In this document: positions 1 to 64,000 of the stretch, piece by piece
Numbering within the stretch: the stretch's first letter is position 1
Layout: each line of letters opens with the position of its first letter
DNA from: an archaeon
GTDB lineage: Archaea > Nanobdellota > Nanobdellia > Woesearchaeales > UBA9642
Length of the DNA: 64,000 bases
Direction: 5' to 3'
Assembly (NCBI GenBank): GCA_020057295.1
Contig: JAGVGF010000002.1
Coordinates: 96,001 to 160,000 of the forward strand
Position numbers and translations under genes: made by a program
Notes under the pieces: generated by a model
What the model was told of the DNA's origin: nothing
Database searches by the model: none
Seen by the model: the letters and a program-made list of their open reading frames with translations, nothing else

Positions 1-830
1 CCCCATTTTTGATGGCAATTAAAGCCTATTTTAGATCTCTTGTAAATTTTCTTAACTTCTGACTCTTCCAAATATTCAACTTTTGGTAGTGGATAAAACA
101 AATTTATAAATTTGTAAGCCCATCCTATTACTCCTGATTCTTTTCTAGGATCATATCTTCCGTATAATTTAAATGTAGGAAATTTCTTATATATTTGGTG
201 TAATCTTTTCCATTTCCTCCATTGAATCGCTCCGATATAGACTATGTCGATATCTTTCTCTTTATAATTAATTATTTTATTATCATAATGCTTTGGATTA
301 GGAAATATGGGCATAAATCTTACGTTTTTAACTCCAAAAGATTTTATTTTTTCTTGGATTGTAATGTTTTTGTTGAATTGTACTCCATGACATATAACTT
401 TATCATATTTAGGCGCATAATTTTTTGTTATTAAATATGTATCCTCTGGATCATCAGCAAAATGTGTTATTAGTTGTACTTTGTTATTTCGCAATATTTT
501 TAGATATTTGTCAGAAAATAGGAAATAAGGCATAACCACGTTTTTTATTTTGTTTTTGATTATAAATGAGACGGCATCATCTCCAAATTTTTTATACCAT
601 TCAGCACTATCTGCTTTTTGAAGTGTTCCAACAGGAGTCTTGTGCCCGTTTATTGTCAGAACCTTTGGTATGTTTAAACTCAGATAATTAAAGTATTCGC
701 TCGTCATATAGTATATTGTTAAATCTTTTTCTGAAGATATTTTTTTAAGTTCACTTGTTATTGCTATATTCCATCCAAAAAATATTTTTTTACTTCCGTT
801 GCCAATACTCGAGAATTTATTTATATCCAT
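1..830 (-). CDS. CgeB/Glyco_trans_1_2-like glycosyltransferase (3' end runs off the window)
   Basis: Not in the ORF track. Manual translation from ATG 830: MDINKFSSIG...HFADDPED...DIDIVYIG...YKRSKIGFNCHQKW, open to the window edge. The DDP and SKIGFN motifs are typical of CgeB-like glycosyltransferases, and it lies in a glycan cluster. Confidence 0.7.
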   Translation of the reverse strand, partial: MDINKFSSIGNGSKKIFFGWNIAITSELKKISSEKDLTIYYMTSEYFNYLSLNIPKVLTINGHKTPVGTLQKADSAEWYKKFGDDAVSFIIKNKIKNVVMPYFLFSDKYLKILRNNKVQLITHFADDPEDTYLITKNYAPKYDKVICHGVQFNKNITIQEKIKSFGVKNVRFMPIFPNPKHYDNKIINYKEKDIDIVYIGAIQWRKWKRLHQIYKKFPTFKLYGRYDPRKESGVIGWAYKFINLFYPLPKVEYLEESEVKKIYKRSKIGFNCHQKW

Positions 831-835
831 CACCT

Positions 836-1447
836 TTATTTTTCAGCTATAAGATATACTTCCCATAAAAAGAATCTTAAAGGCGGAAGTCTAAGATATC
901 TTTGACTATTGTTATTAAACATTCTTACTAAGGAATATTTTGATTCTATAATCTTAAAATCAAAATTTTTTACTAGATTAACTAACTGTCCATGAGTACA
1001 CGGTCTTACGTGTGTTTCATCCTCCCAGAAGTACGGGTTGTATGGTGTTGGAGAAAATATGTGTATTTTTCCTCCCTTCTTTAAAATTCTAGCACATTCT
1101 TTTATAAAATGTATTTGTTCATACGTTCCCATATGTTCTAAAATATGTGCACAGTAAATTGCATCAAACATTTTATTGTTATATGGTATTTTTTCCTTTG
1201 AAACATCGCATTTTTTTACTATAAGTTTTTTCTTTCTACAAATATTTAAAAAGTAGTCATTATAATCTAATCCGTAATATTCTGCCTTTTTTTTGATAAT
1301 ATGTTCGGAAAGAGAACCGTTTGCACAACCAATGTCTAATACTTTCATTCCTGGAGAAATGTTGTCTAGTAATTTTTTAATTCTCCAATTAGGTTTTTTT
1401 TGTTTTACTGATATATCCTTTCTTTCAACATAATATTTAAGGTTCAT
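836..1447 (-). CDS. Class I SAM-dependent methyltransferase (glycan-associated)
   Basis: VLDIGCANG motif I, FDAIYCAHILEH, RILKKGG. Confidence 0.9.
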   Translation of the reverse strand: MNLKYYVERKDISVKQKKPNWRIKKLLDNISPGMKVLDIGCANGSLSEHIIKKKAEYYGLDYNDYFLNICRKKKLIVKKCDVSKEKIPYNNKMFDAIYCAHILEHMGTYEQIHFIKECARILKKGGKIHIFSPTPYNPYFWEDETHVRPCTHGQLVNLVKNFDFKIIESKYSLVRMFNNNSQRYLRLPPLRFFLWEVYLIAEK

Positions 1448-1491
1448 TGTATACTCCTCAAGTTTTATTTTAAATAGTTATTGTTTTTTTT

Positions 1492-2970
1492 CTAGTTACG
1501 CATTTGTGTTATATAACTCATTATCTCTTTCAGATTTATTATCTTACATAGGAATAATATTATAATATAAGTTAATATGCTTATAGCTGCTAGGCATCCA
1601 AAATATATTATTCCTGATCCGATGTATATTTTTTGTATAACTATACCTGATATAATTGTTAGGAAAGCTGCTACAGATGTTATTGCCCATTGTCTTATAG
1701 GTGAATTTATATCTAATATTTTTTTTAGTAATTGTGTAGATAATATTGCCGAGAAAATCACACTTATCATAGTTGCTACCGCAGCACCAACAATATCGTA
1801 TTTTGGAATAAGTATAAAATTTAATATTATATTCATAACGGCAGCGTATATCATTATTTTTACGAAGTGTTTTGTATGACCTGTTGCCGAAGTTATCATA
1901 TTGTTTATACTGGTTATTGTAGAGAATAACATTGCTACAGATAAAACTTTCAAAACTGTTACAGCACCAAGATATTTTTGGCCAAATAATATATTTATAA
2001 GTAATTCGGGGAATAAAAACAATATTATTGTAATAAGTGCTGATGCGATAAAAAAATATTTTTGTATTAGAACTATCCCTTGATTAAGGGTTGATTTCTT
2101 TTTTTTCTTATACAATTCAGAAATCATAGGGTAAGCGACTGCAAATAACACTGGTATAAAATAAGTTACTAATGTGGCAATTGGAAGTGCTGCTTGATAT
2201 ATTCCTACGGACTCTAAACCTTTAAAGTATGTTAACATCAAAGTGTCTGTTTGGGTAAGTACTAATCCGATCATGCTTGTGATTGCAATATAAAATCCGT
2301 ATTTGAATATTTTTTTGAATAAAATAGGATCAAACTTAGTTTTTATTTTGAAAAATTCTGGAAAAATTATTTTTATAAATGGGAAATACACCACAAGTAA
2401 AGTTATATTCATAGAAAGATACGCTAAGAACGGACTTATTCTACCGATGTGTAAATATAAAAATAAAAGCGTAAATGCTATAGCACTTATTTGGCGTAAT
2501 AGTTCCATAGAAGAATTTAAGGCAGGTTTTTGAAATCCTAAAAATAAATTTGTAAAAAACATTGTTATGGGGACAGTTATAAACCATAAACTCATTATAA
2601 TAAAAGATGTGGTGTCTGTTATATGAAATATTTTTGGTAATAAATATGGCGATAATATAAATAGAATAATACTAATAATTATAGATACTGCTGTTTGAAA
2701 ATAGAAAGAGTACACTATTATGCTCTTTATATCTCTTTTTCTTTTTTCTATTTTGAAATCAACTATGTGCTTAGAAACTGCTTGCATTAATCCTAAATCT
2801 GTAAATATCATAAAGATAGAAAAGAAGGCATAAAATGCATAAAATAAACCATATTCTGCAACAGTTAAGTTTCTAGCTAAAACTAATCTGAATAAATAAG
2901 CCGCTATGGAAGCGAAAATTGTTATCACAAAAACTATACTTATTCCTCTTAGTGCCTTCTTTAAATACAT
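1492..2970 (-). CDS. Wzx/RfbX-type oligosaccharide flippase
   Basis: About 12-14 hydrophobic segments; LARNLTVAEYG, TDTLML...VGIYQAA, LIPKYDIVGAAVAT. Confidence 0.9.
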   Translation of the reverse strand: MYLKKALRGISIVFVITIFASIAAYLFRLVLARNLTVAEYGLFYAFYAFFSIFMIFTDLGLMQAVSKHIVDFKIEKRKRDIKSIIVYSFYFQTAVSIIISIILFILSPYLLPKIFHITDTTSFIIMSLWFITVPITMFFTNLFLGFQKPALNSSMELLRQISAIAFTLLFLYLHIGRISPFLAYLSMNITLLVVYFPFIKIIFPEFFKIKTKFDPILFKKIFKYGFYIAITSMIGLVLTQTDTLMLTYFKGLESVGIYQAALPIATLVTYFIPVLFAVAYPMISELYKKKKKSTLNQGIVLIQKYFFIASALITIILFLFPELLINILFGQKYLGAVTVLKVLSVAMLFSTITSINNMITSATGHTKHFVKIMIYAAVMNIILNFILIPKYDIVGAAVATMISVIFSAILSTQLLKKILDINSPIRQWAITSVAAFLTIISGIVIQKIYIGSGIIYFGCLAAISILTYIIILFLCKIINLKEIMSYITQMRN

Positions 2971-3079
2971 GAATTAGCAGGATATTTTTGGGTTTTTAAA
3001 TCTTGTTAACTTTTGCTCTTATATTCCTCGTTTTATGGAAGATTGATTCACTAAATTAATAAATGCTTATTTTAGCTTT

Positions 3080-4267
3080 ATGTATGTGAAAAAGCCTGAT
3101 AGTACCAAAAAAATTAAAGTCATCTGGATGGTTCATTGGCCTAATCCCATATACACTAATATTGCTAATAAATTAGGAAAAAAAGTTGACTTGACACTAG
3201 TTTTTCTAGATTATCATAAGGAAACAAATTTTTCAAAAAATAATTATACAGCTAAATTTTTGCCTTTTATAAAAAAACCTTTTAACATAATATTTTTTCC
3301 ATATTATATAACGGCATGGTTTCATAAATTAAATTTGGATTTGCCTTTATTATTTTATTATACTAATTTGGATAAATATTTGGATTCTCAGAAACCTGAT
3401 GTTGTAATATCTAATTTATGGTATGAGCCTGGTACTGTGCAAGCTGCAATGTGGTGTAAAAAAAATCATGTATCATTAATTCTACAGGATGAAACACAAC
3501 GATGGCCAACCAACAATGTTGCAAGATTTGGAACAAAAATAATATCTAAAATTTTAAAGAATGTTCTATTCAGGCAGTCTAGTTACATTCTTCCTTGGAC
3601 TAAAGACGGAGTAGATTTTGTAAAAAAGAATTTTACGCTAGATGCAAAAAAAGTGTTATTATTACCAGCGGGAATCGATACGAAATTATTTTATCCTATA
3701 TCTGTTAAAAAAAATTCTACGTCACTAAATTTATTATTAGTTGCCAGAATGGCTCCGTTTAAAAGACATGTGGATGCGCTTCTTGCCATGAATTATCTAA
3801 AAGAAAAAAATAACATTAATGTCAAATTAAGTTTATTAGGAAGTGGAGTTGAAAAACTAGTACTTGAGAAAAAAATAAAAGAATTACACCTGGAGAATTC
3901 TGTTCACATAATAGACGGTGTTCCTTATACAGAGATGAAAAAGTTATTTTGCAAACATGACATATTGATACTTCCTAGTTTCAACGAGGCTATTGGCATG
4001 GTGGTTCCGGAAGCTATGGCTTGTGGTTTACCTGCGATAATTTCTGATACTTGCGGAGCTAAAACATATATTCAAGATGGAGAAAATGGTTTCATATTCA
4101 AAACTTATGATTATAAAGATTTAGCAGAAAAGATATTACTTTTATCGGATAATAATCTTAGAAAAAAATTTAGTGAAAACGCTGAAAAAAATATTAAAGA
4201 TAATTTTGATGTTGATGTTATTGCAGAGAAATTAAATAAAATAATAAAACAAAGCATAAAAAAATAG
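3080..4267 (+). CDS. GT4 family glycosyltransferase
   Basis: GIDTKLF, ARMAPFKR, PSFNEAIGMVVPEAMACGLP (E-x7-E motif). Confidence 0.92.
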   Translation: MYVKKPDSTKKIKVIWMVHWPNPIYTNIANKLGKKVDLTLVFLDYHKETNFSKNNYTAKFLPFIKKPFNIIFFPYYITAWFHKLNLDLPLLFYYTNLDKYLDSQKPDVVISNLWYEPGTVQAAMWCKKNHVSLILQDETQRWPTNNVARFGTKIISKILKNVLFRQSSYILPWTKDGVDFVKKNFTLDAKKVLLLPAGIDTKLFYPISVKKNSTSLNLLLVARMAPFKRHVDALLAMNYLKEKNNINVKLSLLGSGVEKLVLEKKIKELHLENSVHIIDGVPYTEMKKLFCKHDILILPSFNEAIGMVVPEAMACGLPAIISDTCGAKTYIQDGENGFIFKTYDYKDLAEKILLLSDNNLRKKFSENAEKNIKDNFDVDVIAEKLNKIIKQSIKK

Positions 4268-5200
4268 TTAAATAGCTCTTTTGTACCATTCTATCGTTTC
4301 TTTTAATCCTTCTTCGAATGTTTTTATTGGCTCGTATCCTATAAGTTCTTTGGCTTTCGTTATCTGTGCTTTAGAATGTTTTATATCTCCTTTTCTGTGT
4401 GGTACATATTGTGGTACTATGCTTGTTCCAAGATGTTTATTTATCATTTCTATTAATTGATTGAGTGTTACGCTTGAGCCGCAAGCTATGTTTATTACTT
4501 CTCCTGCACCTTTATGGCTCTTGGAAGCTAAAATGTTTGCATGTACATTATTTGCTACATACGTGAAGTCTCTAGATGTTTCGCCATCACCATATATTGT
4601 TGGCTGTTCTCCTCTCATTATCATTGTGATAAATTTTGGTATAACGGCAGCATATTCGCTATTGGGATTTTGATACGGTCCAAATACATTAAAATATCTT
4701 AGTGATATTGTTTCTAAACCGTATAGTTGATAGAATTGTCTCGCATATACTTCACCAGTTTGTTTTGTTAATGCATAAGGTGATAATGGTGACGCTGGCA
4801 GATTTTCATGTTTAAATTCTACATTTGCATCACCATATGCAGAACTTGATGCAGCATAAACAACTCTTTTTACTCCTTGATCTCTTGCCGCTAATAATAC
4901 ATTTAATGTTCCTGTTGCATTATTATGATGACTTGCCATAGGATCAGCTATAGACCTTGGTACTGATGGTAAAGCTGCTTGATGTAACACATAATCTGCT
5001 CCCTTAAATTTCTCTTGTAGTAAAGCTAAATTCGTTATATCTCCTTCAATAAAATCTATTTTGTTCATTACGTTCTTTAAATTGTCTTTTCTACCAGTTA
5101 GCAAATTATCAATTACAGTAACTTCTTCTCCTAATTCTACTAATTTTCTGACAATATTTGAACCTATAAATCCTGCTCCACCAGTAACAATATATTTCAT
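4268..5200 (-). CDS. NAD-dependent UDP-GlcNAc(A) 4-epimerase, WbpP/TviC-like extended SDR
   Basis: TGGAGFIGS, HQAALPSVPRS, YALTK (YxxxK), LRYFNVFGP. Confidence 0.9.
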   Translation of the reverse strand: MKYIVTGGAGFIGSNIVRKLVELGEEVTVIDNLLTGRKDNLKNVMNKIDFIEGDITNLALLQEKFKGADYVLHQAALPSVPRSIADPMASHHNNATGTLNVLLAARDQGVKRVVYAASSSAYGDANVEFKHENLPASPLSPYALTKQTGEVYARQFYQLYGLETISLRYFNVFGPYQNPNSEYAAVIPKFITMIMRGEQPTIYGDGETSRDFTYVANNVHANILASKSHKGAGEVINIACGSSVTLNQLIEMINKHLGTSIVPQYVPHRKGDIKHSKAQITKAKELIGYEPIKTFEEGLKETIEWYKRAI

Positions 5201-5209
5201 TTTATCACC

Positions 5210-6490
5210 TTATAGTCTTATATAATTGTATTTATTTTTTAAAGCTTCGTTTTTATCGTAGTATCCTTTTACATCCACAAACAATTTCTCTCCGTTAAAA
5301 AATTTATCGTAGTCCTTAAATGTCATATTTGCAAATTCTTTGTGTGGAACTGTTAATATTATTCCGTCCACTTTTCCAACTTCTGATAATGAGATATTTT
5401 TTACTCCGAATTCTTCTTCATCAATTTCTTCTTGTGTAAGATACGGATCGTGTGCTATAATGTCTACACCATAGTTTCTTAACTCTTCGATTATATCTTT
5501 AGTTTTACTATTTCTATGGTCTCTTACGTTTTCTTTGAATGTCAATCCTAGAATAAGTACTTTGGATCCTTTAATTGGTTTACCTATTTTGTTTAATCCC
5601 TTAACTGTTAATTCTGCAACGTGCTCGCCCATGCTATCGTTTATTGCTCTTCCGGCAAGTATTATTTGTGGCGTATATCCTAATTCTTGTGCCTTATGTG
5701 TTAAGTAGTATGGATCTACACCAATACAGTGTCCTCCTACCAATCCTGGAGTGTATTTATGAAAATTCCATTTTGTTCCAGCAGCATTTAATACTTCTTT
5801 TAAGTCTATATTCATCTTATTAAATATTAATGATAATTCATTCATTAGTGCAATATTTAAGTCTCTTTGAATATTCTCAATTACTTTTGCAGCTTCTGCA
5901 ACCTTGATGTTTTCTGCTCTATAAATCTTTGTAAAACTTCCATACACTTTTGCAATAATTTCTAAACTTTCAGCATCTATTCCAGAAACTATTTTTGTGA
6001 TTCTGTCAATGGTGTGTTCTTTATCTCCCGGGTTAACTCTTTCAGGACTATAACCTATCTTCCAATCTATTACACATTTCAATCCAGAATTTTTCTCAAT
6101 TATAGGAATGCAAATATCTTCTGTAACTCCAGGATATACTGTGCTCTCATAAACAACTATGCTTCCTTTGCTGATATATTTTCCGACGGTTTCAGAGGCT
6201 TTAATTACAAGTGTTAAATCAGGAGTTTTAGCTTTAGTAATCGGTGTTGGAATAGCTACAATAACAAAGTTAGATTCAGTGATTGATTTCGGATCTGTCG
6301 TGTAGATTATTTTAGAATTTTTTAGTTCTGATGCAGTCATTTCTCCCATAGGATCGATTCCTTGTTTCAGTGCATCTATTTTTTTCTGGTTTATATCAAA
6401 TCCACTTACTGGAAAATGTTTCGAAAGATTTATCGCTAATGGTAAGCCGACATATCCCATTCCTACGATACAAACCCTAATATTATCCAT
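5210..6490 (-). CDS. UDP-N-acetylhexosamine 6-dehydrogenase, WbpO/TviB-like
   Basis: GMGYVGLP, ESTVYPGVTE, SPERVNPGD, GGHCIGVDPYY. Confidence 0.93.
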   Translation of the reverse strand: MDNIRVCIVGMGYVGLPLAINLSKHFPVSGFDINQKKIDALKQGIDPMGEMTASELKNSKIIYTTDPKSITESNFVIVAIPTPITKAKTPDLTLVIKASETVGKYISKGSIVVYESTVYPGVTEDICIPIIEKNSGLKCVIDWKIGYSPERVNPGDKEHTIDRITKIVSGIDAESLEIIAKVYGSFTKIYRAENIKVAEAAKVIENIQRDLNIALMNELSLIFNKMNIDLKEVLNAAGTKWNFHKYTPGLVGGHCIGVDPYYLTHKAQELGYTPQIILAGRAINDSMGEHVAELTVKGLNKIGKPIKGSKVLILGLTFKENVRDHRNSKTKDIIEELRNYGVDIIAHDPYLTQEEIDEEEFGVKNISLSEVGKVDGIILTVPHKEFANMTFKDYDKFFNGEKLFVDVKGYYDKNEALKNKYNYIRL

Positions 6491-6586
6491 AAAATCACCT
6501 TGCTATTGAGATAGTGTGGTATTATAAAAACATATCTGAGTAAAAATACATAAAAACGAAGAATTTAAATATATAAATCTGTTTTT

Positions 6587-7624
6587 ATGTATATTATGAT
6601 TAAACTAGACTTAAAAGATAAGAAAATATTATTTATGCTTAGTAATGACGCTAGCCTTAATTATTCGAAAATTGCTAAACATCTACGAATGTCTAGAGAT
6701 GTTGTTGTCAATAGAATTAAGAAACTTGAACAAGAAGGCATAATTAAAGCATACAAACTCGGATTAAACTATAAATTATTAGGATATGACGAATATGATG
6801 TGTACATAAAATTAGTTGGTGTGAATGCAAAGATACAGCAAGAAATAATACATGAATTCGAATCGAACAAATATGTTAGTTGGATTGGCTCATGTTTTGG
6901 AAATTATGATTTAAGAATAAGTATCCAAGCAAAAACTAACGAACAAGCACTAATTGTGATATCACATATTTTATCTAAATATCGTGATCATGTTCAAGAC
7001 CAAGAGATAGTATCTCTAACTAAAAAATATAAATTAAATGCTGAAGTGTTTGTCGTTGATTTATTCAAGGAATTAAAAGAGTTTAAAATTCCGGAAAAAC
7101 GACTTAAACGAATCGATGTACCCGGAAAAATTTCTTTAGACAAGGAAGATAGAGAATTAATTAAAATACTTAATTCTAACCCTACTGCCTCTTTGGTTAA
7201 TATTGCTGCAAAAATTGGGATGACTCCTGAAGGTGTAAAATATAAAATTACACGTCTTAAAGAACAAGGCGTAATAACAAGAATTTATGCGATAATTGAT
7301 GGTAATAAGTTAGATAGAATGTGGTGTACATTTGTATTCAAAATTAATATTAATGAAGATTTAGAAAAAGAAGTCGAATCTTATTTACTATCAATGAAAA
7401 ATGCAACAGCTGCTGTAAGACTTATGGGTAAATGGGATTTAGGATTAACTATATATGCTCCATCAATACGTGAAATTAACGAAGTTTTGAATGGCTTTAA
7501 AAATAAATTTAAGGATCACATCAAAGATTACGATGCGTTAATAATAATGGATATTTACAAGTATCCGCATATAGCTGAGGGTGTGCTTGAAGATAAACTT
7601 GTGAATAAACAAAAACCTTTATAA
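6587..7624 (+). CDS. Tandem (duplicated) Lrp/AsnC-family transcriptional regulator
   Basis: Two LDxxDxxI/L wHTH + RAM units (KLDLKDKKIL... and SLDKEDRELI...). Confidence 0.88.
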   Translation: MYIMIKLDLKDKKILFMLSNDASLNYSKIAKHLRMSRDVVVNRIKKLEQEGIIKAYKLGLNYKLLGYDEYDVYIKLVGVNAKIQQEIIHEFESNKYVSWIGSCFGNYDLRISIQAKTNEQALIVISHILSKYRDHVQDQEIVSLTKKYKLNAEVFVVDLFKELKEFKIPEKRLKRIDVPGKISLDKEDRELIKILNSNPTASLVNIAAKIGMTPEGVKYKITRLKEQGVITRIYAIIDGNKLDRMWCTFVFKININEDLEKEVESYLLSMKNATAAVRLMGKWDLGLTIYAPSIREINEVLNGFKNKFKDHIKDYDALIIMDIYKYPHIAEGVLEDKLVNKQKPL

Positions 7625-7627
7625 ATA
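7611..7627 (+). promoter_or_regulatory. BRE/TATA promoter of the 5S rRNA gene
   Basis: aaaaacc-tttataaata, about 25 nt upstream of the 5S 5' end; overlaps the Lrp stop codon. Confidence 0.65.
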
Positions 7628-7646
7628 AACTTTTGTTCCTATCTAT

Positions 7647-7760
7647 TGAACGGCCATAGCAGATTGGTTACACCCGATCCCATCTCGAACTCGGAAGTTA
7701 AGCAATCTCACGTTTCGTTGTGTACTGCACTCACGTGTGGGAAATTCGATTCGCTGTTCA
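7647..7760 (+). rRNA. rrf: 5S ribosomal RNA (unlinked)
   Basis: cggccatagc...acacccgatcccatctcgaactcggaagttaag is the conserved 5S core; terminal helix tgaacgg/ctgttca; followed by a T-run. Confidence 0.95.
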
Positions 7761-7872
7761 CCTTTTTTTATAATTCTAATATTACATTAAATTCTAATCA
7801 TACCTATTCCTATTTTTGTTCTTTAACAAACTATATAAATAATTATTTACTTCGTAATAGTAAGGTTAAATC

Positions 7873-8421
7873 ATGGCACCAAAGATTGAGTATATATCTG
7901 ATTTATTAGTAATTGAACCAGAAGTTTTTTCAGATGATAGGGGAGAGTTTCTAGAAACGTATAATGAAGAAAGATATTTAAGACTTGGAATTCCTAAGTT
8001 AGTACAATTTAATCAATCTTACTCAAAAAGAGGAGTTCTACGCGGGTTACATTATCAAATAGCTCCACACGCTCAGGGAAAACTTGTTAGCGTAGTTTCT
8101 GGAAACGTGCAAGATGTTGCTGTAGATTTAAGATTATCTTCAGAAACTTTTTTAAGATATTTTGTTACAGAATTATCAGGAGAAAATAAGAAACAAGTAT
8201 GGATTCCTCCAGGATTCGCACACGGATTTTTAGTACAGTCGGATGGTGCCGTATTTCAGTACGGCTGTTCAAACTATTATAGTAAAGAACATGAAAGAGG
8301 AATTATTTGGAATGATCCACAATTAAATGTTCCTTGGAACATAACTTGTATTGATGTGAATTGTTTGTCTGATAAAGATAAAGTTTGGCCATCATTAAAA
8401 AATGCAAAAGATTTTTTTTGA
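7873..8421 (+). CDS. rmlC: dTDP-4-dehydrorhamnose 3,5-epimerase
   Basis: DDRGEFLE, GVLRGLHYQ, QGKLV, WIPPGFAHGF, LSDKD. Confidence 0.95.
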   Translation: MAPKIEYISDLLVIEPEVFSDDRGEFLETYNEERYLRLGIPKLVQFNQSYSKRGVLRGLHYQIAPHAQGKLVSVVSGNVQDVAVDLRLSSETFLRYFVTELSGENKKQVWIPPGFAHGFLVQSDGAVFQYGCSNYYSKEHERGIIWNDPQLNVPWNITCIDVNCLSDKDKVWPSLKNAKDFF

Positions 8422-8437
8422 GTAAAACTTTAGTTAT

Positions 8438-8608
8438 TTAACTCATCCATTCTTCAAATTTTTTTTGAGCTAGATTTATGTCTGTGTAAATTCTTGTTTC
8501 ATGTTGATTAATAATTTTTATCTCTCTCTGCACTAAATAAAAAATATTGTGGCCTTTCTGTACCTCAGAAATTTTCACTTCCCAGTTTTTCTTGTTAAAA
8601 GGCCACAT
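8438..8608 (-). CDS. Small hypothetical protein (56 aa)
   Basis: Manual translation MWPFNKKNWEVKISEVQKGHNIFYLVQREIKIINQHETRIYTDINLAQKKFEEWMS*. Fills the gap, co-oriented with 8632..8877; below the ORF-track cutoff. Confidence 0.55.
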   Translation of the reverse strand: MWPFNKKNWEVKISEVQKGHNIFYLVQREIKIINQHETRIYTDINLAQKKFEEWMS

Positions 8609-8631
8609 TTTATTTTGGGGTTGATTAAGAA

Positions 8632-8877
8632 TTACGCCACGCTCTCTTTTAAGTATTCTCTACCTTCCTTTATTATATTCTTTATATCGTCGTCAGTTAA
8701 TTCTTCCTCAGTAACTTTAATGCTGTTAGCAAGTACTGCTCTATAATAGTCTGTAGGCATTATGTGTGTAATTATGGTTCTATGTATTAAGAACCTGCCA
8801 TTCTTGCTTGTTGTTATTTTACTCTCAATTATTGGCATCTTTTTCAGATGTTTTTCTCTCTTATTGCTTAATCCCAT
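8632..8877 (-). CDS. Small hypothetical protein (81 aa)
   Basis: GGAGG RBS upstream; protein-like composition (MPIIESKITTSKNGRFLIHRTIITHI). Confidence 0.7.
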   Translation of the reverse strand: MGLSNKREKHLKKMPIIESKITTSKNGRFLIHRTIITHIMPTDYYRAVLANSIKVTEEELTDDDIKNIIKEGREYLKESVA

Positions 8878-8987
8878 ACAATCAATCCTCCATAATTTTT
8901 GATTGATTTATAGAATTAAATATTTTTAATAAGTCTATCTAGAAAAAATTCGTAAAATATACGTTAAGAATGAAAAATTTACGATAC

Positions 8988-9884
8988 TTATTCTTTTTTA
9001 ACTAATTTTGCAATGAAAAATCCTTCAGTATCTGTTTTTTCTGGCCAGAATCTCTTACATTTAGAAATTTCAGGATTTAATTTTTTATCAAATATTTTTG
9101 TTAGTCCAGAATCGCCAATTTTTAATCCTGTTTCTTCTAGCTTCATCTCAGGATATTTCGACAACACCCAATCTATATTCATCTCATTTTCTTCAGGCTC
9201 TAAAGAACATGTGCTATATACTAATGTTCCTCCTTTTTTTAACACTTTAATTGCTGCCTTTAATAATTCTTTTTGCAATCTAGATCTTTCTCTGATTCCA
9301 TCAACACTCTTCTTTAAGAAAAAATCCTCTTCAATAATATAATTACCAGAACATGGTGCATCTAGTAACACTCGATCAAATTCTAGTTTAAGATCAAATA
9401 CAAATCTAGCATCCTTCTTGTACAATATCATGTTATTGATACCACATCTTTCAAGATTATTTCTTAAGGCAAATAATCTCCTAGGATTAGAATCTAATGC
9501 TACAATCATGCCCTTATTATTCATGTATTGTCCAATTTGTGTAGTCTTACTACCAGGAGCGGCACACATGTCTAGAATTTTTTCACCAGGCTTCGGATCA
9601 AGTACTTGTGCAGGAAGTTGTGATGCTGCTTCCTGAAGATAATAAAAGCCTTGTAGATACTCTGAAGTTGCTCCGAGTGAGAATTTTGATTCATAATAAT
9701 ATCCGAAATCTGTATAAGATATTTTTTCGAGTTTAACATTTAAATTTTTAAGTCGAGAAACTATCTCTTTTTCTTCAATCTTCAAAGTATTAACGCGAAG
9801 TGATGGTTTAAGTGTGATTATTTTACAACTACAACCAAGGGCATTATATCTTTTAACCAATGTATTATTTAATGGAATTTTCAT
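8988..9884 (-). CDS. RsmB/RsmF/NOP2-family RNA m5C methyltransferase
   Basis: QEAASQLP, LDMCAAPGSKT, LLDAPCSG, YSTCSLEPEENE. Confidence 0.95.
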   Translation of the reverse strand: MKIPLNNTLVKRYNALGCSCKIITLKPSLRVNTLKIEEKEIVSRLKNLNVKLEKISYTDFGYYYESKFSLGATSEYLQGFYYLQEAASQLPAQVLDPKPGEKILDMCAAPGSKTTQIGQYMNNKGMIVALDSNPRRLFALRNNLERCGINNMILYKKDARFVFDLKLEFDRVLLDAPCSGNYIIEEDFFLKKSVDGIRERSRLQKELLKAAIKVLKKGGTLVYSTCSLEPEENEMNIDWVLSKYPEMKLEETGLKIGDSGLTKIFDKKLNPEISKCKRFWPEKTDTEGFFIAKLVKKE

Positions 9885-9888
9885 TTTT

Positions 9889-10992
9889 TTATCTCTTCTT
9901 ATGAATATTTTTTACTTGCTTCTTTATAATATCTACTATCCTCTCAGATGCTTTACCATCACCAAATAACGGTCTCCATATTATCTTCTTAGTCAACATT
10001 TTTGTAGAACATTCAAGTATCTTTTCTGGTGAAGCACCCGCAAGTAAATTCATTCCAAACTTGATAGTTTCCGGTCTCTCGGTGTTATCCCTAACAGTTA
10101 CTGTTGGTACATGCATTATGCTGCATTCTTCTTGTAATCCGCCAGAATCAGTTATGCATAGGACAGCATTTTTTTCGAGTTGTAAGAATTCAAGAAAGCC
10201 TAAGGGTTTAATCATTCTAATATTAGAAGGCAATTTTAAATTATATTCTAGAATTTTATTAGATGTCCTTGGATGCATAGGAAATAATAGTTTGTACTCA
10301 GGAAATTTTTCTCCGACCATTTCTAATCCTCTGAGAATATTTTGTAATCTTTTTTTATCGTTCGTGTTTTCTGCCCTGTGAACAGTTATCAAAACGTATT
10401 TCTTTGATTTTAAATTTAATTTTTTAAGAATATTACATTTCCTATCAGCAATCTTACTATTTTGATATACTGCATCAACAATAGTGTTCCCGGTCATAGA
10501 AGTGTAGTTAGCATTAACGCCTTCAGTATTAACATTCTTAATCGCATCCTTTGTCGGAAAAAATAAGAATTCAGATAAATGATCTGTAAGTATTCTATTG
10601 ACCTCTTCAGGCATTGTTAAATCATGACTTCGAAGACCTGCTTCGTGATGAGCTACAAGTATTCCTACCTTTTTAGCAGCTAGTGTACCCATCAAAACAG
10701 TCAAAGTATCACCTTGAACTAAAACTACGCCGGGTCTTTCCCTAATAAAATTTTTTTTCATGCCTTTCATCATCATACCGACCTGCTGCCCGAAAGGTTT
10801 AGAACCAACATGTAAATTATACTTTGGTGCGGGTAATTCTAGTTCTTCAAAGAATATCTCATCCATATTATGATCATAATGCTGTCCGCTATGAAGTATA
10901 AAGAAATCTATTTTTCGCTTCTGACACTCTCTGATTATTGGAGACATCTTTATTATCTCAGGTCTTGTTCCAACAACAATGGCAATTTTCAT
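9889..10992 (-). CDS. wecB: UDP-N-acetylglucosamine 2-epimerase (non-hydrolysing)
   Basis: GTRPEIIK, SGQHYD, QGDT, EAGLRS, TDSGGLQEE, TERPE. Confidence 0.95.
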   Translation of the reverse strand: MKIAIVVGTRPEIIKMSPIIRECQKRKIDFFILHSGQHYDHNMDEIFFEELELPAPKYNLHVGSKPFGQQVGMMMKGMKKNFIRERPGVVLVQGDTLTVLMGTLAAKKVGILVAHHEAGLRSHDLTMPEEVNRILTDHLSEFLFFPTKDAIKNVNTEGVNANYTSMTGNTIVDAVYQNSKIADRKCNILKKLNLKSKKYVLITVHRAENTNDKKRLQNILRGLEMVGEKFPEYKLLFPMHPRTSNKILEYNLKLPSNIRMIKPLGFLEFLQLEKNAVLCITDSGGLQEECSIMHVPTVTVRDNTERPETIKFGMNLLAGASPEKILECSTKMLTKKIIWRPLFGDGKASERIVDIIKKQVKNIHKKR

Positions 10993-12122
10993 TTTTTTAT
11001 CTCTATGATTATTTCACTGTTCTTCTCGTCAATATCTTTAACAAATTTTTTTATGTCTGAACTGTTATCAATTTTTTGTTTTATTTCTTTCCAAGAATAT
11101 TTTTTACGTGCTTCTTTTACTGTGTCAACTATTTGTTTTACTTCTTGATATTTTTCATATAATATTTCCCCTTTGGCCTGATTTTCCTCGTATGATTGCT
11201 GGCATTCTAATAAAATTTTGTTTTGGTCATCAATAACTGAAGCAATTTTTTCTATATTTTTATTGTGAACCGTATTGTCCTTAAGTACTTTTATTTTAGA
11301 ATAATTTTCTCTGATTGCTTCACTAAAAGAATCATAAGTCTTTTTATCTTTATTATCAAATGATTTTAATTCAAATGGGAAAATATTCTCGTCTACAAAG
11401 TTAGCGTTTGTTTTGTTGTTGAAAAGTTTCTTGAAATTTTTATAAAGTATATCAAAATCTTTATCCGACAAATCTTTTACTTTGATATTTTTGTCAACCT
11501 TACTATTTAGACAAATTTCCTCAGCAAATGTTCCTCCTAATGAAAGTACTATTGCTAATGTTTTAACTAATGATTCTTTGTTGGAATTTTTTACTCGATC
11601 GAAAAATTCTTCGAGTGATAATTCAGCTACATTAAATTGTGCCTTAGGATAGATATATATTTCATCTTTTTTGAGTTCTCTATCTTTCCAATGTTGTGTT
11701 TCAAGTAAGTTTAATATCTTGTATTTCTCGTCGCAAAATATTATGTTTCCCTTGCTAAATAGTTCTATTATTAAATAATATTTTATCAGTTTATCTTCAA
11801 CTTTTTTTTCTAGAATTAATTCTATGATTCTTTCGAATCCGATTTGTGATATTCCTTTTAATCTTGAACCTTCTAAATATTTTCTTAACATCATACATAA
11901 ACCTGTAGGAGTATCCGCTGTATCTTTACCTTCATCAAGAAATATTATGCTCGGTAATATTGTTCTTAGAAATTTTTTGCCTGTACCACTAATATGAAAT
12001 CCTATAACTAATTCTCTAGACGAATTCTTAGAATGGAATATTCTATCTACTTTAGAATCCTTCAATATCTGTAATTCATTAATCAGATAATACAATTCCA
12101 GTGATGATATTTCGTTTTTCAT
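10989..12122 (-). CDS. NFACT/RqcH (Rqc2) family protein, N-terminal half only
   Basis: MMLRKYLEG, QIGFERII, IELFSKGNIIF, HhH-like LGGTFAEE and the start of the coiled coil (KGEILY); only 377 aa, no NFACT-R/C domains. Confidence 0.8.
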   Translation of the reverse strand: MKNEISSLELYYLINELQILKDSKVDRIFHSKNSSRELVIGFHISGTGKKFLRTILPSIIFLDEGKDTADTPTGLCMMLRKYLEGSRLKGISQIGFERIIELILEKKVEDKLIKYYLIIELFSKGNIIFCDEKYKILNLLETQHWKDRELKKDEIYIYPKAQFNVAELSLEEFFDRVKNSNKESLVKTLAIVLSLGGTFAEEICLNSKVDKNIKVKDLSDKDFDILYKNFKKLFNNKTNANFVDENIFPFELKSFDNKDKKTYDSFSEAIRENYSKIKVLKDNTVHNKNIEKIASVIDDQNKILLECQQSYEENQAKGEILYEKYQEVKQIVDTVKEARKKYSWKEIKQKIDNSSDIKKFVKDIDEKNSEIIIEIKK

Positions 12123-12147
12123 GTTTTTCTTATTTGTTATTATATAT

Positions 12148-12654
12148 TCAGTTCTTTACTAGTATTATGTTTCTCTTTAAAGCTTTTGCCTCTTCTAAAC
12201 ATATGTTGAATATTTCCGAAGCAATATTGTCTTGAATTTTTTTATCAGCATATTTACGTTTTCTTAATCTTTTACTGATATTTGTTATATCGCTGTTTAC
12301 AATTATACAATAGTCGGATTTAATATAATGGCTCATGTGACTGTCTATTATTATCCCTTTGAGCTTTTTCTTTTCCAATAATTTGATAAAATCTTCACTA
12401 ATGATTGTCGTGTCTAACATTTTATCAAATATTTTATCTTTAGAACTTTGTTTAGTCACAATTGGCTCTAATTTTTTTACTAATTTCTTAATATCTACTT
12501 CGTAAGTTTTATCTGCCTTATTGTATAAATCATATAATTTGTTTGCACGTACATATTTGTTTAAATCAAAATATTTCAGTCCAGTACTTTTAGCTATTTT
12601 TTCAGAAATGTATGTTTTGCCTGTTCCGGGCGTTCCGCTAATCGTTATTATCAT
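12148..12654 (-). CDS. Atypical adenylate kinase/ATPase, AK6/Fap7 family
   Basis: ISGTPGTGKT, IIDSH motif, RLRKRKY...KIQDNIASEI. Confidence 0.88.
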   Translation of the reverse strand: MIITISGTPGTGKTYISEKIAKSTGLKYFDLNKYVRANKLYDLYNKADKTYEVDIKKLVKKLEPIVTKQSSKDKIFDKMLDTTIISEDFIKLLEKKKLKGIIIDSHMSHYIKSDYCIIVNSDITNISKRLRKRKYADKKIQDNIASEIFNICLEEAKALKRNIILVKN

Positions 12655-12687
12655 ACTATAAGTTAGAATGTTGATATTATAAAGTTT

Positions 12688-12867
12688 CTACTTTTTAAGC
12701 CAATTCATTACAGGAAATGCTATGATTGCAAATACTATAATAACTATCCAGAATGTTGCATCACCATACGTATTAGTAAATCTAAGTATGGTATTTGTGA
12801 CTATTCCTAATATAGAGATTATTCCCAAAGTTTTTCTTAAAACTAAGTTTTTCTCTTTAACTTTCAT
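12688..12867 (-). CDS. Small two-TM membrane protein (59 aa) translationally coupled to nrdR
   Basis: Manual translation MKVKEKNLVLRKTLGIISILGIVTNTILRFTNTYGDATFWIVIIVFAIIAFPVMNWLKK*; ATGA overlap with the nrdR stop. Confidence 0.65.
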   Translation of the reverse strand: MKVKEKNLVLRKTLGIISILGIVTNTILRFTNTYGDATFWIVIIVFAIIAFPVMNWLKK

Positions 12868-13307
12868 TTCATACTCTTTAATTCTTTTTCTAAATCATGA
12901 ATATCCTTAAATTGTCTATAAACTGAAGCAAATCTAATATATGCTATTTCATTAAATTTCTTCAAGTGCTTCATTACAATATCTCCAACTATTGTGCTAT
13001 TAATCTCGTTAGATTCCATCCTAAACAATTCTGCCTCTATTTCATCTACAATCTTGTTTATCTCTTCAGAACTTATAGCGAGTTTTTCACAAGAAGTGAT
13101 TATACCCTTAAGTATTTTAGAACGATCGTAAGGTTGTCTTCTACCATCTTTCTTAACAATTTTCAAATCAAGCATTTCTACACGTTCATAAGTCGTGAAC
13201 CTTTTGCTGCAAGAAATACATTCTCTTCTCCTACGTTCTGTATCTTCATCAGATTCTCTCTTATCTATAACTTTTAACTCTTTAGAACCGCAAAATGGAC
13301 ATTTCAT
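12864..13307 (-). CDS. nrdR: Transcriptional repressor NrdR
   Basis: MKCPFC, RRRECISCSKRFTTYE Zn ribbon, ATP cone (IVKKDGRRQPYDRSK), AYIRFASVYRQF. Confidence 0.96.
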   Translation of the reverse strand: MKCPFCGSKELKVIDKRESDEDTERRRRECISCSKRFTTYERVEMLDLKIVKKDGRRQPYDRSKILKGIITSCEKLAISSEEINKIVDEIEAELFRMESNEINSTIVGDIVMKHLKKFNEIAYIRFASVYRQFKDIHDLEKELKSMK

Positions 13308-13437
13308 GAATACACCTTAAAGAATCAATACACGCACTAATATAAAAAAGTAATGAAAATTAAGATAAAGCTTAATTTTCATATAAGAACTTAAAAAGTT
13401 CTATAATGAAAATAAAGATAATAAAAAAATTAAAAAT

Positions 13438-16398
13438 TTATTCTCCGCAGCCTCCTCCTTTCTTGCAATGTGGACACTTTGTACATTTACCATCTTGTAT
13501 TAACATTGTGCCACATTCATCACATGTGCCTCCTGTAAGTTTTCCAGAGATTTGAATTTCTGAAGAACTATCTTTGCCCCATTTTCTTGTTCTCTTGATT
13601 TTTTCTAATGTTTGTCTAGTATCTAATCCATCTTCTTCATCAATCCAGAAGTTTTTCCCTGATACTTTTACAACTGTTTCCTCAAGAGATGGTGCTCCAG
13701 GATAAACTTTGTGGCCTCCTACTGTAGGGAATAAATGTAGTTTAGGCACTTTTTGATATATTCTCAATTCTGTTGGTAAAGGTCTGAGCTCACGTAGATG
13801 ATTTTTTTCTATGAAAGATATATCTCCTAAATAATGTGCGCTAAGCCATTCATGTAAAAATCCTTCAATTCCTCTAGCAGATGTTACGAAAGGATGATCT
13901 GTGAATCCACCAATCTGTGATTTTCCTGCCTTACTAAATATTTCTAGAGCCTCTCTTAACGGCATACCGTACTGTAACTTTTCAGAGAATTGTATTGCTG
14001 CTTCATTTAGTAATCTGTTAATTTCTGATCCTCTTTCTAAGGAATCCACAAATACTTCTCCTAATCTTCCATCAATGTATTCTCCAGTTCTGATAAACAC
14101 AGGTCTACCGCCTAATTTTACTTTCTGTGTTATACCATACCTTGTTGATGGTAATGATTCCCTTTCTCCTCTTCCTAATGTTATAATTGAAGATCCCTTC
14201 TTTGTCTTTAGAGGTTGAGAGGCTTTACTTCCATCTCTATATATGGCTACAGCTTTCACACCTAGTTTCCATGAATCATAGAACATCTTTTCTATTTCTT
14301 CTACTGTGGTGTTTTCTGGGCAGTTTACAGTTTTTGATATTGCTCCAGATACGTGTGGTTGAATAGCTGCCAACATTCTTATATGTCCCATTGGAGAAAT
14401 AGACCTGACGCCTTTTCCACCAGTCACTGCACAATCAAATATAGACAAGTGTTCTGCCTTCAAGTATGGTGCTCCTTCTATAGTATCATTCTTCTTTATG
14501 TATTCTTCAATTTCAACTATTTGATCAGCCGAATACTTTAATTTCTTTAATCCTTTTTTGATACTACCATTAACTATGGTCATGTATCCGCCACCAGATA
14601 ATTCCTTATATGATTTAGCTGCAAATGTTGGTTCTCCACCAGTTGTGTCAACATCCATCATAAATCCAATCGTTCCTGTTGGAGCCAATAATGTTAACTG
14701 AGAGTTTCTTATACCATATTTTTCTGCACGTTCTATTGCTTCATCATAAGTTTTTACTGCAGTACCTACTAAACTCTCTAGACCATTTTTCCTTGAGATA
14801 CTTTTAGCTGCATCTCTATGCATTCGTAATACTTCCAATACTGACTCTTTATTTTTCTCATATTCTTGGAATGGACCTACTTTTTCTGCTAATCTTGTAG
14901 ATTGCAAGAATGCTTCCGCATTCATGTTTGCAGTTATTGCTGCTGCAAGATTTCTTCCATCATCAGAATCATATGCTAATCCTTCAGAAGTCAACAATGC
15001 TCCTAAGTTAGCATATCCTAATCCTAAAGGTCTGAACAAGTGACTGTTCAATGCTACTTCTTCAGTAGGATATGATGCTTTTGACACAAAAATATCTTGT
15101 GCTGTAATATATACATCTACATCTTTTTTGAATGCAGTTATATCAAAAGTTCCATCTTCTCTCTTGTATTTCATTAAATTTAACGAAGCTAAATTACATG
15201 CAGTATTGTTCAAGAACATATATTCAGAGCAAGGGTTTGATGCCCATATATCTCCAGAGGCTTTACATGTATTCCATCTGTTTATTATTGTATGATTTTG
15301 TATTCCTGGGTCACCCATAGCGTGTGCTGTGAATGCCATTAATTGAGCTAAATCTCTAGCTCTTACCATTTTAACTTCTTTACCTTTAACTTGTCTAACA
15401 GGATAGTCTATATCAGCTTCATATGCTTGCCAGAATGCATCATCAGTTCTTACAGAATAATTTGCATTTTGTCCCCGCAAATTTTGGAAAGTATGGCTTT
15501 CCCAATGATTTGGAGATCCTGCTTCAAGAAGTATTCTTCCCTTCTCTTCTTCAGCATATTTATCTATAATAAATTCAGGCATATCTGGATGCCAAACGCT
15601 TATACTCTGCATTGTTGCTGCTCTTCTTGTTTTTCCACCAGATTTTATTACTCTTCCAACAGCATCTTGTACATCCATAAATCTTTTGGCTCCTGAAGCA
15701 ACTCCGCCTCCCGATATAAATTCTCCAGCAGATCTTACCTGACTCCAGTCTCCACCGATTCCTGAACCATTTTTGTAAATTGTTGAACTCACATTAGCTG
15801 CAACCTTAATCATATCTTTAATAGAATCTTCGGGTGATGAAATAAAGCACGCTGATATTTGAGGATGTGCGTGTATATTTTCTACTTGAATTGGTTTTCC
15901 ATCTGGACCAATATAAAATGTTTCACCCTCTTGTTTTATTCCGTACGAGTCTAATCCTAAATTAAACCAAACTGGAGAATTGAATGAACCTCTTTGTGAT
16001 AATGTTGACATCATTAATTCATCTTCGAGAATTTTTCCTGTTTCTGGAGTAAAGTATCCTTGTTCTACACCCCATCTGTTTGCTGTTTGTGCCACTCTTC
16101 CTGCTAATTGTCTCATGTCTATTTCTCTTCCTCTAGGGCCGGGAACATCTGTTCTTCTGAAATATTTTGTTCCTACAGTGTTTGAAGAGTTATAACTCCA
16201 ATTTTGTGGGAAAAGAGCATTTTGAATTGTTTCAATAGCTTCGCCTTTATCATTTGTGACTGTAACATCTCTTGGCCCAACTTCAAAAACTGCAGCATCG
16301 TAAGGATCAATAACTGTTAATATATTTCCTTGTGCGTCTCTTGAGACAGAAAGATTTCTTTCAATTCTTAGAACATTTTCAGCAACTCCATCACTCAT
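13438..16398 (-). CDS. nrdJ: Class II (adenosylcobalamin-dependent) ribonucleotide reductase
   Basis: FNSPVWFN, QISACFI, GGKTRRAA, SNPCSEY, ACNLASLN, APTGTI, GAISKTVN, YRDGSK, C-terminal Cys cluster. Start moved to ATG 16398 because of the GGGTGA RBS; the ORF track gives 16425. Confidence 0.96.
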   Translation of the reverse strand: MSDGVAENVLRIERNLSVSRDAQGNILTVIDPYDAAVFEVGPRDVTVTNDKGEAIETIQNALFPQNWSYNSSNTVGTKYFRRTDVPGPRGREIDMRQLAGRVAQTANRWGVEQGYFTPETGKILEDELMMSTLSQRGSFNSPVWFNLGLDSYGIKQEGETFYIGPDGKPIQVENIHAHPQISACFISSPEDSIKDMIKVAANVSSTIYKNGSGIGGDWSQVRSAGEFISGGGVASGAKRFMDVQDAVGRVIKSGGKTRRAATMQSISVWHPDMPEFIIDKYAEEEKGRILLEAGSPNHWESHTFQNLRGQNANYSVRTDDAFWQAYEADIDYPVRQVKGKEVKMVRARDLAQLMAFTAHAMGDPGIQNHTIINRWNTCKASGDIWASNPCSEYMFLNNTACNLASLNLMKYKREDGTFDITAFKKDVDVYITAQDIFVSKASYPTEEVALNSHLFRPLGLGYANLGALLTSEGLAYDSDDGRNLAAAITANMNAEAFLQSTRLAEKVGPFQEYEKNKESVLEVLRMHRDAAKSISRKNGLESLVGTAVKTYDEAIERAEKYGIRNSQLTLLAPTGTIGFMMDVDTTGGEPTFAAKSYKELSGGGYMTIVNGSIKKGLKKLKYSADQIVEIEEYIKKNDTIEGAPYLKAEHLSIFDCAVTGGKGVRSISPMGHIRMLAAIQPHVSGAISKTVNCPENTTVEEIEKMFYDSWKLGVKAVAIYRDGSKASQPLKTKKGSSIITLGRGERESLPSTRYGITQKVKLGGRPVFIRTGEYIDGRLGEVFVDSLERGSEINRLLNEAAIQFSEKLQYGMPLREALEIFSKAGKSQIGGFTDHPFVTSARGIEGFLHEWLSAHYLGDISFIEKNHLRELRPLPTELRIYQKVPKLHLFPTVGGHKVYPGAPSLEETVVKVSGKNFWIDEEDGLDTRQTLEKIKRTRKWGKDSSSEIQISGKLTGGTCDECGTMLIQDGKCTKCPHCKKGGGCGE

Positions 16399-16445
16399 AT
16401 TTTCACCCAATCCTTTCCACGTCAATTATCTTAAAATGTGTTAGA

Positions 16446-16603
16446 CCACAACAGGTTGTGGTTTGTTTTGTTGTTTAATACAACCTGTAGGGTCCTGGTA
16501 TTGAACTTATATATAAAGATTATTGTGCTTTAATTCATATGTTCAAAAAGAAATAACACAACATATAGTGTTTTTAGTTATGAATAAACACAACTAAAGG
16601 GAA
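16446..16603. promoter_or_regulatory. Four NrdR boxes in two 32-bp-spaced pairs, flanking the nrdJ TATA box
   Basis: ccacaacaggttgtgg (16446), atacaacctgtagggt (16478), acacaacatatagtgt (16556), acacaactaaagggaa (16588, weakest). They match the acaCwAtATaTwGtgt consensus; minus-strand tttatata at about 16510-16517. Confidence 0.8.
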
Positions 16604-16676
16604 AAACATACAAATATTTAATCACTCTTAAGTAATTAATCGATACATTTATAATTTCTTTATATCTTCTAAAATC

Positions 16677-17390
16677 ATGTCAAAATATGAACTTAAACGC
16701 CCTTTATATTATACTAAAGAATCAAGCTTAGTTGACAGATTACGTAATGATATGTTCTATTCTTATCAAGATTGTAAAAATACGTTTCTCGAATCAGTTT
16801 CAGATTCATATAATGGAACTTTAGATATGCTTGTTAAAGCCAAAAAAGTTAATTCTGCACTTGTTATGGGAACATTAGCTAGTATAACATTCAACATTTT
16901 AAGCACACATCATGCCGCAACTAATGGTTATGATTATAATGATACAAAGTGGGCTTCATATATTGGCGAGTCAGCTGTTAACTCAATAGTATTTGCTGCA
17001 ACATTTTTGTATGAATCAAGAAAAGAAGGAAAAACATGGGCACAATCTGGCAAAGATCTTTTAAGTCTTTTACCTGTAACATTCACTTTAAGTTTAGGAC
17101 CATATAGAATGAGTAAAAATCTTTTAGTAGATTATTTAACAGCATGGGGATTGCCAATAGAAGGAGCAGCTCCTATAGCACAAATCGCATTGTTAGCTCC
17201 TTTCGCTCTTTCAGTAGACTATTGTTTGAAGAAATTAAAATATTTTAAAAAAAATCCTGAAGTAATCACGCAATCAATAATTGCTGGAACAGAAAAAGTT
17301 ACAGATGGTGCCACAAATATTGGTAGAGCTGTTAAGTATAGGAACATAAAACGTAAAAGAAAAAATTTACGCTCTAAAAATAAGAATTAA
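16677..17390 (+). CDS. Hypothetical membrane protein
   Basis: 237 aa with several hydrophobic segments and a basic tail; TATA-like tttataa upstream. Confidence 0.7.
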   Translation: MSKYELKRPLYYTKESSLVDRLRNDMFYSYQDCKNTFLESVSDSYNGTLDMLVKAKKVNSALVMGTLASITFNILSTHHAATNGYDYNDTKWASYIGESAVNSIVFAATFLYESRKEGKTWAQSGKDLLSLLPVTFTLSLGPYRMSKNLLVDYLTAWGLPIEGAAPIAQIALLAPFALSVDYCLKKLKYFKKNPEVITQSIIAGTEKVTDGATNIGRAVKYRNIKRKRKNLRSKNKN

Positions 17391-19099
17391 ATCTTCTTAA
17401 TCATATATGGTCCTTCTAATTCATATCCTGTTTTTCTATAATATTCTCGAACGCCAACTCCTGAAATAATTATCATCTTATTACGATTATTTTGTTTAGC
17501 TATCTCTTCAGCTTTAAGCATAAGTTTTCTTCCTATTCCTTTATGCTGTGTTTTTGTATCTTCAGAAGTTCCAATGCTGACAACTTGTCCGTAAACATGC
17601 AATTCTCTGATTAGTGCTGATGTTTCTGTAATTACTGTATGTAACGTACGATTTGGTATTCTTAATCTTACAAATCCTAGTAATCTATTATCAGATTCCA
17701 TACTAATAAAATATTCTTTACCATCAGAAGCATCATACTCTCTAATAACTAATTCTGGTTCTCCAGTGATTTTGTCAAGTCTGATTTCTCTAGCACTAAT
17801 ATCTCTACCAACTATTTGCCGTTCCTTAGCTAGAGTGTCTACATATTGTCTCAAGTTTGTTCTACCAACACCTGCACTTGTAGCATATGTTGGGATGTCT
17901 CTCTGAATTCTCATAATTCTACAATATTCAGGTATGAATCTTAATGATTCAACTATTATTTCTGCAGCCTCTTCAGTACTTAACGGTTTAAAAATTCCTT
18001 TCTCATACTGTTTTAATAAAGCTGTTCCAGGCATGACCATGCAAGGATATATCTTTAACATGTCAGGTCTAAATGCTGGATCATCAAAAAGAGTTTTTAG
18101 ACTTTGAATATCTTTTTCTAAACTTATTCTTTGATTATTTTCATCTGGTAATCCTGGCATCATATGAAAATTTAACTTAAATCCTAAATCTCTCAAATCT
18201 GCAATAGCTTTCTTAGAATCTTCAATACCATGACCTCTATTTACTGCCTTTAAGATATTATCATAAACTGTCTGTATGCCAAGTTCAATTCTTGTAGCAC
18301 CTAAATTAAGTAGATATATTCCTTGATCTGCAAATGCCCAATCTGGCTTTGTCTCAATTGTTAAACCTATACATCTTATAGCAGCAGTTTCATTAATTTT
18401 ATGTTCCTCTTCCAAACTTTTAATATTCTCTTTTTTTAGTTTCAAGACTTTTTCTTTAATTCTCTCAGTTCTACCTTTATCATTAATATCTCCTGGTAAT
18501 TCAAAAAATTCTTTAAATTTATTAATATCAAATTCTTTAACTCCATTAACTTCTTTGAAAAATTTGGTAGAAAAATCATTATATGCCTTAAATGAAAAAT
18601 AAACATATTCCTCTTGATATTGTCTTGGAAATGCTGTGAATGTTCCTCCCATAATAATCTGATCAACTTTATCGGGGTTTTGTCCGATAACAATATACTG
18701 TTCAAGTCTGTTAAATATTATCCTGTAAGGATCATAATCATTTCTAATTCCACGCATTGTACTTGGTTCTTTCCCAGTATAACTTTTAGGAGTGTCCCCA
18801 AAAAAACTATTTAATCCGCCAGGACAGTAAGTACAAGAACCATGAGGACAATTAATTGGCTTGGTCATCGTAGCAATAACAGTAACTCCAGAAGCAGTTC
18901 TTCCAGGTTTAGTTTGAAGACAAGTTCTAATTATTTGTGCATCATCAGAATTTGCCTGTAAATATATCTCGATATCAGTAGGAATATCTTTAATCTTATA
19001 TTTCTTACACAAATCTTTCTTATGTCTAGCTAACGCTTGTTTATCTGGTTTATTTTCTTTAATCCATTCAATTAATTCATTAAAAATTTCAGCAGTCAT
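17387..19099 (-). CDS. elp3: Elp3 radical-SAM/GNAT tRNA U34 carboxymethylation enzyme
   Basis: CPHGSCTYCPGG, SYTGKEP, MGGTF, ETKPD, LKIYP, RIQRDIP, IRELHVYG, QHKGIG, GVGVREYY. Confidence 0.95.
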   Translation of the reverse strand: MTAEIFNELIEWIKENKPDKQALARHKKDLCKKYKIKDIPTDIEIYLQANSDDAQIIRTCLQTKPGRTASGVTVIATMTKPINCPHGSCTYCPGGLNSFFGDTPKSYTGKEPSTMRGIRNDYDPYRIIFNRLEQYIVIGQNPDKVDQIIMGGTFTAFPRQYQEEYVYFSFKAYNDFSTKFFKEVNGVKEFDINKFKEFFELPGDINDKGRTERIKEKVLKLKKENIKSLEEEHKINETAAIRCIGLTIETKPDWAFADQGIYLLNLGATRIELGIQTVYDNILKAVNRGHGIEDSKKAIADLRDLGFKLNFHMMPGLPDENNQRISLEKDIQSLKTLFDDPAFRPDMLKIYPCMVMPGTALLKQYEKGIFKPLSTEEAAEIIVESLRFIPEYCRIMRIQRDIPTYATSAGVGRTNLRQYVDTLAKERQIVGRDISAREIRLDKITGEPELVIREYDASDGKEYFISMESDNRLLGFVRLRIPNRTLHTVITETSALIRELHVYGQVVSIGTSEDTKTQHKGIGRKLMLKAEEIAKQNNRNKMIIISGVGVREYYRKTGYELEGPYMIKKI

Positions 19100-19134
19100 A
19101 TTATCACTTTTAGCATATTTAGTATTTTAAAAAA

Positions 19135-19821
19135 TTATTTTTTACTACATGTTTTACAATCCACATTTTTCTTGACATTTATTTTCATCAATGTATTATC
19201 ATTGAAATTTATTCGTAACAATTTATCTTCAATTTTTCCATTAACTAAATAATTTATTGCAATATTTGTAGTCATTGATGCAATCATTACAACAATTGAA
19301 TTTAATACACCTATTTCGCACGATGTTTCTCCGTCTTTGTTTTGTTGCAAACATTCATAGCACGGACTGTTATTTTTATTGTCAACAAAAAATATTGCGC
19401 CGATGTTACTAACCGCTCCTGAATATATCCAATTAATTTTATTTTTATTACAGTATTTATTAATTAATAATCTAGTCTTGACATTATCTGTGCAGTCAAT
19501 AACTAAATCGATATTTTTTGAAATTATTTTTTGAATATTCTTTTCGACCAATTCTTCATTGATGCTTTTTATTTCTGTAAATTGTGATAGTTTTTCTTTA
19601 ACACACGAAACTTTAGATTTTAACAAATCGTTTTTATCATATAATATTTGTCTTTCAAGATTTGTATCATCGACTATATCGTGATCAACGACGATTAATT
19701 TTATTCCAACTCTCGCAAGTAAATTTGCAACAGTACATCCAAGTCCTCCAACACCTACTATCAACACTTGTTTATTTTTTATTTTTTCAGTATTTTTTCC
19801 TAGGACTTTTTTAGTTGACAT
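19135..19821 (-). CDS. ThiF/MoeB/UbaA E1-like adenylyltransferase
   Basis: GVGGLG, DHDIVDDTNLERQ, DCTDN, PCYECL, catalytic SCEIGV, C-terminal CKTC. Confidence 0.92.
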   Translation of the reverse strand: MSTKKVLGKNTEKIKNKQVLIVGVGGLGCTVANLLARVGIKLIVVDHDIVDDTNLERQILYDKNDLLKSKVSCVKEKLSQFTEIKSINEELVEKNIQKIISKNIDLVIDCTDNVKTRLLINKYCNKNKINWIYSGAVSNIGAIFFVDNKNNSPCYECLQQNKDGETSCEIGVLNSIVVMIASMTTNIAINYLVNGKIEDKLLRINFNDNTLMKINVKKNVDCKTCSKK

Positions 19822-20755
19822 TTTTCACCAAAGACAATTCTTCCTCTAACTTACACGAATTACAAACTTCTCCCGAGCATGCATCATTACATTTTTTACA
19901 GTAATTAAATGTTCTCTTTTGTTTTTTTTCTCTATAGTGTTCTTTTAATAAAGGAAGAATTTCTAAAAAAGAATTTACAATTCCGTTCTTTGCTCCAGGC
20001 ATCTTGTTTTCAATTGCATTTATTTCGTCTCGAATTACTGCTCTAAACGACATATTAATATTTGGACATTCAGTAAATTCTACTTTAAATCCTTTTAGCA
20101 ACGCAAATAATCTTGTTTCTTTCTCTAGCATAAAATATAATGGTTTTACTCTAGCAACGAATTTATCATTATTACTTAGTCCAGTTATTGGACCGAGTGA
20201 TGCATTATGCGACATGTTCCCTAGAAGTGTATTCATCATAAAACTTTGCGCTTCATCGTCTAAATTATGTCCTGTTACTAATTTTGTTGCTCCAAGTTCT
20301 CTCGCCGAACGGTTTAGTAATGTTCGACGGAAAATTCCACACACCGTACACGGTTTTTTATTACGTTCAGTTATTGCTTTATCTTTTATATTATCTAGTG
20401 TATCTCCAAATTTATCTTTGAATGATACAACATGCAATTTAACATCATACTTCTCGCAGAAAATTCTTAAATCATCTAGTGTATGATCTCTATATCCTGC
20501 TATTCCCTCATCAATTGCTAAAGCAAAGCATTCTATGTCATATTTTTTACAGTAAAGATTTGTCATATACAAAACTGCAAGAGAATCTTTTCCCCCAGAT
20601 GTTGCAACACAAACTTTATCACCTTTTTCTAAGAGATTATTTCTGCTAATAGTTTTTGTAACTTTGCTTTCAAAATATTCTAAGAAGTGTGATTTACAAT
20701 AATTCTGTCCTTGTCCAGCATATACTGCTTTTTTATCGCATTTAGTGCATTTCAT
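19811..20755 (-). CDS. tRNA 2-thiolation protein, NcsA/TtuA/Ncs6 family
   Basis: N-terminal CTKC...CKSH, SGGKDS PP-loop, CTVCGIFRR, TGHNLDD, ECP, C-terminal CKKC...CNSC. Confidence 0.92.
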   Translation of the reverse strand: MKCTKCDKKAVYAGQGQNYCKSHFLEYFESKVTKTISRNNLLEKGDKVCVATSGGKDSLAVLYMTNLYCKKYDIECFALAIDEGIAGYRDHTLDDLRIFCEKYDVKLHVVSFKDKFGDTLDNIKDKAITERNKKPCTVCGIFRRTLLNRSARELGATKLVTGHNLDDEAQSFMMNTLLGNMSHNASLGPITGLSNNDKFVARVKPLYFMLEKETRLFALLKGFKVEFTECPNINMSFRAVIRDEINAIENKMPGAKNGIVNSFLEILPLLKEHYREKKQKRTFNYCKKCNDACSGEVCNSCKLEEELSLVKNVN

Positions 20756-20826
20756 TTTTTATCCTCTGTATTTGTGTATTCGAAATAAAAAATGAAATTT
20801 TGAACGTAGTGAATATATTTCATTTC

Positions 20827-21024
20827 TTATCCGCCGCTAACGACAGATAATATTTTTATATCATCGTCGTTCTCTAATATTTCATCCTCTAATACTACTT
20901 CATCGTTTTTTACAATTAAAACTGTAGATGAATTTATTTTCAAATTTTCAAGAAGCTGTTTACCTGTAATTTTATCAAATTTTAAATTCAAAGACCTACT
21001 ATCTTTTTCTACAAAAACTTTCAT
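20827..21024 (-). CDS. Ubiquitin-like sulfur carrier (SAMP/ThiS/MoaD family)
   Basis: 65 aa, beta-grasp-like, ends VVSGG; upstream of NcsA and the E1 enzyme. Confidence 0.9.
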   Translation of the reverse strand: MKVFVEKDSRSLNLKFDKITGKQLLENLKINSSTVLIVKNDEVVLEDEILENDDDIKILSVVSGG

Positions 21025-21149
21025 TTTATCTCCCTGAGACTAATTCCCAGTTCAATGATGGAAATAAAATTGTCTTTATAAATTTGACCCTCTTTTATTT
21101 GTTATAAATAATCACAACATTTTTATTCTTGTGGCTCTAAATAATATTA

Positions 21150-22028
21150 ATGGCTTCGGGTAAAAAGACGGTGACGAGTATTCCTAAACTAGTCAAATAC
21201 AAATTTAGTTGGGGAGAACAGGCACCTGTATCAGGAATATATGAGTGTTCTATATGTGAGAATTTGGAGGCATTCAAGAAAGGAGAATTCTTTGCGCAAT
21301 GTCAAGAATGTATTAATACTCACGAAGAAAAAGAGAACAAATGGTATGTAACCAATGATTTTGTTTTTTTCATGTCAAAAAATTCTAACGAAGAGTTTGA
21401 AGAAGAAGCAAGCTTTCATATGAAAATTGCACACATCATTAGTGAATGGGCAGGAAATATATGGTTTGTATATTTACACATTATTTGGTTTGGTGTATGG
21501 ATACTCGCCAATGATGGTGCGTTTGGTTTAGTATATATTTTTGATCCATTTCCTTACGGACTTCTAACAATGATAGTATCGTTGGAAGCAATATTCTTAT
21601 CAACATTTATTTTAATGAGTCAGAATTTGTTATCTCAAAAAACGGAATTAAGATCAGAGCATGAATATCAGGTAAATCTTGAAGCGGAAAGAAATGTTGC
21701 AGAGATATATGCCATTGTTAAAGAAATGAAAGAAAATATTAAACTAAATCAAGCTGCTGTAGAAGAAATACGTGATACAATACACACTATGGCTTCTGCA
21801 AGCACTCCAGATTCTACACAAACTGAACCAACAGTGGATAGTGTTCCATTAGAAGCAATAGAGAAGGAACATTTCGAAGAGCATGAACAGTTACTTGAAG
21901 AAGCAGGCATAGATGTAATCCCAGAATCAGCACCGCCAGTAGTTTTAGAGGAACAGATACGAAAAAAACGTGGAAGAAAAAAGAAATTAGTAGAAGAAAC
22001 TGTCGAAGACAAATTTGAGAATATGTGA
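21150..22028 (+). CDS. DUF1003-family membrane protein with N-terminal Zn-ribbon and acidic tail
   Basis: FDPFPYGLLTMIVSLEAIFLSTFILMSQN is the DUF1003 signature; CSIC/CQEC pair. Confidence 0.8.
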   Translation: MASGKKTVTSIPKLVKYKFSWGEQAPVSGIYECSICENLEAFKKGEFFAQCQECINTHEEKENKWYVTNDFVFFMSKNSNEEFEEEASFHMKIAHIISEWAGNIWFVYLHIIWFGVWILANDGAFGLVYIFDPFPYGLLTMIVSLEAIFLSTFILMSQNLLSQKTELRSEHEYQVNLEAERNVAEIYAIVKEMKENIKLNQAAVEEIRDTIHTMASASTPDSTQTEPTVDSVPLEAIEKEHFEEHEQLLEEAGIDVIPESAPPVVLEEQIRKKRGRKKKLVEETVEDKFENM

Positions 22029-23543
22029 TTACTTAATAATACTTTTACCTGTCATTTCTTTTGGACTCTTTATATCCATAATTTTTAGTACAGTTGGTGC
22101 TATATCTTTTAACCCGCAACCTTTTTTTAACTTTATTTTTTGTAATTTTTGGTCTTTAGAAACAACTATGAATGGTATAGGATTAGTAGTATGACTTGTT
22201 GCCCATTTTGGACTTTTATCCTCGACATTTCCATGATCTGCAAATACTAATAGTATATAGTTGTGTTCTAATCCTGCTTTGATGATTTTTCCTAATGCTG
22301 TATCAACAGCAATGACTGCTTTGCGAATAGCTTCTTTTATTCCAGTATGACCGACCATATCTCCATTAACTAAATTTGTAACAATTAAATCATATTTTTC
22401 TGTGTTAATCTCTTGAACCAGTCTATCTGTAACTTCATATACGCTCATCTCAGGTTTCAAATCATATGTTGCAACCTTTGGTGAAGGTATTAAAATTCTT
22501 TCTTCGTTAGAATTTGGTTGTTCAGTTTGTCCGTTGAAAAAGAATGTTATGTGTGCATATTTTTCAGTTTCAGATATTCTTAATTGTTTTAATCCGCTCT
22601 GTGCTATGACTTCTCCAAGCAAATTTTTAAGTTTTTCATCTTTGAATGCCACGTTACAATTCATAGGATCATAATATTGTGTCATAGCTACATAAAAAAT
22701 ATTTTTTTTAGTTCTTTGCCAACCATCAAAATTGTTTTCAACCATTGCTTGAGTGAATTGTCTTGGTCTATCTGTTCTAAAATTATAGAATATCATTGAG
22801 TCATTATCTTTAACTCCGCTGTACCATTCAGCTTTTCTAGGAATTATGAATTCATCATTCTCTTTATTTGCATGACATGTTTTTATTTGTTGCATCGCAT
22901 CTTTAAATTTTTCCGTACATTGACCATCAATAATACAATCATATGCTTGTTTTGTTCTTTCCCATCTTTTATCTCTATCCATGGTGTAATATCTTCCAGA
23001 TATAGTAACAATTTTTCCAACACTTACTTTTTTAATCTTATCTATAAGTTTCTTAACATGTTTCTCACTATCTGTTACTGGTGCATCTCTTCCATCGGTT
23101 ATTACATGTATATACACATCGTTAAATTTTTCCTTCTTACATAAATCAAGTATTGCGAATAAGTGATCTTCGTGTGCGTGAACTCCTTCTACTTGAAGTA
23201 ATCCAATAATGTGTAAATTGCTTTTATTTTTTTTACAATTTTCTATCGCTTTCAAGAATTCAGGTATCTTAAAGAACACTTTATCTTTTATGCTCTTGTT
23301 GATTTTTTCTAGTGACTGAAATATTATTCTTCCAGATCCAATAGTCATATGTCCTACTTCAGAATTACCTTGGTATCCTTTTGGCACACCTACGGCTTCA
23401 CCAGAAGCATCTAATAGTACATTAGGATAATTATTCATTATTTTATCTGTGTTTGGAGTTGGAACTTCGAAAAGGGCATTATTTTTTTTGTTTTTTCTGT
23501 ATCCCCATCCATCTCGTATTACTAGAATAACTTTGTTTTTCAT
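22029..23543 (-). CDS. gpmI: 2,3-bisphosphoglycerate-independent phosphoglycerate mutase
   Basis: DGWG, GNSEVGH, DGRD, GRYYTMDRD, NFRTDR, ETEKYAH, DMVGHTG, ADHGN. Confidence 0.96.
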   Translation of the reverse strand: MKNKVILVIRDGWGYRKNKKNNALFEVPTPNTDKIMNNYPNVLLDASGEAVGVPKGYQGNSEVGHMTIGSGRIIFQSLEKINKSIKDKVFFKIPEFLKAIENCKKNKSNLHIIGLLQVEGVHAHEDHLFAILDLCKKEKFNDVYIHVITDGRDAPVTDSEKHVKKLIDKIKKVSVGKIVTISGRYYTMDRDKRWERTKQAYDCIIDGQCTEKFKDAMQQIKTCHANKENDEFIIPRKAEWYSGVKDNDSMIFYNFRTDRPRQFTQAMVENNFDGWQRTKKNIFYVAMTQYYDPMNCNVAFKDEKLKNLLGEVIAQSGLKQLRISETEKYAHITFFFNGQTEQPNSNEERILIPSPKVATYDLKPEMSVYEVTDRLVQEINTEKYDLIVTNLVNGDMVGHTGIKEAIRKAVIAVDTALGKIIKAGLEHNYILLVFADHGNVEDKSPKWATSHTTNPIPFIVVSKDQKLQKIKLKKGCGLKDIAPTVLKIMDIKSPKEMTGKSIIK

Positions 23544-23630
23544 ATTTTTTTCTGTATCTTTGTTTTATATAAATCTTTTTAATGTTAAATCTGTGCTTAT
23601 TTTTCTATGTGTGTACAAAAGACTAAAAAT

Positions 23631-23791
23631 ATTACATGAAGATTACATAAAGCATACATTAAGATTACTGTCTGTTTTTGCTCTTATTGTTATCTTAAAT
23701 AGTAATCTTTATAAATCCTAAGCTCCAGTTATATGGAATACATTAGAAATACAATTATTGAATAAAAGGTTAACATTAAGCATACATGGAC
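23631..23791 (+). promoter_or_regulatory. Promoter region of the RHH operon with 11-bp direct repeats
   Basis: attacatgaag/attacataaag/catacattaag in tandem (23631-23663), further copies at 23770-23791; TATA tttataaa at 23708-23715. Confidence 0.5.
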
Positions 23792-23923
23792 TTTGGTGGG
23801 GACCAAGGTTTTAATCCATGAGAGAATTACAAGAACGACATCCATAACAAATATGCTCAGTGGCCGCTGCCGGGAATAAATCCACGTCCAAGAATTTTCC
23901 AAGCAATCCTCCAGGTGGCGGTC
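23785..23923 (+). ncRNA. Putative structured 5' leader or small RNA
   Basis: GC-rich patch in AT-rich DNA. Hairpin catgga-ctttggt/accaagg-tccatg (23785-23820) and stem 23862-23875/23910-23923 with G-U pairs. Confidence 0.4.
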
Positions 23924-23946
23924 CTAAAATTTAAGTGACTAGCAAA

Positions 23947-24105
23947 ATGAGTGAGAAAATAGAAACCGTTAACATCCGTTTATCCCCTGAATTAATTAAG
24001 ATTATAGATTCCTTAATTGCACAAGGACTATATAGTTCTCGAAGTGAATTTATTCGTGATATATGTAGGAATTATGTTCTAGAAGAGAGGTATAAGAATG
24101 AGTAA
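23947..24105 (+). CDS. Ribbon-helix-helix (CopG/MetJ-like) regulator, 52 aa
   Basis: Not in the ORF track. MSEKIETVNIRLSPELIKIIDSLIAQGLYSSRSEFIRDICRNY has the canonical RHH pattern and overlaps the next start. Confidence 0.85.
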   Translation: MSEKIETVNIRLSPELIKIIDSLIAQGLYSSRSEFIRDICRNYVLEERYKNE

Positions 24106-24427
24106 GACTCTCTCCAAAACTCGTAAGGACACAATTGTTTCTGTACGTCTGCCTAAAAGTTTAGTCGAAGAACTAAAAGATATTCAGCAAATAAATCATT
24201 TCATGGATTTAAGCGATGAGATAAGGTTTGTTGTTCGAAGATATTGTTTAAGCTTCCTAAATAGTCAGGATCAAAATTTAACACAAGCAAAACCTCCTAT
24301 AGAATTACTTGCAGAACAAAAACGTAAAGAAAAATTAATTGACGATCTTTCAAAAATTATTGAAAACTTAAAGGGAAACAAACAAACTATACCCGCTAAT
24401 CAAAATCAAAACAATTCAAATGAATAA
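24098..24427 (+). CDS. Ribbon-helix-helix protein with C-terminal helical extension
   Basis: IVSVRLPKSLVEELK...DLSDEIRFVVR. Confidence 0.8.
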   Translation: MSKTLSKTRKDTIVSVRLPKSLVEELKDIQQINHFMDLSDEIRFVVRRYCLSFLNSQDQNLTQAKPPIELLAEQKRKEKLIDDLSKIIENLKGNKQTIPANQNQNNSNE

Positions 24428-27400
24428 AAAAACAATCATCGGAATAGGAATATTCGTTATTTTAGTTACACTACTATTAACATTCGGATTAACTAAAACA
24501 GTAAATGCACAATCAATAATAACAAACAACAGCAATACAGCATTAAATAGCATAACATATCAATTAGATATTGCTGAGTTAAATCTTTCAAACATCAACA
24601 ATATGCAGTTCGATTCAAACACTAATACAACCACCATAACTAATATTAGTAATATAATAAATTATGAATGTAGTTTAGGAATAAATAATTATACTTATCT
24701 AAATGGAGGATCAACAACAACGTTAAACGCTTTAATAAATATAATGCAATCGTTAAACATTACATTAACAGATAATTATTATGCTTTGGCATTAAATTGT
24801 ACATATAATATAACTTCATTTAACACAACCACATATATTGTTTTATATTATAATGAAACGAGCAATGATACATACAACATTACTAATATCTCATCATATA
24901 ATGTTTCATCACAAACATTCATTCCTACAATAAAAAATATTTTAGTAGATACAAGCAATCCTATGATTTTATTGTATGCTCCAATAAATAGTAGCATATA
25001 TACAAATAATTCCAACACCACTGTTACACTAAATTTCACGATTAGTGATTTATCACAAACAAACTGTACGTTGTCTTTGAACAATAATACCGATAATTTA
25101 CAATCTAATATTACTAGTATTCAATATATTTTGCCTTTAGGAAATTACACATATAATCTATCTTGTATAGATGCGTTAAATAATTCAAACCTCAACAGTT
25201 CAAACTTTAAGGTATTAAGTAATGTGACACCTGTAGAAGATGTATTCTTAAACATTCAATTAACAAAACCCTCATTTGGTTTAGGTGAGATTGGACAGTA
25301 TATTATTAATGCAAATAATAATTCCAATGTTACAATAACCATTTGTCCTGTGGCTTCTGGATGGGTGCAATGTTATGTTACTCCTGTATTTGTAAATTAT
25401 ACTTATCCGCTAACACAAGCATTACCTTATACTAATAAAACTGGAAAGTATATGATTCAAGCCGTAATGAATTACAAAAATTATACTCTAAGCACCAATA
25501 CAACATACGATACAGCAAATACAATTACTGCTACTATAACTGCATCAAACATTACTGTTGGTGTTGGTAGTATAATAACATTCAATGCCGTAGCAAGTGG
25601 AGGAATTGGAACTTACTCTTACAAATGGACAATGCATGATAATACAAGATTTGATGGAACGTCCGCATATAAGAATTACACTTCATCAGGCACTTACAAA
25701 GTGAACTTGAATGTTAATGATAGTCAGGGAAATCAATACAATACATCAATAGATGTAGTAATAAAAAATTATTATACACTAACCGTTGTGGTTACAGATA
25801 AAGACACAGGTTCAAGAATTACTGATTCAAAAGTAGAAGTGAATAATGATATAAGACAAACAGATAGTAATGGTATAGCAACATTTAGACTATTAGACAA
25901 TTCATATGATATATATGTTTCAAAAAACAATTACGGAGGATATGTTAATAGTGTAGGATTGAGTGCTGATCGAACAGTATATATGAATATGTCATTCCAG
26001 GATGTTGTACCTCCAAGAATTACTTTATTAACTGATAATGATTTCGTATTCTCTCAAGATAATGTTAAATTAAAGTTTAAGGCTGATGATGCTACAAATG
26101 TTGCTTGTTCACTATACACAGCATCAATGAACGATAGTTGGTATACTCTAAAAGATTCTGGAGATAATTTACTTGCAAACACTGAATACACATTTGAGCT
26201 TACAAATTTATCATATGGAGGCTACAAGTGGCGTGTAGAATGTTTTGATACAGAAAAGAATAAAGGTGTTAGTGAAGAGAGAAAGTTTGTGATATCAGAT
26301 AGTAATACAGCTCTAGTCTTACAATATACTAACAGCAATTCTGATGCCATAAATACTGCATTAGATAATCTGAATAAGTTATCTGGTGAAGAATCAGAAG
26401 TTGCTGATATATTAACTGTACGTGAAGATTTAAAAGATTTGCTTGAAAGAATCAACAGAATGGACAAAGATATTCATGATCTAGCTTTCAGAAGAGATTT
26501 GGATGAAAAAGGAAAACAGGACGTTCAACAAAACCTTACCCAAACCTTAGAATATATGAAATATAATACTCCAATAAATATACAAATCAGTGATTCTAAA
26601 ACTTTTGTAAAATATATCAAGGATATTGATTTAAACATATTGCTTGAAGAGTATATAAGCATAAAGAATATGAATGTTAACAAAAAAGCATTCTTGGAAT
26701 CAACTAAGAGTGTTCAATCTAAAGCAGTAATTTCTACACGTGTAAGAAGTGTGGTATTACATTATCTTGATGGTAAAACTAAAGAAATAACTTTAGTCAC
26801 AAAAACTATTAAACCATCAACTTCAGATGATGAATTATTGTTTGAAAATTCTAAAACTATAACTTTTGTAGAAGTCGTTCCTAAAAGTATTGCATCATCT
26901 ATGAAACAATTGAACATGTTAAATAAAGAGTACACGGTCCTCAAAGATGATCCTGTTATAGAATTTGCCCCAAATATTAAAACTATAAATTATTATATTG
27001 ATAAAAAGGTTGATGCTCAAGATTTCCAAAAAGTTGATACTGTAATAATTGATAAAAATATTAATGCTTTAAGATCTCCTACAGGATTGGCAATACTTGG
27101 TGTTGATAATATTTCTGATATTCCTATAGATGGTCAAACTATAATGATAGTACTAATTTTAGTGTTGTTAATGTTCTATTTGGTTTTACATTTCGAATTA
27201 ATAGATAAATTACGTAGTATAGGATTTGGATCAAAAAAGAAAATCACGTATGTTAAAGTTTTAATTAACGATGCTCTCGATTATTTGGAGGCTGAAGATT
27301 ATGAGAAAGCAGCATTCGTATATAGAGAGATAAAATTATCTTATGAAAGTTCAAATAGTTTTGTTAGAAAAAAGGTATATACTGAATCTTATGAATTATG

Positions 27401-27596
27401 TAATAAATTAGATCTAAAATATACTGAATATTTACTAGAACATATAGAATCTTATATTAGACAGGAGAATAAAACTGCTGCAATATTAGAATTTGATAAG
27501 TTAGAAAAAACTTACAATAGATTAGATGACTCTTATAAGGCTAGAATTAGTGATAAATTCAAAAATGCCTTAGAAAAAATAAAAACAGTACTATAG
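24420..27596 (+). CDS. Membrane-anchored surface protein (Ig-like repeats, PKD domain, coiled coil, TM, cytoplasmic helical domain)
   Basis: Signal peptide (VNA-Q); PKD-like YSYKW...Y...GTYKVNLNVND; Cys-containing Ig repeats; TM IMIVLILVLLMFYLVL; charged helical C-terminus. Confidence 0.8.
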   Translation: MNKKTIIGIGIFVILVTLLLTFGLTKTVNAQSIITNNSNTALNSITYQLDIAELNLSNINNMQFDSNTNTTTITNISNIINYECSLGINNYTYLNGGSTTTLNALINIMQSLNITLTDNYYALALNCTYNITSFNTTTYIVLYYNETSNDTYNITNISSYNVSSQTFIPTIKNILVDTSNPMILLYAPINSSIYTNNSNTTVTLNFTISDLSQTNCTLSLNNNTDNLQSNITSIQYILPLGNYTYNLSCIDALNNSNLNSSNFKVLSNVTPVEDVFLNIQLTKPSFGLGEIGQYIINANNNSNVTITICPVASGWVQCYVTPVFVNYTYPLTQALPYTNKTGKYMIQAVMNYKNYTLSTNTTYDTANTITATITASNITVGVGSIITFNAVASGGIGTYSYKWTMHDNTRFDGTSAYKNYTSSGTYKVNLNVNDSQGNQYNTSIDVVIKNYYTLTVVVTDKDTGSRITDSKVEVNNDIRQTDSNGIATFRLLDNSYDIYVSKNNYGGYVNSVGLSADRTVYMNMSFQDVVPPRITLLTDNDFVFSQDNVKLKFKADDATNVACSLYTASMNDSWYTLKDSGDNLLANTEYTFELTNLSYGGYKWRVECFDTEKNKGVSEERKFVISDSNTALVLQYTNSNSDAINTALDNLNKLSGEESEVADILTVREDLKDLLERINRMDKDIHDLAFRRDLDEKGKQDVQQNLTQTLEYMKYNTPINIQISDSKTFVKYIKDIDLNILLEEYISIKNMNVNKKAFLESTKSVQSKAVISTRVRSVVLHYLDGKTKEITLVTKTIKPSTSDDELLFENSKTITFVEVVPKSIASSMKQLNMLNKEYTVLKDDPVIEFAPNIKTINYYIDKKVDAQDFQKVDTVIIDKNINALRSPTGLAILGVDNISDIPIDGQTIMIVLILVLLMFYLVLHFELIDKLRSIGFGSKKKITYVKVLINDALDYLEAEDYEKAAFVYREIKLSYESSNSFVRKKVYTESYELCNKLDLKYTEYLLEHIESYIRQENKTAAILEFDKLEKTYNRLDDSYKARISDKFKNALEKIKTVL

Positions 27597-27631
27597 TTAA
27601 TATTTTTTTGAAATGTTATGTGAAATAAAAT

Positions 27632-30600
27632 ATGAATCGAAAAATTGATGATTTAATAGAGAAGCGTAAGGACAAAAAGAATTTATTAGCTATTGCTCTA
27701 ATATTTTTTATAGTTTTAGGTTCAATATTTGGATTGATATTGTTGTCAACATTTATTGGCTACGTTTTTGAAAATTATATCGCTGGACAGGCAGGTTATG
27801 TATATAATGTTGTTCTGGAATATCATGAATGTGCTACACTATGGTCTGGAGTTTATGGAGCGGCTGTAATGGTGTTGGGATATAATAATCAAGATGATGT
27901 AATCGTATCCTCATGTGGGATGTATGACCCGAATTTCCTGTTTAAATGTTTGCAACCAAATGCTGAACATGTATTGATGGCATCATTAACTCCTCCTGAT
28001 GCTATAGATTTTAACACTTTACAACCAGCTACTGCTTTAGATGTAGATAATTATTTAGGTGTTGATGCACTAAATATGATGTCTGGCAGCAAAACATTTT
28101 TACAAACAGTATCTTACACCATTGATAGTACACAATATAATGTTCCTGGAACGTATACTTATAACAGTAGTAAAAATCCTTCATTTGATTTAGGTATATT
28201 AAAGGATGGTAATGGTTCTCTTATATTTATTACTCATATAAATGCAAATTTTAGTAGAGGATTCAATAATAAATTATATAATTATCAGATGATACTTCCT
28301 GTACGTAATAATACTAATCCTGATTATTATTTTTTTACAGATCCAAGTTATGTTTGTCCAGCTGGAGAAGGTACTAATCCTAACTCTGGATATGTTATTG
28401 GTAATGTTACTAGTAATACTGGGGAAAGATTATCAGGAGTAATAGTTGATATCGCTGGTAAAACTACAGCAACAGATATCAATGGATTTTATAATCTTAC
28501 AGCATATGGCGGGAATTATTATATCTATGGTATAAAGACAGGATATCAAGCATATGTCAGCAATATCACTGTATTATCTGGCAACCTTACTGTTCATGAT
28601 TTTGTTATGATTCCTGCAACTATCCCTAATCCTAATACTGGTCCTGGTGTTGGCCCTGGTGTTGGTCAAGGTCCTGGTATTGGTCCAGGCCAAGATGTTG
28701 GTCCGGGTGAAGCTCCAAGAGTTCCAATTGTTGAACAGCCAAAAAAAATTGAAGGTATAGACTATATTATATCTATATCAAAAATTGATAGAAAACTAAT
28801 TATAGGAAATTTCCTACAAGAAATTATAGCATTTTATAGTTATAAGAAAAACACTGCAAGTTTACAGTTTAGTATAGAAGATGATAATAGTACTAATAGT
28901 ACTGATTTCATGTTATCCAAACTTATAAAATTAGATAAACCATCAATGGCAGTATTCCCAAATACAAATGATCAATTAACATTAACAGTTTTCGGGGATG
29001 GAATTCCTGGAGTATATAATGGATCATTAGTTATTGATGGAGATTTAAAAGAAAAGATACCTATACGAATAGAATTATTAGATAAAGAAAGATTGCCTGT
29101 GCAAGCATTATTAATAACTTTAGATTTAGATAAACGTAGCATATTCTCTAGTGATAAATTAAAATTTAAGACAGATTTACATAATTTATTGTCAGATCAA
29201 TCTTATCCTGTGTCTTTACAATTTACGATTCAGGATAGTAAAGGAAAAACTGTATGGGCTGATTCTGCTAATGTTTATGTTCAAACATCATTTTCATTAC
29301 TAAAATCTGCACAACTTCCAGATAATATTCCTACAGGCGATTATGTGTTAAGAGTTACGGCTAATTATTTAGGATTATCTGGTGGTTCAAGTACAGTATT
29401 TAGTGTGGTATTGCCATTTTACGAAGTAATATTCTGGGGATTAAAACTATGGATATGGGCTGCAATAATATTAGCATTACTAACCATTGGACTTGCATAT
29501 TTCTTAATTAGAAGATATATCCAAAGCAAAAAGAGATATGCATTCAAGCTTGAAATGTCAGAACTACCGAAACCTGGACCAAGATCTGCATGGGTTGGTA
29601 AAGTTGCAGAGACAGAACATAAGACATACTTCGATTTAGAACAATTTAAAGTACACACTATTGTTGCAGGAGCAACTGGTGGTGGTAAATCTGTAGCTGC
29701 ACAAGTAATTGTTGAAGAAGCACTTTTAAAGAATGTTGCAGTCATAGTGTTCGATCCAACAGCGCAATGGTCTGGAATGTTAAGAAAATGTAATGATAAA
29801 TTTATGTTGAGTTTATATCCTAATTTTGGAATGAAGCCATCAATGGCCAGAGCATTTAACGGTAATGTTAAACAAATAACTAATGCGCTTGAATTAATTG
29901 ATATTAAAAAATATATTAAGCCTGGAGAAATTCAAATATTAGCATGTAATAAATTAGATCCTAAAGATATTGATATATTTGTTGCCAACAGTATTAGAGA
30001 AGTATTCCACGCAAATTTTGGTGAAGCACCAGAACTAAGATTATTATTAGTTTACGATGAAGTACACAGATTATTACCTAAATTCGGAGGATCTGGAGAA
30101 GGATTCTTACAAATAGAAAGAGGATGCAGAGAATTCAGAAAATGGGGTATTGGAATATTAATGATTTCACAAGTATTAGCAGACTTCGTTGGACAAATTA
30201 AAGCAAACATAAACACAGAAATACAGATGAGAACTAGAGATGAAGGAGATTTAGGAAGGATTAAAGAAAAATATGGTGTAGAAGTATTACAAGGCTTAGT
30301 TAAAGCTAGTGTAGGTTCTGGAATGGTAGAAAATCCTACATATAATAGGGGTAGACCTTATTTCGTAGCATTCAGACCATTATTACACAATACACAAAGA
30401 TTACCAGATGAAGAATTGGAAAAATACAATAAATGGAATGAGATAATTGCAGATATGGGATATCAAATAGAACAATTAGAAGACTTAAAACAAGATGTAT
30501 TCGATCTAAAATTACAGTTAAAACTTTCCTTAGATAAGGTTAAATCTGGAAATTTCAACATGGTAGAAATATATTTACAAGAAGTAACTCCTAGATTAAT

Positions 30601-31525
30601 TAAACTTTGGGACAAATTAGGAAAGAAACCTAAGAAGAGAGAAGTAAAAACTGTAGACTTAAATGCATTAAAAGAAGAAATGCGTAAGGGAGAGGAAGAA
30701 CGTAAGAAGGCTGCAGCACAGGAAAAGAAAGATCATCCAGAAGGCGAAGCTGCAAAAGCTGAAGAGAAAAAAGTCTTAAAGTATGATTATGTTGTTGATA
30801 TTAAAGATAATTTAAATTTCAGTAATGGTGTTGCAATAGCAAGTTTACAAGAATTATCTGATGTAATGCCAAATATTACTGGGCCAACACTAAAACATCA
30901 TGTTGGAAAGGACAAGAACGAAATTGCAGATTGGGTTAGAGATAAATTTGGTGATGTTGAACTTGGAGAGAAATTACGTGTTTGTAAAACTACAGAAGAA
31001 TTTGTCAAAGTAATAACAGAAGATAAATCTAAAAATAATAAACCATTTACACCAACAAAATCAGGAGCTGCACCAGTAGCTGTTCCACCAACTCCATCTG
31101 TTACAGCGTCTCCTATAATTTCATCAGTTCCTATAACTCCACAAATTAATCCTGATACAGGAGAAGGTGAAAGTGTAGCATGGAACGATATAAAGCCAAA
31201 ACTTAAATCTTTGAATAGTGACGAACAGATAGCATTATTAGAAAAATCTGTAAAAAAATATCCTCAAGATATCAATATAAAATTCCCATTAGCATTATTA
31301 CATCATAAAACAAAAGATTATGACAAAGCAGAAAAAATGTATAAGGAAATACTAGAATTATATCCGAAAAATACTAAAGCATTATTCTACCTTGGTGGAT
31401 TAATGAAATCTAAAAAGAGTTATGATGATGCACTAAAATATTTTAATATATATCTTGAATTAAAAAAGAATGATTCAAAAGTTAAAGACTTAATAAAACA
31501 GATTGAAGAAAAAAATAAGAAATAG
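27632..31525 (+). CDS. Membrane-anchored HerA/DUF87-type P-loop ATPase with large ectodomain, DUF5752-like domain and C-terminal TPRs
   Basis: N-terminal TM, ectodomain, GPG linker, second TM; Walker A GATGGGKS, VIVFDP, Walker B LLVYDEVH, REFRKWG, MISQ; HHV..KNEIADW; TPR-like KAEKMYKEILELYPKN. Confidence 0.88.
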   Translation: MNRKIDDLIEKRKDKKNLLAIALIFFIVLGSIFGLILLSTFIGYVFENYIAGQAGYVYNVVLEYHECATLWSGVYGAAVMVLGYNNQDDVIVSSCGMYDPNFLFKCLQPNAEHVLMASLTPPDAIDFNTLQPATALDVDNYLGVDALNMMSGSKTFLQTVSYTIDSTQYNVPGTYTYNSSKNPSFDLGILKDGNGSLIFITHINANFSRGFNNKLYNYQMILPVRNNTNPDYYFFTDPSYVCPAGEGTNPNSGYVIGNVTSNTGERLSGVIVDIAGKTTATDINGFYNLTAYGGNYYIYGIKTGYQAYVSNITVLSGNLTVHDFVMIPATIPNPNTGPGVGPGVGQGPGIGPGQDVGPGEAPRVPIVEQPKKIEGIDYIISISKIDRKLIIGNFLQEIIAFYSYKKNTASLQFSIEDDNSTNSTDFMLSKLIKLDKPSMAVFPNTNDQLTLTVFGDGIPGVYNGSLVIDGDLKEKIPIRIELLDKERLPVQALLITLDLDKRSIFSSDKLKFKTDLHNLLSDQSYPVSLQFTIQDSKGKTVWADSANVYVQTSFSLLKSAQLPDNIPTGDYVLRVTANYLGLSGGSSTVFSVVLPFYEVIFWGLKLWIWAAIILALLTIGLAYFLIRRYIQSKKRYAFKLEMSELPKPGPRSAWVGKVAETEHKTYFDLEQFKVHTIVAGATGGGKSVAAQVIVEEALLKNVAVIVFDPTAQWSGMLRKCNDKFMLSLYPNFGMKPSMARAFNGNVKQITNALELIDIKKYIKPGEIQILACNKLDPKDIDIFVANSIREVFHANFGEAPELRLLLVYDEVHRLLPKFGGSGEGFLQIERGCREFRKWGIGILMISQVLADFVGQIKANINTEIQMRTRDEGDLGRIKEKYGVEVLQGLVKASVGSGMVENPTYNRGRPYFVAFRPLLHNTQRLPDEELEKYNKWNEIIADMGYQIEQLEDLKQDVFDLKLQLKLSLDKVKSGNFNMVEIYLQEVTPRLIKLWDKLGKKPKKREVKTVDLNALKEEMRKGEEERKKAAAQEKKDHPEGEAAKAEEKKVLKYDYVVDIKDNLNFSNGVAIASLQELSDVMPNITGPTLKHHVGKDKNEIADWVRDKFGDVELGEKLRVCKTTEEFVKVITEDKSKNNKPFTPTKSGAAPVAVPPTPSVTASPIISSVPITPQINPDTGEGESVAWNDIKPKLKSLNSDEQIALLEKSVKKYPQDINIKFPLALLHHKTKDYDKAEKMYKEILELYPKNTKALFYLGGLMKSKKSYDDALKYFNIYLELKKNDSKVKDLIKQIEEKNKK

Positions 31526-31556
31526 AAATACTATAAAAAATAGAAATACTATAAAA
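31521..31556 (+). repeat. 18-bp perfect tandem duplication spanning the ATPase stop codon
   Basis: aatagaaatactataaaa x2. Confidence 0.85.
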
Positions 31557-31587
31557 GATAACACATCAATTGAGAGAAAAATAAAAT

Positions 31588-32814
31588 ATGAGTAAACTTT
31601 CAGAAATCACAAAACCAGAGAATAAATTCTATACTGTAGATGGTCAATCATTAGTAATATTACAAGATTTAGTGAATTATTTATTGATTTGTGATGAAGA
31701 TTTATATGCATATCATGTTAATGATACTAAGAATGATTTTGCAAATTGGGTTAGAGAAGTATTGGTTCATCCAGATTTATCAGAATCAATGATGAAATGC
31801 AAAAATGTTAAAGAATGTAGAAATATTTTATTAGAATTCTTAAAAATATTAGATAATAACTCTTCATCCATAAGTAAAGAGAAGAATTTTTACACTTATG
31901 ACGGTATTAGATTAAGGAATCTACACGAATTATATTATTATATTAATAATTCCGATGAGCACGCGTATAATATGCATGTTAATTCAGAAAAGAATGATTT
32001 TGCTAATTGGATTAATGATGTTTTATTATTTTCTAAATTAGCCGTACAATTAAGAGAGATAAAAGATCGTGAAGAATTTCTACATACTTTAAAACAATTT
32101 TTAAAAGATAATTTAAGTTATAATGTGGATAATCATAAAGATGTTGCTGACTCTGAAAATAGAAATGTTGAAGCAACTGTTGAAAAAGACATAGAAAAAA
32201 AGATAGAGTCTAAAAAATTATTTATCGAAAAACCTAATATCGAAGAGTCTAAACTTCAAGAGCCTGTTGCGGAATCTAAAGTTTCAGTCGTAAAATCTGA
32301 CTCGGTAAGTATCTCTAATCCTATAGAAAAAGTTGTAAAAATTCAAAAAGTGGAAAATGCTATAAATCTAAATACTAAACTACAACCTATTCCAGAAGAA
32401 CCAGAGCCAGAAAATAAAGATAATCAAACAATAGATATAAGTAAGTTTAGACAATTTACAGATGAAGAACTCGAAAAGTTCGTAAATTTTTCAAGACATG
32501 AAACTGTTGATACTGTTAACATAAAGGTCGAATATTTAAAATCCGTGCTTCAAGAATTGAAAAATATGATTAAAGATTTGAGAAGATCAGAAAAAGATCC
32601 ATTGGTTGCAGATTTGCTTGCTAGGGCTATAGCTCCGAAAATAGATTATTACGCATTAACTAAAAGCGTGGATGATTACAATTATATTATTACTTCAATG
32701 AAAGAGATACAGCATGAGATTGAAGAATGTGACGTTCAAAAACATTATAATATTGCTGAAGAAATATTGAAAGACTTGAAACTTCAAGGAATAGCTATGA
32801 AGAAAGCATTATAA
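31588..32814 (+). CDS. Cytoplasmic protein with two DUF5752-like domains and a C-terminal helical domain
   Basis: Two FYTxDG...HVNxxKNDFANW units. Confidence 0.8.
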   Translation: MSKLSEITKPENKFYTVDGQSLVILQDLVNYLLICDEDLYAYHVNDTKNDFANWVREVLVHPDLSESMMKCKNVKECRNILLEFLKILDNNSSSISKEKNFYTYDGIRLRNLHELYYYINNSDEHAYNMHVNSEKNDFANWINDVLLFSKLAVQLREIKDREEFLHTLKQFLKDNLSYNVDNHKDVADSENRNVEATVEKDIEKKIESKKLFIEKPNIEESKLQEPVAESKVSVVKSDSVSISNPIEKVVKIQKVENAINLNTKLQPIPEEPEPENKDNQTIDISKFRQFTDEELEKFVNFSRHETVDTVNIKVEYLKSVLQELKNMIKDLRRSEKDPLVADLLARAIAPKIDYYALTKSVDDYNYIITSMKEIQHEIEECDVQKHYNIAEEILKDLKLQGIAMKKAL

Positions 32815-32870
32815 TTGCATAAGAAAGTATATAAACTATTAGTTACTGTTTGTTTATTTAGAGGTGAGGA

Positions 32871-33926
32871 ATGTTTTGGTTTAAGAAAAAGGAAAAAGAA
32901 ATAACTCCGCAAGAAGAATCTGCTGATAGTGAGGATGATAGTTCTGGAGAACAGAAACCTGCTATTAGTGGCAATATAGAAGCTGAGTTAACTAAGATAA
33001 AATCCTCTCTTGAAGCACTTAATGAAGTTAGAAAAGCTAATTCTGATCAATTTACACGTATTAGTGAACAGATAGGAGAATTACGTGGCGCTTTAATGGA
33101 TACTAACAAAGCTGTTGGTACTATAGAAGTAGCATCCACAAAAGCTATTGATATGGTAAATTCTGTTCAACCTGATAAATTAATGATTGAAGTTAGAAAA
33201 ACAGACAGTAAAGTTGAAGCGTTAAGAGCTAATATTGAAGCTAATGAAACAATAATGAAAGATATAATGAGAGAAATGAAAGAGATGCGTGCACAAATGG
33301 GTTTCTATAAAGGTGTTGATCAAGTTGTTAAGATGAATAATGAAATTAAACAAGAATTAATTGACATTAAAAAGACTGAAGGTTTAGTTGGTAAACATGC
33401 TGATCGTGTAGAAACTATATTTGTAGAGGTTGAGAAGAAATTTTATGATTTCGAGAAATTTAATGAAGCTGTAAAAGAATTAGATAGATCTTTTAAGAAA
33501 ATTTCTTCAGATTTTGATAAGATAAGGGTGGGTGTTGATGAGAAAGCCGATAAAAAAGAATTTGTTAAAATGGTTGATAAATTTGGTGACTTCGAAAAAC
33601 ATACCTCAAACATACTGAAGTTACTTGATCAAAAATCTAAAAACACACTCGTAGAATTGAATGCATCATTTGATGAATTAAAGAAACAACTTGAAGGTAA
33701 TTATGATAAAAAATTAGATGTTAAAGGTCTTAAGATTGATGATGCTCCTGGAGCCTCTCTAGGCACTGGAACTCCTGTAGACCCTGCATTATCAACTTTA
33801 AGTACTGAAAGTACTAAGAAAAGTGAGTCTGTAGCTTCAACTGACAAAGCGTCTGCTGTTAATAATTCCTTAAATGGTGCTGTTGATAAAGTTAAAGGTA
33901 TGTTTAGTGGATTGAAAAAATCCTGA
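32871..33926 (+). CDS. Long coiled-coil protein with amphipathic termini
   Basis: GGTGAGG RBS; MFWFKKK start; about 250 aa of heptad-like E/K-rich sequence; ends KVKGMFSGLKKS. Confidence 0.8.
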   Translation: MFWFKKKEKEITPQEESADSEDDSSGEQKPAISGNIEAELTKIKSSLEALNEVRKANSDQFTRISEQIGELRGALMDTNKAVGTIEVASTKAIDMVNSVQPDKLMIEVRKTDSKVEALRANIEANETIMKDIMREMKEMRAQMGFYKGVDQVVKMNNEIKQELIDIKKTEGLVGKHADRVETIFVEVEKKFYDFEKFNEAVKELDRSFKKISSDFDKIRVGVDEKADKKEFVKMVDKFGDFEKHTSNILKLLDQKSKNTLVELNASFDELKKQLEGNYDKKLDVKGLKIDDAPGASLGTGTPVDPALSTLSTESTKKSESVASTDKASAVNNSLNGAVDKVKGMFSGLKKS

Positions 33927-34006
33927 TATACTTTTAACATATAATATTTTAAAAAATTAGACATAATTAAAGAAATTAAAAATAATTAAAGAGATTAAGG
34001 TGTATT

Positions 34007-34525
34007 ATGATTGATGATAATCCAAAACTGAAATTTTTGTCAAAAGTTCCTCCTCAGAATAATTTTGGTTTTTCTAATGGAAAAGTAGCTGAGGATATTC
34101 AAGGATTATATGATATCATAAAGGGTTCTGATGACAATAATTTTTATGAACACGTTAATGATACTAAGAATGATTTCGCCAACTGGATAAGATCTTGTGT
34201 GTTGCATATAGAATTAGCTGATAAACTTTACAATATTAAGAAAAAAGAAGATTTTTTGCAAGCATTAGGTCAGGAGATTGAAACAATAAAGAATTATTCC
34301 ATTGCTCCAGTAGTTCCAACGGCATCTGTTAATCTAGCTCCTCCTATCTCTAGTCCTATCATACAGTCTGTTCCCGCGGCTTCTGCTGTGCCTGCAAGTT
34401 CTCCTGCTCCTTCGAACCAAACTACAAATCCTGTTGCTATATTAGTTGAGGAAATATTTGAATTTGAGGAGATATTCAAATCTTTAATAGATGAACTTGA
34501 AAAAGAAATATTTTCTGAACAGTAA
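34007..34525 (+). CDS. DUF5752-like domain protein with Pro/Ala/Ser linker and acidic C-terminal helix
   Basis: FGFSNG...HVNDTKNDFANWIR. Confidence 0.8.
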   Translation: MIDDNPKLKFLSKVPPQNNFGFSNGKVAEDIQGLYDIIKGSDDNNFYEHVNDTKNDFANWIRSCVLHIELADKLYNIKKKEDFLQALGQEIETIKNYSIAPVVPTASVNLAPPISSPIIQSVPAASAVPASSPAPSNQTTNPVAILVEEIFEFEEIFKSLIDELEKEIFSEQ

Positions 34526-34567
34526 TTTCCAAAATATTTAAATGTACGAGTAGTTATTTTGTTCTTA

Positions 34568-34948
34568 ATGAAAATATTTAACACCCTTTTACGTAATTTT
34601 AATCGTAGACAAAAATTTTTTGTTGCGTTAACACTTTCAATATTAATTATTGGTTTATTTTTATGGTTGTTTATTGCTAATAGTAAATCTGCCTCAAATT
34701 TTGATGTAGAATCGGATGTTGATACAATTGCGAGAGCAAGTATTGCTAATGATGAATATTTTGTAAAGTATGGGGGATATGATTTGAAATTAGATAGTGT
34801 GGAAAGATCTTGTTTGAATTGTGCTACGTTAACTTATACATATAAGATAAATACTACTTTGCTAATAAAGTCAATTAAAGGATTTAAAGTTATAATTCAA
34901 ATACAAAACAACACATTAGTCGATTATAGAAATGTAAGATTAACATAA
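34568..34948 (+). CDS. Small single-TM protein with extracellular CxxC domain
   Basis: Basic N-terminus, one TM, SCLNC; ATG 34568 preferred over TTG 34559. Confidence 0.7.
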   Translation: MKIFNTLLRNFNRRQKFFVALTLSILIIGLFLWLFIANSKSASNFDVESDVDTIARASIANDEYFVKYGGYDLKLDSVERSCLNCATLTYTYKINTTLLIKSIKGFKVIIQIQNNTLVDYRNVRLT

Positions 34949-35284
34949 GTTCACCCTTTTTTAAAGTTTTATTTATAGTTCTATCAGATTCTGAATATTT
35001 TTTGAAAGCTTTATAAAGATTAAATTATAATAACAGATTATTAGATATATGTTTTGTTGAGGGGTAGTTAGATTTGTTGATTTAATATTATTTTAGGCTG
35101 AAATAACATTATACTAAAAAAGATATAATAGACCTTTTATATCATTATGCGTTTTTAACGTCTATGTTTTTTAGTATTGTGTGTGTCTTTTGCTGATATA
35201 ATGAAAAGCTTTATAAATAAAAAGTATAATATTATACTAATTACTATATAATTAATATTTGGTGAGTATTGCTGGTAGGATTGC

Positions 35285-35947
35285 ATGATTGGTAATAAGC
35301 TTGAACAATCGATAATTTCAGTATTTCAGTATAATCTTAGTAAAACCTTTAGTATAAATGAGATTTCTAAACAGCTAAGAAAGTCTTACCCTACAATTAA
35401 TCATAAATCAAACTTTTTTCTAAAAGAAGGAATATTAAAAAAGATTGATATCGGAAGATCATACCAATGTTTTCTAAATTTATCAAACGATAAGACAAAG
35501 ATATTAATATCGACAAATGAAGTGAATAATAAAGAAGTATTTCTTGAAAAAAATAGGGATTTTAGCATAACTTATGAGAAAATATCAAGCATTTGCGAAT
35601 CTCAAAGTTACAAAAAGAAAATATCTTTTGTTTTACTTTACGGTATGGAGATAATTTTTGTACTAGACAGTTTAGACCAGGAAATTGTGACTGAAATTCA
35701 GAGTTCTGTCCCTGCTTCTACAAAATATAAATTCTTATTCTTAACAGAAGAATTATTCAAAGTAGAATTTCTGAACAATAATGCTTTACAAAAAAATCAT
35801 GTTTTACTGTTTAATATACCTTCATATGTACAATTACTTGAAAGTATGGTTGATAAATTATTGACTCGCGGATTTATTAATTTAACAAAGAATGATGATA
35901 TTAAAAAAAATATCAATAAAAAAGAGTTATACAAAAACAAAACATAA
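35285..35947 (+). CDS. Winged-HTH protein with degenerate nucleotidyltransferase-like C-terminal domain
   Basis: FSINEISKQLRKSYPTI...IGRSYQCFLN wHTH; C-terminal FVLLYG lacks the GS and DxD catalytic residues. Confidence 0.7.
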   Translation: MIGNKLEQSIISVFQYNLSKTFSINEISKQLRKSYPTINHKSNFFLKEGILKKIDIGRSYQCFLNLSNDKTKILISTNEVNNKEVFLEKNRDFSITYEKISSICESQSYKKKISFVLLYGMEIIFVLDSLDQEIVTEIQSSVPASTKYKFLFLTEELFKVEFLNNNALQKNHVLLFNIPSYVQLLESMVDKLLTRGFINLTKNDDIKKNINKKELYKNKT

Positions 35948-35987
35948 TCGTGCTGTATATTGTTTTGAAGATTTAGATGATAAAAAT

Positions 35988-38900
35988 ATGAATAACAATA
36001 AAAATTTTGGAAACAGGATGTTGATGAGTGTGTTGTTCCTATTAGTTATACTTTTATCTTTTTCTGTACATTCCGTTTATGCTGTCAAGCTTCAATCAGA
36101 ATTAAAAGACACTAATATAATTTTATCTTTAGATGACTCAAAATTTAATGGAGTAGACCTTGGTGAAAATTATGAGCTTATGATGTCTTTAGGAAATCAA
36201 AATTATAAATATTTTGGCGGAATGATATTTCCTATAATTATAAATACAAATGGAGAAGGATTATATTCTTTTAAATTATTAAATAAGTCTAATCAAGAAA
36301 TATTATCGGAAATAAGTGTATCAAAAACATTTGACTGTGATAAACTTTCATTAAATGTTGCTCCTTCAACAAAATCTTCAAATAATGATGTCGGAACATA
36401 CTCTGTTGGAGAAGAAATAAGTATACACCTATTCGAAGGACAAATAGCATTGAGTAATATTCCACAATTTATTATTATTTCAATAATTGCACAAAATAAT
36501 TCTGATAAAGTTTATAGACTTTCTGGAGATATAACATCTAAATTTATACCTTCAGAGTCCGGAACGTATACTGTGTCTTTGTACTGTAACAGTGGTGCAA
36601 TATATTCTAAGGATATTGTCGTTAAATCATCTGATGCCTCGAGTGATGTTAGTATGGGTAATGTTAGTATTATCGAACCTTACACGCAAAATAATGACTT
36701 AGTTCATAGTAATATAGAAAACAACGGTGCAAATTATTCCATTAAAAGAATAACTGTGAAGAATTCTCGTAACGAAGTTTTCATTGGAGATGTCAAAGCA
36801 TACAACATAAGGAGTGAAGCGCCGGTAGGAATACGTCAAAAAATATTGTCTCTTTTATCATCGAATTCTGGTAAGGAAATAATAGGTAAAATCGAGATGG
36901 ATTTAAATGGTGTTAGCGGATTAGAAAATACGAAACTATCTTTGAATGATGTTGACAGCACAAGTAATACGGTGCTTATAGAGTCAATAAGTAAAAAAAA
37001 TATTGAAGAAAAAAATACTATAAATTTAGAAGGAAGTATAGAAGGATCTATTGTTGATGCTTATGCTCTGGACTTGTCAGCATTAAGTTTTACAAATGGA
37101 ACTTTAACAAAAACAGCAAAAGGCAGAGTATTGTGGAAATGTAAAGATTGGAATTTTGCACAACAAACATGTTTTGGTAAATGGATTGAAGTAATGAATA
37201 TTAGACCTGGAGAAGATTATTCTTTTGAGGTTTCTCCTAATGATCCAGGATTTATTGAGACAGGATTGGCAACAATAAATACTGACAAATCAATATATCA
37301 AATTGGAGAGAGTGCTAAAATAAGTGCAGTTGTTCTGGATACTCAAGGATATTTAGTTAGTAATGCTACAGTAAACATTATGATAACAACACCAGGAAAC
37401 ACAGTATACTTCTTTGATAATGTTGCTGAATCAAAAAGAGGAATATATGAAATAATATTCAATCACAATGATATTATAGGAAATTATACTATGCAAGTAT
37501 CAGCATATAAGAATGAAACAAATCTTGGAATGACGCAGTATGTAAATTATTCAATGATTTCAGATTTCTCTGTTATGGAATATTATGATTTTGATATAAT
37601 AAGAAATATTCCTATAACTACAGATCCATTCAGAAAACCATTATATGCAAAAATATTGATTCATCCATTAAATGAAAATATTACTAATTATAATTTCACA
37701 GAAGTAATACCGAGTGATTTATTGGTAATTGATGCACCAGGAGCGACAATTTCAAATGCTGGAAATGAAACGCATTTAACATGGACTGGATTAAATGGAA
37801 ATGTTACATTAAATTATACTACTCAGCCTCCATTAATAACTCCTAACTTATTAATATTAGGAAAAGCATTTATAGAATATGTAATTAATTCTGCTACATA
37901 TATTTTTGTAGAATTTAGAAATTGGTTTATAGCTGTAGATCCAACTGTTACTAGAGATCAAGGACTTGTAGTATATGCAGATAGAACGGATGACGGATTT
38001 ATAAAATATAGAAATTGGACAGGATCGACATTACAATCTGAAGTTAATTCAGGTGTTGATTTTGGTAATCGAATAGCCTGGTTAAAATTTAGATGTCTTG
38101 TTAATCGCGAACAATGTATACTTGTTGGTTCAGATACTGGTGCCGATATTAATTTTAATGTATTTTATACAAATAATTGGACATGGTCAACAAATACTCA
38201 ATTAGATGGTTCTAGTGAGACTTCGCAAAGTAATATAGATCTTGATTGTGAATCTCTTTCAGGACAATGTATTGTTGTTTATGAAGATAGTACCAATAAT
38301 GATGCAGTGTTTGTATATAGAATTTGGAATGGAACAGATATTAGTGGAATTAATACTGTAACAATTACTGGTGGAGAGAATAACGAAATAGATTGGATAA
38401 ATTTGTATCCTCAAAAAGGAACAAATAATATCGGAATTGCAATCCAAAATGATGGTGGAGGAGTAAATACTGATACTCCTGCAATATATTCTGCAATTTG
38501 GAATGGGACTAATTTTACTAATTGGAGAACATTAACTGCTAACAGTCCTGCTGATGGTACGTCAAGAACATTTTATAGACATTATGATTGTGCTTGGGAA
38601 GGTGGCACAGGATATTTTGGATGTTTCTATGCTAATGATACATTAAATGCAATTTTATTTGATAGATTTAATGGAACAAACTGGAATTATATGGGGCGAA
38701 TATTTAATACGAGTGGTGAACCTCGTGAAATTTCTGCGTGCGGTCAAGAAGGATTAAGTTCTTTTAATCATAGTTACATTGGTTTAATGTTTTGTGATTC
38801 AGCAAATGATTTAGACGGCACAATTTGGAATGGAACAAGTTTACTTAAAACAACTCACGCTGCAAGTCCTGCTCAAAATACAAATGCTGAGTGTGGTGAC

Positions 38901-41900
38901 TCAAATAAAGGTGCAACTGAGTACGCTCAAAATTTTAAATGTACTTGGGAAGATGATGGGTCTAAAGCATTATTTGTTTGGGTAAATAATGGTGTAACTT
39001 ATCTAACCTCCGGATCATATACGAAAGCTACGAGTACATTTTCAAATCCTAATTGGACTTCTGGAACGCAAATTGTTGCAAATGGTGCAGGAGCACTTAG
39101 ATCTGCATATCTTGTTTCCAATCCTGCATCAAATAGTGTATTTTTAACATATACTGATGGTGCAAGAGATGGTGGATGTTCATTATGGACTGGCACGACT
39201 TGGGATGGTTCAGGATGTAATAGTGCAACAGTATTTGAAACAACCGGTCCAAATGTTGGAGTAGCATGGTTAGTTTTTGATTGGTTTAGAAATCCTCCTC
39301 CTCAACCAGAAATAACAATAATAACTCCAACAAATTCAATTGGTTATATAAATTATACTGGAATAACAAATCCTAGTTCAACAAGTATTGCGTGGGATAA
39401 TGGAACTACTGCTCTTCCTCCGCCTGGCGCTTCTGCTCCAATTACTGGAGTAGAATTCCCTTCTGCTGAATATGTAAAGATAACTTCAAGTAATGACATA
39501 AGACATATAACAACTGTTACAGGAACTGCTGGAAGATATGCTTATCAAAGTTTTAATTTTACTGTTACTGAATCAACAGTAAATATGCAATCAATAATTG
39601 TAACTCATGAAGGTTATGCCACTCAAACAACAAGTCTTACTGCAAGTCAATTTTATATTTATGGATATAATTGGAGTTCAGATTCGTATGTTTTATTAAA
39701 AACAGTATTTGCAAGTTCAGTTGATGTTACTAGTGAAGTAACTATTGATGCAGGATTTAATGATTTTGTTAGAAATAGACAAATGTATGTTCTTGTTCAG
39801 GGAAGTTTTGCAATAGGTGTTGGAGCAAATGCTAGAGCTGATATAAACACAGACTATATGGGTTTAACAGTAGAAACTATTCCAATGCTTTCACAAAATA
39901 TTACTGTGAATGCTTCCGCAATTGACGATGATGGTATAAGTAAATGTGAATGGATTTTCTATAATTCTACAAATGGTAATCCAAATAGTTTAATAGGAAT
40001 GATAAATACTTTTGGAGATTATTATTATAATTTTAGTTCTATATCAGGAGTTCCTGATGGATATTATAATTTAACTGTATTTTGTAATGATACATTAAGC
40101 GCAAGAACAAATGAATCTGTATATGTTTATATAGATTCAACTCCTCCAGCAATAATATTATATAATCCTACAAACAATTCTAATATCACTGTAAACTATG
40201 CATTGTTTTCTTGGAATGCGACAGATATATTATATGCTAATTTAGTTTGTAATTTAACAATTGATGGAACTGTCAGAGCGACAAATGTTGTATCTGCACA
40301 TGCAGAAAATATTAGTAGAAATATTACAAGTATTACTGATGGAACACACTACTGGAACGTCACGTGTAGAGATGACGCTGGAAATAGGAATATTTCTCAA
40401 ACCTGGAGATTTGATTCTGATACTATAGGACCTGCTGTGACTCTTAATAGTCCAAGCGCCTCATCTTACACTAATAAAAATCCTTTAGATTTGAATTTCA
40501 CTGCAACAGATTCACATACGATTGTTAATTGTTCATTATATCTTGACGGATCATTAAATCAAACAATAACTTCTGTTACTAGCGGCATTATGACTAATTT
40601 TACATTTACAAATTTAAATCAGGGAGTTCACAATTGGAATGTTAGTTGTTATGATAGCTTTGGATTACGTGGAAATTCAACAAGTAGAAATTTCACTTAT
40701 GATACGATATTGCCTACTGTGTATTTAAATATTTCAACTGGATACATTTTCAATGGAACGATTCCAATATTAAATTATACTGTAATTGATAATATTGATT
40801 CTAATCTAACATGTAATATTACTGTTAATAGTGTTATAGAACTTGCAAATATTGCATCAACAAATAATACTTTAATATCAAGATCAGTTCCATTACTTGA
40901 TGGATTTAAACAATGGAATGTTACATGTGTTGATGATGCAGGAAACGTTAACACTTCTGAAACAAGAATTTTTCAAGTCATAGGCGGTCCTCTTGTAACG
41001 CTTCAAACTCCTGTTAATGGAACGATAGGTAATGGAACAAATATAACTTTAAAATATTACGCTCAAGATGGGAATGGAGTTGCAAATTGCTCGTTATATA
41101 TTAATGATGTTCTAAATCAAACAAATACTAGCATTACAAGTGGAGCAAATAATACTTTTTTAATTTCAAGTCTTAATGAAGGAAGATATAATTGGAGCGT
41201 AACATGTTACGATACTAATGGTTATCCGGGTTATTCTAGTACTTGGCAAATTATTTCAGACAGATCAAAACCTTCAATAAATTTAAGTGCTCCAATTTCA
41301 GGACAGGTATTAACTACTACGCCAACATATTTTAATTTCACACTCTTAGATTTTTATTCCACAAATGCTACGTGTAATTTGACTATTGATGGAATTGTAA
41401 ATGCCGGTAATCAAAATTTTGTAGCATTAAATGGTTCTGTAACTACTAGATCTCAAACTGTAACAAATGGATTGCATTATTGGAATGTTACATGTATAGA
41501 TTTAGGATATAATTTTAACACTTCTTTAACGCGGAATTTTACTATAAATGTTACATTCCCTGTAAGTGTTACTGTAGTTGCTGACAAGACCCAATACCAA
41601 GAAGGAGAAATTGCTCAAATAAATATTACCACAAAAAATGAAACTTCAGGAAATATTGCTACAAATATAACTTTGGATTATATATACACCAATAATACTT
41701 ATACTGATATTCCTTGGTGGAATACTTCTTGGAATTATAGAAAGTCCATTGTTTTGAATCAAACAAATAATACTTTAATCTCTAGTAAAGCAATACTTGT
41801 AAATGTTACAGTTCCATATGGCACAATTACTAATTGTCATGAACTTCGAGTAGTTTCTGATTCAGATTTAAGTTTTGTAGATTCTAATGTTATAACTGGT

Positions 41901-44900
41901 GATGATGTTACATTTTGCTACATTTATTTTATTGGAACAGTTACTGCAAATGCAGTTAATGAAAATAATTATCACGTGTATTACGGAAATGTAAATGCAT
42001 CATATTCAACGCAAAGCGTGTATGTTTCCGGAAATTATATTTTAGAACAATTGTTTTATGATGATTTTTCAACTGCATCAATAACTTCAAATTGGACTGT
42101 AAGTTCTGGATGGGACGCATCTAATGCAAATCCCTTAGCTGGAGATCACGCTCATATTCAAGGAACTGTTACAGATGCGACGATTAGACTTACAAATTCT
42201 TTAAATTTGTTAAATTATGATTTTGTAAATCTATCATTTACGTGGGGTATAGATGCATCATGGGATGCTGGTGCTCCTCTTGATTATTTACGTTATGATT
42301 ATAGTAATGATTCTGCAAGTACGTGGACTGGAAGCGGAGGAGTAGGAACATTAAACGGGAACGGTGTTGCTCAAACACAAACAGTAAATACTCAATTAAA
42401 TAGTTCTTATAAGATAAATGGATTCAATTTAAGATTTAGAGCAACAACAAATAATGCAAATGAAGATGGGGGATTTGATACTTTTAATATTACAGGACAG
42501 TATGCTGTACAATCAAGTGTAAATTCAAATGTCGGAAATCATCAAGTTTGGATTTTAAGAACTACAAATGTTACAAATTCTTCTGGACAGTATAATACAA
42601 CATTTACCACTCTTGGAAGAACTTATGGAAATTATAGTGCTGTAGGATACGCTTATCCTCCAAATGTTAATTTACGTCAAGGATGGGGATATGATTATTT
42701 TGATTTAATTGCGGATCAATTTGGTCCTGTGATTACTTTGTTATATCCAACTAATGCAACAACTCTTAGAAGTGGAAATATCACTTTCAATTATACTGCT
42801 GTAGATTATGCAAATAATGTGGCAAATTGTTCATTATACATAAACGGAGTATTTAATCAATCAAATTCTACAATAAATGAATCTATAACTAACAATTTTA
42901 CTTCTGAATTATTCGAAGGACAATATTATTGGTTGATTAATTGCTTTGACTCTTTAGGTTCACAAACAAATTCTTCAAGATACAATTTAACAATAGATGA
43001 TACTCCTCCAATAGTTAGTCTAATAAGTCCAAATAATTCTGTTCTTCCATCTGGAACAATTACTTTTAACTTTAATGTAACTGATAATTTTGATACTACG
43101 ATTTTGTGTAATATCACAGTTGATTCTGGAAATTACTCAAAACTTTTCAACACTTCAAATGGTGTAAATTCTACAACAATTGCAAATATTACTGATGGAT
43201 TGCATTATTGGAATATGACTTGTTATGATAATATAAATAATAATGCGACTAGCACAACATTAAATTTCACAACAGCAACAATTCCTATTGTTACTTTGCA
43301 TTCTCCGGCCACAAATTATGGCGTGAATAGTACAAATATTACTTTGTATTATAATTTATCCTCTGTCAATGTTGATAATTGTTCGTTAGTATTGAATGGT
43401 CAATACAATCAAACAGTAAATAGTACACAGATTCCATTTAAGGCAAATGATGGACAAAATGTATTCAATTTAACTGGAATGGGTTACGGAATATACAATT
43501 GGACAGTAATATGCTTTGACTCAAATAATTTTAACGGAACCGATACGACAAGAATTTTCCATTTAGATAATGCTTTCCCTATAATTAATTTATCATATCC
43601 TGCAAATAATCAAACAATATTTAGCAGAAATATTAATTTCACATTCAACGTTACAGATATTGATGATGTATTAGTATGTAATTTAACAATTGATGGTGTT
43701 GTGAATAAAAGCAATCAAAATATTTCTTCTAATAATTCTGGGAAAGTAGGAAGTATATATGTTACTGGACTTTCTGTAACTAATCATAATTGGAGCGTTG
43801 CATGTGCTGACAATGTAGGATTTTCTACTACTTCTGTAACTTGGAATTTTACCATTGACTCAAGTGTAAGCATTTCTCTTACGAGCCCCGCAAATAATTT
43901 CCTATCTAGTTCTGGAAGCGTAAATTTCATTTATGTTCCAAGCAGTCCTGCGGATTTTGATTTAGGATTCTGTGATTTATACATTAATGATTCAATATAT
44001 GCAACGCATGTAGCTTTAACTTCAGGATCACCAGACACTTTTGCTGTCGCTGGATTAGGAGAAGGTAGGTATAATTGGTCGATTAATTGTACTGATAGCG
44101 TCGGAAAAAATGGTGCTAGTGAAACAAGAAATTTCACGCTTGATATGACTGGTCCGATTGTAACAAATTATTATCCTAATGGAAATGTCTTTACAAATAG
44201 TTCAGTATTTTTCAATTGGTCTGCAACAGATAATTATGATGCAAACATGAGCTGTACAATACTTGTTAATGGAACAGCGCAATCACCAATTGTTTATTCG
44301 TTAAATGGAACTGTAACGAATCATACTTATTCAAATTTCCGTGACGGATTATTATTCTGGAATGTTACATGTACTGATGATGCAGGAAATAATGGAACAA
44401 GCAGTTTGAAAAATTTCACTGTACAAGAACCTCCAGCAATTACTTTAAATTCTCCCTCTAACAATAATCGAACTAAAAATAGGAATATAACGTTTTATTA
44501 CACTCCGACAGATAATTCTGGAAATATAAGTTCATGTAGCATAATATTTGACGGTTTATTAAATCAGACAAATTCGACACAATTAGCTTCAGGTGTGCAG
44601 AGAAACTTTACAATAAATAATATTGCTGCTGGAAATCATACCTGGTCAATTAACTGTACTGACCCTTCAGGAAATATAGGATCATCAATAAATTATACTT
44701 TCTATATAGATCTATATGCTCCAACAATTGTTTTAGATAGACCTATTGAGGGAGATTTCTTAAATACAAATGATGTATTCTTTAACTGGACAGCAACAGA
44801 TTATTCTGGAACAACAATAAATTGTTCATTATATGTTGATAATTTATTCAAAAATTCAACAGCTAGAACGAGCGGATCATCATTTAATATAACAGCATAT

Positions 44901-47900
44901 AATCTAACTGATGGACCACATAATTGGAGTGTTAATTGTTCTGATGATTTAGCCAATTATTTAATGAGTGAAACAAGAAATTTCACAATAAATCAACCTG
45001 ACTTATACATAGATAATAATAGAATAATTTTCAATAACACAAATCCTGATGAAAATAGCACTATTAACATAACTGTGAACGTTACGAATATAGGTGGAGT
45101 TCCCGCAAACAATATTCTTGTAGAGTTTTGGGATGGACTTCCAAATGTGGGAACATATATTGGTAATGATACAGGAACTGTTGCTGTAAATGGTTCAAGA
45201 ATATATTCAGTATTATGGAATATTACATTAGGATATCATAATATTTGGGTTATTGTTGATCCATATAATACTCAAGGAGAACTTAATGAATCTAATAATA
45301 ATGCCACGAAAAACATTTCCATATTAAGATCTATAATTAATAGTCCTTTAAATGGTACTGCATCTATAAATTCTAATGTTACAATAAATTTCACGCTACA
45401 AGATTTCACTACAGGCAATATTAATTATTCAGTATTTGTTGATGGATCCTTTAATGGACAGAATGGTTCAGTGGTTGATAATGTATCAACGTTACTAAAT
45501 GTTACATTAACGCAAGGGTTACATTATATACAAATTCAAGCTAGAGATTTACTTGGCAGATATAAAAATTCCACCAGAGTATATATCACTATAGATTATA
45601 CTGCACCACAACCTGTTATTAACACAGTAAATTATACATGGTACAATTATAGTATTCCTCAAATAAATATTAGCGCAACAGATAATGTTTATACAAACAT
45701 TTCTTACAGAGTTTACGTTAATGGTACAGAAAATATTAATGGCACAATAACCAATGGAACTTCAAAGTTTGTAAACCTATCAACTTTAAGCGATGGATAT
45801 TATGTATTAATAATGGAAGCATGGGATTTCTTGAATAATACTGCTAACAGTACACCAAAATATATCTATGTCGACACAACAAAGCCCACAATTACATTAA
45901 ATAGCCCGGGTAATAATGCAAATATTACAAATAGAACTGTACAATTAAACTTTACAGTTAATGATAATTTAGCAAATAATGCTACATGCAATATCACATT
46001 AGATGGTTTGATAGTTAGTTTTCCTACTGTAAACATTAGTCAGCCATATATTTATACAGCGAACAATTTGATTGAGGGAACACATTATTGGAATGTTACA
46101 TGTATGGATCAAGCACTAAATATTAACACAAGTGTTACAAATTCTTTTAACGTTTATATTGCTCCAAATATTACTCTTGTAAGTCCATCTAACAATCAAT
46201 GGAGTAATACAGCAAATAACACTTTCTATTTCAATGTCAGTGATGAAACAGGATTAGAGAATTGTTCAATAATATTAAATGGCGTGATTAATCAGACAAA
46301 AACTACTGCACAATTGGTAAACAACGGGACAAATAATTTTACAATTACGGAAATGATTTCTGGAAATCATACATGGAGCATTGAATGTTATGATAATACA
46401 TTATATCATACATATAGCATAAGCAGTAATAGAACATTGTACGTTGATTTAATTAGACCACAACCAAATATCGAAACACTAAATAATTCATGGTTTAATA
46501 CTGCCACTCCTTTGATAACATTTAATATCACAGATAATATGGCATTAACGATAAATTATACACTATTTGTTAATGGTTCCGGTAATACTAATGGTGTGGT
46601 TACAAATGGTTCAACAATTTCAGTAAATTTACAGCCATTACAAAATGGAACTTACTCAGTAATATTACAAGGCACTGATTTAGCAGGCAACGTTCAAAAT
46701 TCTACACCTATAATAATCTATATAGATACAATATTACCATCAATAAATTTAACATATCCCGCTAATGATACAAATATTACTGCAAGTTATACTAACTTAA
46801 ACTTTACACCATCAGACAATATGGCATCATACTTAATGTGTAATGTTACATTAGATGGAAATAATGTTGGCTTGAATATTAATGTAACTAATGGTCAAAA
46901 TCAGAATGTGAGCGTTTCATCAATTAATGGAGGATATCATTATTGGAATGTTACATGTATGGATCAAGCAGGTAATAAAAATACTAGTCAGACATTCAGA
47001 TTCTACATCCAAATGCCAGATTTGTATATAAACACTAGTTCAATATATTTTAGTAACAATAATCCTATAGAAAACGAAACAATAAATATCACAGCAACAA
47101 TATATAATATAGGAAATATTGATGCATTCAACTTCATAGCAGAGATACGTGCTATAAACCAGACAGGACCGATAGTAGCTAATGTTACATTAAATTTATC
47201 TGCAGGAAATTATACAAATATCACAGGAAGTTATATGTTACCAATAGGAGATACATCGTTCTATGTCTTAGTTGATACTCCTATAACAACAAACGGTTCA
47301 GTTCAAGAAGAAAATGAATCAAACAATAATGCAAGTAAAACAATTCATGTAGGATTATGGGAATATGTTGTGGGAACTACAATTGACAAACTGGCTTTAA
47401 TAAATAACTTATCAATATATGATTGGATAGTGAATAATGCTACAGGAAGCAATTTGTATGTTACAGATGCAGATTCAAATATTAACTGGTTTACACTACA
47501 AGCGCTAGGTAGAAACATATCGAACGGAACGTCAGGAACTGATTTCTACACATTTGACACAAAAATAAATTCTACAATACTCACAGATTCAGTGAATAGA
47601 ACATATACTTTAGGAGGACAGCCTATAGAAACTATAAATTACACAGTCTTTAGAAGATTTATTACCAACATTCCGATTGTTAATAGTACAAATAATACTA
47701 ATTTCAAAACAGGATTACTATGGGATACAGGAGATGGTGGAATAGCGTATAATGGAACACAAGATGTGGTTCTCATATCGAAAATAAGTAAATCGACGCA
47801 GGGATACAATGCTACTGTAGATTATGAATTAAGAGTGCCTGCAACACTCAGATCGTATAAGGGATCTGTTAATCAAGTAGTATTTTATGGAGAAATTAAT

Positions 47901-47903
47901 TAA
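35988..47903 (+). CDS. Giant secreted surface protein (~3970 aa): ~20 Ig-like repeats, DUF2341, 2 CARDB-like domains, C-terminal shared domain
   Basis: Signal peptide after M33 of the track ORF (VYA-V); repeated C-x-L-x-I/L-D/N-G...G-x-H/Y-x-W-N-V-T-C-x-D; PWWNTSWNYRK; PDLYI...ELNESNNNA; very many N-x-S/T sequons; no C-terminal TM. Confidence 0.88.
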   Translation: MNNNKNFGNRMLMSVLFLLVILLSFSVHSVYAVKLQSELKDTNIILSLDDSKFNGVDLGENYELMMSLGNQNYKYFGGMIFPIIINTNGEGLYSFKLLNKSNQEILSEISVSKTFDCDKLSLNVAPSTKSSNNDVGTYSVGEEISIHLFEGQIALSNIPQFIIISIIAQNNSDKVYRLSGDITSKFIPSESGTYTVSLYCNSGAIYSKDIVVKSSDASSDVSMGNVSIIEPYTQNNDLVHSNIENNGANYSIKRITVKNSRNEVFIGDVKAYNIRSEAPVGIRQKILSLLSSNSGKEIIGKIEMDLNGVSGLENTKLSLNDVDSTSNTVLIESISKKNIEEKNTINLEGSIEGSIVDAYALDLSALSFTNGTLTKTAKGRVLWKCKDWNFAQQTCFGKWIEVMNIRPGEDYSFEVSPNDPGFIETGLATINTDKSIYQIGESAKISAVVLDTQGYLVSNATVNIMITTPGNTVYFFDNVAESKRGIYEIIFNHNDIIGNYTMQVSAYKNETNLGMTQYVNYSMISDFSVMEYYDFDIIRNIPITTDPFRKPLYAKILIHPLNENITNYNFTEVIPSDLLVIDAPGATISNAGNETHLTWTGLNGNVTLNYTTQPPLITPNLLILGKAFIEYVINSATYIFVEFRNWFIAVDPTVTRDQGLVVYADRTDDGFIKYRNWTGSTLQSEVNSGVDFGNRIAWLKFRCLVNREQCILVGSDTGADINFNVFYTNNWTWSTNTQLDGSSETSQSNIDLDCESLSGQCIVVYEDSTNNDAVFVYRIWNGTDISGINTVTITGGENNEIDWINLYPQKGTNNIGIAIQNDGGGVNTDTPAIYSAIWNGTNFTNWRTLTANSPADGTSRTFYRHYDCAWEGGTGYFGCFYANDTLNAILFDRFNGTNWNYMGRIFNTSGEPREISACGQEGLSSFNHSYIGLMFCDSANDLDGTIWNGTSLLKTTHAASPAQNTNAECGDSNKGATEYAQNFKCTWEDDGSKALFVWVNNGVTYLTSGSYTKATSTFSNPNWTSGTQIVANGAGALRSAYLVSNPASNSVFLTYTDGARDGGCSLWTGTTWDGSGCNSATVFETTGPNVGVAWLVFDWFRNPPPQPEITIITPTNSIGYINYTGITNPSSTSIAWDNGTTALPPPGASAPITGVEFPSAEYVKITSSNDIRHITTVTGTAGRYAYQSFNFTVTESTVNMQSIIVTHEGYATQTTSLTASQFYIYGYNWSSDSYVLLKTVFASSVDVTSEVTIDAGFNDFVRNRQMYVLVQGSFAIGVGANARADINTDYMGLTVETIPMLSQNITVNASAIDDDGISKCEWIFYNSTNGNPNSLIGMINTFGDYYYNFSSISGVPDGYYNLTVFCNDTLSARTNESVYVYIDSTPPAIILYNPTNNSNITVNYALFSWNATDILYANLVCNLTIDGTVRATNVVSAHAENISRNITSITDGTHYWNVTCRDDAGNRNISQTWRFDSDTIGPAVTLNSPSASSYTNKNPLDLNFTATDSHTIVNCSLYLDGSLNQTITSVTSGIMTNFTFTNLNQGVHNWNVSCYDSFGLRGNSTSRNFTYDTILPTVYLNISTGYIFNGTIPILNYTVIDNIDSNLTCNITVNSVIELANIASTNNTLISRSVPLLDGFKQWNVTCVDDAGNVNTSETRIFQVIGGPLVTLQTPVNGTIGNGTNITLKYYAQDGNGVANCSLYINDVLNQTNTSITSGANNTFLISSLNEGRYNWSVTCYDTNGYPGYSSTWQIISDRSKPSINLSAPISGQVLTTTPTYFNFTLLDFYSTNATCNLTIDGIVNAGNQNFVALNGSVTTRSQTVTNGLHYWNVTCIDLGYNFNTSLTRNFTINVTFPVSVTVVADKTQYQEGEIAQINITTKNETSGNIATNITLDYIYTNNTYTDIPWWNTSWNYRKSIVLNQTNNTLISSKAILVNVTVPYGTITNCHELRVVSDSDLSFVDSNVITGDDVTFCYIYFIGTVTANAVNENNYHVYYGNVNASYSTQSVYVSGNYILEQLFYDDFSTASITSNWTVSSGWDASNANPLAGDHAHIQGTVTDATIRLTNSLNLLNYDFVNLSFTWGIDASWDAGAPLDYLRYDYSNDSASTWTGSGGVGTLNGNGVAQTQTVNTQLNSSYKINGFNLRFRATTNNANEDGGFDTFNITGQYAVQSSVNSNVGNHQVWILRTTNVTNSSGQYNTTFTTLGRTYGNYSAVGYAYPPNVNLRQGWGYDYFDLIADQFGPVITLLYPTNATTLRSGNITFNYTAVDYANNVANCSLYINGVFNQSNSTINESITNNFTSELFEGQYYWLINCFDSLGSQTNSSRYNLTIDDTPPIVSLISPNNSVLPSGTITFNFNVTDNFDTTILCNITVDSGNYSKLFNTSNGVNSTTIANITDGLHYWNMTCYDNINNNATSTTLNFTTATIPIVTLHSPATNYGVNSTNITLYYNLSSVNVDNCSLVLNGQYNQTVNSTQIPFKANDGQNVFNLTGMGYGIYNWTVICFDSNNFNGTDTTRIFHLDNAFPIINLSYPANNQTIFSRNINFTFNVTDIDDVLVCNLTIDGVVNKSNQNISSNNSGKVGSIYVTGLSVTNHNWSVACADNVGFSTTSVTWNFTIDSSVSISLTSPANNFLSSSGSVNFIYVPSSPADFDLGFCDLYINDSIYATHVALTSGSPDTFAVAGLGEGRYNWSINCTDSVGKNGASETRNFTLDMTGPIVTNYYPNGNVFTNSSVFFNWSATDNYDANMSCTILVNGTAQSPIVYSLNGTVTNHTYSNFRDGLLFWNVTCTDDAGNNGTSSLKNFTVQEPPAITLNSPSNNNRTKNRNITFYYTPTDNSGNISSCSIIFDGLLNQTNSTQLASGVQRNFTINNIAAGNHTWSINCTDPSGNIGSSINYTFYIDLYAPTIVLDRPIEGDFLNTNDVFFNWTATDYSGTTINCSLYVDNLFKNSTARTSGSSFNITAYNLTDGPHNWSVNCSDDLANYLMSETRNFTINQPDLYIDNNRIIFNNTNPDENSTINITVNVTNIGGVPANNILVEFWDGLPNVGTYIGNDTGTVAVNGSRIYSVLWNITLGYHNIWVIVDPYNTQGELNESNNNATKNISILRSIINSPLNGTASINSNVTINFTLQDFTTGNINYSVFVDGSFNGQNGSVVDNVSTLLNVTLTQGLHYIQIQARDLLGRYKNSTRVYITIDYTAPQPVINTVNYTWYNYSIPQINISATDNVYTNISYRVYVNGTENINGTITNGTSKFVNLSTLSDGYYVLIMEAWDFLNNTANSTPKYIYVDTTKPTITLNSPGNNANITNRTVQLNFTVNDNLANNATCNITLDGLIVSFPTVNISQPYIYTANNLIEGTHYWNVTCMDQALNINTSVTNSFNVYIAPNITLVSPSNNQWSNTANNTFYFNVSDETGLENCSIILNGVINQTKTTAQLVNNGTNNFTITEMISGNHTWSIECYDNTLYHTYSISSNRTLYVDLIRPQPNIETLNNSWFNTATPLITFNITDNMALTINYTLFVNGSGNTNGVVTNGSTISVNLQPLQNGTYSVILQGTDLAGNVQNSTPIIIYIDTILPSINLTYPANDTNITASYTNLNFTPSDNMASYLMCNVTLDGNNVGLNINVTNGQNQNVSVSSINGGYHYWNVTCMDQAGNKNTSQTFRFYIQMPDLYINTSSIYFSNNNPIENETINITATIYNIGNIDAFNFIAEIRAINQTGPIVANVTLNLSAGNYTNITGSYMLPIGDTSFYVLVDTPITTNGSVQEENESNNNASKTIHVGLWEYVVGTTIDKLALINNLSIYDWIVNNATGSNLYVTDADSNINWFTLQALGRNISNGTSGTDFYTFDTKINSTILTDSVNRTYTLGGQPIETINYTVFRRFITNIPIVNSTNNTNFKTGLLWDTGDGGIAYNGTQDVVLISKISKSTQGYNATVDYELRVPATLRSYKGSVNQVVFYGEIN

Positions 47904-50900
47904 TGAATATACATTTGCCTGAGTATCGGAAGAAGAATATAATACTTGCTGAAACACTTAAGAATACATCTTTATTTGTATTCTTTGTGACTTTATTATT
48001 TTTAATAGTCACTCCCTCAGTTACAAGTATTCCGATGATGAGTTTTGACAAAAATTATTATGTAACAAATGATGTTGTTAGCATATTAACAAAAGATCCT
48101 TCTCCATTGACTATATCTGGTTCATTAACTCTTGAAGTTTCAATAAAGGAAGATACTAATTATTATTTTAAATATCTTGGATCTGTTAATGAGATTATAT
48201 CATTTATTCCCACACAGTCTGGGGAATATATTTTTAGATTATATAATGAAAATGGAAATTTAATTGATGAAAAGAGTTTCCTTGTCTATGATAAAAGTGT
48301 CGATTCGTGTGCAACTCATAAACTAGGATCTCAAATATTGATTGATTTAGAAGAATACGCTTTTGATTTAGGATCAAAACTTCCTTCGGAAATAGAATTA
48401 ATATATTCAAATGCATTGTCAACTAACAAAATAGTTTATAATGGCGGGATAACTCCACAGATATATTATACTCCTAGTATTATTGGAAAATACTCGTTAT
48501 ACGCTGACGGAATATATCTTGCTTGTTATGACATAATAGATGATTTCGCAATAGAAAATTCTAAGATAATACACTCTACAAATGAAAATTTAAACAATAT
48601 TACTTATTTAAATAATCAAATCAGTAATCAAACTAGCAATAGTATGAACAAAACTACTTTTATTAATGGATTAAATATTTCTCTTATCTCAAACCAGTAT
48701 GATTCAAAAAACACTTCTTCAATTGTTATAGATCTTAATAATTCGCTTATTCAGTCAGAAACAGGAAGATTAAAGAAAAAAATTATTCTATTCAAGATAA
48801 AAAATAGTCTAAACGAAAGTTTGAACGCTGATACTTTTGTTTATGAGAAAGAAAAAATCGTTGGTACAATTCAAAACACTAATTCAAATAACAAAGATTA
48901 CGCTTCGAATGTAAAAGATAATATTTTAGAAAACAATTTATTATTAAATACGAGGATTTCTGTTATTGATTATACTGCAAACACTTCAATTTCTAATAAT
49001 GCTTACACTCCTGATTTTCTCGTTATTAATGATACAAGCGCGAGTTTACAAAATGCATCACTTGACGCAGATATAGAATTTGTTTCTGGAAGTGTTAAGA
49101 AAATAAATTTCAAAAATTTGGAATATAAAGAAAATATGGAAGTAGGAGTTGATGAAGTTACTGAAAAATTATCTTCTAATAAATTATTGGAAAAATCAGA
49201 AAAAAAAGAGTTGAAAGCTTACGCTGTAAATCTTTATGATTTGAATTTTACTGCTGCTTCTTTTACAAGTATTGCTGTAGGAACAGAATTGTGGAAATGT
49301 AAAGATTGGAATTTTACGACACAATCATGCTTTGGAACATGGAGTAAATTAATGGATATTATTCCTGGTCAAGAATATAATGTAAGTTTATTCCCTGGAG
49401 ATCCAGGATTTATTGAAACATTTGATGTAAATGTAGCAATAGATATAGATATTCTTGCTCTTGATAATAACACTGTGGTTCTAGCATGGATAAAGAATGG
49501 AACAACCGTAACCGGAAATTTTGAAATATGGAATACTAATGGATCCATAATTGTTAATGATACAACATTTGATGCAGGAATGGATACTCAAAGTCGAGTT
49601 TCGCTTGATTTAATTAATACTAATGATTTTATAATTGCTTCAATTGATGGTTCAACAAATATTTCAAATTTCTATTTTTATAATCGTACAGGCAGTATGA
49701 TTCAAAGTGCAACAACAATTAGTGCTAATGTTGGAGATTTTAATGATTTATCTGTATGTCAATTGGGCGATAGATTTATTTATTCTTATATTGATGCAAA
49801 TCCTGCACAGTTTGATGGTTCATTTCAAATAGTGAATAACTCTGGAAATTTTATAGGTACAATAACTGATGTTGATACAACAGTTACAACAACTACTGCT
49901 CTACAAAACTTTGTATCTTGTGCTGCAATTAATATTACTAACTGGGTATATTTATACTATGATGTTACATCATCAGATGTAACACTTAATGCACGTACAA
50001 ATACTGGAACTAATGTTGTTCTAACTGATTTAAATGCTAATGTAGGTACAACATCACAAGTTGCCGTCGCAACATCAAGAAATGAATATATTGCGAATTT
50101 ATATTATAATTCCGTTGCTGCAACTCAAGATGTAATATTAAATATACGACAATTGAATGGCGCAGTTCTTACTAATATTGCAACAGTTACTCCTGATGCG
50201 ACAGCTGGCGCAAATATTCGTCTGGATATTGCAGAAATTGATGCTTTAGGAACCAGCTACTTTGTTCCGACGTGGTATGATGCAGGAGATACAACAATAA
50301 AAGCGGCAGTGTACAATGAAACCGGAGGACAAATAACTGCTCCATTTATTGTTACAACCACACCTAACACCGGATATAGAATTGTTGCAGTTGCAGGATA
50401 TAATTCTAATGCAGAACTCGGACTTTGCAATGGAACATTTGTAATTGCATATACAAATAGTAGTGGAAATGCCATATTTAATAAATATTTAATTAATGGA
50501 TCTCAATGGAATGGAATTTGTCCTGATGTAACGCCTCCAACTGTCAATCTAACGTATCCTTCAAATGATTCTATTGTCGAAAATAATAATATTTCATTTA
50601 ATTTCACAGTAATTGATGATAGAGATGTTGTACTCCCTAATTGTAGTTTATATACAAATTTCACAGGAAATTTCATAATTAACAAAACAATATATAATGT
50701 AACTTCTGGAATAGAAACATCAATTAATGTCACAAATATCGATGATGGAAAATATATTTGGAATATTAGATGTTATGATAATTCATCAAATAACGCTTTT
50801 GCCATAAATGCTCCAAACAATTTTACGTTGTATATTAACAAAAATATTCCCTCAATAACCAACCCTCTAATAAATAGAACTGTTTTAAATCAAAGTAATT

Positions 50901-53900
50901 ACGTGCAACTTAATGTGACAATTAGTGATAGTTTTGGAATAAGCAATGCATTATTAACGATGTTATATCCTAATGGTACAAAAATAAATTATACTCTTAG
51001 TAATTCTGGAAATAATTATTATTATAATTTTAATAATACTGTTCAATTAGGGATATATAACATTACTTTAGTTTGGGCAAATGACACTTTAGGACAATCA
51101 AATCAAAATAACACGTTGATTTTATCTTTTAATGTTACTGCAAGCCCTCCGTCGGATTTCAATCTTTTAGCCCCTACGAATGCAACAGTTTCCACTAATC
51201 TAATTCCGAATATGAATTGGCAGCAAACAACTGATGAAACATTTGCAAATTACACGTTAATTCTAGATAAGGATTCAACATTTGCAACTCCAGATTATAC
51301 TTATGCAATTTCTCCAATAACAAATACTTCTTACATATTAGGATTTGCACTTGATGTAAATTCTGTATATTATTGGAGAGTTATAGCATACGATATTTTT
51401 GGAAATAGTAAAAATTCAACAAACGATTTTATATACATCACAGATAACTCAGGCCCACTTATTACTCTAAACATTCCTGAAACTAATTCTTTTGTACTTA
51501 TGAGCAATGTGTTATTTAATTATACTCCGATTGATGCAAATACTATTTCGAATTGTACATTATATACAAATGCTACAGGAACATTTTCTCCAAACCAAAC
51601 AAATTTTACTATTGCAAATACTCTTCCTAATTATTTATCTATGAACTTAAATGACGGATATTATTTATGGAATATTTTATGTTTTGATCAAGTTGGAAAT
51701 TATAAATTTTCAAATAATAATTTTACATTAAAAATTGATACTACTCCTCCTAATGTTACAATACTAAATCCTCAAAATAATACTTATGAAAATAATACTA
51801 ACAATGTGTTATTTTATGGAAATGCAACAGACGTAATGACTGGTGTGGACAATTGTTCTCTAATAATAAATAACACTGTTAGACAAACCAAATCCGTAAC
51901 TGAAGGAATAGTTTTTAATTTTACAGAATTTGTTTCTAATGGTAATTATGTATGGAACATAAATTGTACAGATTCAAATGGATTTATTGGAAGTTCAGTT
52001 AATTATTTTATCAATGTAAGTGTCGTTGATACTAATCCTCCACTTATACAATTGAATACTCCGACAAACAATGAATATATTAATACCTCGACAATAATAT
52101 TTAATTATACTGTAGATGATGCCTCAGGAATAGAAAATTGTTCTATTTTTATAGGTGGAATATTAAATTCTACAAATTATACTGTTAGTAATCATCAAGA
52201 TAATTTATTTACTATTTCAGAATTTACTTTCGGAACAAAAAATTGGCGTATAGCGTGCTATGATAATACTACAGAAAGAAATTATCGTCTAAGTTCTACA
52301 AGAAATTTCATTGTAGATTTAACAAATCCTGTTGTGACATTAAATATTCCAGGAAATTCAACAACTCCCTTATATCTAAATTACTCGACTATAGAATTTA
52401 ATTATACTCCTAGTGATGCAAATCTTTATTCTTGCGCATTATATGCTAATTTTACAGGATCATTTATAGAAGAACAAATAAATTTAACTCCAACAAATTC
52501 TCAAAATAATTATTTTACTCAAACAATTAATGACGGTAATTATGCTTGGAATATTTTATGTACTGATTTATCATCAAGAAGTAGTTTTGCTTTACAAAAT
52601 TATTTAATATTAGTTGATACACATGCTCCTGATTACTCAAATATTAATGTTTCTCCATATTCTAATTCGCCGTATAATTCATCAAAAAAATATTTCTTTA
52701 ATATTACTTGGACGGATAATTTTGAAATTTCTCAAGTTATTTTTGAATCAGATATTGATTCGTATGCATTATATGGTATTTCTGGAAATTTAACAAATTA
52801 TACAATTAACAGTTCTGACTTAGGAAGTTCAAAAAATTATAGTATTAATTTTACTAATATTGCTGCAGGAAATTATGTTTATACATGGTATGCAATAGAT
52901 GCTGCAGGAAATTTAAATAAGACCGAGCTTTTAACTTACAATGTTTCGCAAGAAAATTCTAGTGTGAATTTATTAATTAATGGCTCAGATGCCAATTTTA
53001 GTATTAATGAAGGAAATTATGTTAATTTAACAGGAACATTATTAGTTCCATTAATAGGAGTAATAGATTTGTATGTGGGTGAATCATTAATAAATTCAGG
53101 AATTGCTCCGATTTATAATATTACATTATTTGAAAATCCGGGTATATATAATGTGACTGCATTTTATAATTATTCTCAAAATTATTCTTCAAGTTCTGAT
53201 ACACATTTTGTTATTGTGAGTGATATAAGTTCTCCGCTAATAACGTTAAATGTTCCCATAACTAATTCTCCAATAGCTTCAGGAGAAATAACTTTGCAGT
53301 ATATTGTGAATGATAAATCCGATATTGCTAATTGTAGTTTATATATCAATGGAACATTAAATCAAACAGATAATTCTATTACTAGAAATGTGACGCAATT
53401 CTTTGTAGTTTCCTTACCCCAAGGAAATTACACCTGGACTGTAGATTGTTATGATAATTCTTCAAACCATAATTACAATATTTCTACTACATGGATATTC
53501 AGGGCACTTGACGCATCAGTCATTAATCTAGTCGTGTCTCCATTAGAATCACAATATGAAATAGTAGAAAATGCTATAATCGAGATAAATACTACCGGGC
53601 AATTTAATGACACATTAAACACTAATTTTACAGCTGATATAATATATGGAAATACTTCCCTTCCTTGGTGGAATACGAGCTTTAAGTATAGAAAGAATCT
53701 GTTATTTACAGAAAATTATAATAATTCAAGAGATGTGACTATGGATGTAAATATAACAGGATTAAGCGCATTAATAAATAATTGTACTACTCAAACAAGA
53801 ATTGTCGAGATTGTTATATATAACGGAACGATAAATCAATCTATTATTCCATTTGAAATTCTTTCAGGAGATGATAGTAATAATTGTTTTGTAAGATTTA

Positions 53901-56356
53901 ATGTAAATATATCTGCACTTCAAAATAATCAAACAAGATATCTAATATACTATGATAATACAAGTACAACCTCTGCTACTCAAACAGTTCCATTAAAGGG
54001 AATAAATATTCAAAGAGATACTGTTTCTGCAACAGGAGCTACTCTTACTGTCGGCATTACTAGTGCAAATCGTAGTAAATCTTTCATTTTATTTACTTCA
54101 AGAGTTGGTTCAACAGGACCAAATCAACACGAGATAACCAGTGATATGCTTATTGATACTCAGATAAGATTCGAGAGATATCTTGGCACTACTGCTGCTA
54201 ATATTTATTGGCAATTAATAGAAGGTTCAGATATTAATGTTCAAAGAGGATTGACTTCTTTTATAGCTACAGACGCAAATATTAATGTAACTGTAAACTC
54301 TGTTAATTTATCAAATTCATTTTTGATAATTAATGGACGTGTTAATTCTGGAACCGCAGGTCAAGCACCTAGAGGAATATTTGAAGGACGATTTATTAAT
54401 TCAACAACAATTTCTCTATCAAGAGGAATTACGGGAACGGCAGCAATTGCGGGATGGCAAGTTGTTGAATGGTCTAAGACTAATGTTCAATCAAATAATT
54501 TAACTTTAACTGCTAATCCTGTTATTGTTAATATTAATCCTGTAGTTGTTAATAGATCTTTTTTAATAATATCTAGAACCACTACAGGAGATACTGGTGC
54601 AGATACCAATTATGTTTTAGGATATATAATAAATTCTACTGCAATAAATATTTCACGTGTTGGAACTACAGGTTCTACAGTTGTTACATGGTTTGTTGTT
54701 GAATTACCTAATGAATATTATATTCAATCAGGTCAAGTCTCTACAACAAATTCTGTAAACCAAGCAATAACTTCTGTGGATATGTCACAAACTTTTAATT
54801 CAGAATCTTGGTCTTCTACTCAGACAGGAACAACTTATACTAATGCAATGATGACTTCTTTTTTGACGAATTCTACTAATATGAATTATACAAAACAAAC
54901 CGCAGTAAATACAAATGTTATAGGATGGTTTGCAATACAATCAAGAGATCCACAATATTCTATAGATGATACTCATAAATTTATAACTCGAGAATCAAAT
55001 GTTACTGGAGCCCTCGGAACATATAATTTGGTTTGGAATACTGCTAATCAATCATTTGGAAATTATTCTGTTGTTGTGACAGCAACAAAAGCGAATTATA
55101 CTACCGCATATGATTATGGAACATTTGAATTAATACCTGATCAAACTCCCCCAAATGTTACTCTTTTAACTCCACTAAATGCTACGGTCTCTGGATCGGG
55201 ATATTTTAATTTTACTTATGTTCCATTTGATTTGACTCTCGCAAGTTGTACATTATATATGGATATAAACGGGATTTTTGGACCTCAAGCTACAAATCTT
55301 AGTCCAATAAATAATGCCTCAAACACTTTTTCTTCCATCTATGTTGGTGCGGGATTCTTTAATTGGAATATAAATTGTACTGATTTATATAATAATTCAG
55401 GATTCTCTCCTTATAATTATACTCTTAATATTACTGGACCAGACTTGGTTATTACAAGAGATGATATATGGTTTAGCAATGATTCGAGATTAGAATTTGG
55501 AAATATAACCTTATTTGCAAATATCACAAATCAAGGGTTGAGTCCAGCAAATAGATCATTCATTGTACAATTTTTTAGAGGAGATCCTGATACTACAGGA
55601 ATTCAAATCGGATCGAATATTACAATAATCAACATGACTGTCGGAGAAGTTATAACAATAAACACTACATATTTATTGACTTCTGGGTTAAATAATATTT
55701 TTGTGAAGTTGGATTCAAATAATTTATTAAATGAATCAGAAGAATCTAATAATAAAGCAAATAATAGTTTAAATATTGGACTATATCAATATTATTTTGG
55801 GAATGTGTCACGAAATTTTGTATTCGGATCTCCTTCTGGAAATTTAACTGTATTCTATTCAGAAGTTAATAGTACTCCTAATGGCTACTTATTTATAGCA
55901 GATGCAGATAGTGTCTTTTCGTTCGCAAATCTACAAGCATTGTCTAGAAATATAAATAATAATTCTGTAAATAATGATTTTTCTGATTTGGATATATCGT
56001 TGAATAGTACTGGATCTTCCGGCTCTATAAATGAAGTGTGGACCAATAATACAGATTCTCCTTTGCATGTTGATATAATTAATTTAACTTCAAAAATAAT
56101 AAACGATGTTCCTTTTATAAATAGCACTACGAATAGTAGTTTTGAAACAGGCATATTATGGGATACTAGTGATGATTTGTCATTAAACTTACAATATGAT
56201 CCCACAGATAAAGAAGATGTCGTATTTGTTACTAAAATATCGACACCAATGATTGGAAGTTATGGTACATACAATTACGAGTTGAAAATACCTTCCAACT
56301 TAAGATCTTATTCCGGTAGCGTTAATATGGTAACATTTTATTATGAATTGAAATAA
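47903..56356 (+). CDS. Giant secreted surface protein (2817 aa): ~11 Ig-like repeats, DUF2341 with inserted repeats, CARDB, C-terminal shared domain
   Basis: TAATG coupling to the upstream giant gene; N-terminal hydrophobic segment; same architecture; PWWNTSFKYRK; PDLVI...ESEESNNKA; ends VTFYYELK. Confidence 0.88.
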   Translation: MNIHLPEYRKKNIILAETLKNTSLFVFFVTLLFLIVTPSVTSIPMMSFDKNYYVTNDVVSILTKDPSPLTISGSLTLEVSIKEDTNYYFKYLGSVNEIISFIPTQSGEYIFRLYNENGNLIDEKSFLVYDKSVDSCATHKLGSQILIDLEEYAFDLGSKLPSEIELIYSNALSTNKIVYNGGITPQIYYTPSIIGKYSLYADGIYLACYDIIDDFAIENSKIIHSTNENLNNITYLNNQISNQTSNSMNKTTFINGLNISLISNQYDSKNTSSIVIDLNNSLIQSETGRLKKKIILFKIKNSLNESLNADTFVYEKEKIVGTIQNTNSNNKDYASNVKDNILENNLLLNTRISVIDYTANTSISNNAYTPDFLVINDTSASLQNASLDADIEFVSGSVKKINFKNLEYKENMEVGVDEVTEKLSSNKLLEKSEKKELKAYAVNLYDLNFTAASFTSIAVGTELWKCKDWNFTTQSCFGTWSKLMDIIPGQEYNVSLFPGDPGFIETFDVNVAIDIDILALDNNTVVLAWIKNGTTVTGNFEIWNTNGSIIVNDTTFDAGMDTQSRVSLDLINTNDFIIASIDGSTNISNFYFYNRTGSMIQSATTISANVGDFNDLSVCQLGDRFIYSYIDANPAQFDGSFQIVNNSGNFIGTITDVDTTVTTTTALQNFVSCAAINITNWVYLYYDVTSSDVTLNARTNTGTNVVLTDLNANVGTTSQVAVATSRNEYIANLYYNSVAATQDVILNIRQLNGAVLTNIATVTPDATAGANIRLDIAEIDALGTSYFVPTWYDAGDTTIKAAVYNETGGQITAPFIVTTTPNTGYRIVAVAGYNSNAELGLCNGTFVIAYTNSSGNAIFNKYLINGSQWNGICPDVTPPTVNLTYPSNDSIVENNNISFNFTVIDDRDVVLPNCSLYTNFTGNFIINKTIYNVTSGIETSINVTNIDDGKYIWNIRCYDNSSNNAFAINAPNNFTLYINKNIPSITNPLINRTVLNQSNYVQLNVTISDSFGISNALLTMLYPNGTKINYTLSNSGNNYYYNFNNTVQLGIYNITLVWANDTLGQSNQNNTLILSFNVTASPPSDFNLLAPTNATVSTNLIPNMNWQQTTDETFANYTLILDKDSTFATPDYTYAISPITNTSYILGFALDVNSVYYWRVIAYDIFGNSKNSTNDFIYITDNSGPLITLNIPETNSFVLMSNVLFNYTPIDANTISNCTLYTNATGTFSPNQTNFTIANTLPNYLSMNLNDGYYLWNILCFDQVGNYKFSNNNFTLKIDTTPPNVTILNPQNNTYENNTNNVLFYGNATDVMTGVDNCSLIINNTVRQTKSVTEGIVFNFTEFVSNGNYVWNINCTDSNGFIGSSVNYFINVSVVDTNPPLIQLNTPTNNEYINTSTIIFNYTVDDASGIENCSIFIGGILNSTNYTVSNHQDNLFTISEFTFGTKNWRIACYDNTTERNYRLSSTRNFIVDLTNPVVTLNIPGNSTTPLYLNYSTIEFNYTPSDANLYSCALYANFTGSFIEEQINLTPTNSQNNYFTQTINDGNYAWNILCTDLSSRSSFALQNYLILVDTHAPDYSNINVSPYSNSPYNSSKKYFFNITWTDNFEISQVIFESDIDSYALYGISGNLTNYTINSSDLGSSKNYSINFTNIAAGNYVYTWYAIDAAGNLNKTELLTYNVSQENSSVNLLINGSDANFSINEGNYVNLTGTLLVPLIGVIDLYVGESLINSGIAPIYNITLFENPGIYNVTAFYNYSQNYSSSSDTHFVIVSDISSPLITLNVPITNSPIASGEITLQYIVNDKSDIANCSLYINGTLNQTDNSITRNVTQFFVVSLPQGNYTWTVDCYDNSSNHNYNISTTWIFRALDASVINLVVSPLESQYEIVENAIIEINTTGQFNDTLNTNFTADIIYGNTSLPWWNTSFKYRKNLLFTENYNNSRDVTMDVNITGLSALINNCTTQTRIVEIVIYNGTINQSIIPFEILSGDDSNNCFVRFNVNISALQNNQTRYLIYYDNTSTTSATQTVPLKGINIQRDTVSATGATLTVGITSANRSKSFILFTSRVGSTGPNQHEITSDMLIDTQIRFERYLGTTAANIYWQLIEGSDINVQRGLTSFIATDANINVTVNSVNLSNSFLIINGRVNSGTAGQAPRGIFEGRFINSTTISLSRGITGTAAIAGWQVVEWSKTNVQSNNLTLTANPVIVNINPVVVNRSFLIISRTTTGDTGADTNYVLGYIINSTAINISRVGTTGSTVVTWFVVELPNEYYIQSGQVSTTNSVNQAITSVDMSQTFNSESWSSTQTGTTYTNAMMTSFLTNSTNMNYTKQTAVNTNVIGWFAIQSRDPQYSIDDTHKFITRESNVTGALGTYNLVWNTANQSFGNYSVVVTATKANYTTAYDYGTFELIPDQTPPNVTLLTPLNATVSGSGYFNFTYVPFDLTLASCTLYMDINGIFGPQATNLSPINNASNTFSSIYVGAGFFNWNINCTDLYNNSGFSPYNYTLNITGPDLVITRDDIWFSNDSRLEFGNITLFANITNQGLSPANRSFIVQFFRGDPDTTGIQIGSNITIINMTVGEVITINTTYLLTSGLNNIFVKLDSNNLLNESEESNNKANNSLNIGLYQYYFGNVSRNFVFGSPSGNLTVFYSEVNSTPNGYLFIADADSVFSFANLQALSRNINNNSVNNDFSDLDISLNSTGSSGSINEVWTNNTDSPLHVDIINLTSKIINDVPFINSTTNSSFETGILWDTSDDLSLNLQYDPTDKEDVVFVTKISTPMIGSYGTYNYELKIPSNLRSYSGSVNMVTFYYELK

Positions 56357-56513
56357 TATACTAGCTAAAACGATAAATAAATTAAAGATATACAAATATA
56401 TATAAATTTTTAAATAAACAATAACATAAACATATAAAATGAGGAGAGGTGAGTATTGAATAGGAATTGTTCTAACACTATTGCTATTTTAGCTAGGTTT
56501 ACCTATTATTATC

Positions 56514-57683
56514 ATGTTTGAATTATTCAAAAAGACGGACGAAGAAAAAAATTTAGATAAAAATGCGGATAAGCAAAAATTAGTAATGAGTAGTTCTTCA
56601 GATACCGCTATGGCATCTTTAGATCCTCCTTCAACATTGCCTGAATTAGCGAAAGACTTGTACGAGAAAGAAGAGGAAAAGAAATCAACTGTCAATGAAC
56701 CTGTTGAATCTGTAAAACTTTCCGAATCAAAGATTCCCAAAATTTCTATGAACAATATTCCTAAAATTACCTTTCCTACTGTCTCATTAGAACCGAACAA
56801 AGATAACGTTCCACAGTTAGATATGGATCTTATAAAATCACACACTGTTCCTAGAGAAGAACATAGAATAATAACTAAACCATTATCTTCACAGACAAGT
56901 CAAGCAAATAATTATGTTGATTCAACAGATTCTTTCTTATCTTTACTAAACAACAAAATTGAGGGAGGATTTTTTAAAGAATTCCAAGATTTTATTGTAC
57001 AGAATACTCTTAATGATACTTCAAAGAGAAATATATTGGAGGACTTATTGGGCAAAGATTTAGTCGAAAAAATGGTCTTATATCATAGTACTAGAGATTC
57101 TGAATTGCCGTTTTATTTATCAAACAATGAATTAACAGCTACTACGAGACATAAATTTGAAGAATTACAAAATTTAGAACATTCATGGATTAGCACAAAA
57201 CAAAAATTAGATATATTAAAAAAATTAAACAACACATTTGAAGTAGATATAAAATTAAAATCCGAAGAATTAAAAGGCCTACTAAAAGAAACACTTAAGA
57301 GATCAGACGGTGTTTCTCCAAGTGTTAATACACAAAATATTTCTACGAATTCAAACACCATGAAAAATGCGATAGATGTAGTAAATAATAATCAAGATAC
57401 TACTGATGTTCATAAAAATGCTTTTAGTATAATGACTTACGCTGTTGATCCTTCAAAATACTTCTATATGCACGATGGAAGAGTTTTAAAATCCTTGTTT
57501 GATTTGGTTGATGCTTTGAAAAATATTGACGACAATACTTTCTATCATCATGTGAATACTCAACGCAATGATTTTTCTAACTGGATAAATGGTGTATTTG
57601 AGCATCATATTTTGGCAGAACACATAAAAAATATTAGAAATAAACATGAATTATTAGAATTCTTCAAAAATAATACTTATTAA
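56514..57683 (+). CDS. Cytoplasmic protein with disordered N-terminus, coiled coil and C-terminal DUF5752-like domain
   Basis: MFELFKK start; YFYMHDGRVLKSL...HHVNTQRNDFSNWI. Confidence 0.8.
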   Translation: MFELFKKTDEEKNLDKNADKQKLVMSSSSDTAMASLDPPSTLPELAKDLYEKEEEKKSTVNEPVESVKLSESKIPKISMNNIPKITFPTVSLEPNKDNVPQLDMDLIKSHTVPREEHRIITKPLSSQTSQANNYVDSTDSFLSLLNNKIEGGFFKEFQDFIVQNTLNDTSKRNILEDLLGKDLVEKMVLYHSTRDSELPFYLSNNELTATTRHKFEELQNLEHSWISTKQKLDILKKLNNTFEVDIKLKSEELKGLLKETLKRSDGVSPSVNTQNISTNSNTMKNAIDVVNNNQDTTDVHKNAFSIMTYAVDPSKYFYMHDGRVLKSLFDLVDALKNIDDNTFYHHVNTQRNDFSNWINGVFEHHILAEHIKNIRNKHELLEFFKNNTY

Positions 57684-57882
57684 CAATTATAGATATTAAT
57701 ATATTCGTTATTAATAATACTTTGAACAGTTTTGTTACAAAGTATATAAAAATATACTTATATGCTTTCTTTAAAACAGATAAAAAGACTTTTATTATTC
57801 TTTATACTTATTTAAGGATTATTTTATTCTTATTATGTGTTAATAAGCCTTTAAAATTCTTTAAATTCCCTAGTTTACATAA

Positions 57883-57898
57883 GCGAAACATTTATATA
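57883..57898 (+). promoter_or_regulatory. BRE/TATA promoter of the first secreted paralog
   Basis: gcgaaaca-tttatata, about 100 nt upstream of the 58001/58010 start. Confidence 0.55.
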
Positions 57899-58000
57899 TG
57901 AGTATACCTATTTGTATATTAATTTAGTATTGTGTTACAAAAATTGTTTGTAATAATTAAATAAAAATCAACAGTAAAAAACAAGAACTCCGACGTAGAG

Positions 58001-58786
58001 GTGAACAGAATGAACCAAAAATTGGTTTTATACACATTGTTAGCGTTATTAACTATATCTATGGTAAGCGCTATACCAACAGGACCGCAATCTATGACTG
58101 AAATTGCAAGCAGTAGATGGCCTGAAGCAGCATATTTAGCTACAAATAATTCCGCAATAGCCGGTAATGTTACAGAATTAACTCTAAATGGTTCAACTGT
58201 CACTAGAACTTGGCAAGGTTACTTTGGTAATATAACAGGTATGGTTGTATTGGGAGATTCAGCTAATAATACACTATACGATTGGAGCGTTGCAAGTCCA
58301 CACGGTCAAGTATACGCACTTAAGAGTTCAGGAATTCCAGCATGGTCAAGCATTAGATGCGCAAATCAAACAGAACTACAAGCAGAAGATACATTATTGG
58401 GTGTAAATTCATCAGTAGATGTAGATGCTGTAAATAGAACTTTTGTTGTAGGCGGTGCACCAGACCAAATAACAAGATTTGGAGCAACACAATTAACTCA
58501 TCCTCTATTTTATGTTGGAAATGTATCAATAGTTAATAATACGTGTCCAGTAGCAGTAATGTATAATAGTACGACACAACCATCACCTTACTTCAAAGAA
58601 GTATTATTATCAGATGGAACAGCAGATCTAATATATACTGGTATAATCGCTCACACATTGAATCCTTTTGCAGAATCAGATGGTTTCGATGATAGAACAC
58701 ATGATTTCGAGATGATCGTTGGTGAAAATGGACATGGTACAGATGTTGCTGTAACGACATACTGGTTCTACCTAGAGCTAACATAA
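58001..58786 (+). CDS. Secreted ~240-aa repeat-family protein, subfamily A (putative filament subunit)
   Basis: Signal peptide VSA-IPTGP; AIAGNVTE, TWQGYFGNITG, HDFEMIVGENGH, YWFYLELT. The start may be ATG 58010. Confidence 0.85.
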   Translation: MNRMNQKLVLYTLLALLTISMVSAIPTGPQSMTEIASSRWPEAAYLATNNSAIAGNVTELTLNGSTVTRTWQGYFGNITGMVVLGDSANNTLYDWSVASPHGQVYALKSSGIPAWSSIRCANQTELQAEDTLLGVNSSVDVDAVNRTFVVGGAPDQITRFGATQLTHPLFYVGNVSIVNNTCPVAVMYNSTTQPSPYFKEVLLSDGTADLIYTGIIAHTLNPFAESDGFDDRTHDFEMIVGENGHGTDVAVTTYWFYLELT

Positions 58787-58930
58787 ATTTTTTTTATAAT
58801 TATATTTATTTTTAGGCAGAGAATTACATCCATATAGTTATTAACAAGGAATGCGTGAATGCAACAGTATCAACTGGAAAATCAAATAATCAATGTATAG
58901 CTTAAACTTATAATCAACCAACGAGGCAAA

Positions 58931-59662
58931 ATGAATCACAGAACTAGATTATTCTTAATCGGGATGATTGGTTTATTAGTATTGTCCTCATTCATAAGAG
59001 CTTTGCCTGCTGGTCCTATAGTAAATTATATATCTAATACTACATCAGCAACTGTATCTGTTAATAGAAGCGTAGATGCTAAAGGTACAATCACTACAAT
59101 AACTTTAAGTGCAAGTCAGCAAGATTACAAGTGGAAAGCTTATGTTGGTAATGTTACTGGTAAATTAGCATTAGATGATGCAAACGGTAAGTCTATCTAT
59201 GATTGGGCATTAGGAGGCACAGGAGCAATAGGAGAAGTGTATGTTTCAAGGGCTTCAAGTGTTAACTGGAATAATGTGTCTTGCGTTAATCAATCTGTTT
59301 TAGATTCTGAGCAGACAGCAATGGGAATGATAGGAAGCTCTCCAGATAGCATAAATAGTACGTTTAATTATACTTCACACAAAACTTTTAAGGTAGCAAC
59401 AGTAAATATTACAACAAGTAGTTGTAGATCAACAGCTACTTATCTTAATGATACTGCACAAACAGTTAATGAAACAGCATTATTTCAGGAAGTTTTATTG
59501 AAAGATGATATCCTTAATACTTTTGTTTATGCTACTATTATCGAACCAACAGCACCATTAGGTTTTGATGGAGCTAATAAATATGACTTTCAAATGTTAG
59601 TGGCAGAGAATGAATCCTCAACGGTGCCAACATTGTATTATTTTTATTTAGAACTAGGATAA
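58931..59662 (+). CDS. Secreted repeat-family protein, subfamily B
   Basis: IRA-LPAGP; DYKWKAYVGNVTGKLALDDA; KYDFQMLVAENE; YYFYLELG. Confidence 0.85.
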   Translation: MNHRTRLFLIGMIGLLVLSSFIRALPAGPIVNYISNTTSATVSVNRSVDAKGTITTITLSASQQDYKWKAYVGNVTGKLALDDANGKSIYDWALGGTGAIGEVYVSRASSVNWNNVSCVNQSVLDSEQTAMGMIGSSPDSINSTFNYTSHKTFKVATVNITTSSCRSTATYLNDTAQTVNETALFQEVLLKDDILNTFVYATIIEPTAPLGFDGANKYDFQMLVAENESSTVPTLYYFYLELG

Positions 59663-59963
59663 ACTAGTTCTAAATAGTGTTTTTTTTCTTTCTTAAATTA
59701 TTCTTCTATGTTTAGTCTTTTGTTTTTAATGTCTTTAATTCTATTTAGTTCTATTTGTAATTTTCTAATTTATTCTAATGTGATTTTATTTTATGTCGTA
59801 CCATTTTTTTACGAAATTTTAAAGAAGTATTACATAATAAGTATTTTACTGTTATAAAAAGCATAAAATATATAAATAAATCTTACAAGATAAGTATTTA
59901 TGCTTTGTTTTATTGCTATTTTGTTAATATCTTGCTAATATCCTGTTAATTTGAAATAATGGA

Positions 59964-60500
59964 ATGAAGATTATCAACTCAACAAATAACACGTATGTAA
60001 GTGATTATAGTTCTAGTTATACTGCTAATTACACCCTAATTTTATCTAACGCAAATTCAATAACACCCCGATTTTCTTTAAATAAGATATTAGTTCAGGA
60101 TAATGAAACAACTCTGCTAAGAGAAAAAGAAATACTTATACCATTGAGTATTATACAAAACAACAGTTCATTAGAATCAATAGTTCTGTACTTAAAGGAT
60201 GTTGTAGGATTAAAATTCTCAGAGATAGCACGAATACTAAACAGAGATCAAAGAACAGTGTGGGTAACATACAACAATTCTAAACGGAAAAATATCAAAC
60301 AAATCCTCTCTAAAAATACTATATTCATTCCATCAAACATATTCTCATCAAGAAAATTCAGCATTTTAGAGACAATAGTTCTACATCTAAAAACGAACGA
60401 AAACATGACATTTACTCAAATTGCAGAATCATTAGGAAAAAATTATCGCACAATATGGACTGTATACAGAAGAGCGATGTTTAAGGTAAATTATGATTAA
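59964..60500 (+). CDS. Duplicated HTH (sigma70 region-4-like) DNA-binding protein
   Basis: Two IP.S...LE.IVL.LK....F..IA..L....RT.W..Y repeats; 8-bp overlap with the next gene. Confidence 0.8.
   Translation: MKIINSTNNTYVSDYSSSYTANYTLILSNANSITPRFSLNKILVQDNETTLLREKEILIPLSIIQNNSSLESIVLYLKDVVGLKFSEIARILNRDQRTVWVTYNNSKRKNIKQILSKNTIFIPSNIFSSRKFSILETIVLHLKTNENMTFTQIAESLGKNYRTIWTVYRRAMFKVNYD

Positions 60501-64000: not shown

What the first reader, a model, noticed from the sequence alone, without database searches (positions are those of the whole stretch)
27779..28345. The ATPase ectodomain is a full-length homolog of the small secreted subunits
Colinear motif matches by eye, ATPase versus paralogs: AGQAGYVYNVVL ~ AIAGNVTELTL; LWSGVYG ~ TWQGYFG; IDFNTLQPA ~ IDWSTIACA; SGSKTF ~ TINKTF; FDLGILKDGNGSLIFITHIN ~ FQEILLKDGTSKLIYSTLIN; GFNNKLYNYQMILP ~ GYNNQKYDFQLIVA; YYFF ~ YYLY. 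The same chain then carries a carboxypeptidase-regulatory-like Ig domain, a GPG(V/I) linker, a TM helix and a cytoplasmic HerA-like motor. A polymer-subunit domain fused across the membrane to a ring ATPase suggests it nucleates or anchors the polymer and couples it to ATP hydrolysis (inference).
Basis: partly seen in the sequence, partly recalled or inferred. Interest (0 to 1): 0.87.

Follow-up and report, generated by a model that had tools for sequence, protein, structure and literature searches.

The report
Membrane ATPase carrying its subunit's fold
In a tiny symbiotic-type archaeon, a membrane-spanning motor ATPase carries on its outer face a diverged copy of a small secreted protein encoded six times nearby. 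It is predicted to grip those proteins, which points to an undescribed ATP-driven cell-surface machine.

Summary
Residues ~54-235 of the 1297-aa ATPase (27632-31525) are a colinear, near full-length homologue of the ~240-aa secreted paralogues. Profile-profile hhalign gave 98.8 %, E 9.8e-17 over 170 columns; nine reversed or shuffled controls gave 1.9 % or less. Genome-wide HMM searches are reciprocal and specific.

Hydropathy and charge place the domain outside the cell: two TM helices, N-in, with the HerA/DUF87 core and TPR tail inside.

The subunit family is large (1276 representatives at 50 % identity) and seen only in Woesearchaeota-type archaea. It has no Pfam or NCBIfam model and no fold match found. 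It also forms the C-terminal module of larger surface proteins.

A two-chain model supports binding of the ATPase ectodomain to a subunit: ipSAE 0.85 against 0.00 for the best control. The ATPase's conserved N-terminal strand lies against the subunit's conserved hairpin.

The ATPase sits in a gene cluster conserved in the 8 other genomes examined, from several families.

That the subunits polymerise, and that ATP hydrolysis drives assembly or transport, remains inference. No publication on this system turned up in six full-text searches. It looks like a new kind of archaeal surface machine.

The parts
24420..27596 (+). 1058-aa surface protein: N-terminal hydrophobic segment, PKD domain, C-terminal TM helix and a cytoplasmic helical tail. 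It is the gene directly upstream of the ATPase.
   Evidence: ORF and sequence. PF18911 PKD_4 E 4.2e-09. A homologue lies directly upstream of the ATPase or ecto-protein in 8 of 8 loci that include that side (L011, L012, L013, L015, L016, L019, L020, L021).
27632..31525 (+). 1297-aa bitopic HerA/FtsK-superfamily ATPase with a large ectodomain (whole gene).
   Evidence: PF01935 41.2 bits against cut-off 23.2. 32 of 32 length-matched homologues carry PF01935.
27683..27763 (+). TM1 (residues ~18-44), an uncleaved N-in signal anchor.
   Evidence: Kyte-Doolittle windows above 1.6 start at residues 14-29. There are 7 K/R in residues 1-17 and 0 in 45-60. Modelled as helix 15-50.
27779..28345 (+). Subunit-like ectodomain (residues 50-238), a diverged homologue of the small secreted paralogues. 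It includes the conserved N-terminal strand 52-69.
   Evidence: hhalign 98.8 %, E 9.8e-17; controls; reciprocal HMMs. Predicted interface residues are 52-69, 71-75, 95-97, 149-155, 174-181, 211-213, 219 and 221.
28379..28621 (+). Transthyretin-like / carboxypeptidase-regulatory Ig domain (residues ~250-330).
28634..28726 (+). GPG(V/I)-rich linker (residues ~335-365).
   Evidence: Sequence. pLDDT below 50 for residues 331-353.
28739..29422 (+). It is shared with many other surface proteins and with paralogous ATPases.
   Evidence: Many matches to query residues ~373-620, including in an 8055-aa open frame at G000:C4:35295-35999. Paralogous ATPases align from residue 377 or 507 onward.
29423..29506 (+). 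TM2 (residues ~598-625), followed by a K/R-rich cytoplasmic flank.
   Evidence: Hydropathy; 6 K/R in 626-645 and 0 in 580-597.
29594..30661 (+). Cytoplasmic HerA/FtsK-type P-loop ATPase core, with Walker A GATGGGKS and Walker B VYDEVH.
   Evidence: Pfam DUF87, HerA_C and FtsK_SpoIIIE. Best solved relatives are HerA chains, E 4.1e-05, aligned across the Walker B / ISQ region. Orthologues have a Walker A motif 50-75 residues after TM2.
30809..31000 (+). ~65-aa cytoplasmic module also present twice in the next gene and, as DUF5752-like matches, in two further cluster genes.
   Evidence: BLASTP E 6e-08 and 3e-07 to the two repeats of 31588-32814. DUF5752 hits in 31588-, 34007- and 56514- ORFs.
31214..31504 (+). 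C-terminal TPR repeats.
   Evidence: TPR_19 E 1.6e-09 and other TPR families at residues 1195-1291.
31588..32814 (+). Cytoplasmic 408-aa protein with two DUF5752-like modules.
   Evidence: A homologue lies next to the ATPase in L014.
32871..33926 (+). 351-aa coiled-coil protein, a conserved cluster member.
   Evidence: Homologues at 36-57 % identity lie downstream of the ATPase in L011, L014, L015, L016 and L019.
35892..56356 (+). Two giant surface proteins (4003 and 2817 aa). The first carries Ig-like domains. Both are conserved cluster members.
   Evidence: Big_13, Big_7, CARDB and MG2. Homologues in L015, L016, L017, L018 and L019.
58001..58786 (+). Small secreted subunit paralogue (261 aa).
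58931..59662 (+). Small secreted subunit paralogue (243 aa).
59964..60500 (+). 178-aa protein with two sigma-70 region-4-like HTH units. Its end overlaps the start of the next subunit gene by 8 nt.
   Evidence: PF08281 E 6.1e-09. HTH-plus-subunit gene pairs recur in L011, L012, L013, L014, L020 and L021.
60493..61269 (+). Small secreted subunit paralogue (258 aa), the one closest to the ATPase ectodomain. Used for the structure and complex models.
   Evidence: Ectodomain HMM E 4.1e-12.
61698..62414 (+). Small secreted subunit paralogue (238 aa).
63148..63780 (+). ArsR-type HTH protein, conserved among the subunit genes.
   Evidence: PF01022 E 5.5e-07. Homologues in L011 and L018.
63794..64000 (+). 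Start of a fifth subunit paralogue that runs off the window. A sixth follows in the genome.
   Evidence: G000:C2:159794-160495 and 160543-161247.

Best explanation
The ATPase is the membrane base of an undescribed Woesearchaeal cell-surface assembly.

Shown:
- It crosses the membrane twice, with the N-terminus inside.
- Its extracellular part begins with an ancient, diverged copy of the ~200-aa domain that makes up the six Sec-type secreted paralogues.
- Its cytoplasmic part is a HerA/FtsK-type P-loop ATPase, followed by a module shared with neighbouring genes and by TPR repeats.

Predicted: the ectodomain binds a free subunit by beta-strand complementation.
- Its conserved N-terminal strand (52-69) has no confident place in the monomer model. 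In the complex model it lies against the subunit's conserved hairpin 88-105 and C-terminal strand.
- The subunit's conserved loop 107-112, which ends in the D-W dipeptide, sits in a pocket of ATPase residues that are invariant among orthologues (W71, G73, T174, T176, F211, N212, Q219).

Inferred:
- The subunits keep the same N-strand, hairpin and several pocket residues, so the contact could repeat head-to-tail. That would build a fibre, sheath or lattice whose membrane end is the ATPase ectodomain.
- Larger proteins that end in the same domain would be built in as cargo-bearing members.
- HerA/FtsK ATPases are ring hexamers, so the base would present up to six such docking domains.
- The motor either drives assembly and remodelling by moving its TM helices and ectodomains, or pushes a substrate through the ring.
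For: Homology:
- hhalign gave 98.8 %, E 9.8e-17 over 170 columns. Nine negative controls gave 1.9 % or less.
- Reciprocal HMM searches over 3605 ORFs are specific.

Topology: two TM segments and a positive-inside charge pattern. The homologous domain in the paralogues follows a Sec-type signal peptide.

Binding: ipSAE was 0.85, 0.81 and 0.86, against a best of 0.00 among 3 controls. That mark was reached by 58 of 80 solved complexes and 2 of 110 mismatched pairs. The runs share at least 68 % of their contacts, and the partner's pLDDT is at least 73.

Strand behaviour: the interface strand is the part with pLDDT below 50 in both monomer models, residues 50-66 in the ATPase and 64-85 in the subunit.

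Conservation of the interface:
- ATPase: mean column conservation 0.78 for 39 interface residues against 0.70 for 167 others.
- Subunit: 0.74 for 32 interface residues against 0.67 for 182 others.
- Named pocket residues are invariant among 30 orthologues. W88, G93, W112 and D111 are invariant or nearly so among 48 subunits.

Linkage:
- Of 44 genomes with a strong ATPase match (E 1e-30 or better), 42 also have a subunit match. Among the other 256 genomes, 41 do.
- In the listed rows of 15 further genomes the two lie on one contig, within 50 kb in 14.
- The PKD protein, ATPase, coiled-coil protein, giant proteins and HTH-subunit gene pairs recur across 11 loci from 8 genomes.

Split form: in G213 a complete 889-aa protein carries TM1, the subunit-like domain and TM2 but no Walker A motif. 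It sits beside a separate TM-ATPase.

Modular use: 18 of the 150 best family representatives are longer than 330 aa. All 18 carry the domain at their extreme C-terminus.
Against: - No polymer of the subunits has been shown or modelled. Only one hetero-dimer job was possible.
- A model of two homologous beta-domains can score high without binding in a cell, and the calibration counts hold only roughly because my own alignments were used.
- The conservation difference between interface and non-interface residues is small.
- The subunits have Sec-type signal peptides, so they do not need this ATPase for export. Known donor-strand fibres need no ATPase.
- The D-W dipeptide of the subunit loop is not kept in the ATPase (NFLFKC in that place).
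- Co-occurrence counts are confounded by relatedness. Some subunit-profile matches may be the ATPase's own domain, as in G189, whose only match has E 8.9e-7.
Confidence: 0.5

Rival explanations
1. Conduit model. The ATPase is a translocase, as FtsK, VirD4, CedB-type and TdtA-type relatives are (recalled). Its six ectodomains template a tube of small subunits through which DNA, protein or nutrients pass between the DPANN cell and a host. It overlaps with the best explanation in the docking step and differs in what the ATP is used for.
For: - The ATPase core belongs to the HerA/FtsK superfamily. It has weak matches to the coupling-protein TraD (E 3.4e-07) and CedD (E 2.8e-06) models at the P-loop.
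- Two TM helices per chain would give 12 per hexamer.
- The cluster holds giant Ig-rich surface proteins of the kind expected for host attachment.
- DPANN-host proteinaceous nanotubes have been seen by cryo-ET, although there they are assigned to the host (PMC11329633, passages read).
Against: - No substrate, nuclease, relaxase or pore-forming partner was identified in the cluster.
- The NCBIfam matches are far below their cut-offs.
- Nothing shows a ring or tube of subunits.
- The nanotubes in the one paper read originate from the host, not the DPANN cell.
Confidence: 0.2
2. S-layer or sheath model. The small glycosylated paralogues form a two-dimensional surface lattice rather than a fibre. 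The ATPase ectodomain is one of its membrane anchors, as SlaB anchors SlaA in Sulfolobus (recalled).
For: - The subunits are Sec-secreted, rich in N-X-S/T sequons, present in several paralogues, and widespread in the order.
- The ectodomain is predicted to bind a subunit.
Against: - A static anchor gives no role to a conserved ATPase, TPR tail and cytoplasmic partners.
- 217 of the 301 genomes searched in the phylum gave no match to the subunit profile, which is odd for a general wall protein.
- The SlaB resemblance concerns a very common Ig fold.
Confidence: 0.15
3. Shared ligand-binding domain. The ~200-aa domain is a lectin-like or substrate-binding module. The small proteins are free binders, and the ATPase ectodomain senses or captures the same ligand. 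The homology would then say nothing about subunit-to-ATPase contact.
For: - The domain is used as a terminal module on varied surface proteins, with beta-helix/NosD regions in 2 of 9 scanned.
- The fold is unassigned, so a binding role cannot be excluded.
Against: - The complex model gives a large, reproducible interface built from the most conserved strands of both families: 194-202 contacts, against 0 confident contacts in the controls.
- The N-terminal strand is unplaced in both monomer models, which fits strand exchange better than a self-contained lectin.
Confidence: 0.12

Closest known systems
VirB4/TraC and Ced/Ted-type conjugative-pilus ATPases, and other membrane-associated HerA/FtsK-superfamily motors such as VirD4/TraD, EssC/EccC and Thermus TdtA (features recalled, not tested here)
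   Same: A P-loop ring ATPase of the same superfamily, tethered to the membrane, in a cluster with secreted or surface components. There are weak P-loop matches to TraD, CedD, TraC and HerA models.
   Different: None of these is known to carry an extracellular copy of a secreted partner's fold (recalled). Their pilins are small helical membrane proteins, whereas these subunits are ~215-aa beta-rich Sec-secreted proteins. All family-specific scores are far below their cut-offs.
Donor-strand-complemented fibres: chaperone-usher pili, TasA and archaeal bundling pili, Sulfolobus threads (features recalled)
   Same: Beta-rich Sec-secreted subunits in several paralogues. An N-terminal strand is unplaced in the monomer and predicted to pair with a neighbour's sheet. 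Two-part proteins carry cargo in front of a C-terminal subunit domain, as FimH-type adhesins do.
   Different: Those fibres assemble without any ATPase. No fold or sequence match to them was found, and no usher, chaperone or SipW-type peptidase was seen in the cluster.
Mechanotransmitting ABC systems: FtsEX, MacB, LolCDE (recalled)
   Same: The concept only. A cytoplasmic ATPase is joined through two TM helices to a large extracytoplasmic domain that does work outside the membrane.
   Different: A different ATPase class (ABC dimers against a HerA/FtsK ring), and no homology.
SlaB/SlaA S-layer anchor of Sulfolobales
   Different: SlaB has no ATPase and no domain homologous to SlaA (recalled). 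The match concerns a common transthyretin-like fold.

Membership tests
HerA/FtsK superfamily (Pfam PF01935 DUF87 / HerA central domain) | Profile match above the curated cut-off | tested here: met
   PF01935 41.2 bits against 23.2; PF05872 HerA_C 26.6 against 22.
HerA/FtsK superfamily | Walker A and Walker B motifs | tested here: met
   GATGGGKS at ~672-679 and LLLVYDEVH (sequence). The Walker B / ISQ region aligns with solved HerA chains. Walker A is present in the 7 orthologues and paralogues that include the core, of 11 checked.
HerA/FtsK superfamily | Hexameric ring | not testable with these tools
HerA DNA-repair helicase / anti-phage HerA / TraD / CedD equivalogs (NCBIfam) | Score above the equivalog cut-off | tested here: not met
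   Best scores of 17-29 bits against cut-offs of 366-970.
Unnamed Woesearchaeal small secreted subunit family (alignment A2) | Significant, colinear, near full-length profile match | tested here: met
   hhalign 98.8 %, E 9.8e-17, 170 columns covering template positions 28-211 of 215; controls; reciprocal HMMs.
Unnamed Woesearchaeal small secreted subunit family | Cleavable Sec-type signal peptide followed by the conserved mature N-terminus (I/V/L)-P-x-G-P and a ~20-aa extension | tested here: not met
   In the ATPase a 27-residue signal anchor runs almost directly into the first conserved strand; P46 and G48 of the subunits have no counterpart.
Unnamed Woesearchaeal small secreted subunit family | Invariant cysteine pair C136/C183 and the D111-W112 loop | tested here: not met
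   The ATPase has other conserved cysteines (C67, C95, C106, C242) and NFLFKC in place of the D-W loop.
Donor-strand fibres (chaperone-usher, TasA/ABP, threads) | Shared subunit fold | tested here: inconclusive
   No such chain appeared among Foldseek or VIA matches, but the model holds a signal helix and an unplaced strand.
Donor-strand fibres | Strand of one subunit completes the sheet of the next | tested here: inconclusive
   Predicted for the ATPase-subunit pair only. No subunit-subunit model was run.
Type IV pilins / archaellins | Class III signal peptide with the hydrophobic helix retained in the mature protein | tested here: not met
   The subunits have an n-h-c signal with A at -1 before I/V/L-P-x-G-P, and the mature part is beta-rich. 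The class III motif is recalled.
Carboxypeptidase regulatory-like / transthyretin-like Ig domain (PF13620) | Profile match above cut-off, or a fold match | tested here: met

The most novel reading that the evidence does not exclude
A HerA/FtsK-type ring motor whose six extracellular subunit-like domains template a six-fold tubular polymer of secreted subunits. This would form an ATP-driven conduit or extendable appendage through which a DPANN archaeon exchanges DNA, protein or nutrients with its host. That would be a new class of prokaryotic secretion or uptake machine, unrelated in its extracellular parts to types I-IX, to type IV filaments and to donor-strand pili.
Probability: 0.15. Interest if true: 0.95.

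Novelty: categorically new. Interest (0 to 1): 0.8.

Why it matters
DPANN archaea depend on contact with host cells, yet the molecular machines they use at their surface are almost unknown.

This work defines a conserved cluster with these members:
- a PKD-domain membrane protein;
- an ATPase with a large ectodomain;
- cytoplasmic partners that share a module with the ATPase tail;
- giant Ig-rich proteins;
- several HTH-regulated secreted subunits.

One chain of this cluster physically links a cytoplasmic motor to an extracellular copy of its own secreted partner. If the docking and polymer model holds, it would be the first case I know of (recalled, not searched exhaustively) in which a beta-rich, Sec-secreted surface assembly is tied to a HerA/FtsK ATPase. 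It would also give a direct handle for studying Woesearchaeal host interaction: antibodies or tags on the subunits, and cryo-ET of the base.

The subunit family has 1276 representatives at 50 % identity, no Pfam or NCBIfam model, and no matched fold. It is therefore also a target for structure determination.

Tried and rejected
Fold assignment of the subunit domain
- Foldseek against the PDB gave 0 matches at E 0.001 or better.
- On the ATPase N-terminal model, both searches were dominated by the Ig domain at 246-332. The long alignments to Gram-positive pilins and MSCRAMMs there have rmsd 17-24 A and TM about 0.2, so I do not read them as matches to the subunit-like domain.
- I could not re-model the domain alone because the structure cap (2 of 2) was used. 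'No known fold' is therefore not established.

Sequence profile against PDB chains: nothing below E 0.15.

Pfam and NCBIfam on the subunits: no family above noise.

ESM Atlas: only unnamed Woesearchaeota/Nanobdellota clusters.

'Longer' search for fused forms: 10 proteins and no ATPase among them. The tool warns that this is weak evidence.

Nup98-type autopeptidase (PF04096): it hits 6 of 9 long family members at E 0.001 or better, but only one (P0218, 31.0 bits against 28.4) passes the curated cut-off. I do not build on it.

Expression: no RNA holder was listed for 57901-62500.

Tree: the careful tree did not finish. The quick tree puts all 31 ATPase ectodomains on one side of a very long branch (SH-aLRT 100, branch lengths 3.5 and 3.9), with a long-branch warning. 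I take from it only that the ectodomain is an old, separate lineage and not a recent capture of one paralogue. The small subunits in that tree are mostly relatives of one paralogue.

Literature
- Six full-text searches listed nothing on this system or on DUF5752.
- Only PMC11329633 was opened (passages). All other papers were seen as search listings only.
- Supplements were closed and were not needed for any claim.

A single-protein search of the genome with paralogue 61698-62414 did not pick up the ATPase at E 10 or better: it found 6 matches, all paralogues. The homology needs profiles, or the closer paralogue 60493-61269.
Full report
**What is at the coordinates**

The finding lies in a 3894-nt ORF (27632-31525, + strand, 1297 aa). 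Coordinates 27779-28345 are residues 50-238.

The window is G000:C2:96001-160000 of a 1.2-Mb, 6-contig genome estimated 100 % complete. Close homologues of its proteins are labelled 'Candidatus Woesearchaeota archaeon' by their sources, so this is a DPANN-type archaeon.

Four ORFs of 238-261 aa at 58001-58786, 58931-59662, 60493-61269 and 61698-62414 are mutual paralogues. A fifth starts at 63794 and runs off the window, and a sixth follows it in the genome.

**Is the resemblance real?**

Yes.
- All seven motif pairs are present and in register in a MAFFT alignment, with 21-26 % identity to the ATPase and 17 invariant columns.
- BLASTP gives E 2e-07 for the C-terminal 43 residues against 60493-61269. 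It gives one colinear alignment over residues 18-235, E 0.005, against 61698-62414.
- I collected 212 small homologues among 1273 candidates and 32 length-matched ATPase homologues among 298 candidates. All 32 carry PF01935 and match residues 40-250.
- I then ran hhalign between 31 ectodomains (residues 46-245) and 48 small subunits without signal peptides. It gave probability 98.78 %, E 9.8e-17 and 170 aligned columns, covering ATPase ~54-235 and subunit 71-254 of 258.
- Reversing the subunit alignment, or shuffling its columns 8 times, gave probability 1.9 % or less and E 0.026 or more.
- Across all 3605 ORFs of 60 aa or more in the genome, each HMM retrieves the other family and nothing else. 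The subunit HMM finds six paralogues, then the ATPase at E 1.2e-6, with the next hit at 0.4. The ectodomain HMM finds the ATPase, then all six paralogues at 4e-12 to 5e-3, with the next hit at 0.14.
- A single paralogue as query did not find the ATPase. The relationship is remote and needs profiles.
- A quick ML tree puts all 31 ectodomains on one side of a very long branch. The careful search did not finish and a long-branch warning applies. The fusion is therefore old, not a recent capture.

**Topology and the rest of the chain**

- Only two segments pass a Kyte-Doolittle threshold: ~18-44 and ~598-625.
- The flanks carry 7 K/R in residues 1-17, 0 in 45-60, 0 in 580-597 and 6 in 626-645. Eleven of 14 N-X-S/T sequons lie between 178 and 463.
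- With the positive-inside rule (established knowledge), this gives N-in, residues 45-597 outside and 626-1297 inside. The homologous domain in the paralogues follows a Sec-type signal peptide, which agrees.
That region is shared with many surface proteins and with paralogous ATPases.
- Then come TM2 and a HerA/FtsK-type core. PF01935 scores 41.2 bits against 23.2, Walker A and B motifs are present, and the best solved relatives are HerA chains at E 4e-05. All NCBIfam equivalog scores are far below their cut-offs.
- The chain ends with a ~65-aa module that recurs twice in the next gene (E 6e-08 and 3e-07), followed by TPR repeats.

**What the small proteins are**

- They belong to a large unnamed family. 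The profile finds 1276 representatives at 50 % identity with E 1e-3 or better, and 457 with E 1e-30 or better.
- There is no Pfam or NCBIfam family and no PDB sequence relative. The Atlas holds only unnamed Woesearchaeota/Nanobdellota clusters.
- Among 301 genomes sampled from the phylum, 84 have a match, and all 84 are of the window's order.
- The AlphaFold model (pLDDT 78.5) is a beta-rich domain with two short helices. Residues 42-49, 64-71 and 73-85, which include the first conserved strand, are below pLDDT 50.
- The ATPase model (pLDDT 79.5) shows the same order of elements, with residues 50-66 below 50.
- No solved fold matched the domain, with the caveats given under Tried and rejected.
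- Of the 150 best representatives, 18 are longer than 330 aa (350-2359 aa). All 18 carry the domain at the extreme C-terminus, behind Ig-like or beta-helix/NosD regions.
- The domain is thus a module used in three ways: alone, as the tail of larger surface proteins, and as the first ectodomain of the ATPase.

**Does the ectodomain touch a subunit?**

- The scores were 0.85, 0.81 and 0.86, against a best control of 0.00. That mark was reached by 58 of 80 solved complexes and 2 of 110 mismatched pairs. The runs agree in at least 68 % of their contacts, and the partner's pLDDT is at least 73.
- The tool notes that the counts hold only roughly with my own alignments, and that a pass supports binding but does not show it.
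- The interface joins the ATPase strand 52-69, which is the stretch unplaced in the monomer, to the subunit hairpin 88-105 and C-terminal strand 253-257.
- The subunit loop 107-112 sits against ATPase residues 71-75, 95-97, 174-181, 211-213, 219 and 221.
- These residues are among the most conserved in both families: W71, G73, T174, T176, F211, N212 and Q219 are invariant in 30 orthologues, and W88, G93 and W112 are invariant with D111 nearly so in 48 subunits.
- Mean conservation is only modestly higher at the interface: 0.78 against 0.70 for the ATPase, and 0.74 against 0.67 for the subunit.
- Several pocket positions are invariant across both families (W71, T155, F156, Y177, N178, G210). 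The subunits therefore appear able to offer the same surface to one another. That is my inference for head-to-tail repetition, and it was not modelled.

**Genomic context**

The N-terminal 623 residues were used as query against the same 301 genomes.
- 115 of 301 genomes match at E 1e-5 or better, many through the common second ecto region only.
- 44 genomes other than G000 match at E 1e-30 or better. I counted these by hand from the table.
- 42 of those 44 also match the subunit profile; G155 and G249 do not, and the single weak match in G189 may be the ATPase itself. Among the other 256 genomes, 41 match. These counts are not corrected for relatedness.
- In the listed rows, the ATPase and the subunit genes share a contig in 15 further genomes, within 50 kb in 14. 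197 subunit matches were not listed.
- I fetched 11 loci from 8 genomes. BLASTP against the window's proteins shows a recurring set: the PKD/TM protein directly upstream of the ATPase in all 8 loci that include that side; the coiled-coil protein downstream; DUF5752-module proteins; the two giant proteins; an ArsR-type regulator; and repeated pairs of a two-HTH protein with a subunit gene.
- In G213 a complete 889-aa protein has TM1, the subunit-like domain and TM2 but no Walker A motif. It lies next to a separate 776-aa TM-ATPase. In G024 a full fused form sits beside a second ATPase that lacks the domain.
- The ecto-module and the motor therefore occur both fused and as neighbours, which argues that they act together.

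**How it most likely works**

Shown: the homology, the outside location, the ATPase class and the conserved cluster.

Predicted: the ectodomain binds a subunit through strand complementation.

Inferred:
- The subunits repeat that contact and form a fibre, sheath or lattice rooted on the ATPase.
- Cargo-bearing family members join through their C-terminal domain.
- The ring ATPase offers up to six roots.
- ATP hydrolysis is used either to move the TM helices and ectodomains, and so add, remove or remodel subunits, or to drive a substrate through the ring.

My odds:
- about 0.97 for the homology;
- 0.9 for the topology;
- 0.65 for direct binding;
- 0.5 for a polymer or lattice anchored on the ATPase;
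- 0.3 for a direct energetic link to its assembly.

The rivals are a translocation conduit, an S-layer anchor and a shared ligand-binding module. They are listed with their tests.

**Comparison with known systems**

The comparisons below are recalled unless a call is cited.
- The motor belongs to the HerA/FtsK superfamily, as VirB4, VirD4/TraD, EssC, CedB-type and TdtA ATPases do. It reaches no specific family cut-off, and none of those is known to carry an extracellular copy of a secreted partner.
- The subunits behave like donor-strand fibre subunits in several respects: Sec signal, beta-rich fold, an unplaced N-strand, several paralogues, and two-part cargo forms. But those fibres use no ATPase, and no fold match was found.
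- Type IV pilins are excluded by the signal-peptide type.
- I found no paper on this system or on DUF5752 in six full-text searches. The one paper opened, on DPANN-host nanotubes (PMC11329633, passages), names no genes and assigns the tubes to the host.

**Verdict**

The system is without a described counterpart, and its function is still inferred.

Noticed in passing
window 59964-60500 with 60493-61269; L012, L013, L020, L021: A 178-aa protein with two sigma-70 region-4-like HTH units ends 8 nt inside the start of a subunit gene. The same HTH-then-subunit gene pair recurs, often more than once, in other genomes. It may be a dedicated regulator for each subunit gene.
   Followed up: partly
window 30809-31000, 31588-32814, 34007-34525, 56514-57683: A ~65-aa module with DUF5752-like matches is shared by the ATPase's cytoplasmic tail and three neighbouring cytoplasmic proteins, and occurs twice in 31588-32814. 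It may be how these partners dock on the motor. No paper mentions DUF5752.
   Followed up: partly
window 35892-47903 and 47903-56356: Two adjacent giant ORFs (4003 and 2817 aa). The first has Big_13, Big_7, CARDB and MG2 domains; the second has no Pfam match. Homologues sit in the same cluster in other genomes.
   Followed up: partly
P0218, P0258, P0263, P0265, P0279, P0292 (family members): Long proteins that end in the subunit domain give weak matches to the Nup98-type autopeptidase S59 domain (PF04096) 100-200 residues upstream of it: 6 of 9 scanned, with only P0218 above the cut-off. Two of the 9 have beta-helix/NosD regions. Self-cleaving cargo is possible but was not tested.
   Followed up: no
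L012 (G213:C13) 6238-8904 and 3428-5755; L016 (G024:C1) 4801-6780 and 7313-10852: Architectural variants. One is a split form, in which the subunit-like ecto-protein has no ATPase and sits beside a separate TM-ATPase. The other is a second ATPase paralogue that lacks the subunit-like domain, next to the fused form.
   Followed up: partly
G000:C4:35295-35999 (outside the window): An 8055-aa open frame elsewhere in the same genome carries a region like ATPase ecto residues 380-616 (E 2.4e-12).
   Followed up: no
window 27632-28360 and alignment A3: The ATPase ectodomain has its own conserved cysteines (C67, C95, C106, C242; at least 90 % conserved). They are at different positions from the invariant C136/C183 pair of the small subunits. 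Each lineage may have evolved separate disulfides.
   Followed up: no

Follow-up and report, generated by a model that had tools for sequence, protein, structure and literature searches.

A shared extracellular domain of small secreted proteins, giant surface proteins and a membrane ATPase in a Woesearchaeota-type archaeon, and its possible role in attachment

The window, i.e., the whole stretch of 64,000 nucleotides that we analyzed, contains a conserved cluster of surface-structure genes from an archaeon of the Woesearchaeota type (DPANN). A single extracellular domain, previously unnamed, occurs in this cluster in three forms: as small subunits, at the C-terminal ends of two giant proteins and as the ectodomain of a membrane ATPase. 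The giant-type form is N-terminally shorter than the others and is named GC below. The cluster comprises the following features (window coordinates, except for those starting with C2):

27632..31525, + strand: HerA/FtsK-like membrane ATPase (1297 aa)
27779..28342, + strand: subunit-like ectodomain of the ATPase (residues 50-237)
35892..47903, + strand: giant 1 (4003 aa), with an N-terminal signal-like segment, Ig-like arrays, CARDB and a GC end
47016..47336, + strand: CARDB domain (PF07705) of giant 1, residues 3709-3815, which scores 39.8 bits (Pfam cutoff of 22.7)
47352..47900, + strand: GC domain of giant 1 (P0002; 183 aa), a homologue of the subunit core without the N-terminal segment
47903..56356, + strand: giant 2 (2817 aa), with an N-terminal signal-like segment, Ig-like arrays, CARDB and a GC end
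55427..55780, + strand: CARDB domain of giant 2 (residues 10-127 of the model of the last 318 aa; structure match 3idu_A)
55778..56353, + strand: GC domain of giant 2 (P0003; 192 aa)
56514..57683, + strand: DUF5752-type cytoplasmic protein, between giants and subunits
58001..58786, + strand: subunit paralog P0004 (261 aa), with a Sec-type signal, the mature N-terminal end IPTGP, an AGNVTELTL strand and 2 Cys
58931..59662, + strand: subunit paralog P0005 (243 aa)
59964..60500, + strand: HTH protein (Sigma70_r4_2 / HTH_23), among the subunit genes
60493..61269, + strand: subunit paralog P0006 (258 aa)
61698..62414, + strand: subunit paralog P0007 (238 aa), whose structure was modelled
63773..64000, + strand: 5' part of the fifth subunit paralog, truncated where the window ends (whole gene C2:159773-160495)
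C2:160456-161250: sixth subunit paralog, beyond the window end

The six subunits, the two giants and the ATPase copy lie within one 38-kb stretch and no further copies were found in the genome. The coordinates and frames of both giants that a sequence-only reading had assigned proved correct when we checked the translations. The Ig-like arrays of giant 1 correspond to Big_13, Big_7 and MG2; this protein carries 246 N-x-S/T sequons, and its GC domain presents 11 sequons and no cysteine. The TM-like segments of the giants are the N-terminal signal-like ones and a marginal internal segment in giant 2 (residues 1707-1730). Neither protein has a hydrophobic segment at its C-terminal end, in agreement with the earlier statement that the giants have no C-terminal TM helix. 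The six small secreted subunits are probably glycosylated and disulfide-bonded. Pfam scans of 13 neighboring proteins (24098-35947 and 56514-63780) revealed no protease or sortase-like family and no chaperone or usher family. No RNA sequencing runs with these genes were listed, and two groundwater DNA runs were (word shares of 0.28 and 0.06).

The last ~183-192 aa of both giants are homologous to the neighboring ~240-aa secreted paralogs, as had been proposed from shared motifs, all of which we found in the translations. P0007 was matched by P0002 (E = 9e-6; 23% identity; 172 columns; BLASTP) and by P0003 (E = 2e-4; 24% identity; 197 columns; BLASTP), and the two giant ends matched each other (E = 3e-34; 37% identity). 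Profile comparisons with hhalign gave the same picture for the four window paralogs against the two giant ends (96.6%; E = 6.9e-10) and, profile to profile, for 119 subunits against 12 giant-type ends (98.1%; E = 1.2e-13). The latter alignment spans residues 65-238 of P0007 and the last ~190 giant columns. We further searched the 3605 six-frame ORFs of the genome (at least 60 aa; E ≤ 0.01) with the giant-type-end profile as a control of specificity, and the matches were the two giants and the six small paralogs (E from 9e-8 to 2.8e-6 for the latter). Chance similarity between N/S/T-rich proteins was considered and rejected, since among these ORFs the profile is specific to giants and subunits.

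Each subunit consists of a signal peptide, an N-terminal segment and a core; in P0007 the segment covers residues 23-66 (61764-61895) and the core residues 67-238. The segment is composed of two conserved patches around a variable S/T/P/A-rich linker. The first patch contains P24 (114 of 119 subunits) and G26 (100/119), and the second contains G51 (115/119), I/V53 (110/119) and hydrophobic residues at positions 56 and 58. The claim that the giant ends lack this segment was borne out: they align to residues 65-238 of P0007 only, so that the first ~42 mature residues of the paralogs are missing, and they start at a W that corresponds to W67 of P0007, at position 73 of the profile. Both copies directly follow a CARDB domain, as had also been noted. 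In giant 1 this domain passes the Pfam cutoff (see above); in giant 2 it was not detected by Pfam at E ≤ 0.01 and was identified from the model of the last 318 aa (3idu_A; Z = 14.1; rmsd of 2.2 over 106 residues) and by Foldseek (3idu_B; E = 2.1e-5).

We then examined how these features are distributed among related loci. Of 79 related loci, 77 contain giant-type ORFs (90 in total), and in 95 of 97 giant-type domains the stop codon lies no more than 3 aa from the domain end. The terminal motif of GC is conserved and the N-terminal parts that carry the domain are diverse. Most giant-type ends (83/90) start at or after position 62 of the subunit profile, beyond the G that is conserved in the AGNIT strand. 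We built a domain tree of 97 sequences: every fourth of 115 short representatives, the 27 long full-type ends listed, every third of the 90 GC ORFs, five ATPase-type sequences and the window's own. The giant-type clade is monophyletic in this tree (split support of 0.999); GC is an old, separate form of the domain. A local deletion was also considered as the origin of the truncation and was rejected, because the truncation is common to this whole clade.

The gene neighborhood is partly conserved as well. The order giant, DUF5752 protein, subunits and HTH protein recurs: DUF5752 homologues were found in 14 loci, where they hold the same position between giants and subunits, and HTH homologues were also found in 14 loci. 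In many loci, the giants are followed by the pair of subunits P0004 and P0005. ATPase homologues were present in five loci with short giant-type genes. At least one full-length subunit gene was located within 10 kb in 35 of the 79 loci. When limiting the comparison to the 57 loci with at least 5 kb of downstream sequence, 29 present a subunit gene nearby and 28 present none. At the level of genomes, 32 of 151 sampled members of the phylum hold both forms, 3 the giant type only, 11 the subunit only and 105 neither, where subunits were called at E ≤ 1e-20 and related genomes are not independent of each other. Thus, the subunit occurs in 43 genomes and the giant type in 35, of which 32 also hold a subunit. 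Subunits are free-standing and secreted, with one to seven matches per genome, and a profile search of the family yielded 1234 cluster representatives. Giant-type copies also occur in records of Micrarchaeota, Iainarchaeota, Altiarchaeota and Methanoperedens.

The third form of the domain belongs to the ATPase. From its N-terminal end, this protein presents a TM helix (residues 14-47), the subunit-like ectodomain (50-237), a CarboxypepD_reg-like domain (257-326), a second TM helix (598-630), a DUF87 P-loop domain that starts at residue 655 and, at the C-terminal end, TPR repeats. Two Pfam families were found above their cutoffs (DUF87: 41.2 bits, cutoff of 23.2; HerA_C: 26.6 bits, cutoff of 22), and the closest solved chains in the PDB are HerA (E = 2.7e-5). 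The ectodomain is related to the subunits (95.4%; E = 1.7e-8; hhalign). It was earlier reported to retain the AGxV strand, and the alignment indeed starts at residue 50 and places IAGQAGYV on AIAGNVTE; by HMMER alone, the strand of the window ATPase scores only 0.7 bits. All seven relatives with a subunit-like N-terminal domain present a TM helix and, after it, (A/G)G(N/D/Y)(I/V)T...W.G.(Y/F)G, and the eighth relative listed (L022) is without this domain. The ectodomain has neither the PxGP motif nor the S/T-rich linker. The ATPase-type clade is monophyletic (support of 0.977).

The best explanation of these observations, to which we would give roughly an even chance, is that GC is a module tying the giants to a surface assembly built from the small subunits. 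Since the giants possess no membrane anchor at their C-terminal ends, they would be held on the cell by joining this assembly through like-with-like contacts of the shared domain, and the assembly itself would be tied to the membrane by the ATPase ectodomain. The giant copy is without the N-terminal segment, so it would join but probably could not pass the contact on, which would leave the giants in a terminal or decorating position. The contact could be made by strand insertion, arm insertion or side-by-side packing. We infer that the subunits polymerize, that the giant copy binds to them and that they adopt this geometry. The 28 of 57 loci that have enough flanking sequence and lack a nearby subunit gene count against this explanation, as do the 3 of 35 giant-type genomes without a subunit and the 11 genomes with a subunit and without the giant type.

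The strict position of GC at the extreme C-terminal end (95/97), with its conserved terminal motif, could alternatively indicate a sorting or export signal that is recognized by the ATPase ectodomain and perhaps removed afterwards. The diversity of the N-terminal parts carrying the domain and the presence of an ATPase with a matching ectodomain in the same cluster are also in line with such a role. However, the genome encodes only two cargo proteins, compared to six free-standing copies that have Sec signals of their own, the giants already possess N-terminal signal-like segments, and the 13 neighboring proteins scanned include no protease or sortase-like gene. We regard a sorting function as very unlikely, and attachment to a subunit assembly remains our preferred explanation.

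The shared domain could equally mean that its three forms bind a common ligand instead of binding one another. Neither Pfam nor NCBIfam gave a name above noise for the four subunits and the two giant ends, and hmmscan of the same six sequences against Pfam found no Peptidase_M73 or other TasA-like family at E ≤ 1. The sole match of the 119-subunit profile to PDB sequences at E ≤ 1 was an odorant-binding protein (E = 0.76). ESM Atlas matches of P0007 and P0003 were limited to unnamed archaeal clusters. The monomer model of P0007 is compact and alpha+beta with two helices; Foldseek returned no PDB match at E ≤ 0.001 for it, and its best matches were at Z = 2.9 against 48161 chains (VIA) and Z = 2.8 in a second VIA comparison of 564 chains, with ywmB and TBP-like rows. 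Among these structure matches there was no Ig-like pilin, although a missing match leaves such a fold possible, and no lectin or CBM stood out (rows at Z = 2.1-2.2 are noise-level). The first-ranked Foldseek match was CanA (7uii; E = 0.2; TM of 0.11/0.13), and AbpA (7ueg; E = 1.6; TM of about 0.1) was also at noise level; both were absent among the matches listed at Z ≥ 2 in the second VIA comparison. Searches with the 318-aa giant-end model yielded CARDB matches throughout, which are uninformative on the C-terminal domain. Judging from the models, the domain has no recognizable solved relative and its fold gives no hint of function. Literature searches for Woesearchaeota with CARDB and for DUF5752 found nothing, and those for a DPANN HerA membrane adhesin found nothing relevant. 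The family was likewise not found among the papers listed on DPANN giant surface proteins or pili, and the TasA-like homologues tabulated with PMC12518558 may comprise it.

Another possibility is that the module recognizes a common ligand, either the cell's own envelope glycans or a host surface, such that the small proteins would be secreted or envelope-bound binders and would form no polymer. A compact alpha+beta fold of unassigned type, always terminal on large adhesin-like proteins and with many diverged paralogs per genome, would suit such a module, as would the 11 of 151 genomes that have subunits and no giant type. But a common ligand does not explain why the giant type is so rarely found without subunits (3/35) or why an extracellular copy sits on a membrane ATPase. 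It also leaves unexplained a weak but control-clean co-folding signal (described below), and no lectin or CBM match speaks for it. We consider this possibility quite unlikely relative to an attachment module.

We co-folded the giant end (192 aa) and a mature subunit (216 aa) and obtained a score of 0.33 (runs of 0.26, 0.35 and 0.33), as compared to 0.00 for the best of three controls (custom alignments; at least 68% of contacts in agreement between runs; partner pLDDT of at least 65). The association that the earlier reading had predicted therefore passed the mark, but the verdict was weak support and no contacts were listed. Of 80 solved complexes, 58 reach this mark, as do 2 of 110 mismatched pairs; passes with a score of 0.60 or less came from only 7 of the 80 complexes and from both mismatched pairs. 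According to these calibration counts, weak passes are wrong more often than they are right, except where the hypothesis was likely beforehand.

The sequence-only reading had gone further and viewed the giants as tip adhesins of a donor-strand polymer. Each subunit would polymerize by inserting an N-terminal strand, either AGNVTELTL or the PxGP arm, into the subunit that follows it, the giants would be acceptor-only tip adhesins and the ATPase ectodomain would form the membrane base. Several parts of this reading stood: the giants end in a genuine homologue of the subunit core that is shorter at its N-terminal side (hhalign; 83/90 starts), this truncated end is ancient and conserved rather than a local accident (clade support of 0.999; 95/97 C-terminal), and it is linked to the subunits by neighborhood and genome co-occurrence (35/79 loci; 32/35 genomes). 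Subunits and ATPase-type proteins possess the strand and 83 of 90 giant-type ends do not, which fits a polar design; two conserved patches around a variable linker are the layout expected of a reaching arm, and the AGNIT stretch is unpaired in cis (no DSSP strand in residues 26-66 of the monomer model). The weak co-folding pass is also consistent with polarized strand exchange. Moreover, Sec-type signals, several paralogs and no chaperone resemble the chaperone-free archaeal donor-strand filaments described in PMC12518558.

The donor-strand mechanism itself was not supported, since no Ig-like or jelly-roll fold could be recognized (best Z of 2.9 and 2.8) and CanA and AbpA matched at noise level. 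The segment has a pLDDT of 81-86 in the monomer model, which fits packing on its own domain and suggests that it has a defined place there; the giant end was modelled alone as a confident, complete fold (pLDDT mostly ≥ 94). Folding back of the segment and a complete giant end would both speak against strand donation. The co-folding returned no contacts. In addition, all 27 long relatives listed (350-2359 aa) retain the complete N-terminal segment, which lies between large N-terminal parts and the core. Proteins can therefore bear a large N-terminal part without losing the segment, which weakens the analogy with FimH. The fold searches, the two models and these relatives are all still compatible with strand insertion in trans. 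Finally, if the PxGP arm were the donor, then giants and ATPase would both be acceptor-only and could not sit at opposite ends. We conclude that donor-strand polarity is unlikely, and that attachment through the shared domain is the better description of the data. The most complete version, i.e., an undescribed class of appendage, widespread in DPANN archaea, with a strand-joined shaft of a new fold, a base formed by the HerA/FtsK-like ATPase ectodomain with its retained strand and a giant Ig/CARDB acceptor tip, seems quite unlikely to us.

DPANN archaea are attached to other cells by molecules that are largely unknown. The present cluster links giant adhesin-like proteins, a small secreted family without a recognizable fold and a membrane ATPase through one domain. 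If this domain holds a surface assembly together, it would offer a testable handle on how the giants are displayed and may bear on how a symbiont's appendages are built. The cluster is also widespread (1234 subunit-family representatives; subunit in 43/151 and giant type in 35/151 genomes). Pili-like structures have been observed between ultrasmall cells and their hosts, according to PMC7906910; an undescribed appendage, if real, would be a candidate for these structures. Such an appendage would couple a cytoplasmic ATPase motor to an extracellular polymer and, if strand exchange holds, it would represent a further, unrelated origin of the donor-strand assembly principle.

Several known systems can be compared to this cluster. 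Large surface proteins can be sorted or anchored through C-terminal domains such as the type IX secretion CTD and SLH. Like these domains, GC is located at the very C-terminal end of otherwise unrelated large extracellular proteins, but the cluster differs by its free-standing secreted and membrane-tethered copies, and no sorting protease was seen. The tip adhesins of chaperone-usher systems (FimH, PapG) possess an N-terminal binding part and a C-terminal subunit domain without the N-terminal extension, and several paralogous subunits are encoded beside the adhesin. The giants are alike in that their C-terminal subunit copy is without the extension that the subunits have. In contrast, the cluster presents no recognizable Ig-like fold and no chaperone or usher among the 13 neighbors, it belongs to an archaeon with Sec-type subunits and a third domain copy on a HerA-like ATPase, and relatives with large N-terminal parts keep the extension, unlike FimH and PapG.

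Donor-strand filaments of the TasA superfamily in archaea include the cannulae CanA/CanX, the AbpA bundling pili, the Saci_0406 thread and AbpX; they have no dedicated chaperone, and their relations were established at the level of HHsearch (PMC12518558). Small subunits with Sec signals, several paralogs, the lack of a chaperone and roles in extracellular matrix or adhesion are common to these filaments and the cluster. The subunits of the cluster differ from them by having no Pfam match, including Peptidase_M73 (E ≤ 1; hmmscan), and by a model that is alpha+beta with two helices rather than a plain jelly roll. Finally, the cluster ATPase has a DUF87/HerA P-loop domain above the Pfam cutoff, as HerA/FtsK-type ATPases do, and we know of no HerA described with such a subunit-like ectodomain. 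It differs from these ATPases by its two TM helices, by an ectodomain of ~550 aa led by the subunit-like domain and by its C-terminal TPR repeats.

Both giant proteins end in an N-terminally shortened copy of the subunit domain, as the sequence-only reading had proposed, and this is a conserved, DPANN-wide pattern. The genome (1.2 Mb in 6 contigs, the window being part of contig 2; G+C ~30%) carries these genes in a cluster on the + strand, which holds every gene between 24.1 kb and the end of the window.

Gene order of the cluster
+ strand, small protein of 109 aa, first of the cluster; Pfam match sub-threshold only
24420-27596, + strand, PKD/Ig membrane protein of 1058 aa, second in order
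27632-31525, + strand, membrane HerA/FtsK-like ATPase of 1297 aa, third in order
between the ATPase and giant 1, + strand, several DUF5752-type and coiled-coil cytoplasmic proteins
35892-47903, + strand, giant 1 (4003 aa), downstream of the DUF5752-type/coiled-coil genes
47903-56356, + strand, giant 2 (2817 aa)
56514-57683, + strand, further DUF5752-type protein, after the giants and before the subunits
+ strand, four secreted paralogs of ~240-260 aa (subunits), an HTH gene lying among them
63148-63780, + strand, ArsR-type HTH gene, before the fifth paralog
window end, + strand, fifth paralog, start only

A sixth paralog lies just beyond the window end. As listed, the giant 1 ORF opens inside the preceding gene (35285-35947), sharing its last 56 bases (35892-35947), and the true start of giant 1 may be a later Met just ahead of a hydrophobic signal-like segment (residues ~33-45). 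The PKD/Ig protein combines a signal peptide with PKD/Ig-like domains, a single TM near residue 900 and a helical tail in the cytoplasm; weak homologues adjoin giant-type genes in three loci (L022, L039 and L004). The HVN..KNDFANW-type motif (Pfam DUF5752) was observed in three cytoplasmic proteins (31588-32814, where it occurs twice, 34007-34525 and 56514-57683) and, in a looser version, in the ATPase tail. DUF5752 was mentioned in no paper found by our literature search.

The C-terminal ends of giant 1 (P0002, 183 aa) and giant 2 (P0003, 192 aa) share 37% identity (E = 3e-34) and are 23-24% identical to the subunit P0007 over nearly the whole length (E = 9e-6 and 2e-4, respectively). Profile-profile comparison matched the four window paralogs to the two giant ends (96.6%; E = 6.9e-10) and 119 subunits to 12 giant-type ends (98.1%; E = 1.2e-13), aligning P0007 residues 65-238. 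As a control for chance similarity within the same N/S/T-rich genome, the giant-type-end profile was run over all 3605 six-frame ORFs of >=60 aa, where it matched the two giants, the six subunits and nothing else. The giant copies begin at a tryptophan equivalent to P0007 W67 and therefore lack the first ~42 mature subunit residues. The other features claimed from sequence were also recovered: a CARDB domain lies directly N-terminal of both copies (Pfam for giant 1; structure match to 3idu_A for giant 2, Z 14.1, rmsd 2.2 over 106 residues), and no C-terminal hydrophobic segment was found in either giant.

The subunits belong to a family for which we found no name in Pfam or NCBIfam and nothing in print (literature search of main texts). 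Searching 1.84 billion representatives by profile yielded 1234 proteins at E <= 0.001, of which 443 reach E <= 1e-30; named members are 'hypothetical protein' from Woesearchaeota, and close relatives are labelled Candidatus Woesearchaeota. The 119 subunits present a Sec-type signal, with a final A in 83, and the mature N-end reads x-P-x-G-P/A (P in 114, G in 100). Residues 28-49 are variable and S/T/P/A-rich, followed by a strand-like patch at residues 50-58, (A/G)-G-(N/T)-(I/V)-T-x-(L/I/M)-x-(L/I/F), whose G is found in 115/119. The core opens at a near-invariant W (116/119), and two near-invariant Cys are absent from the giant ends. AlphaFold2 models P0007 confidently (pLDDT 87.8, pTM 0.82), as an alpha+beta domain that is rich in strands and has two short helices. 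Foldseek gave 0 PDB matches at E <= 0.001 (top row CanA 7uii, E = 0.2, TM 0.11/0.13), and VIA found no fold match among 48161 chains (best Z 2.9) or, in a second look, 564 chains (best Z 2.8). The best VIA scores are lower than the tool gives as typical of models that lack any clear match, and such low scores for a model do not prove a new fold.

A third copy occupies ATPase residues 50-237, after the first TM helix (95.4%; E = 1.7e-8). It opens with IAGQAGYV, aligned to AIAGNVTE of the subunit. HMMER alone scores this strand at only 0.7 bits; in all seven relatives carrying the subunit-like N-terminal domain, however, the motif (A/G)G(N/D/Y)(I/V)T...W.G.(Y/F)G comes after a TM helix, so the claim that the ATPase copy keeps the strand holds at the family level. 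An eighth protein compared, L022, is without this domain. The ATPase build is unusual: the first TM helix leads into a ~550-aa ectodomain, made of the subunit-like domain, a CarboxypepD_reg-like domain and a G/P-rich linker, and the second TM is followed by a DUF87 P-loop domain, then a coiled coil, a DUF5752-like stretch and TPR repeats. This build is complete in relatives L063 and L054, and L012 shares it as far as visible, its ORF running off the contig.

We reconstructed a core tree (97 sequences, 169 columns, FastTree LG+gamma) from every 4th of 115 short representatives, the 27 long full-type ends listed, every 3rd of 90 giant-type ORFs, five ATPase-type copies and the window's own. Giant-type and ATPase-type sequences each form a clade apart from the subunits (support 0.999 and 0.977, respectively), with giants 1 and 2 in different giant-type subclades that each have counterparts in other genomes. 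The tree also holds a fourth architecture, from other genomes: all 27 long proteins (350-2359 aa) listed among the best 150 matches end in a whole module, including the GP motif and the AGNxTE strand, and nest inside the subunit clade. These full-type fusions retain the segment and nest among subunits, and segment loss therefore belongs to the giant-type clade. Bearing a large N-terminal part does not in general entail this loss. The long proteins (P0030-P0155) carry a conserved Ig-like domain (…YNVSC…GF..L…DY.SI) ahead of the complete module.

Scanning one genome per species yielded 79 loci spanning Woese-, Pace-, Nano-, Micr-, Iain- and Altiarchaeota plus Methanoperedens, with 90 giant-type ORFs in 77 of them. 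The giant-type domain ends <=3 aa from the stop codon in 95/97 cases and starts at or past subunit-profile position 62 in 83/90. A full-length subunit gene lies within 10 kb in 35/79 loci; among the 57 loci with >=5 kb downstream, 29 present subunit genes and 17 a same-strand subunit gene within 6 kb. DUF5752-type neighbours recur in 14 loci, where one such gene separates giants from subunits, HTH neighbours likewise in 14, and ATPase homologues in 5, where short giant-type genes leave flank room. The giant-type gene is often followed by exactly two subunit genes (L020, L024, L031, L032, L037, L048, L051, L052 and L055), with subunit-profile scores of about 200-230 for the first and a higher 250-285 for the second, which suggests a conserved pair of putatively distinct subunit types. 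The window subunit P0004 and the giant type share a ~14-aa insertion (…VVGGAPDQITRFG…). In the non-DPANN Methanoperedens, giant-type ends also follow CARDB (L057, L059, L061, L062, L066 and L068), and four of these six records (L059, L061, L062 and L066) also have divergent subunit-like genes (profile scores 85-101) nearby; these copies may reflect genes passed between the lineages of symbiont and host, or contigs assigned to the wrong bin.

Among 151 genomes sampled once from the phylum, which are related so that the counts are not independent, 32 held both forms, 3 the giant type only (in one, a fragment at a contig end), 11 subunits only and 105 neither. Giant types without subunits are thus rare and subunits without giant types common, the asymmetry that a dependent attachment module predicts.

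The final 318 aa of giant 2 are modelled with very high confidence (pLDDT 93.2); the C-terminal domain of this model, mostly at pLDDT >= 94 except one loop at 67-68, parallels the subunit core in secondary structure. We co-folded the giant end (192 aa) and the mature subunit (216 aa) on alignments of our own, of 92 and 119 rows, respectively. The pair gave an ipSAE of 0.33 (runs 0.26, 0.35 and 0.33) vs 0.00 in 3/3 controls, a verdict of weak support. The mark is passed by 58/80 solved complexes vs 2/110 mismatched pairs, and passes at <= 0.60 comprise only 7 of the 80 complexes plus both passing mismatches. The runs presented >=68% contact agreement and partner pLDDT >= 65, the output consisting of scores rather than individual contacts.

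The earlier tip-adhesin reading is partly supported: the shared domain likely serves in attachment; the proposed donor-strand exchange is somewhat disfavoured by the tests made and appears unlikely. Exchange agrees with where the AGNIT strand occurs and with the N-terminal segment being laid out like an arm. Four points speak against it: no Ig-like or jelly-roll fold is recognisable, the segment forms no strand in the monomer model despite a pLDDT of 81-86, the model of the giant end is a complete one, and the full-type fusions retain the segment. Its polarity moreover requires the AGNIT strand as donor: with the PxGP arm as donor, the giants and the ATPase copy would both be acceptor-only. 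A binding module for a shared ligand is quite unlikely, and a sorting domain very unlikely. We give about an even chance to the giant copy being a like-with-like attachment module: it would bind into a subunit-built assembly, which the ATPase ectodomain would tether to the membrane.

As general context only, pili-like appendages extending into hosts are seen by cryo-TEM on ultrasmall cells from groundwater (PMC7906910). The cluster cannot be filed under FimH-type pili or the TasA superfamily: chaperone and usher are absent among the neighbouring proteins scanned (Pfam), and subunits and giant ends gave no profile match to TasA-like families. The low fold scores (best Z 2.9) speak neither for nor against either kinship. 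In FimH-type pili, the subunit domain at the end of the tip adhesin lacks the extension. By this logic, these pili are among the systems closest to the giant/subunit cluster, and the TasA-superfamily filaments of archaea, which assemble by donor strand without a chaperone (PMC12518558), are likewise close.
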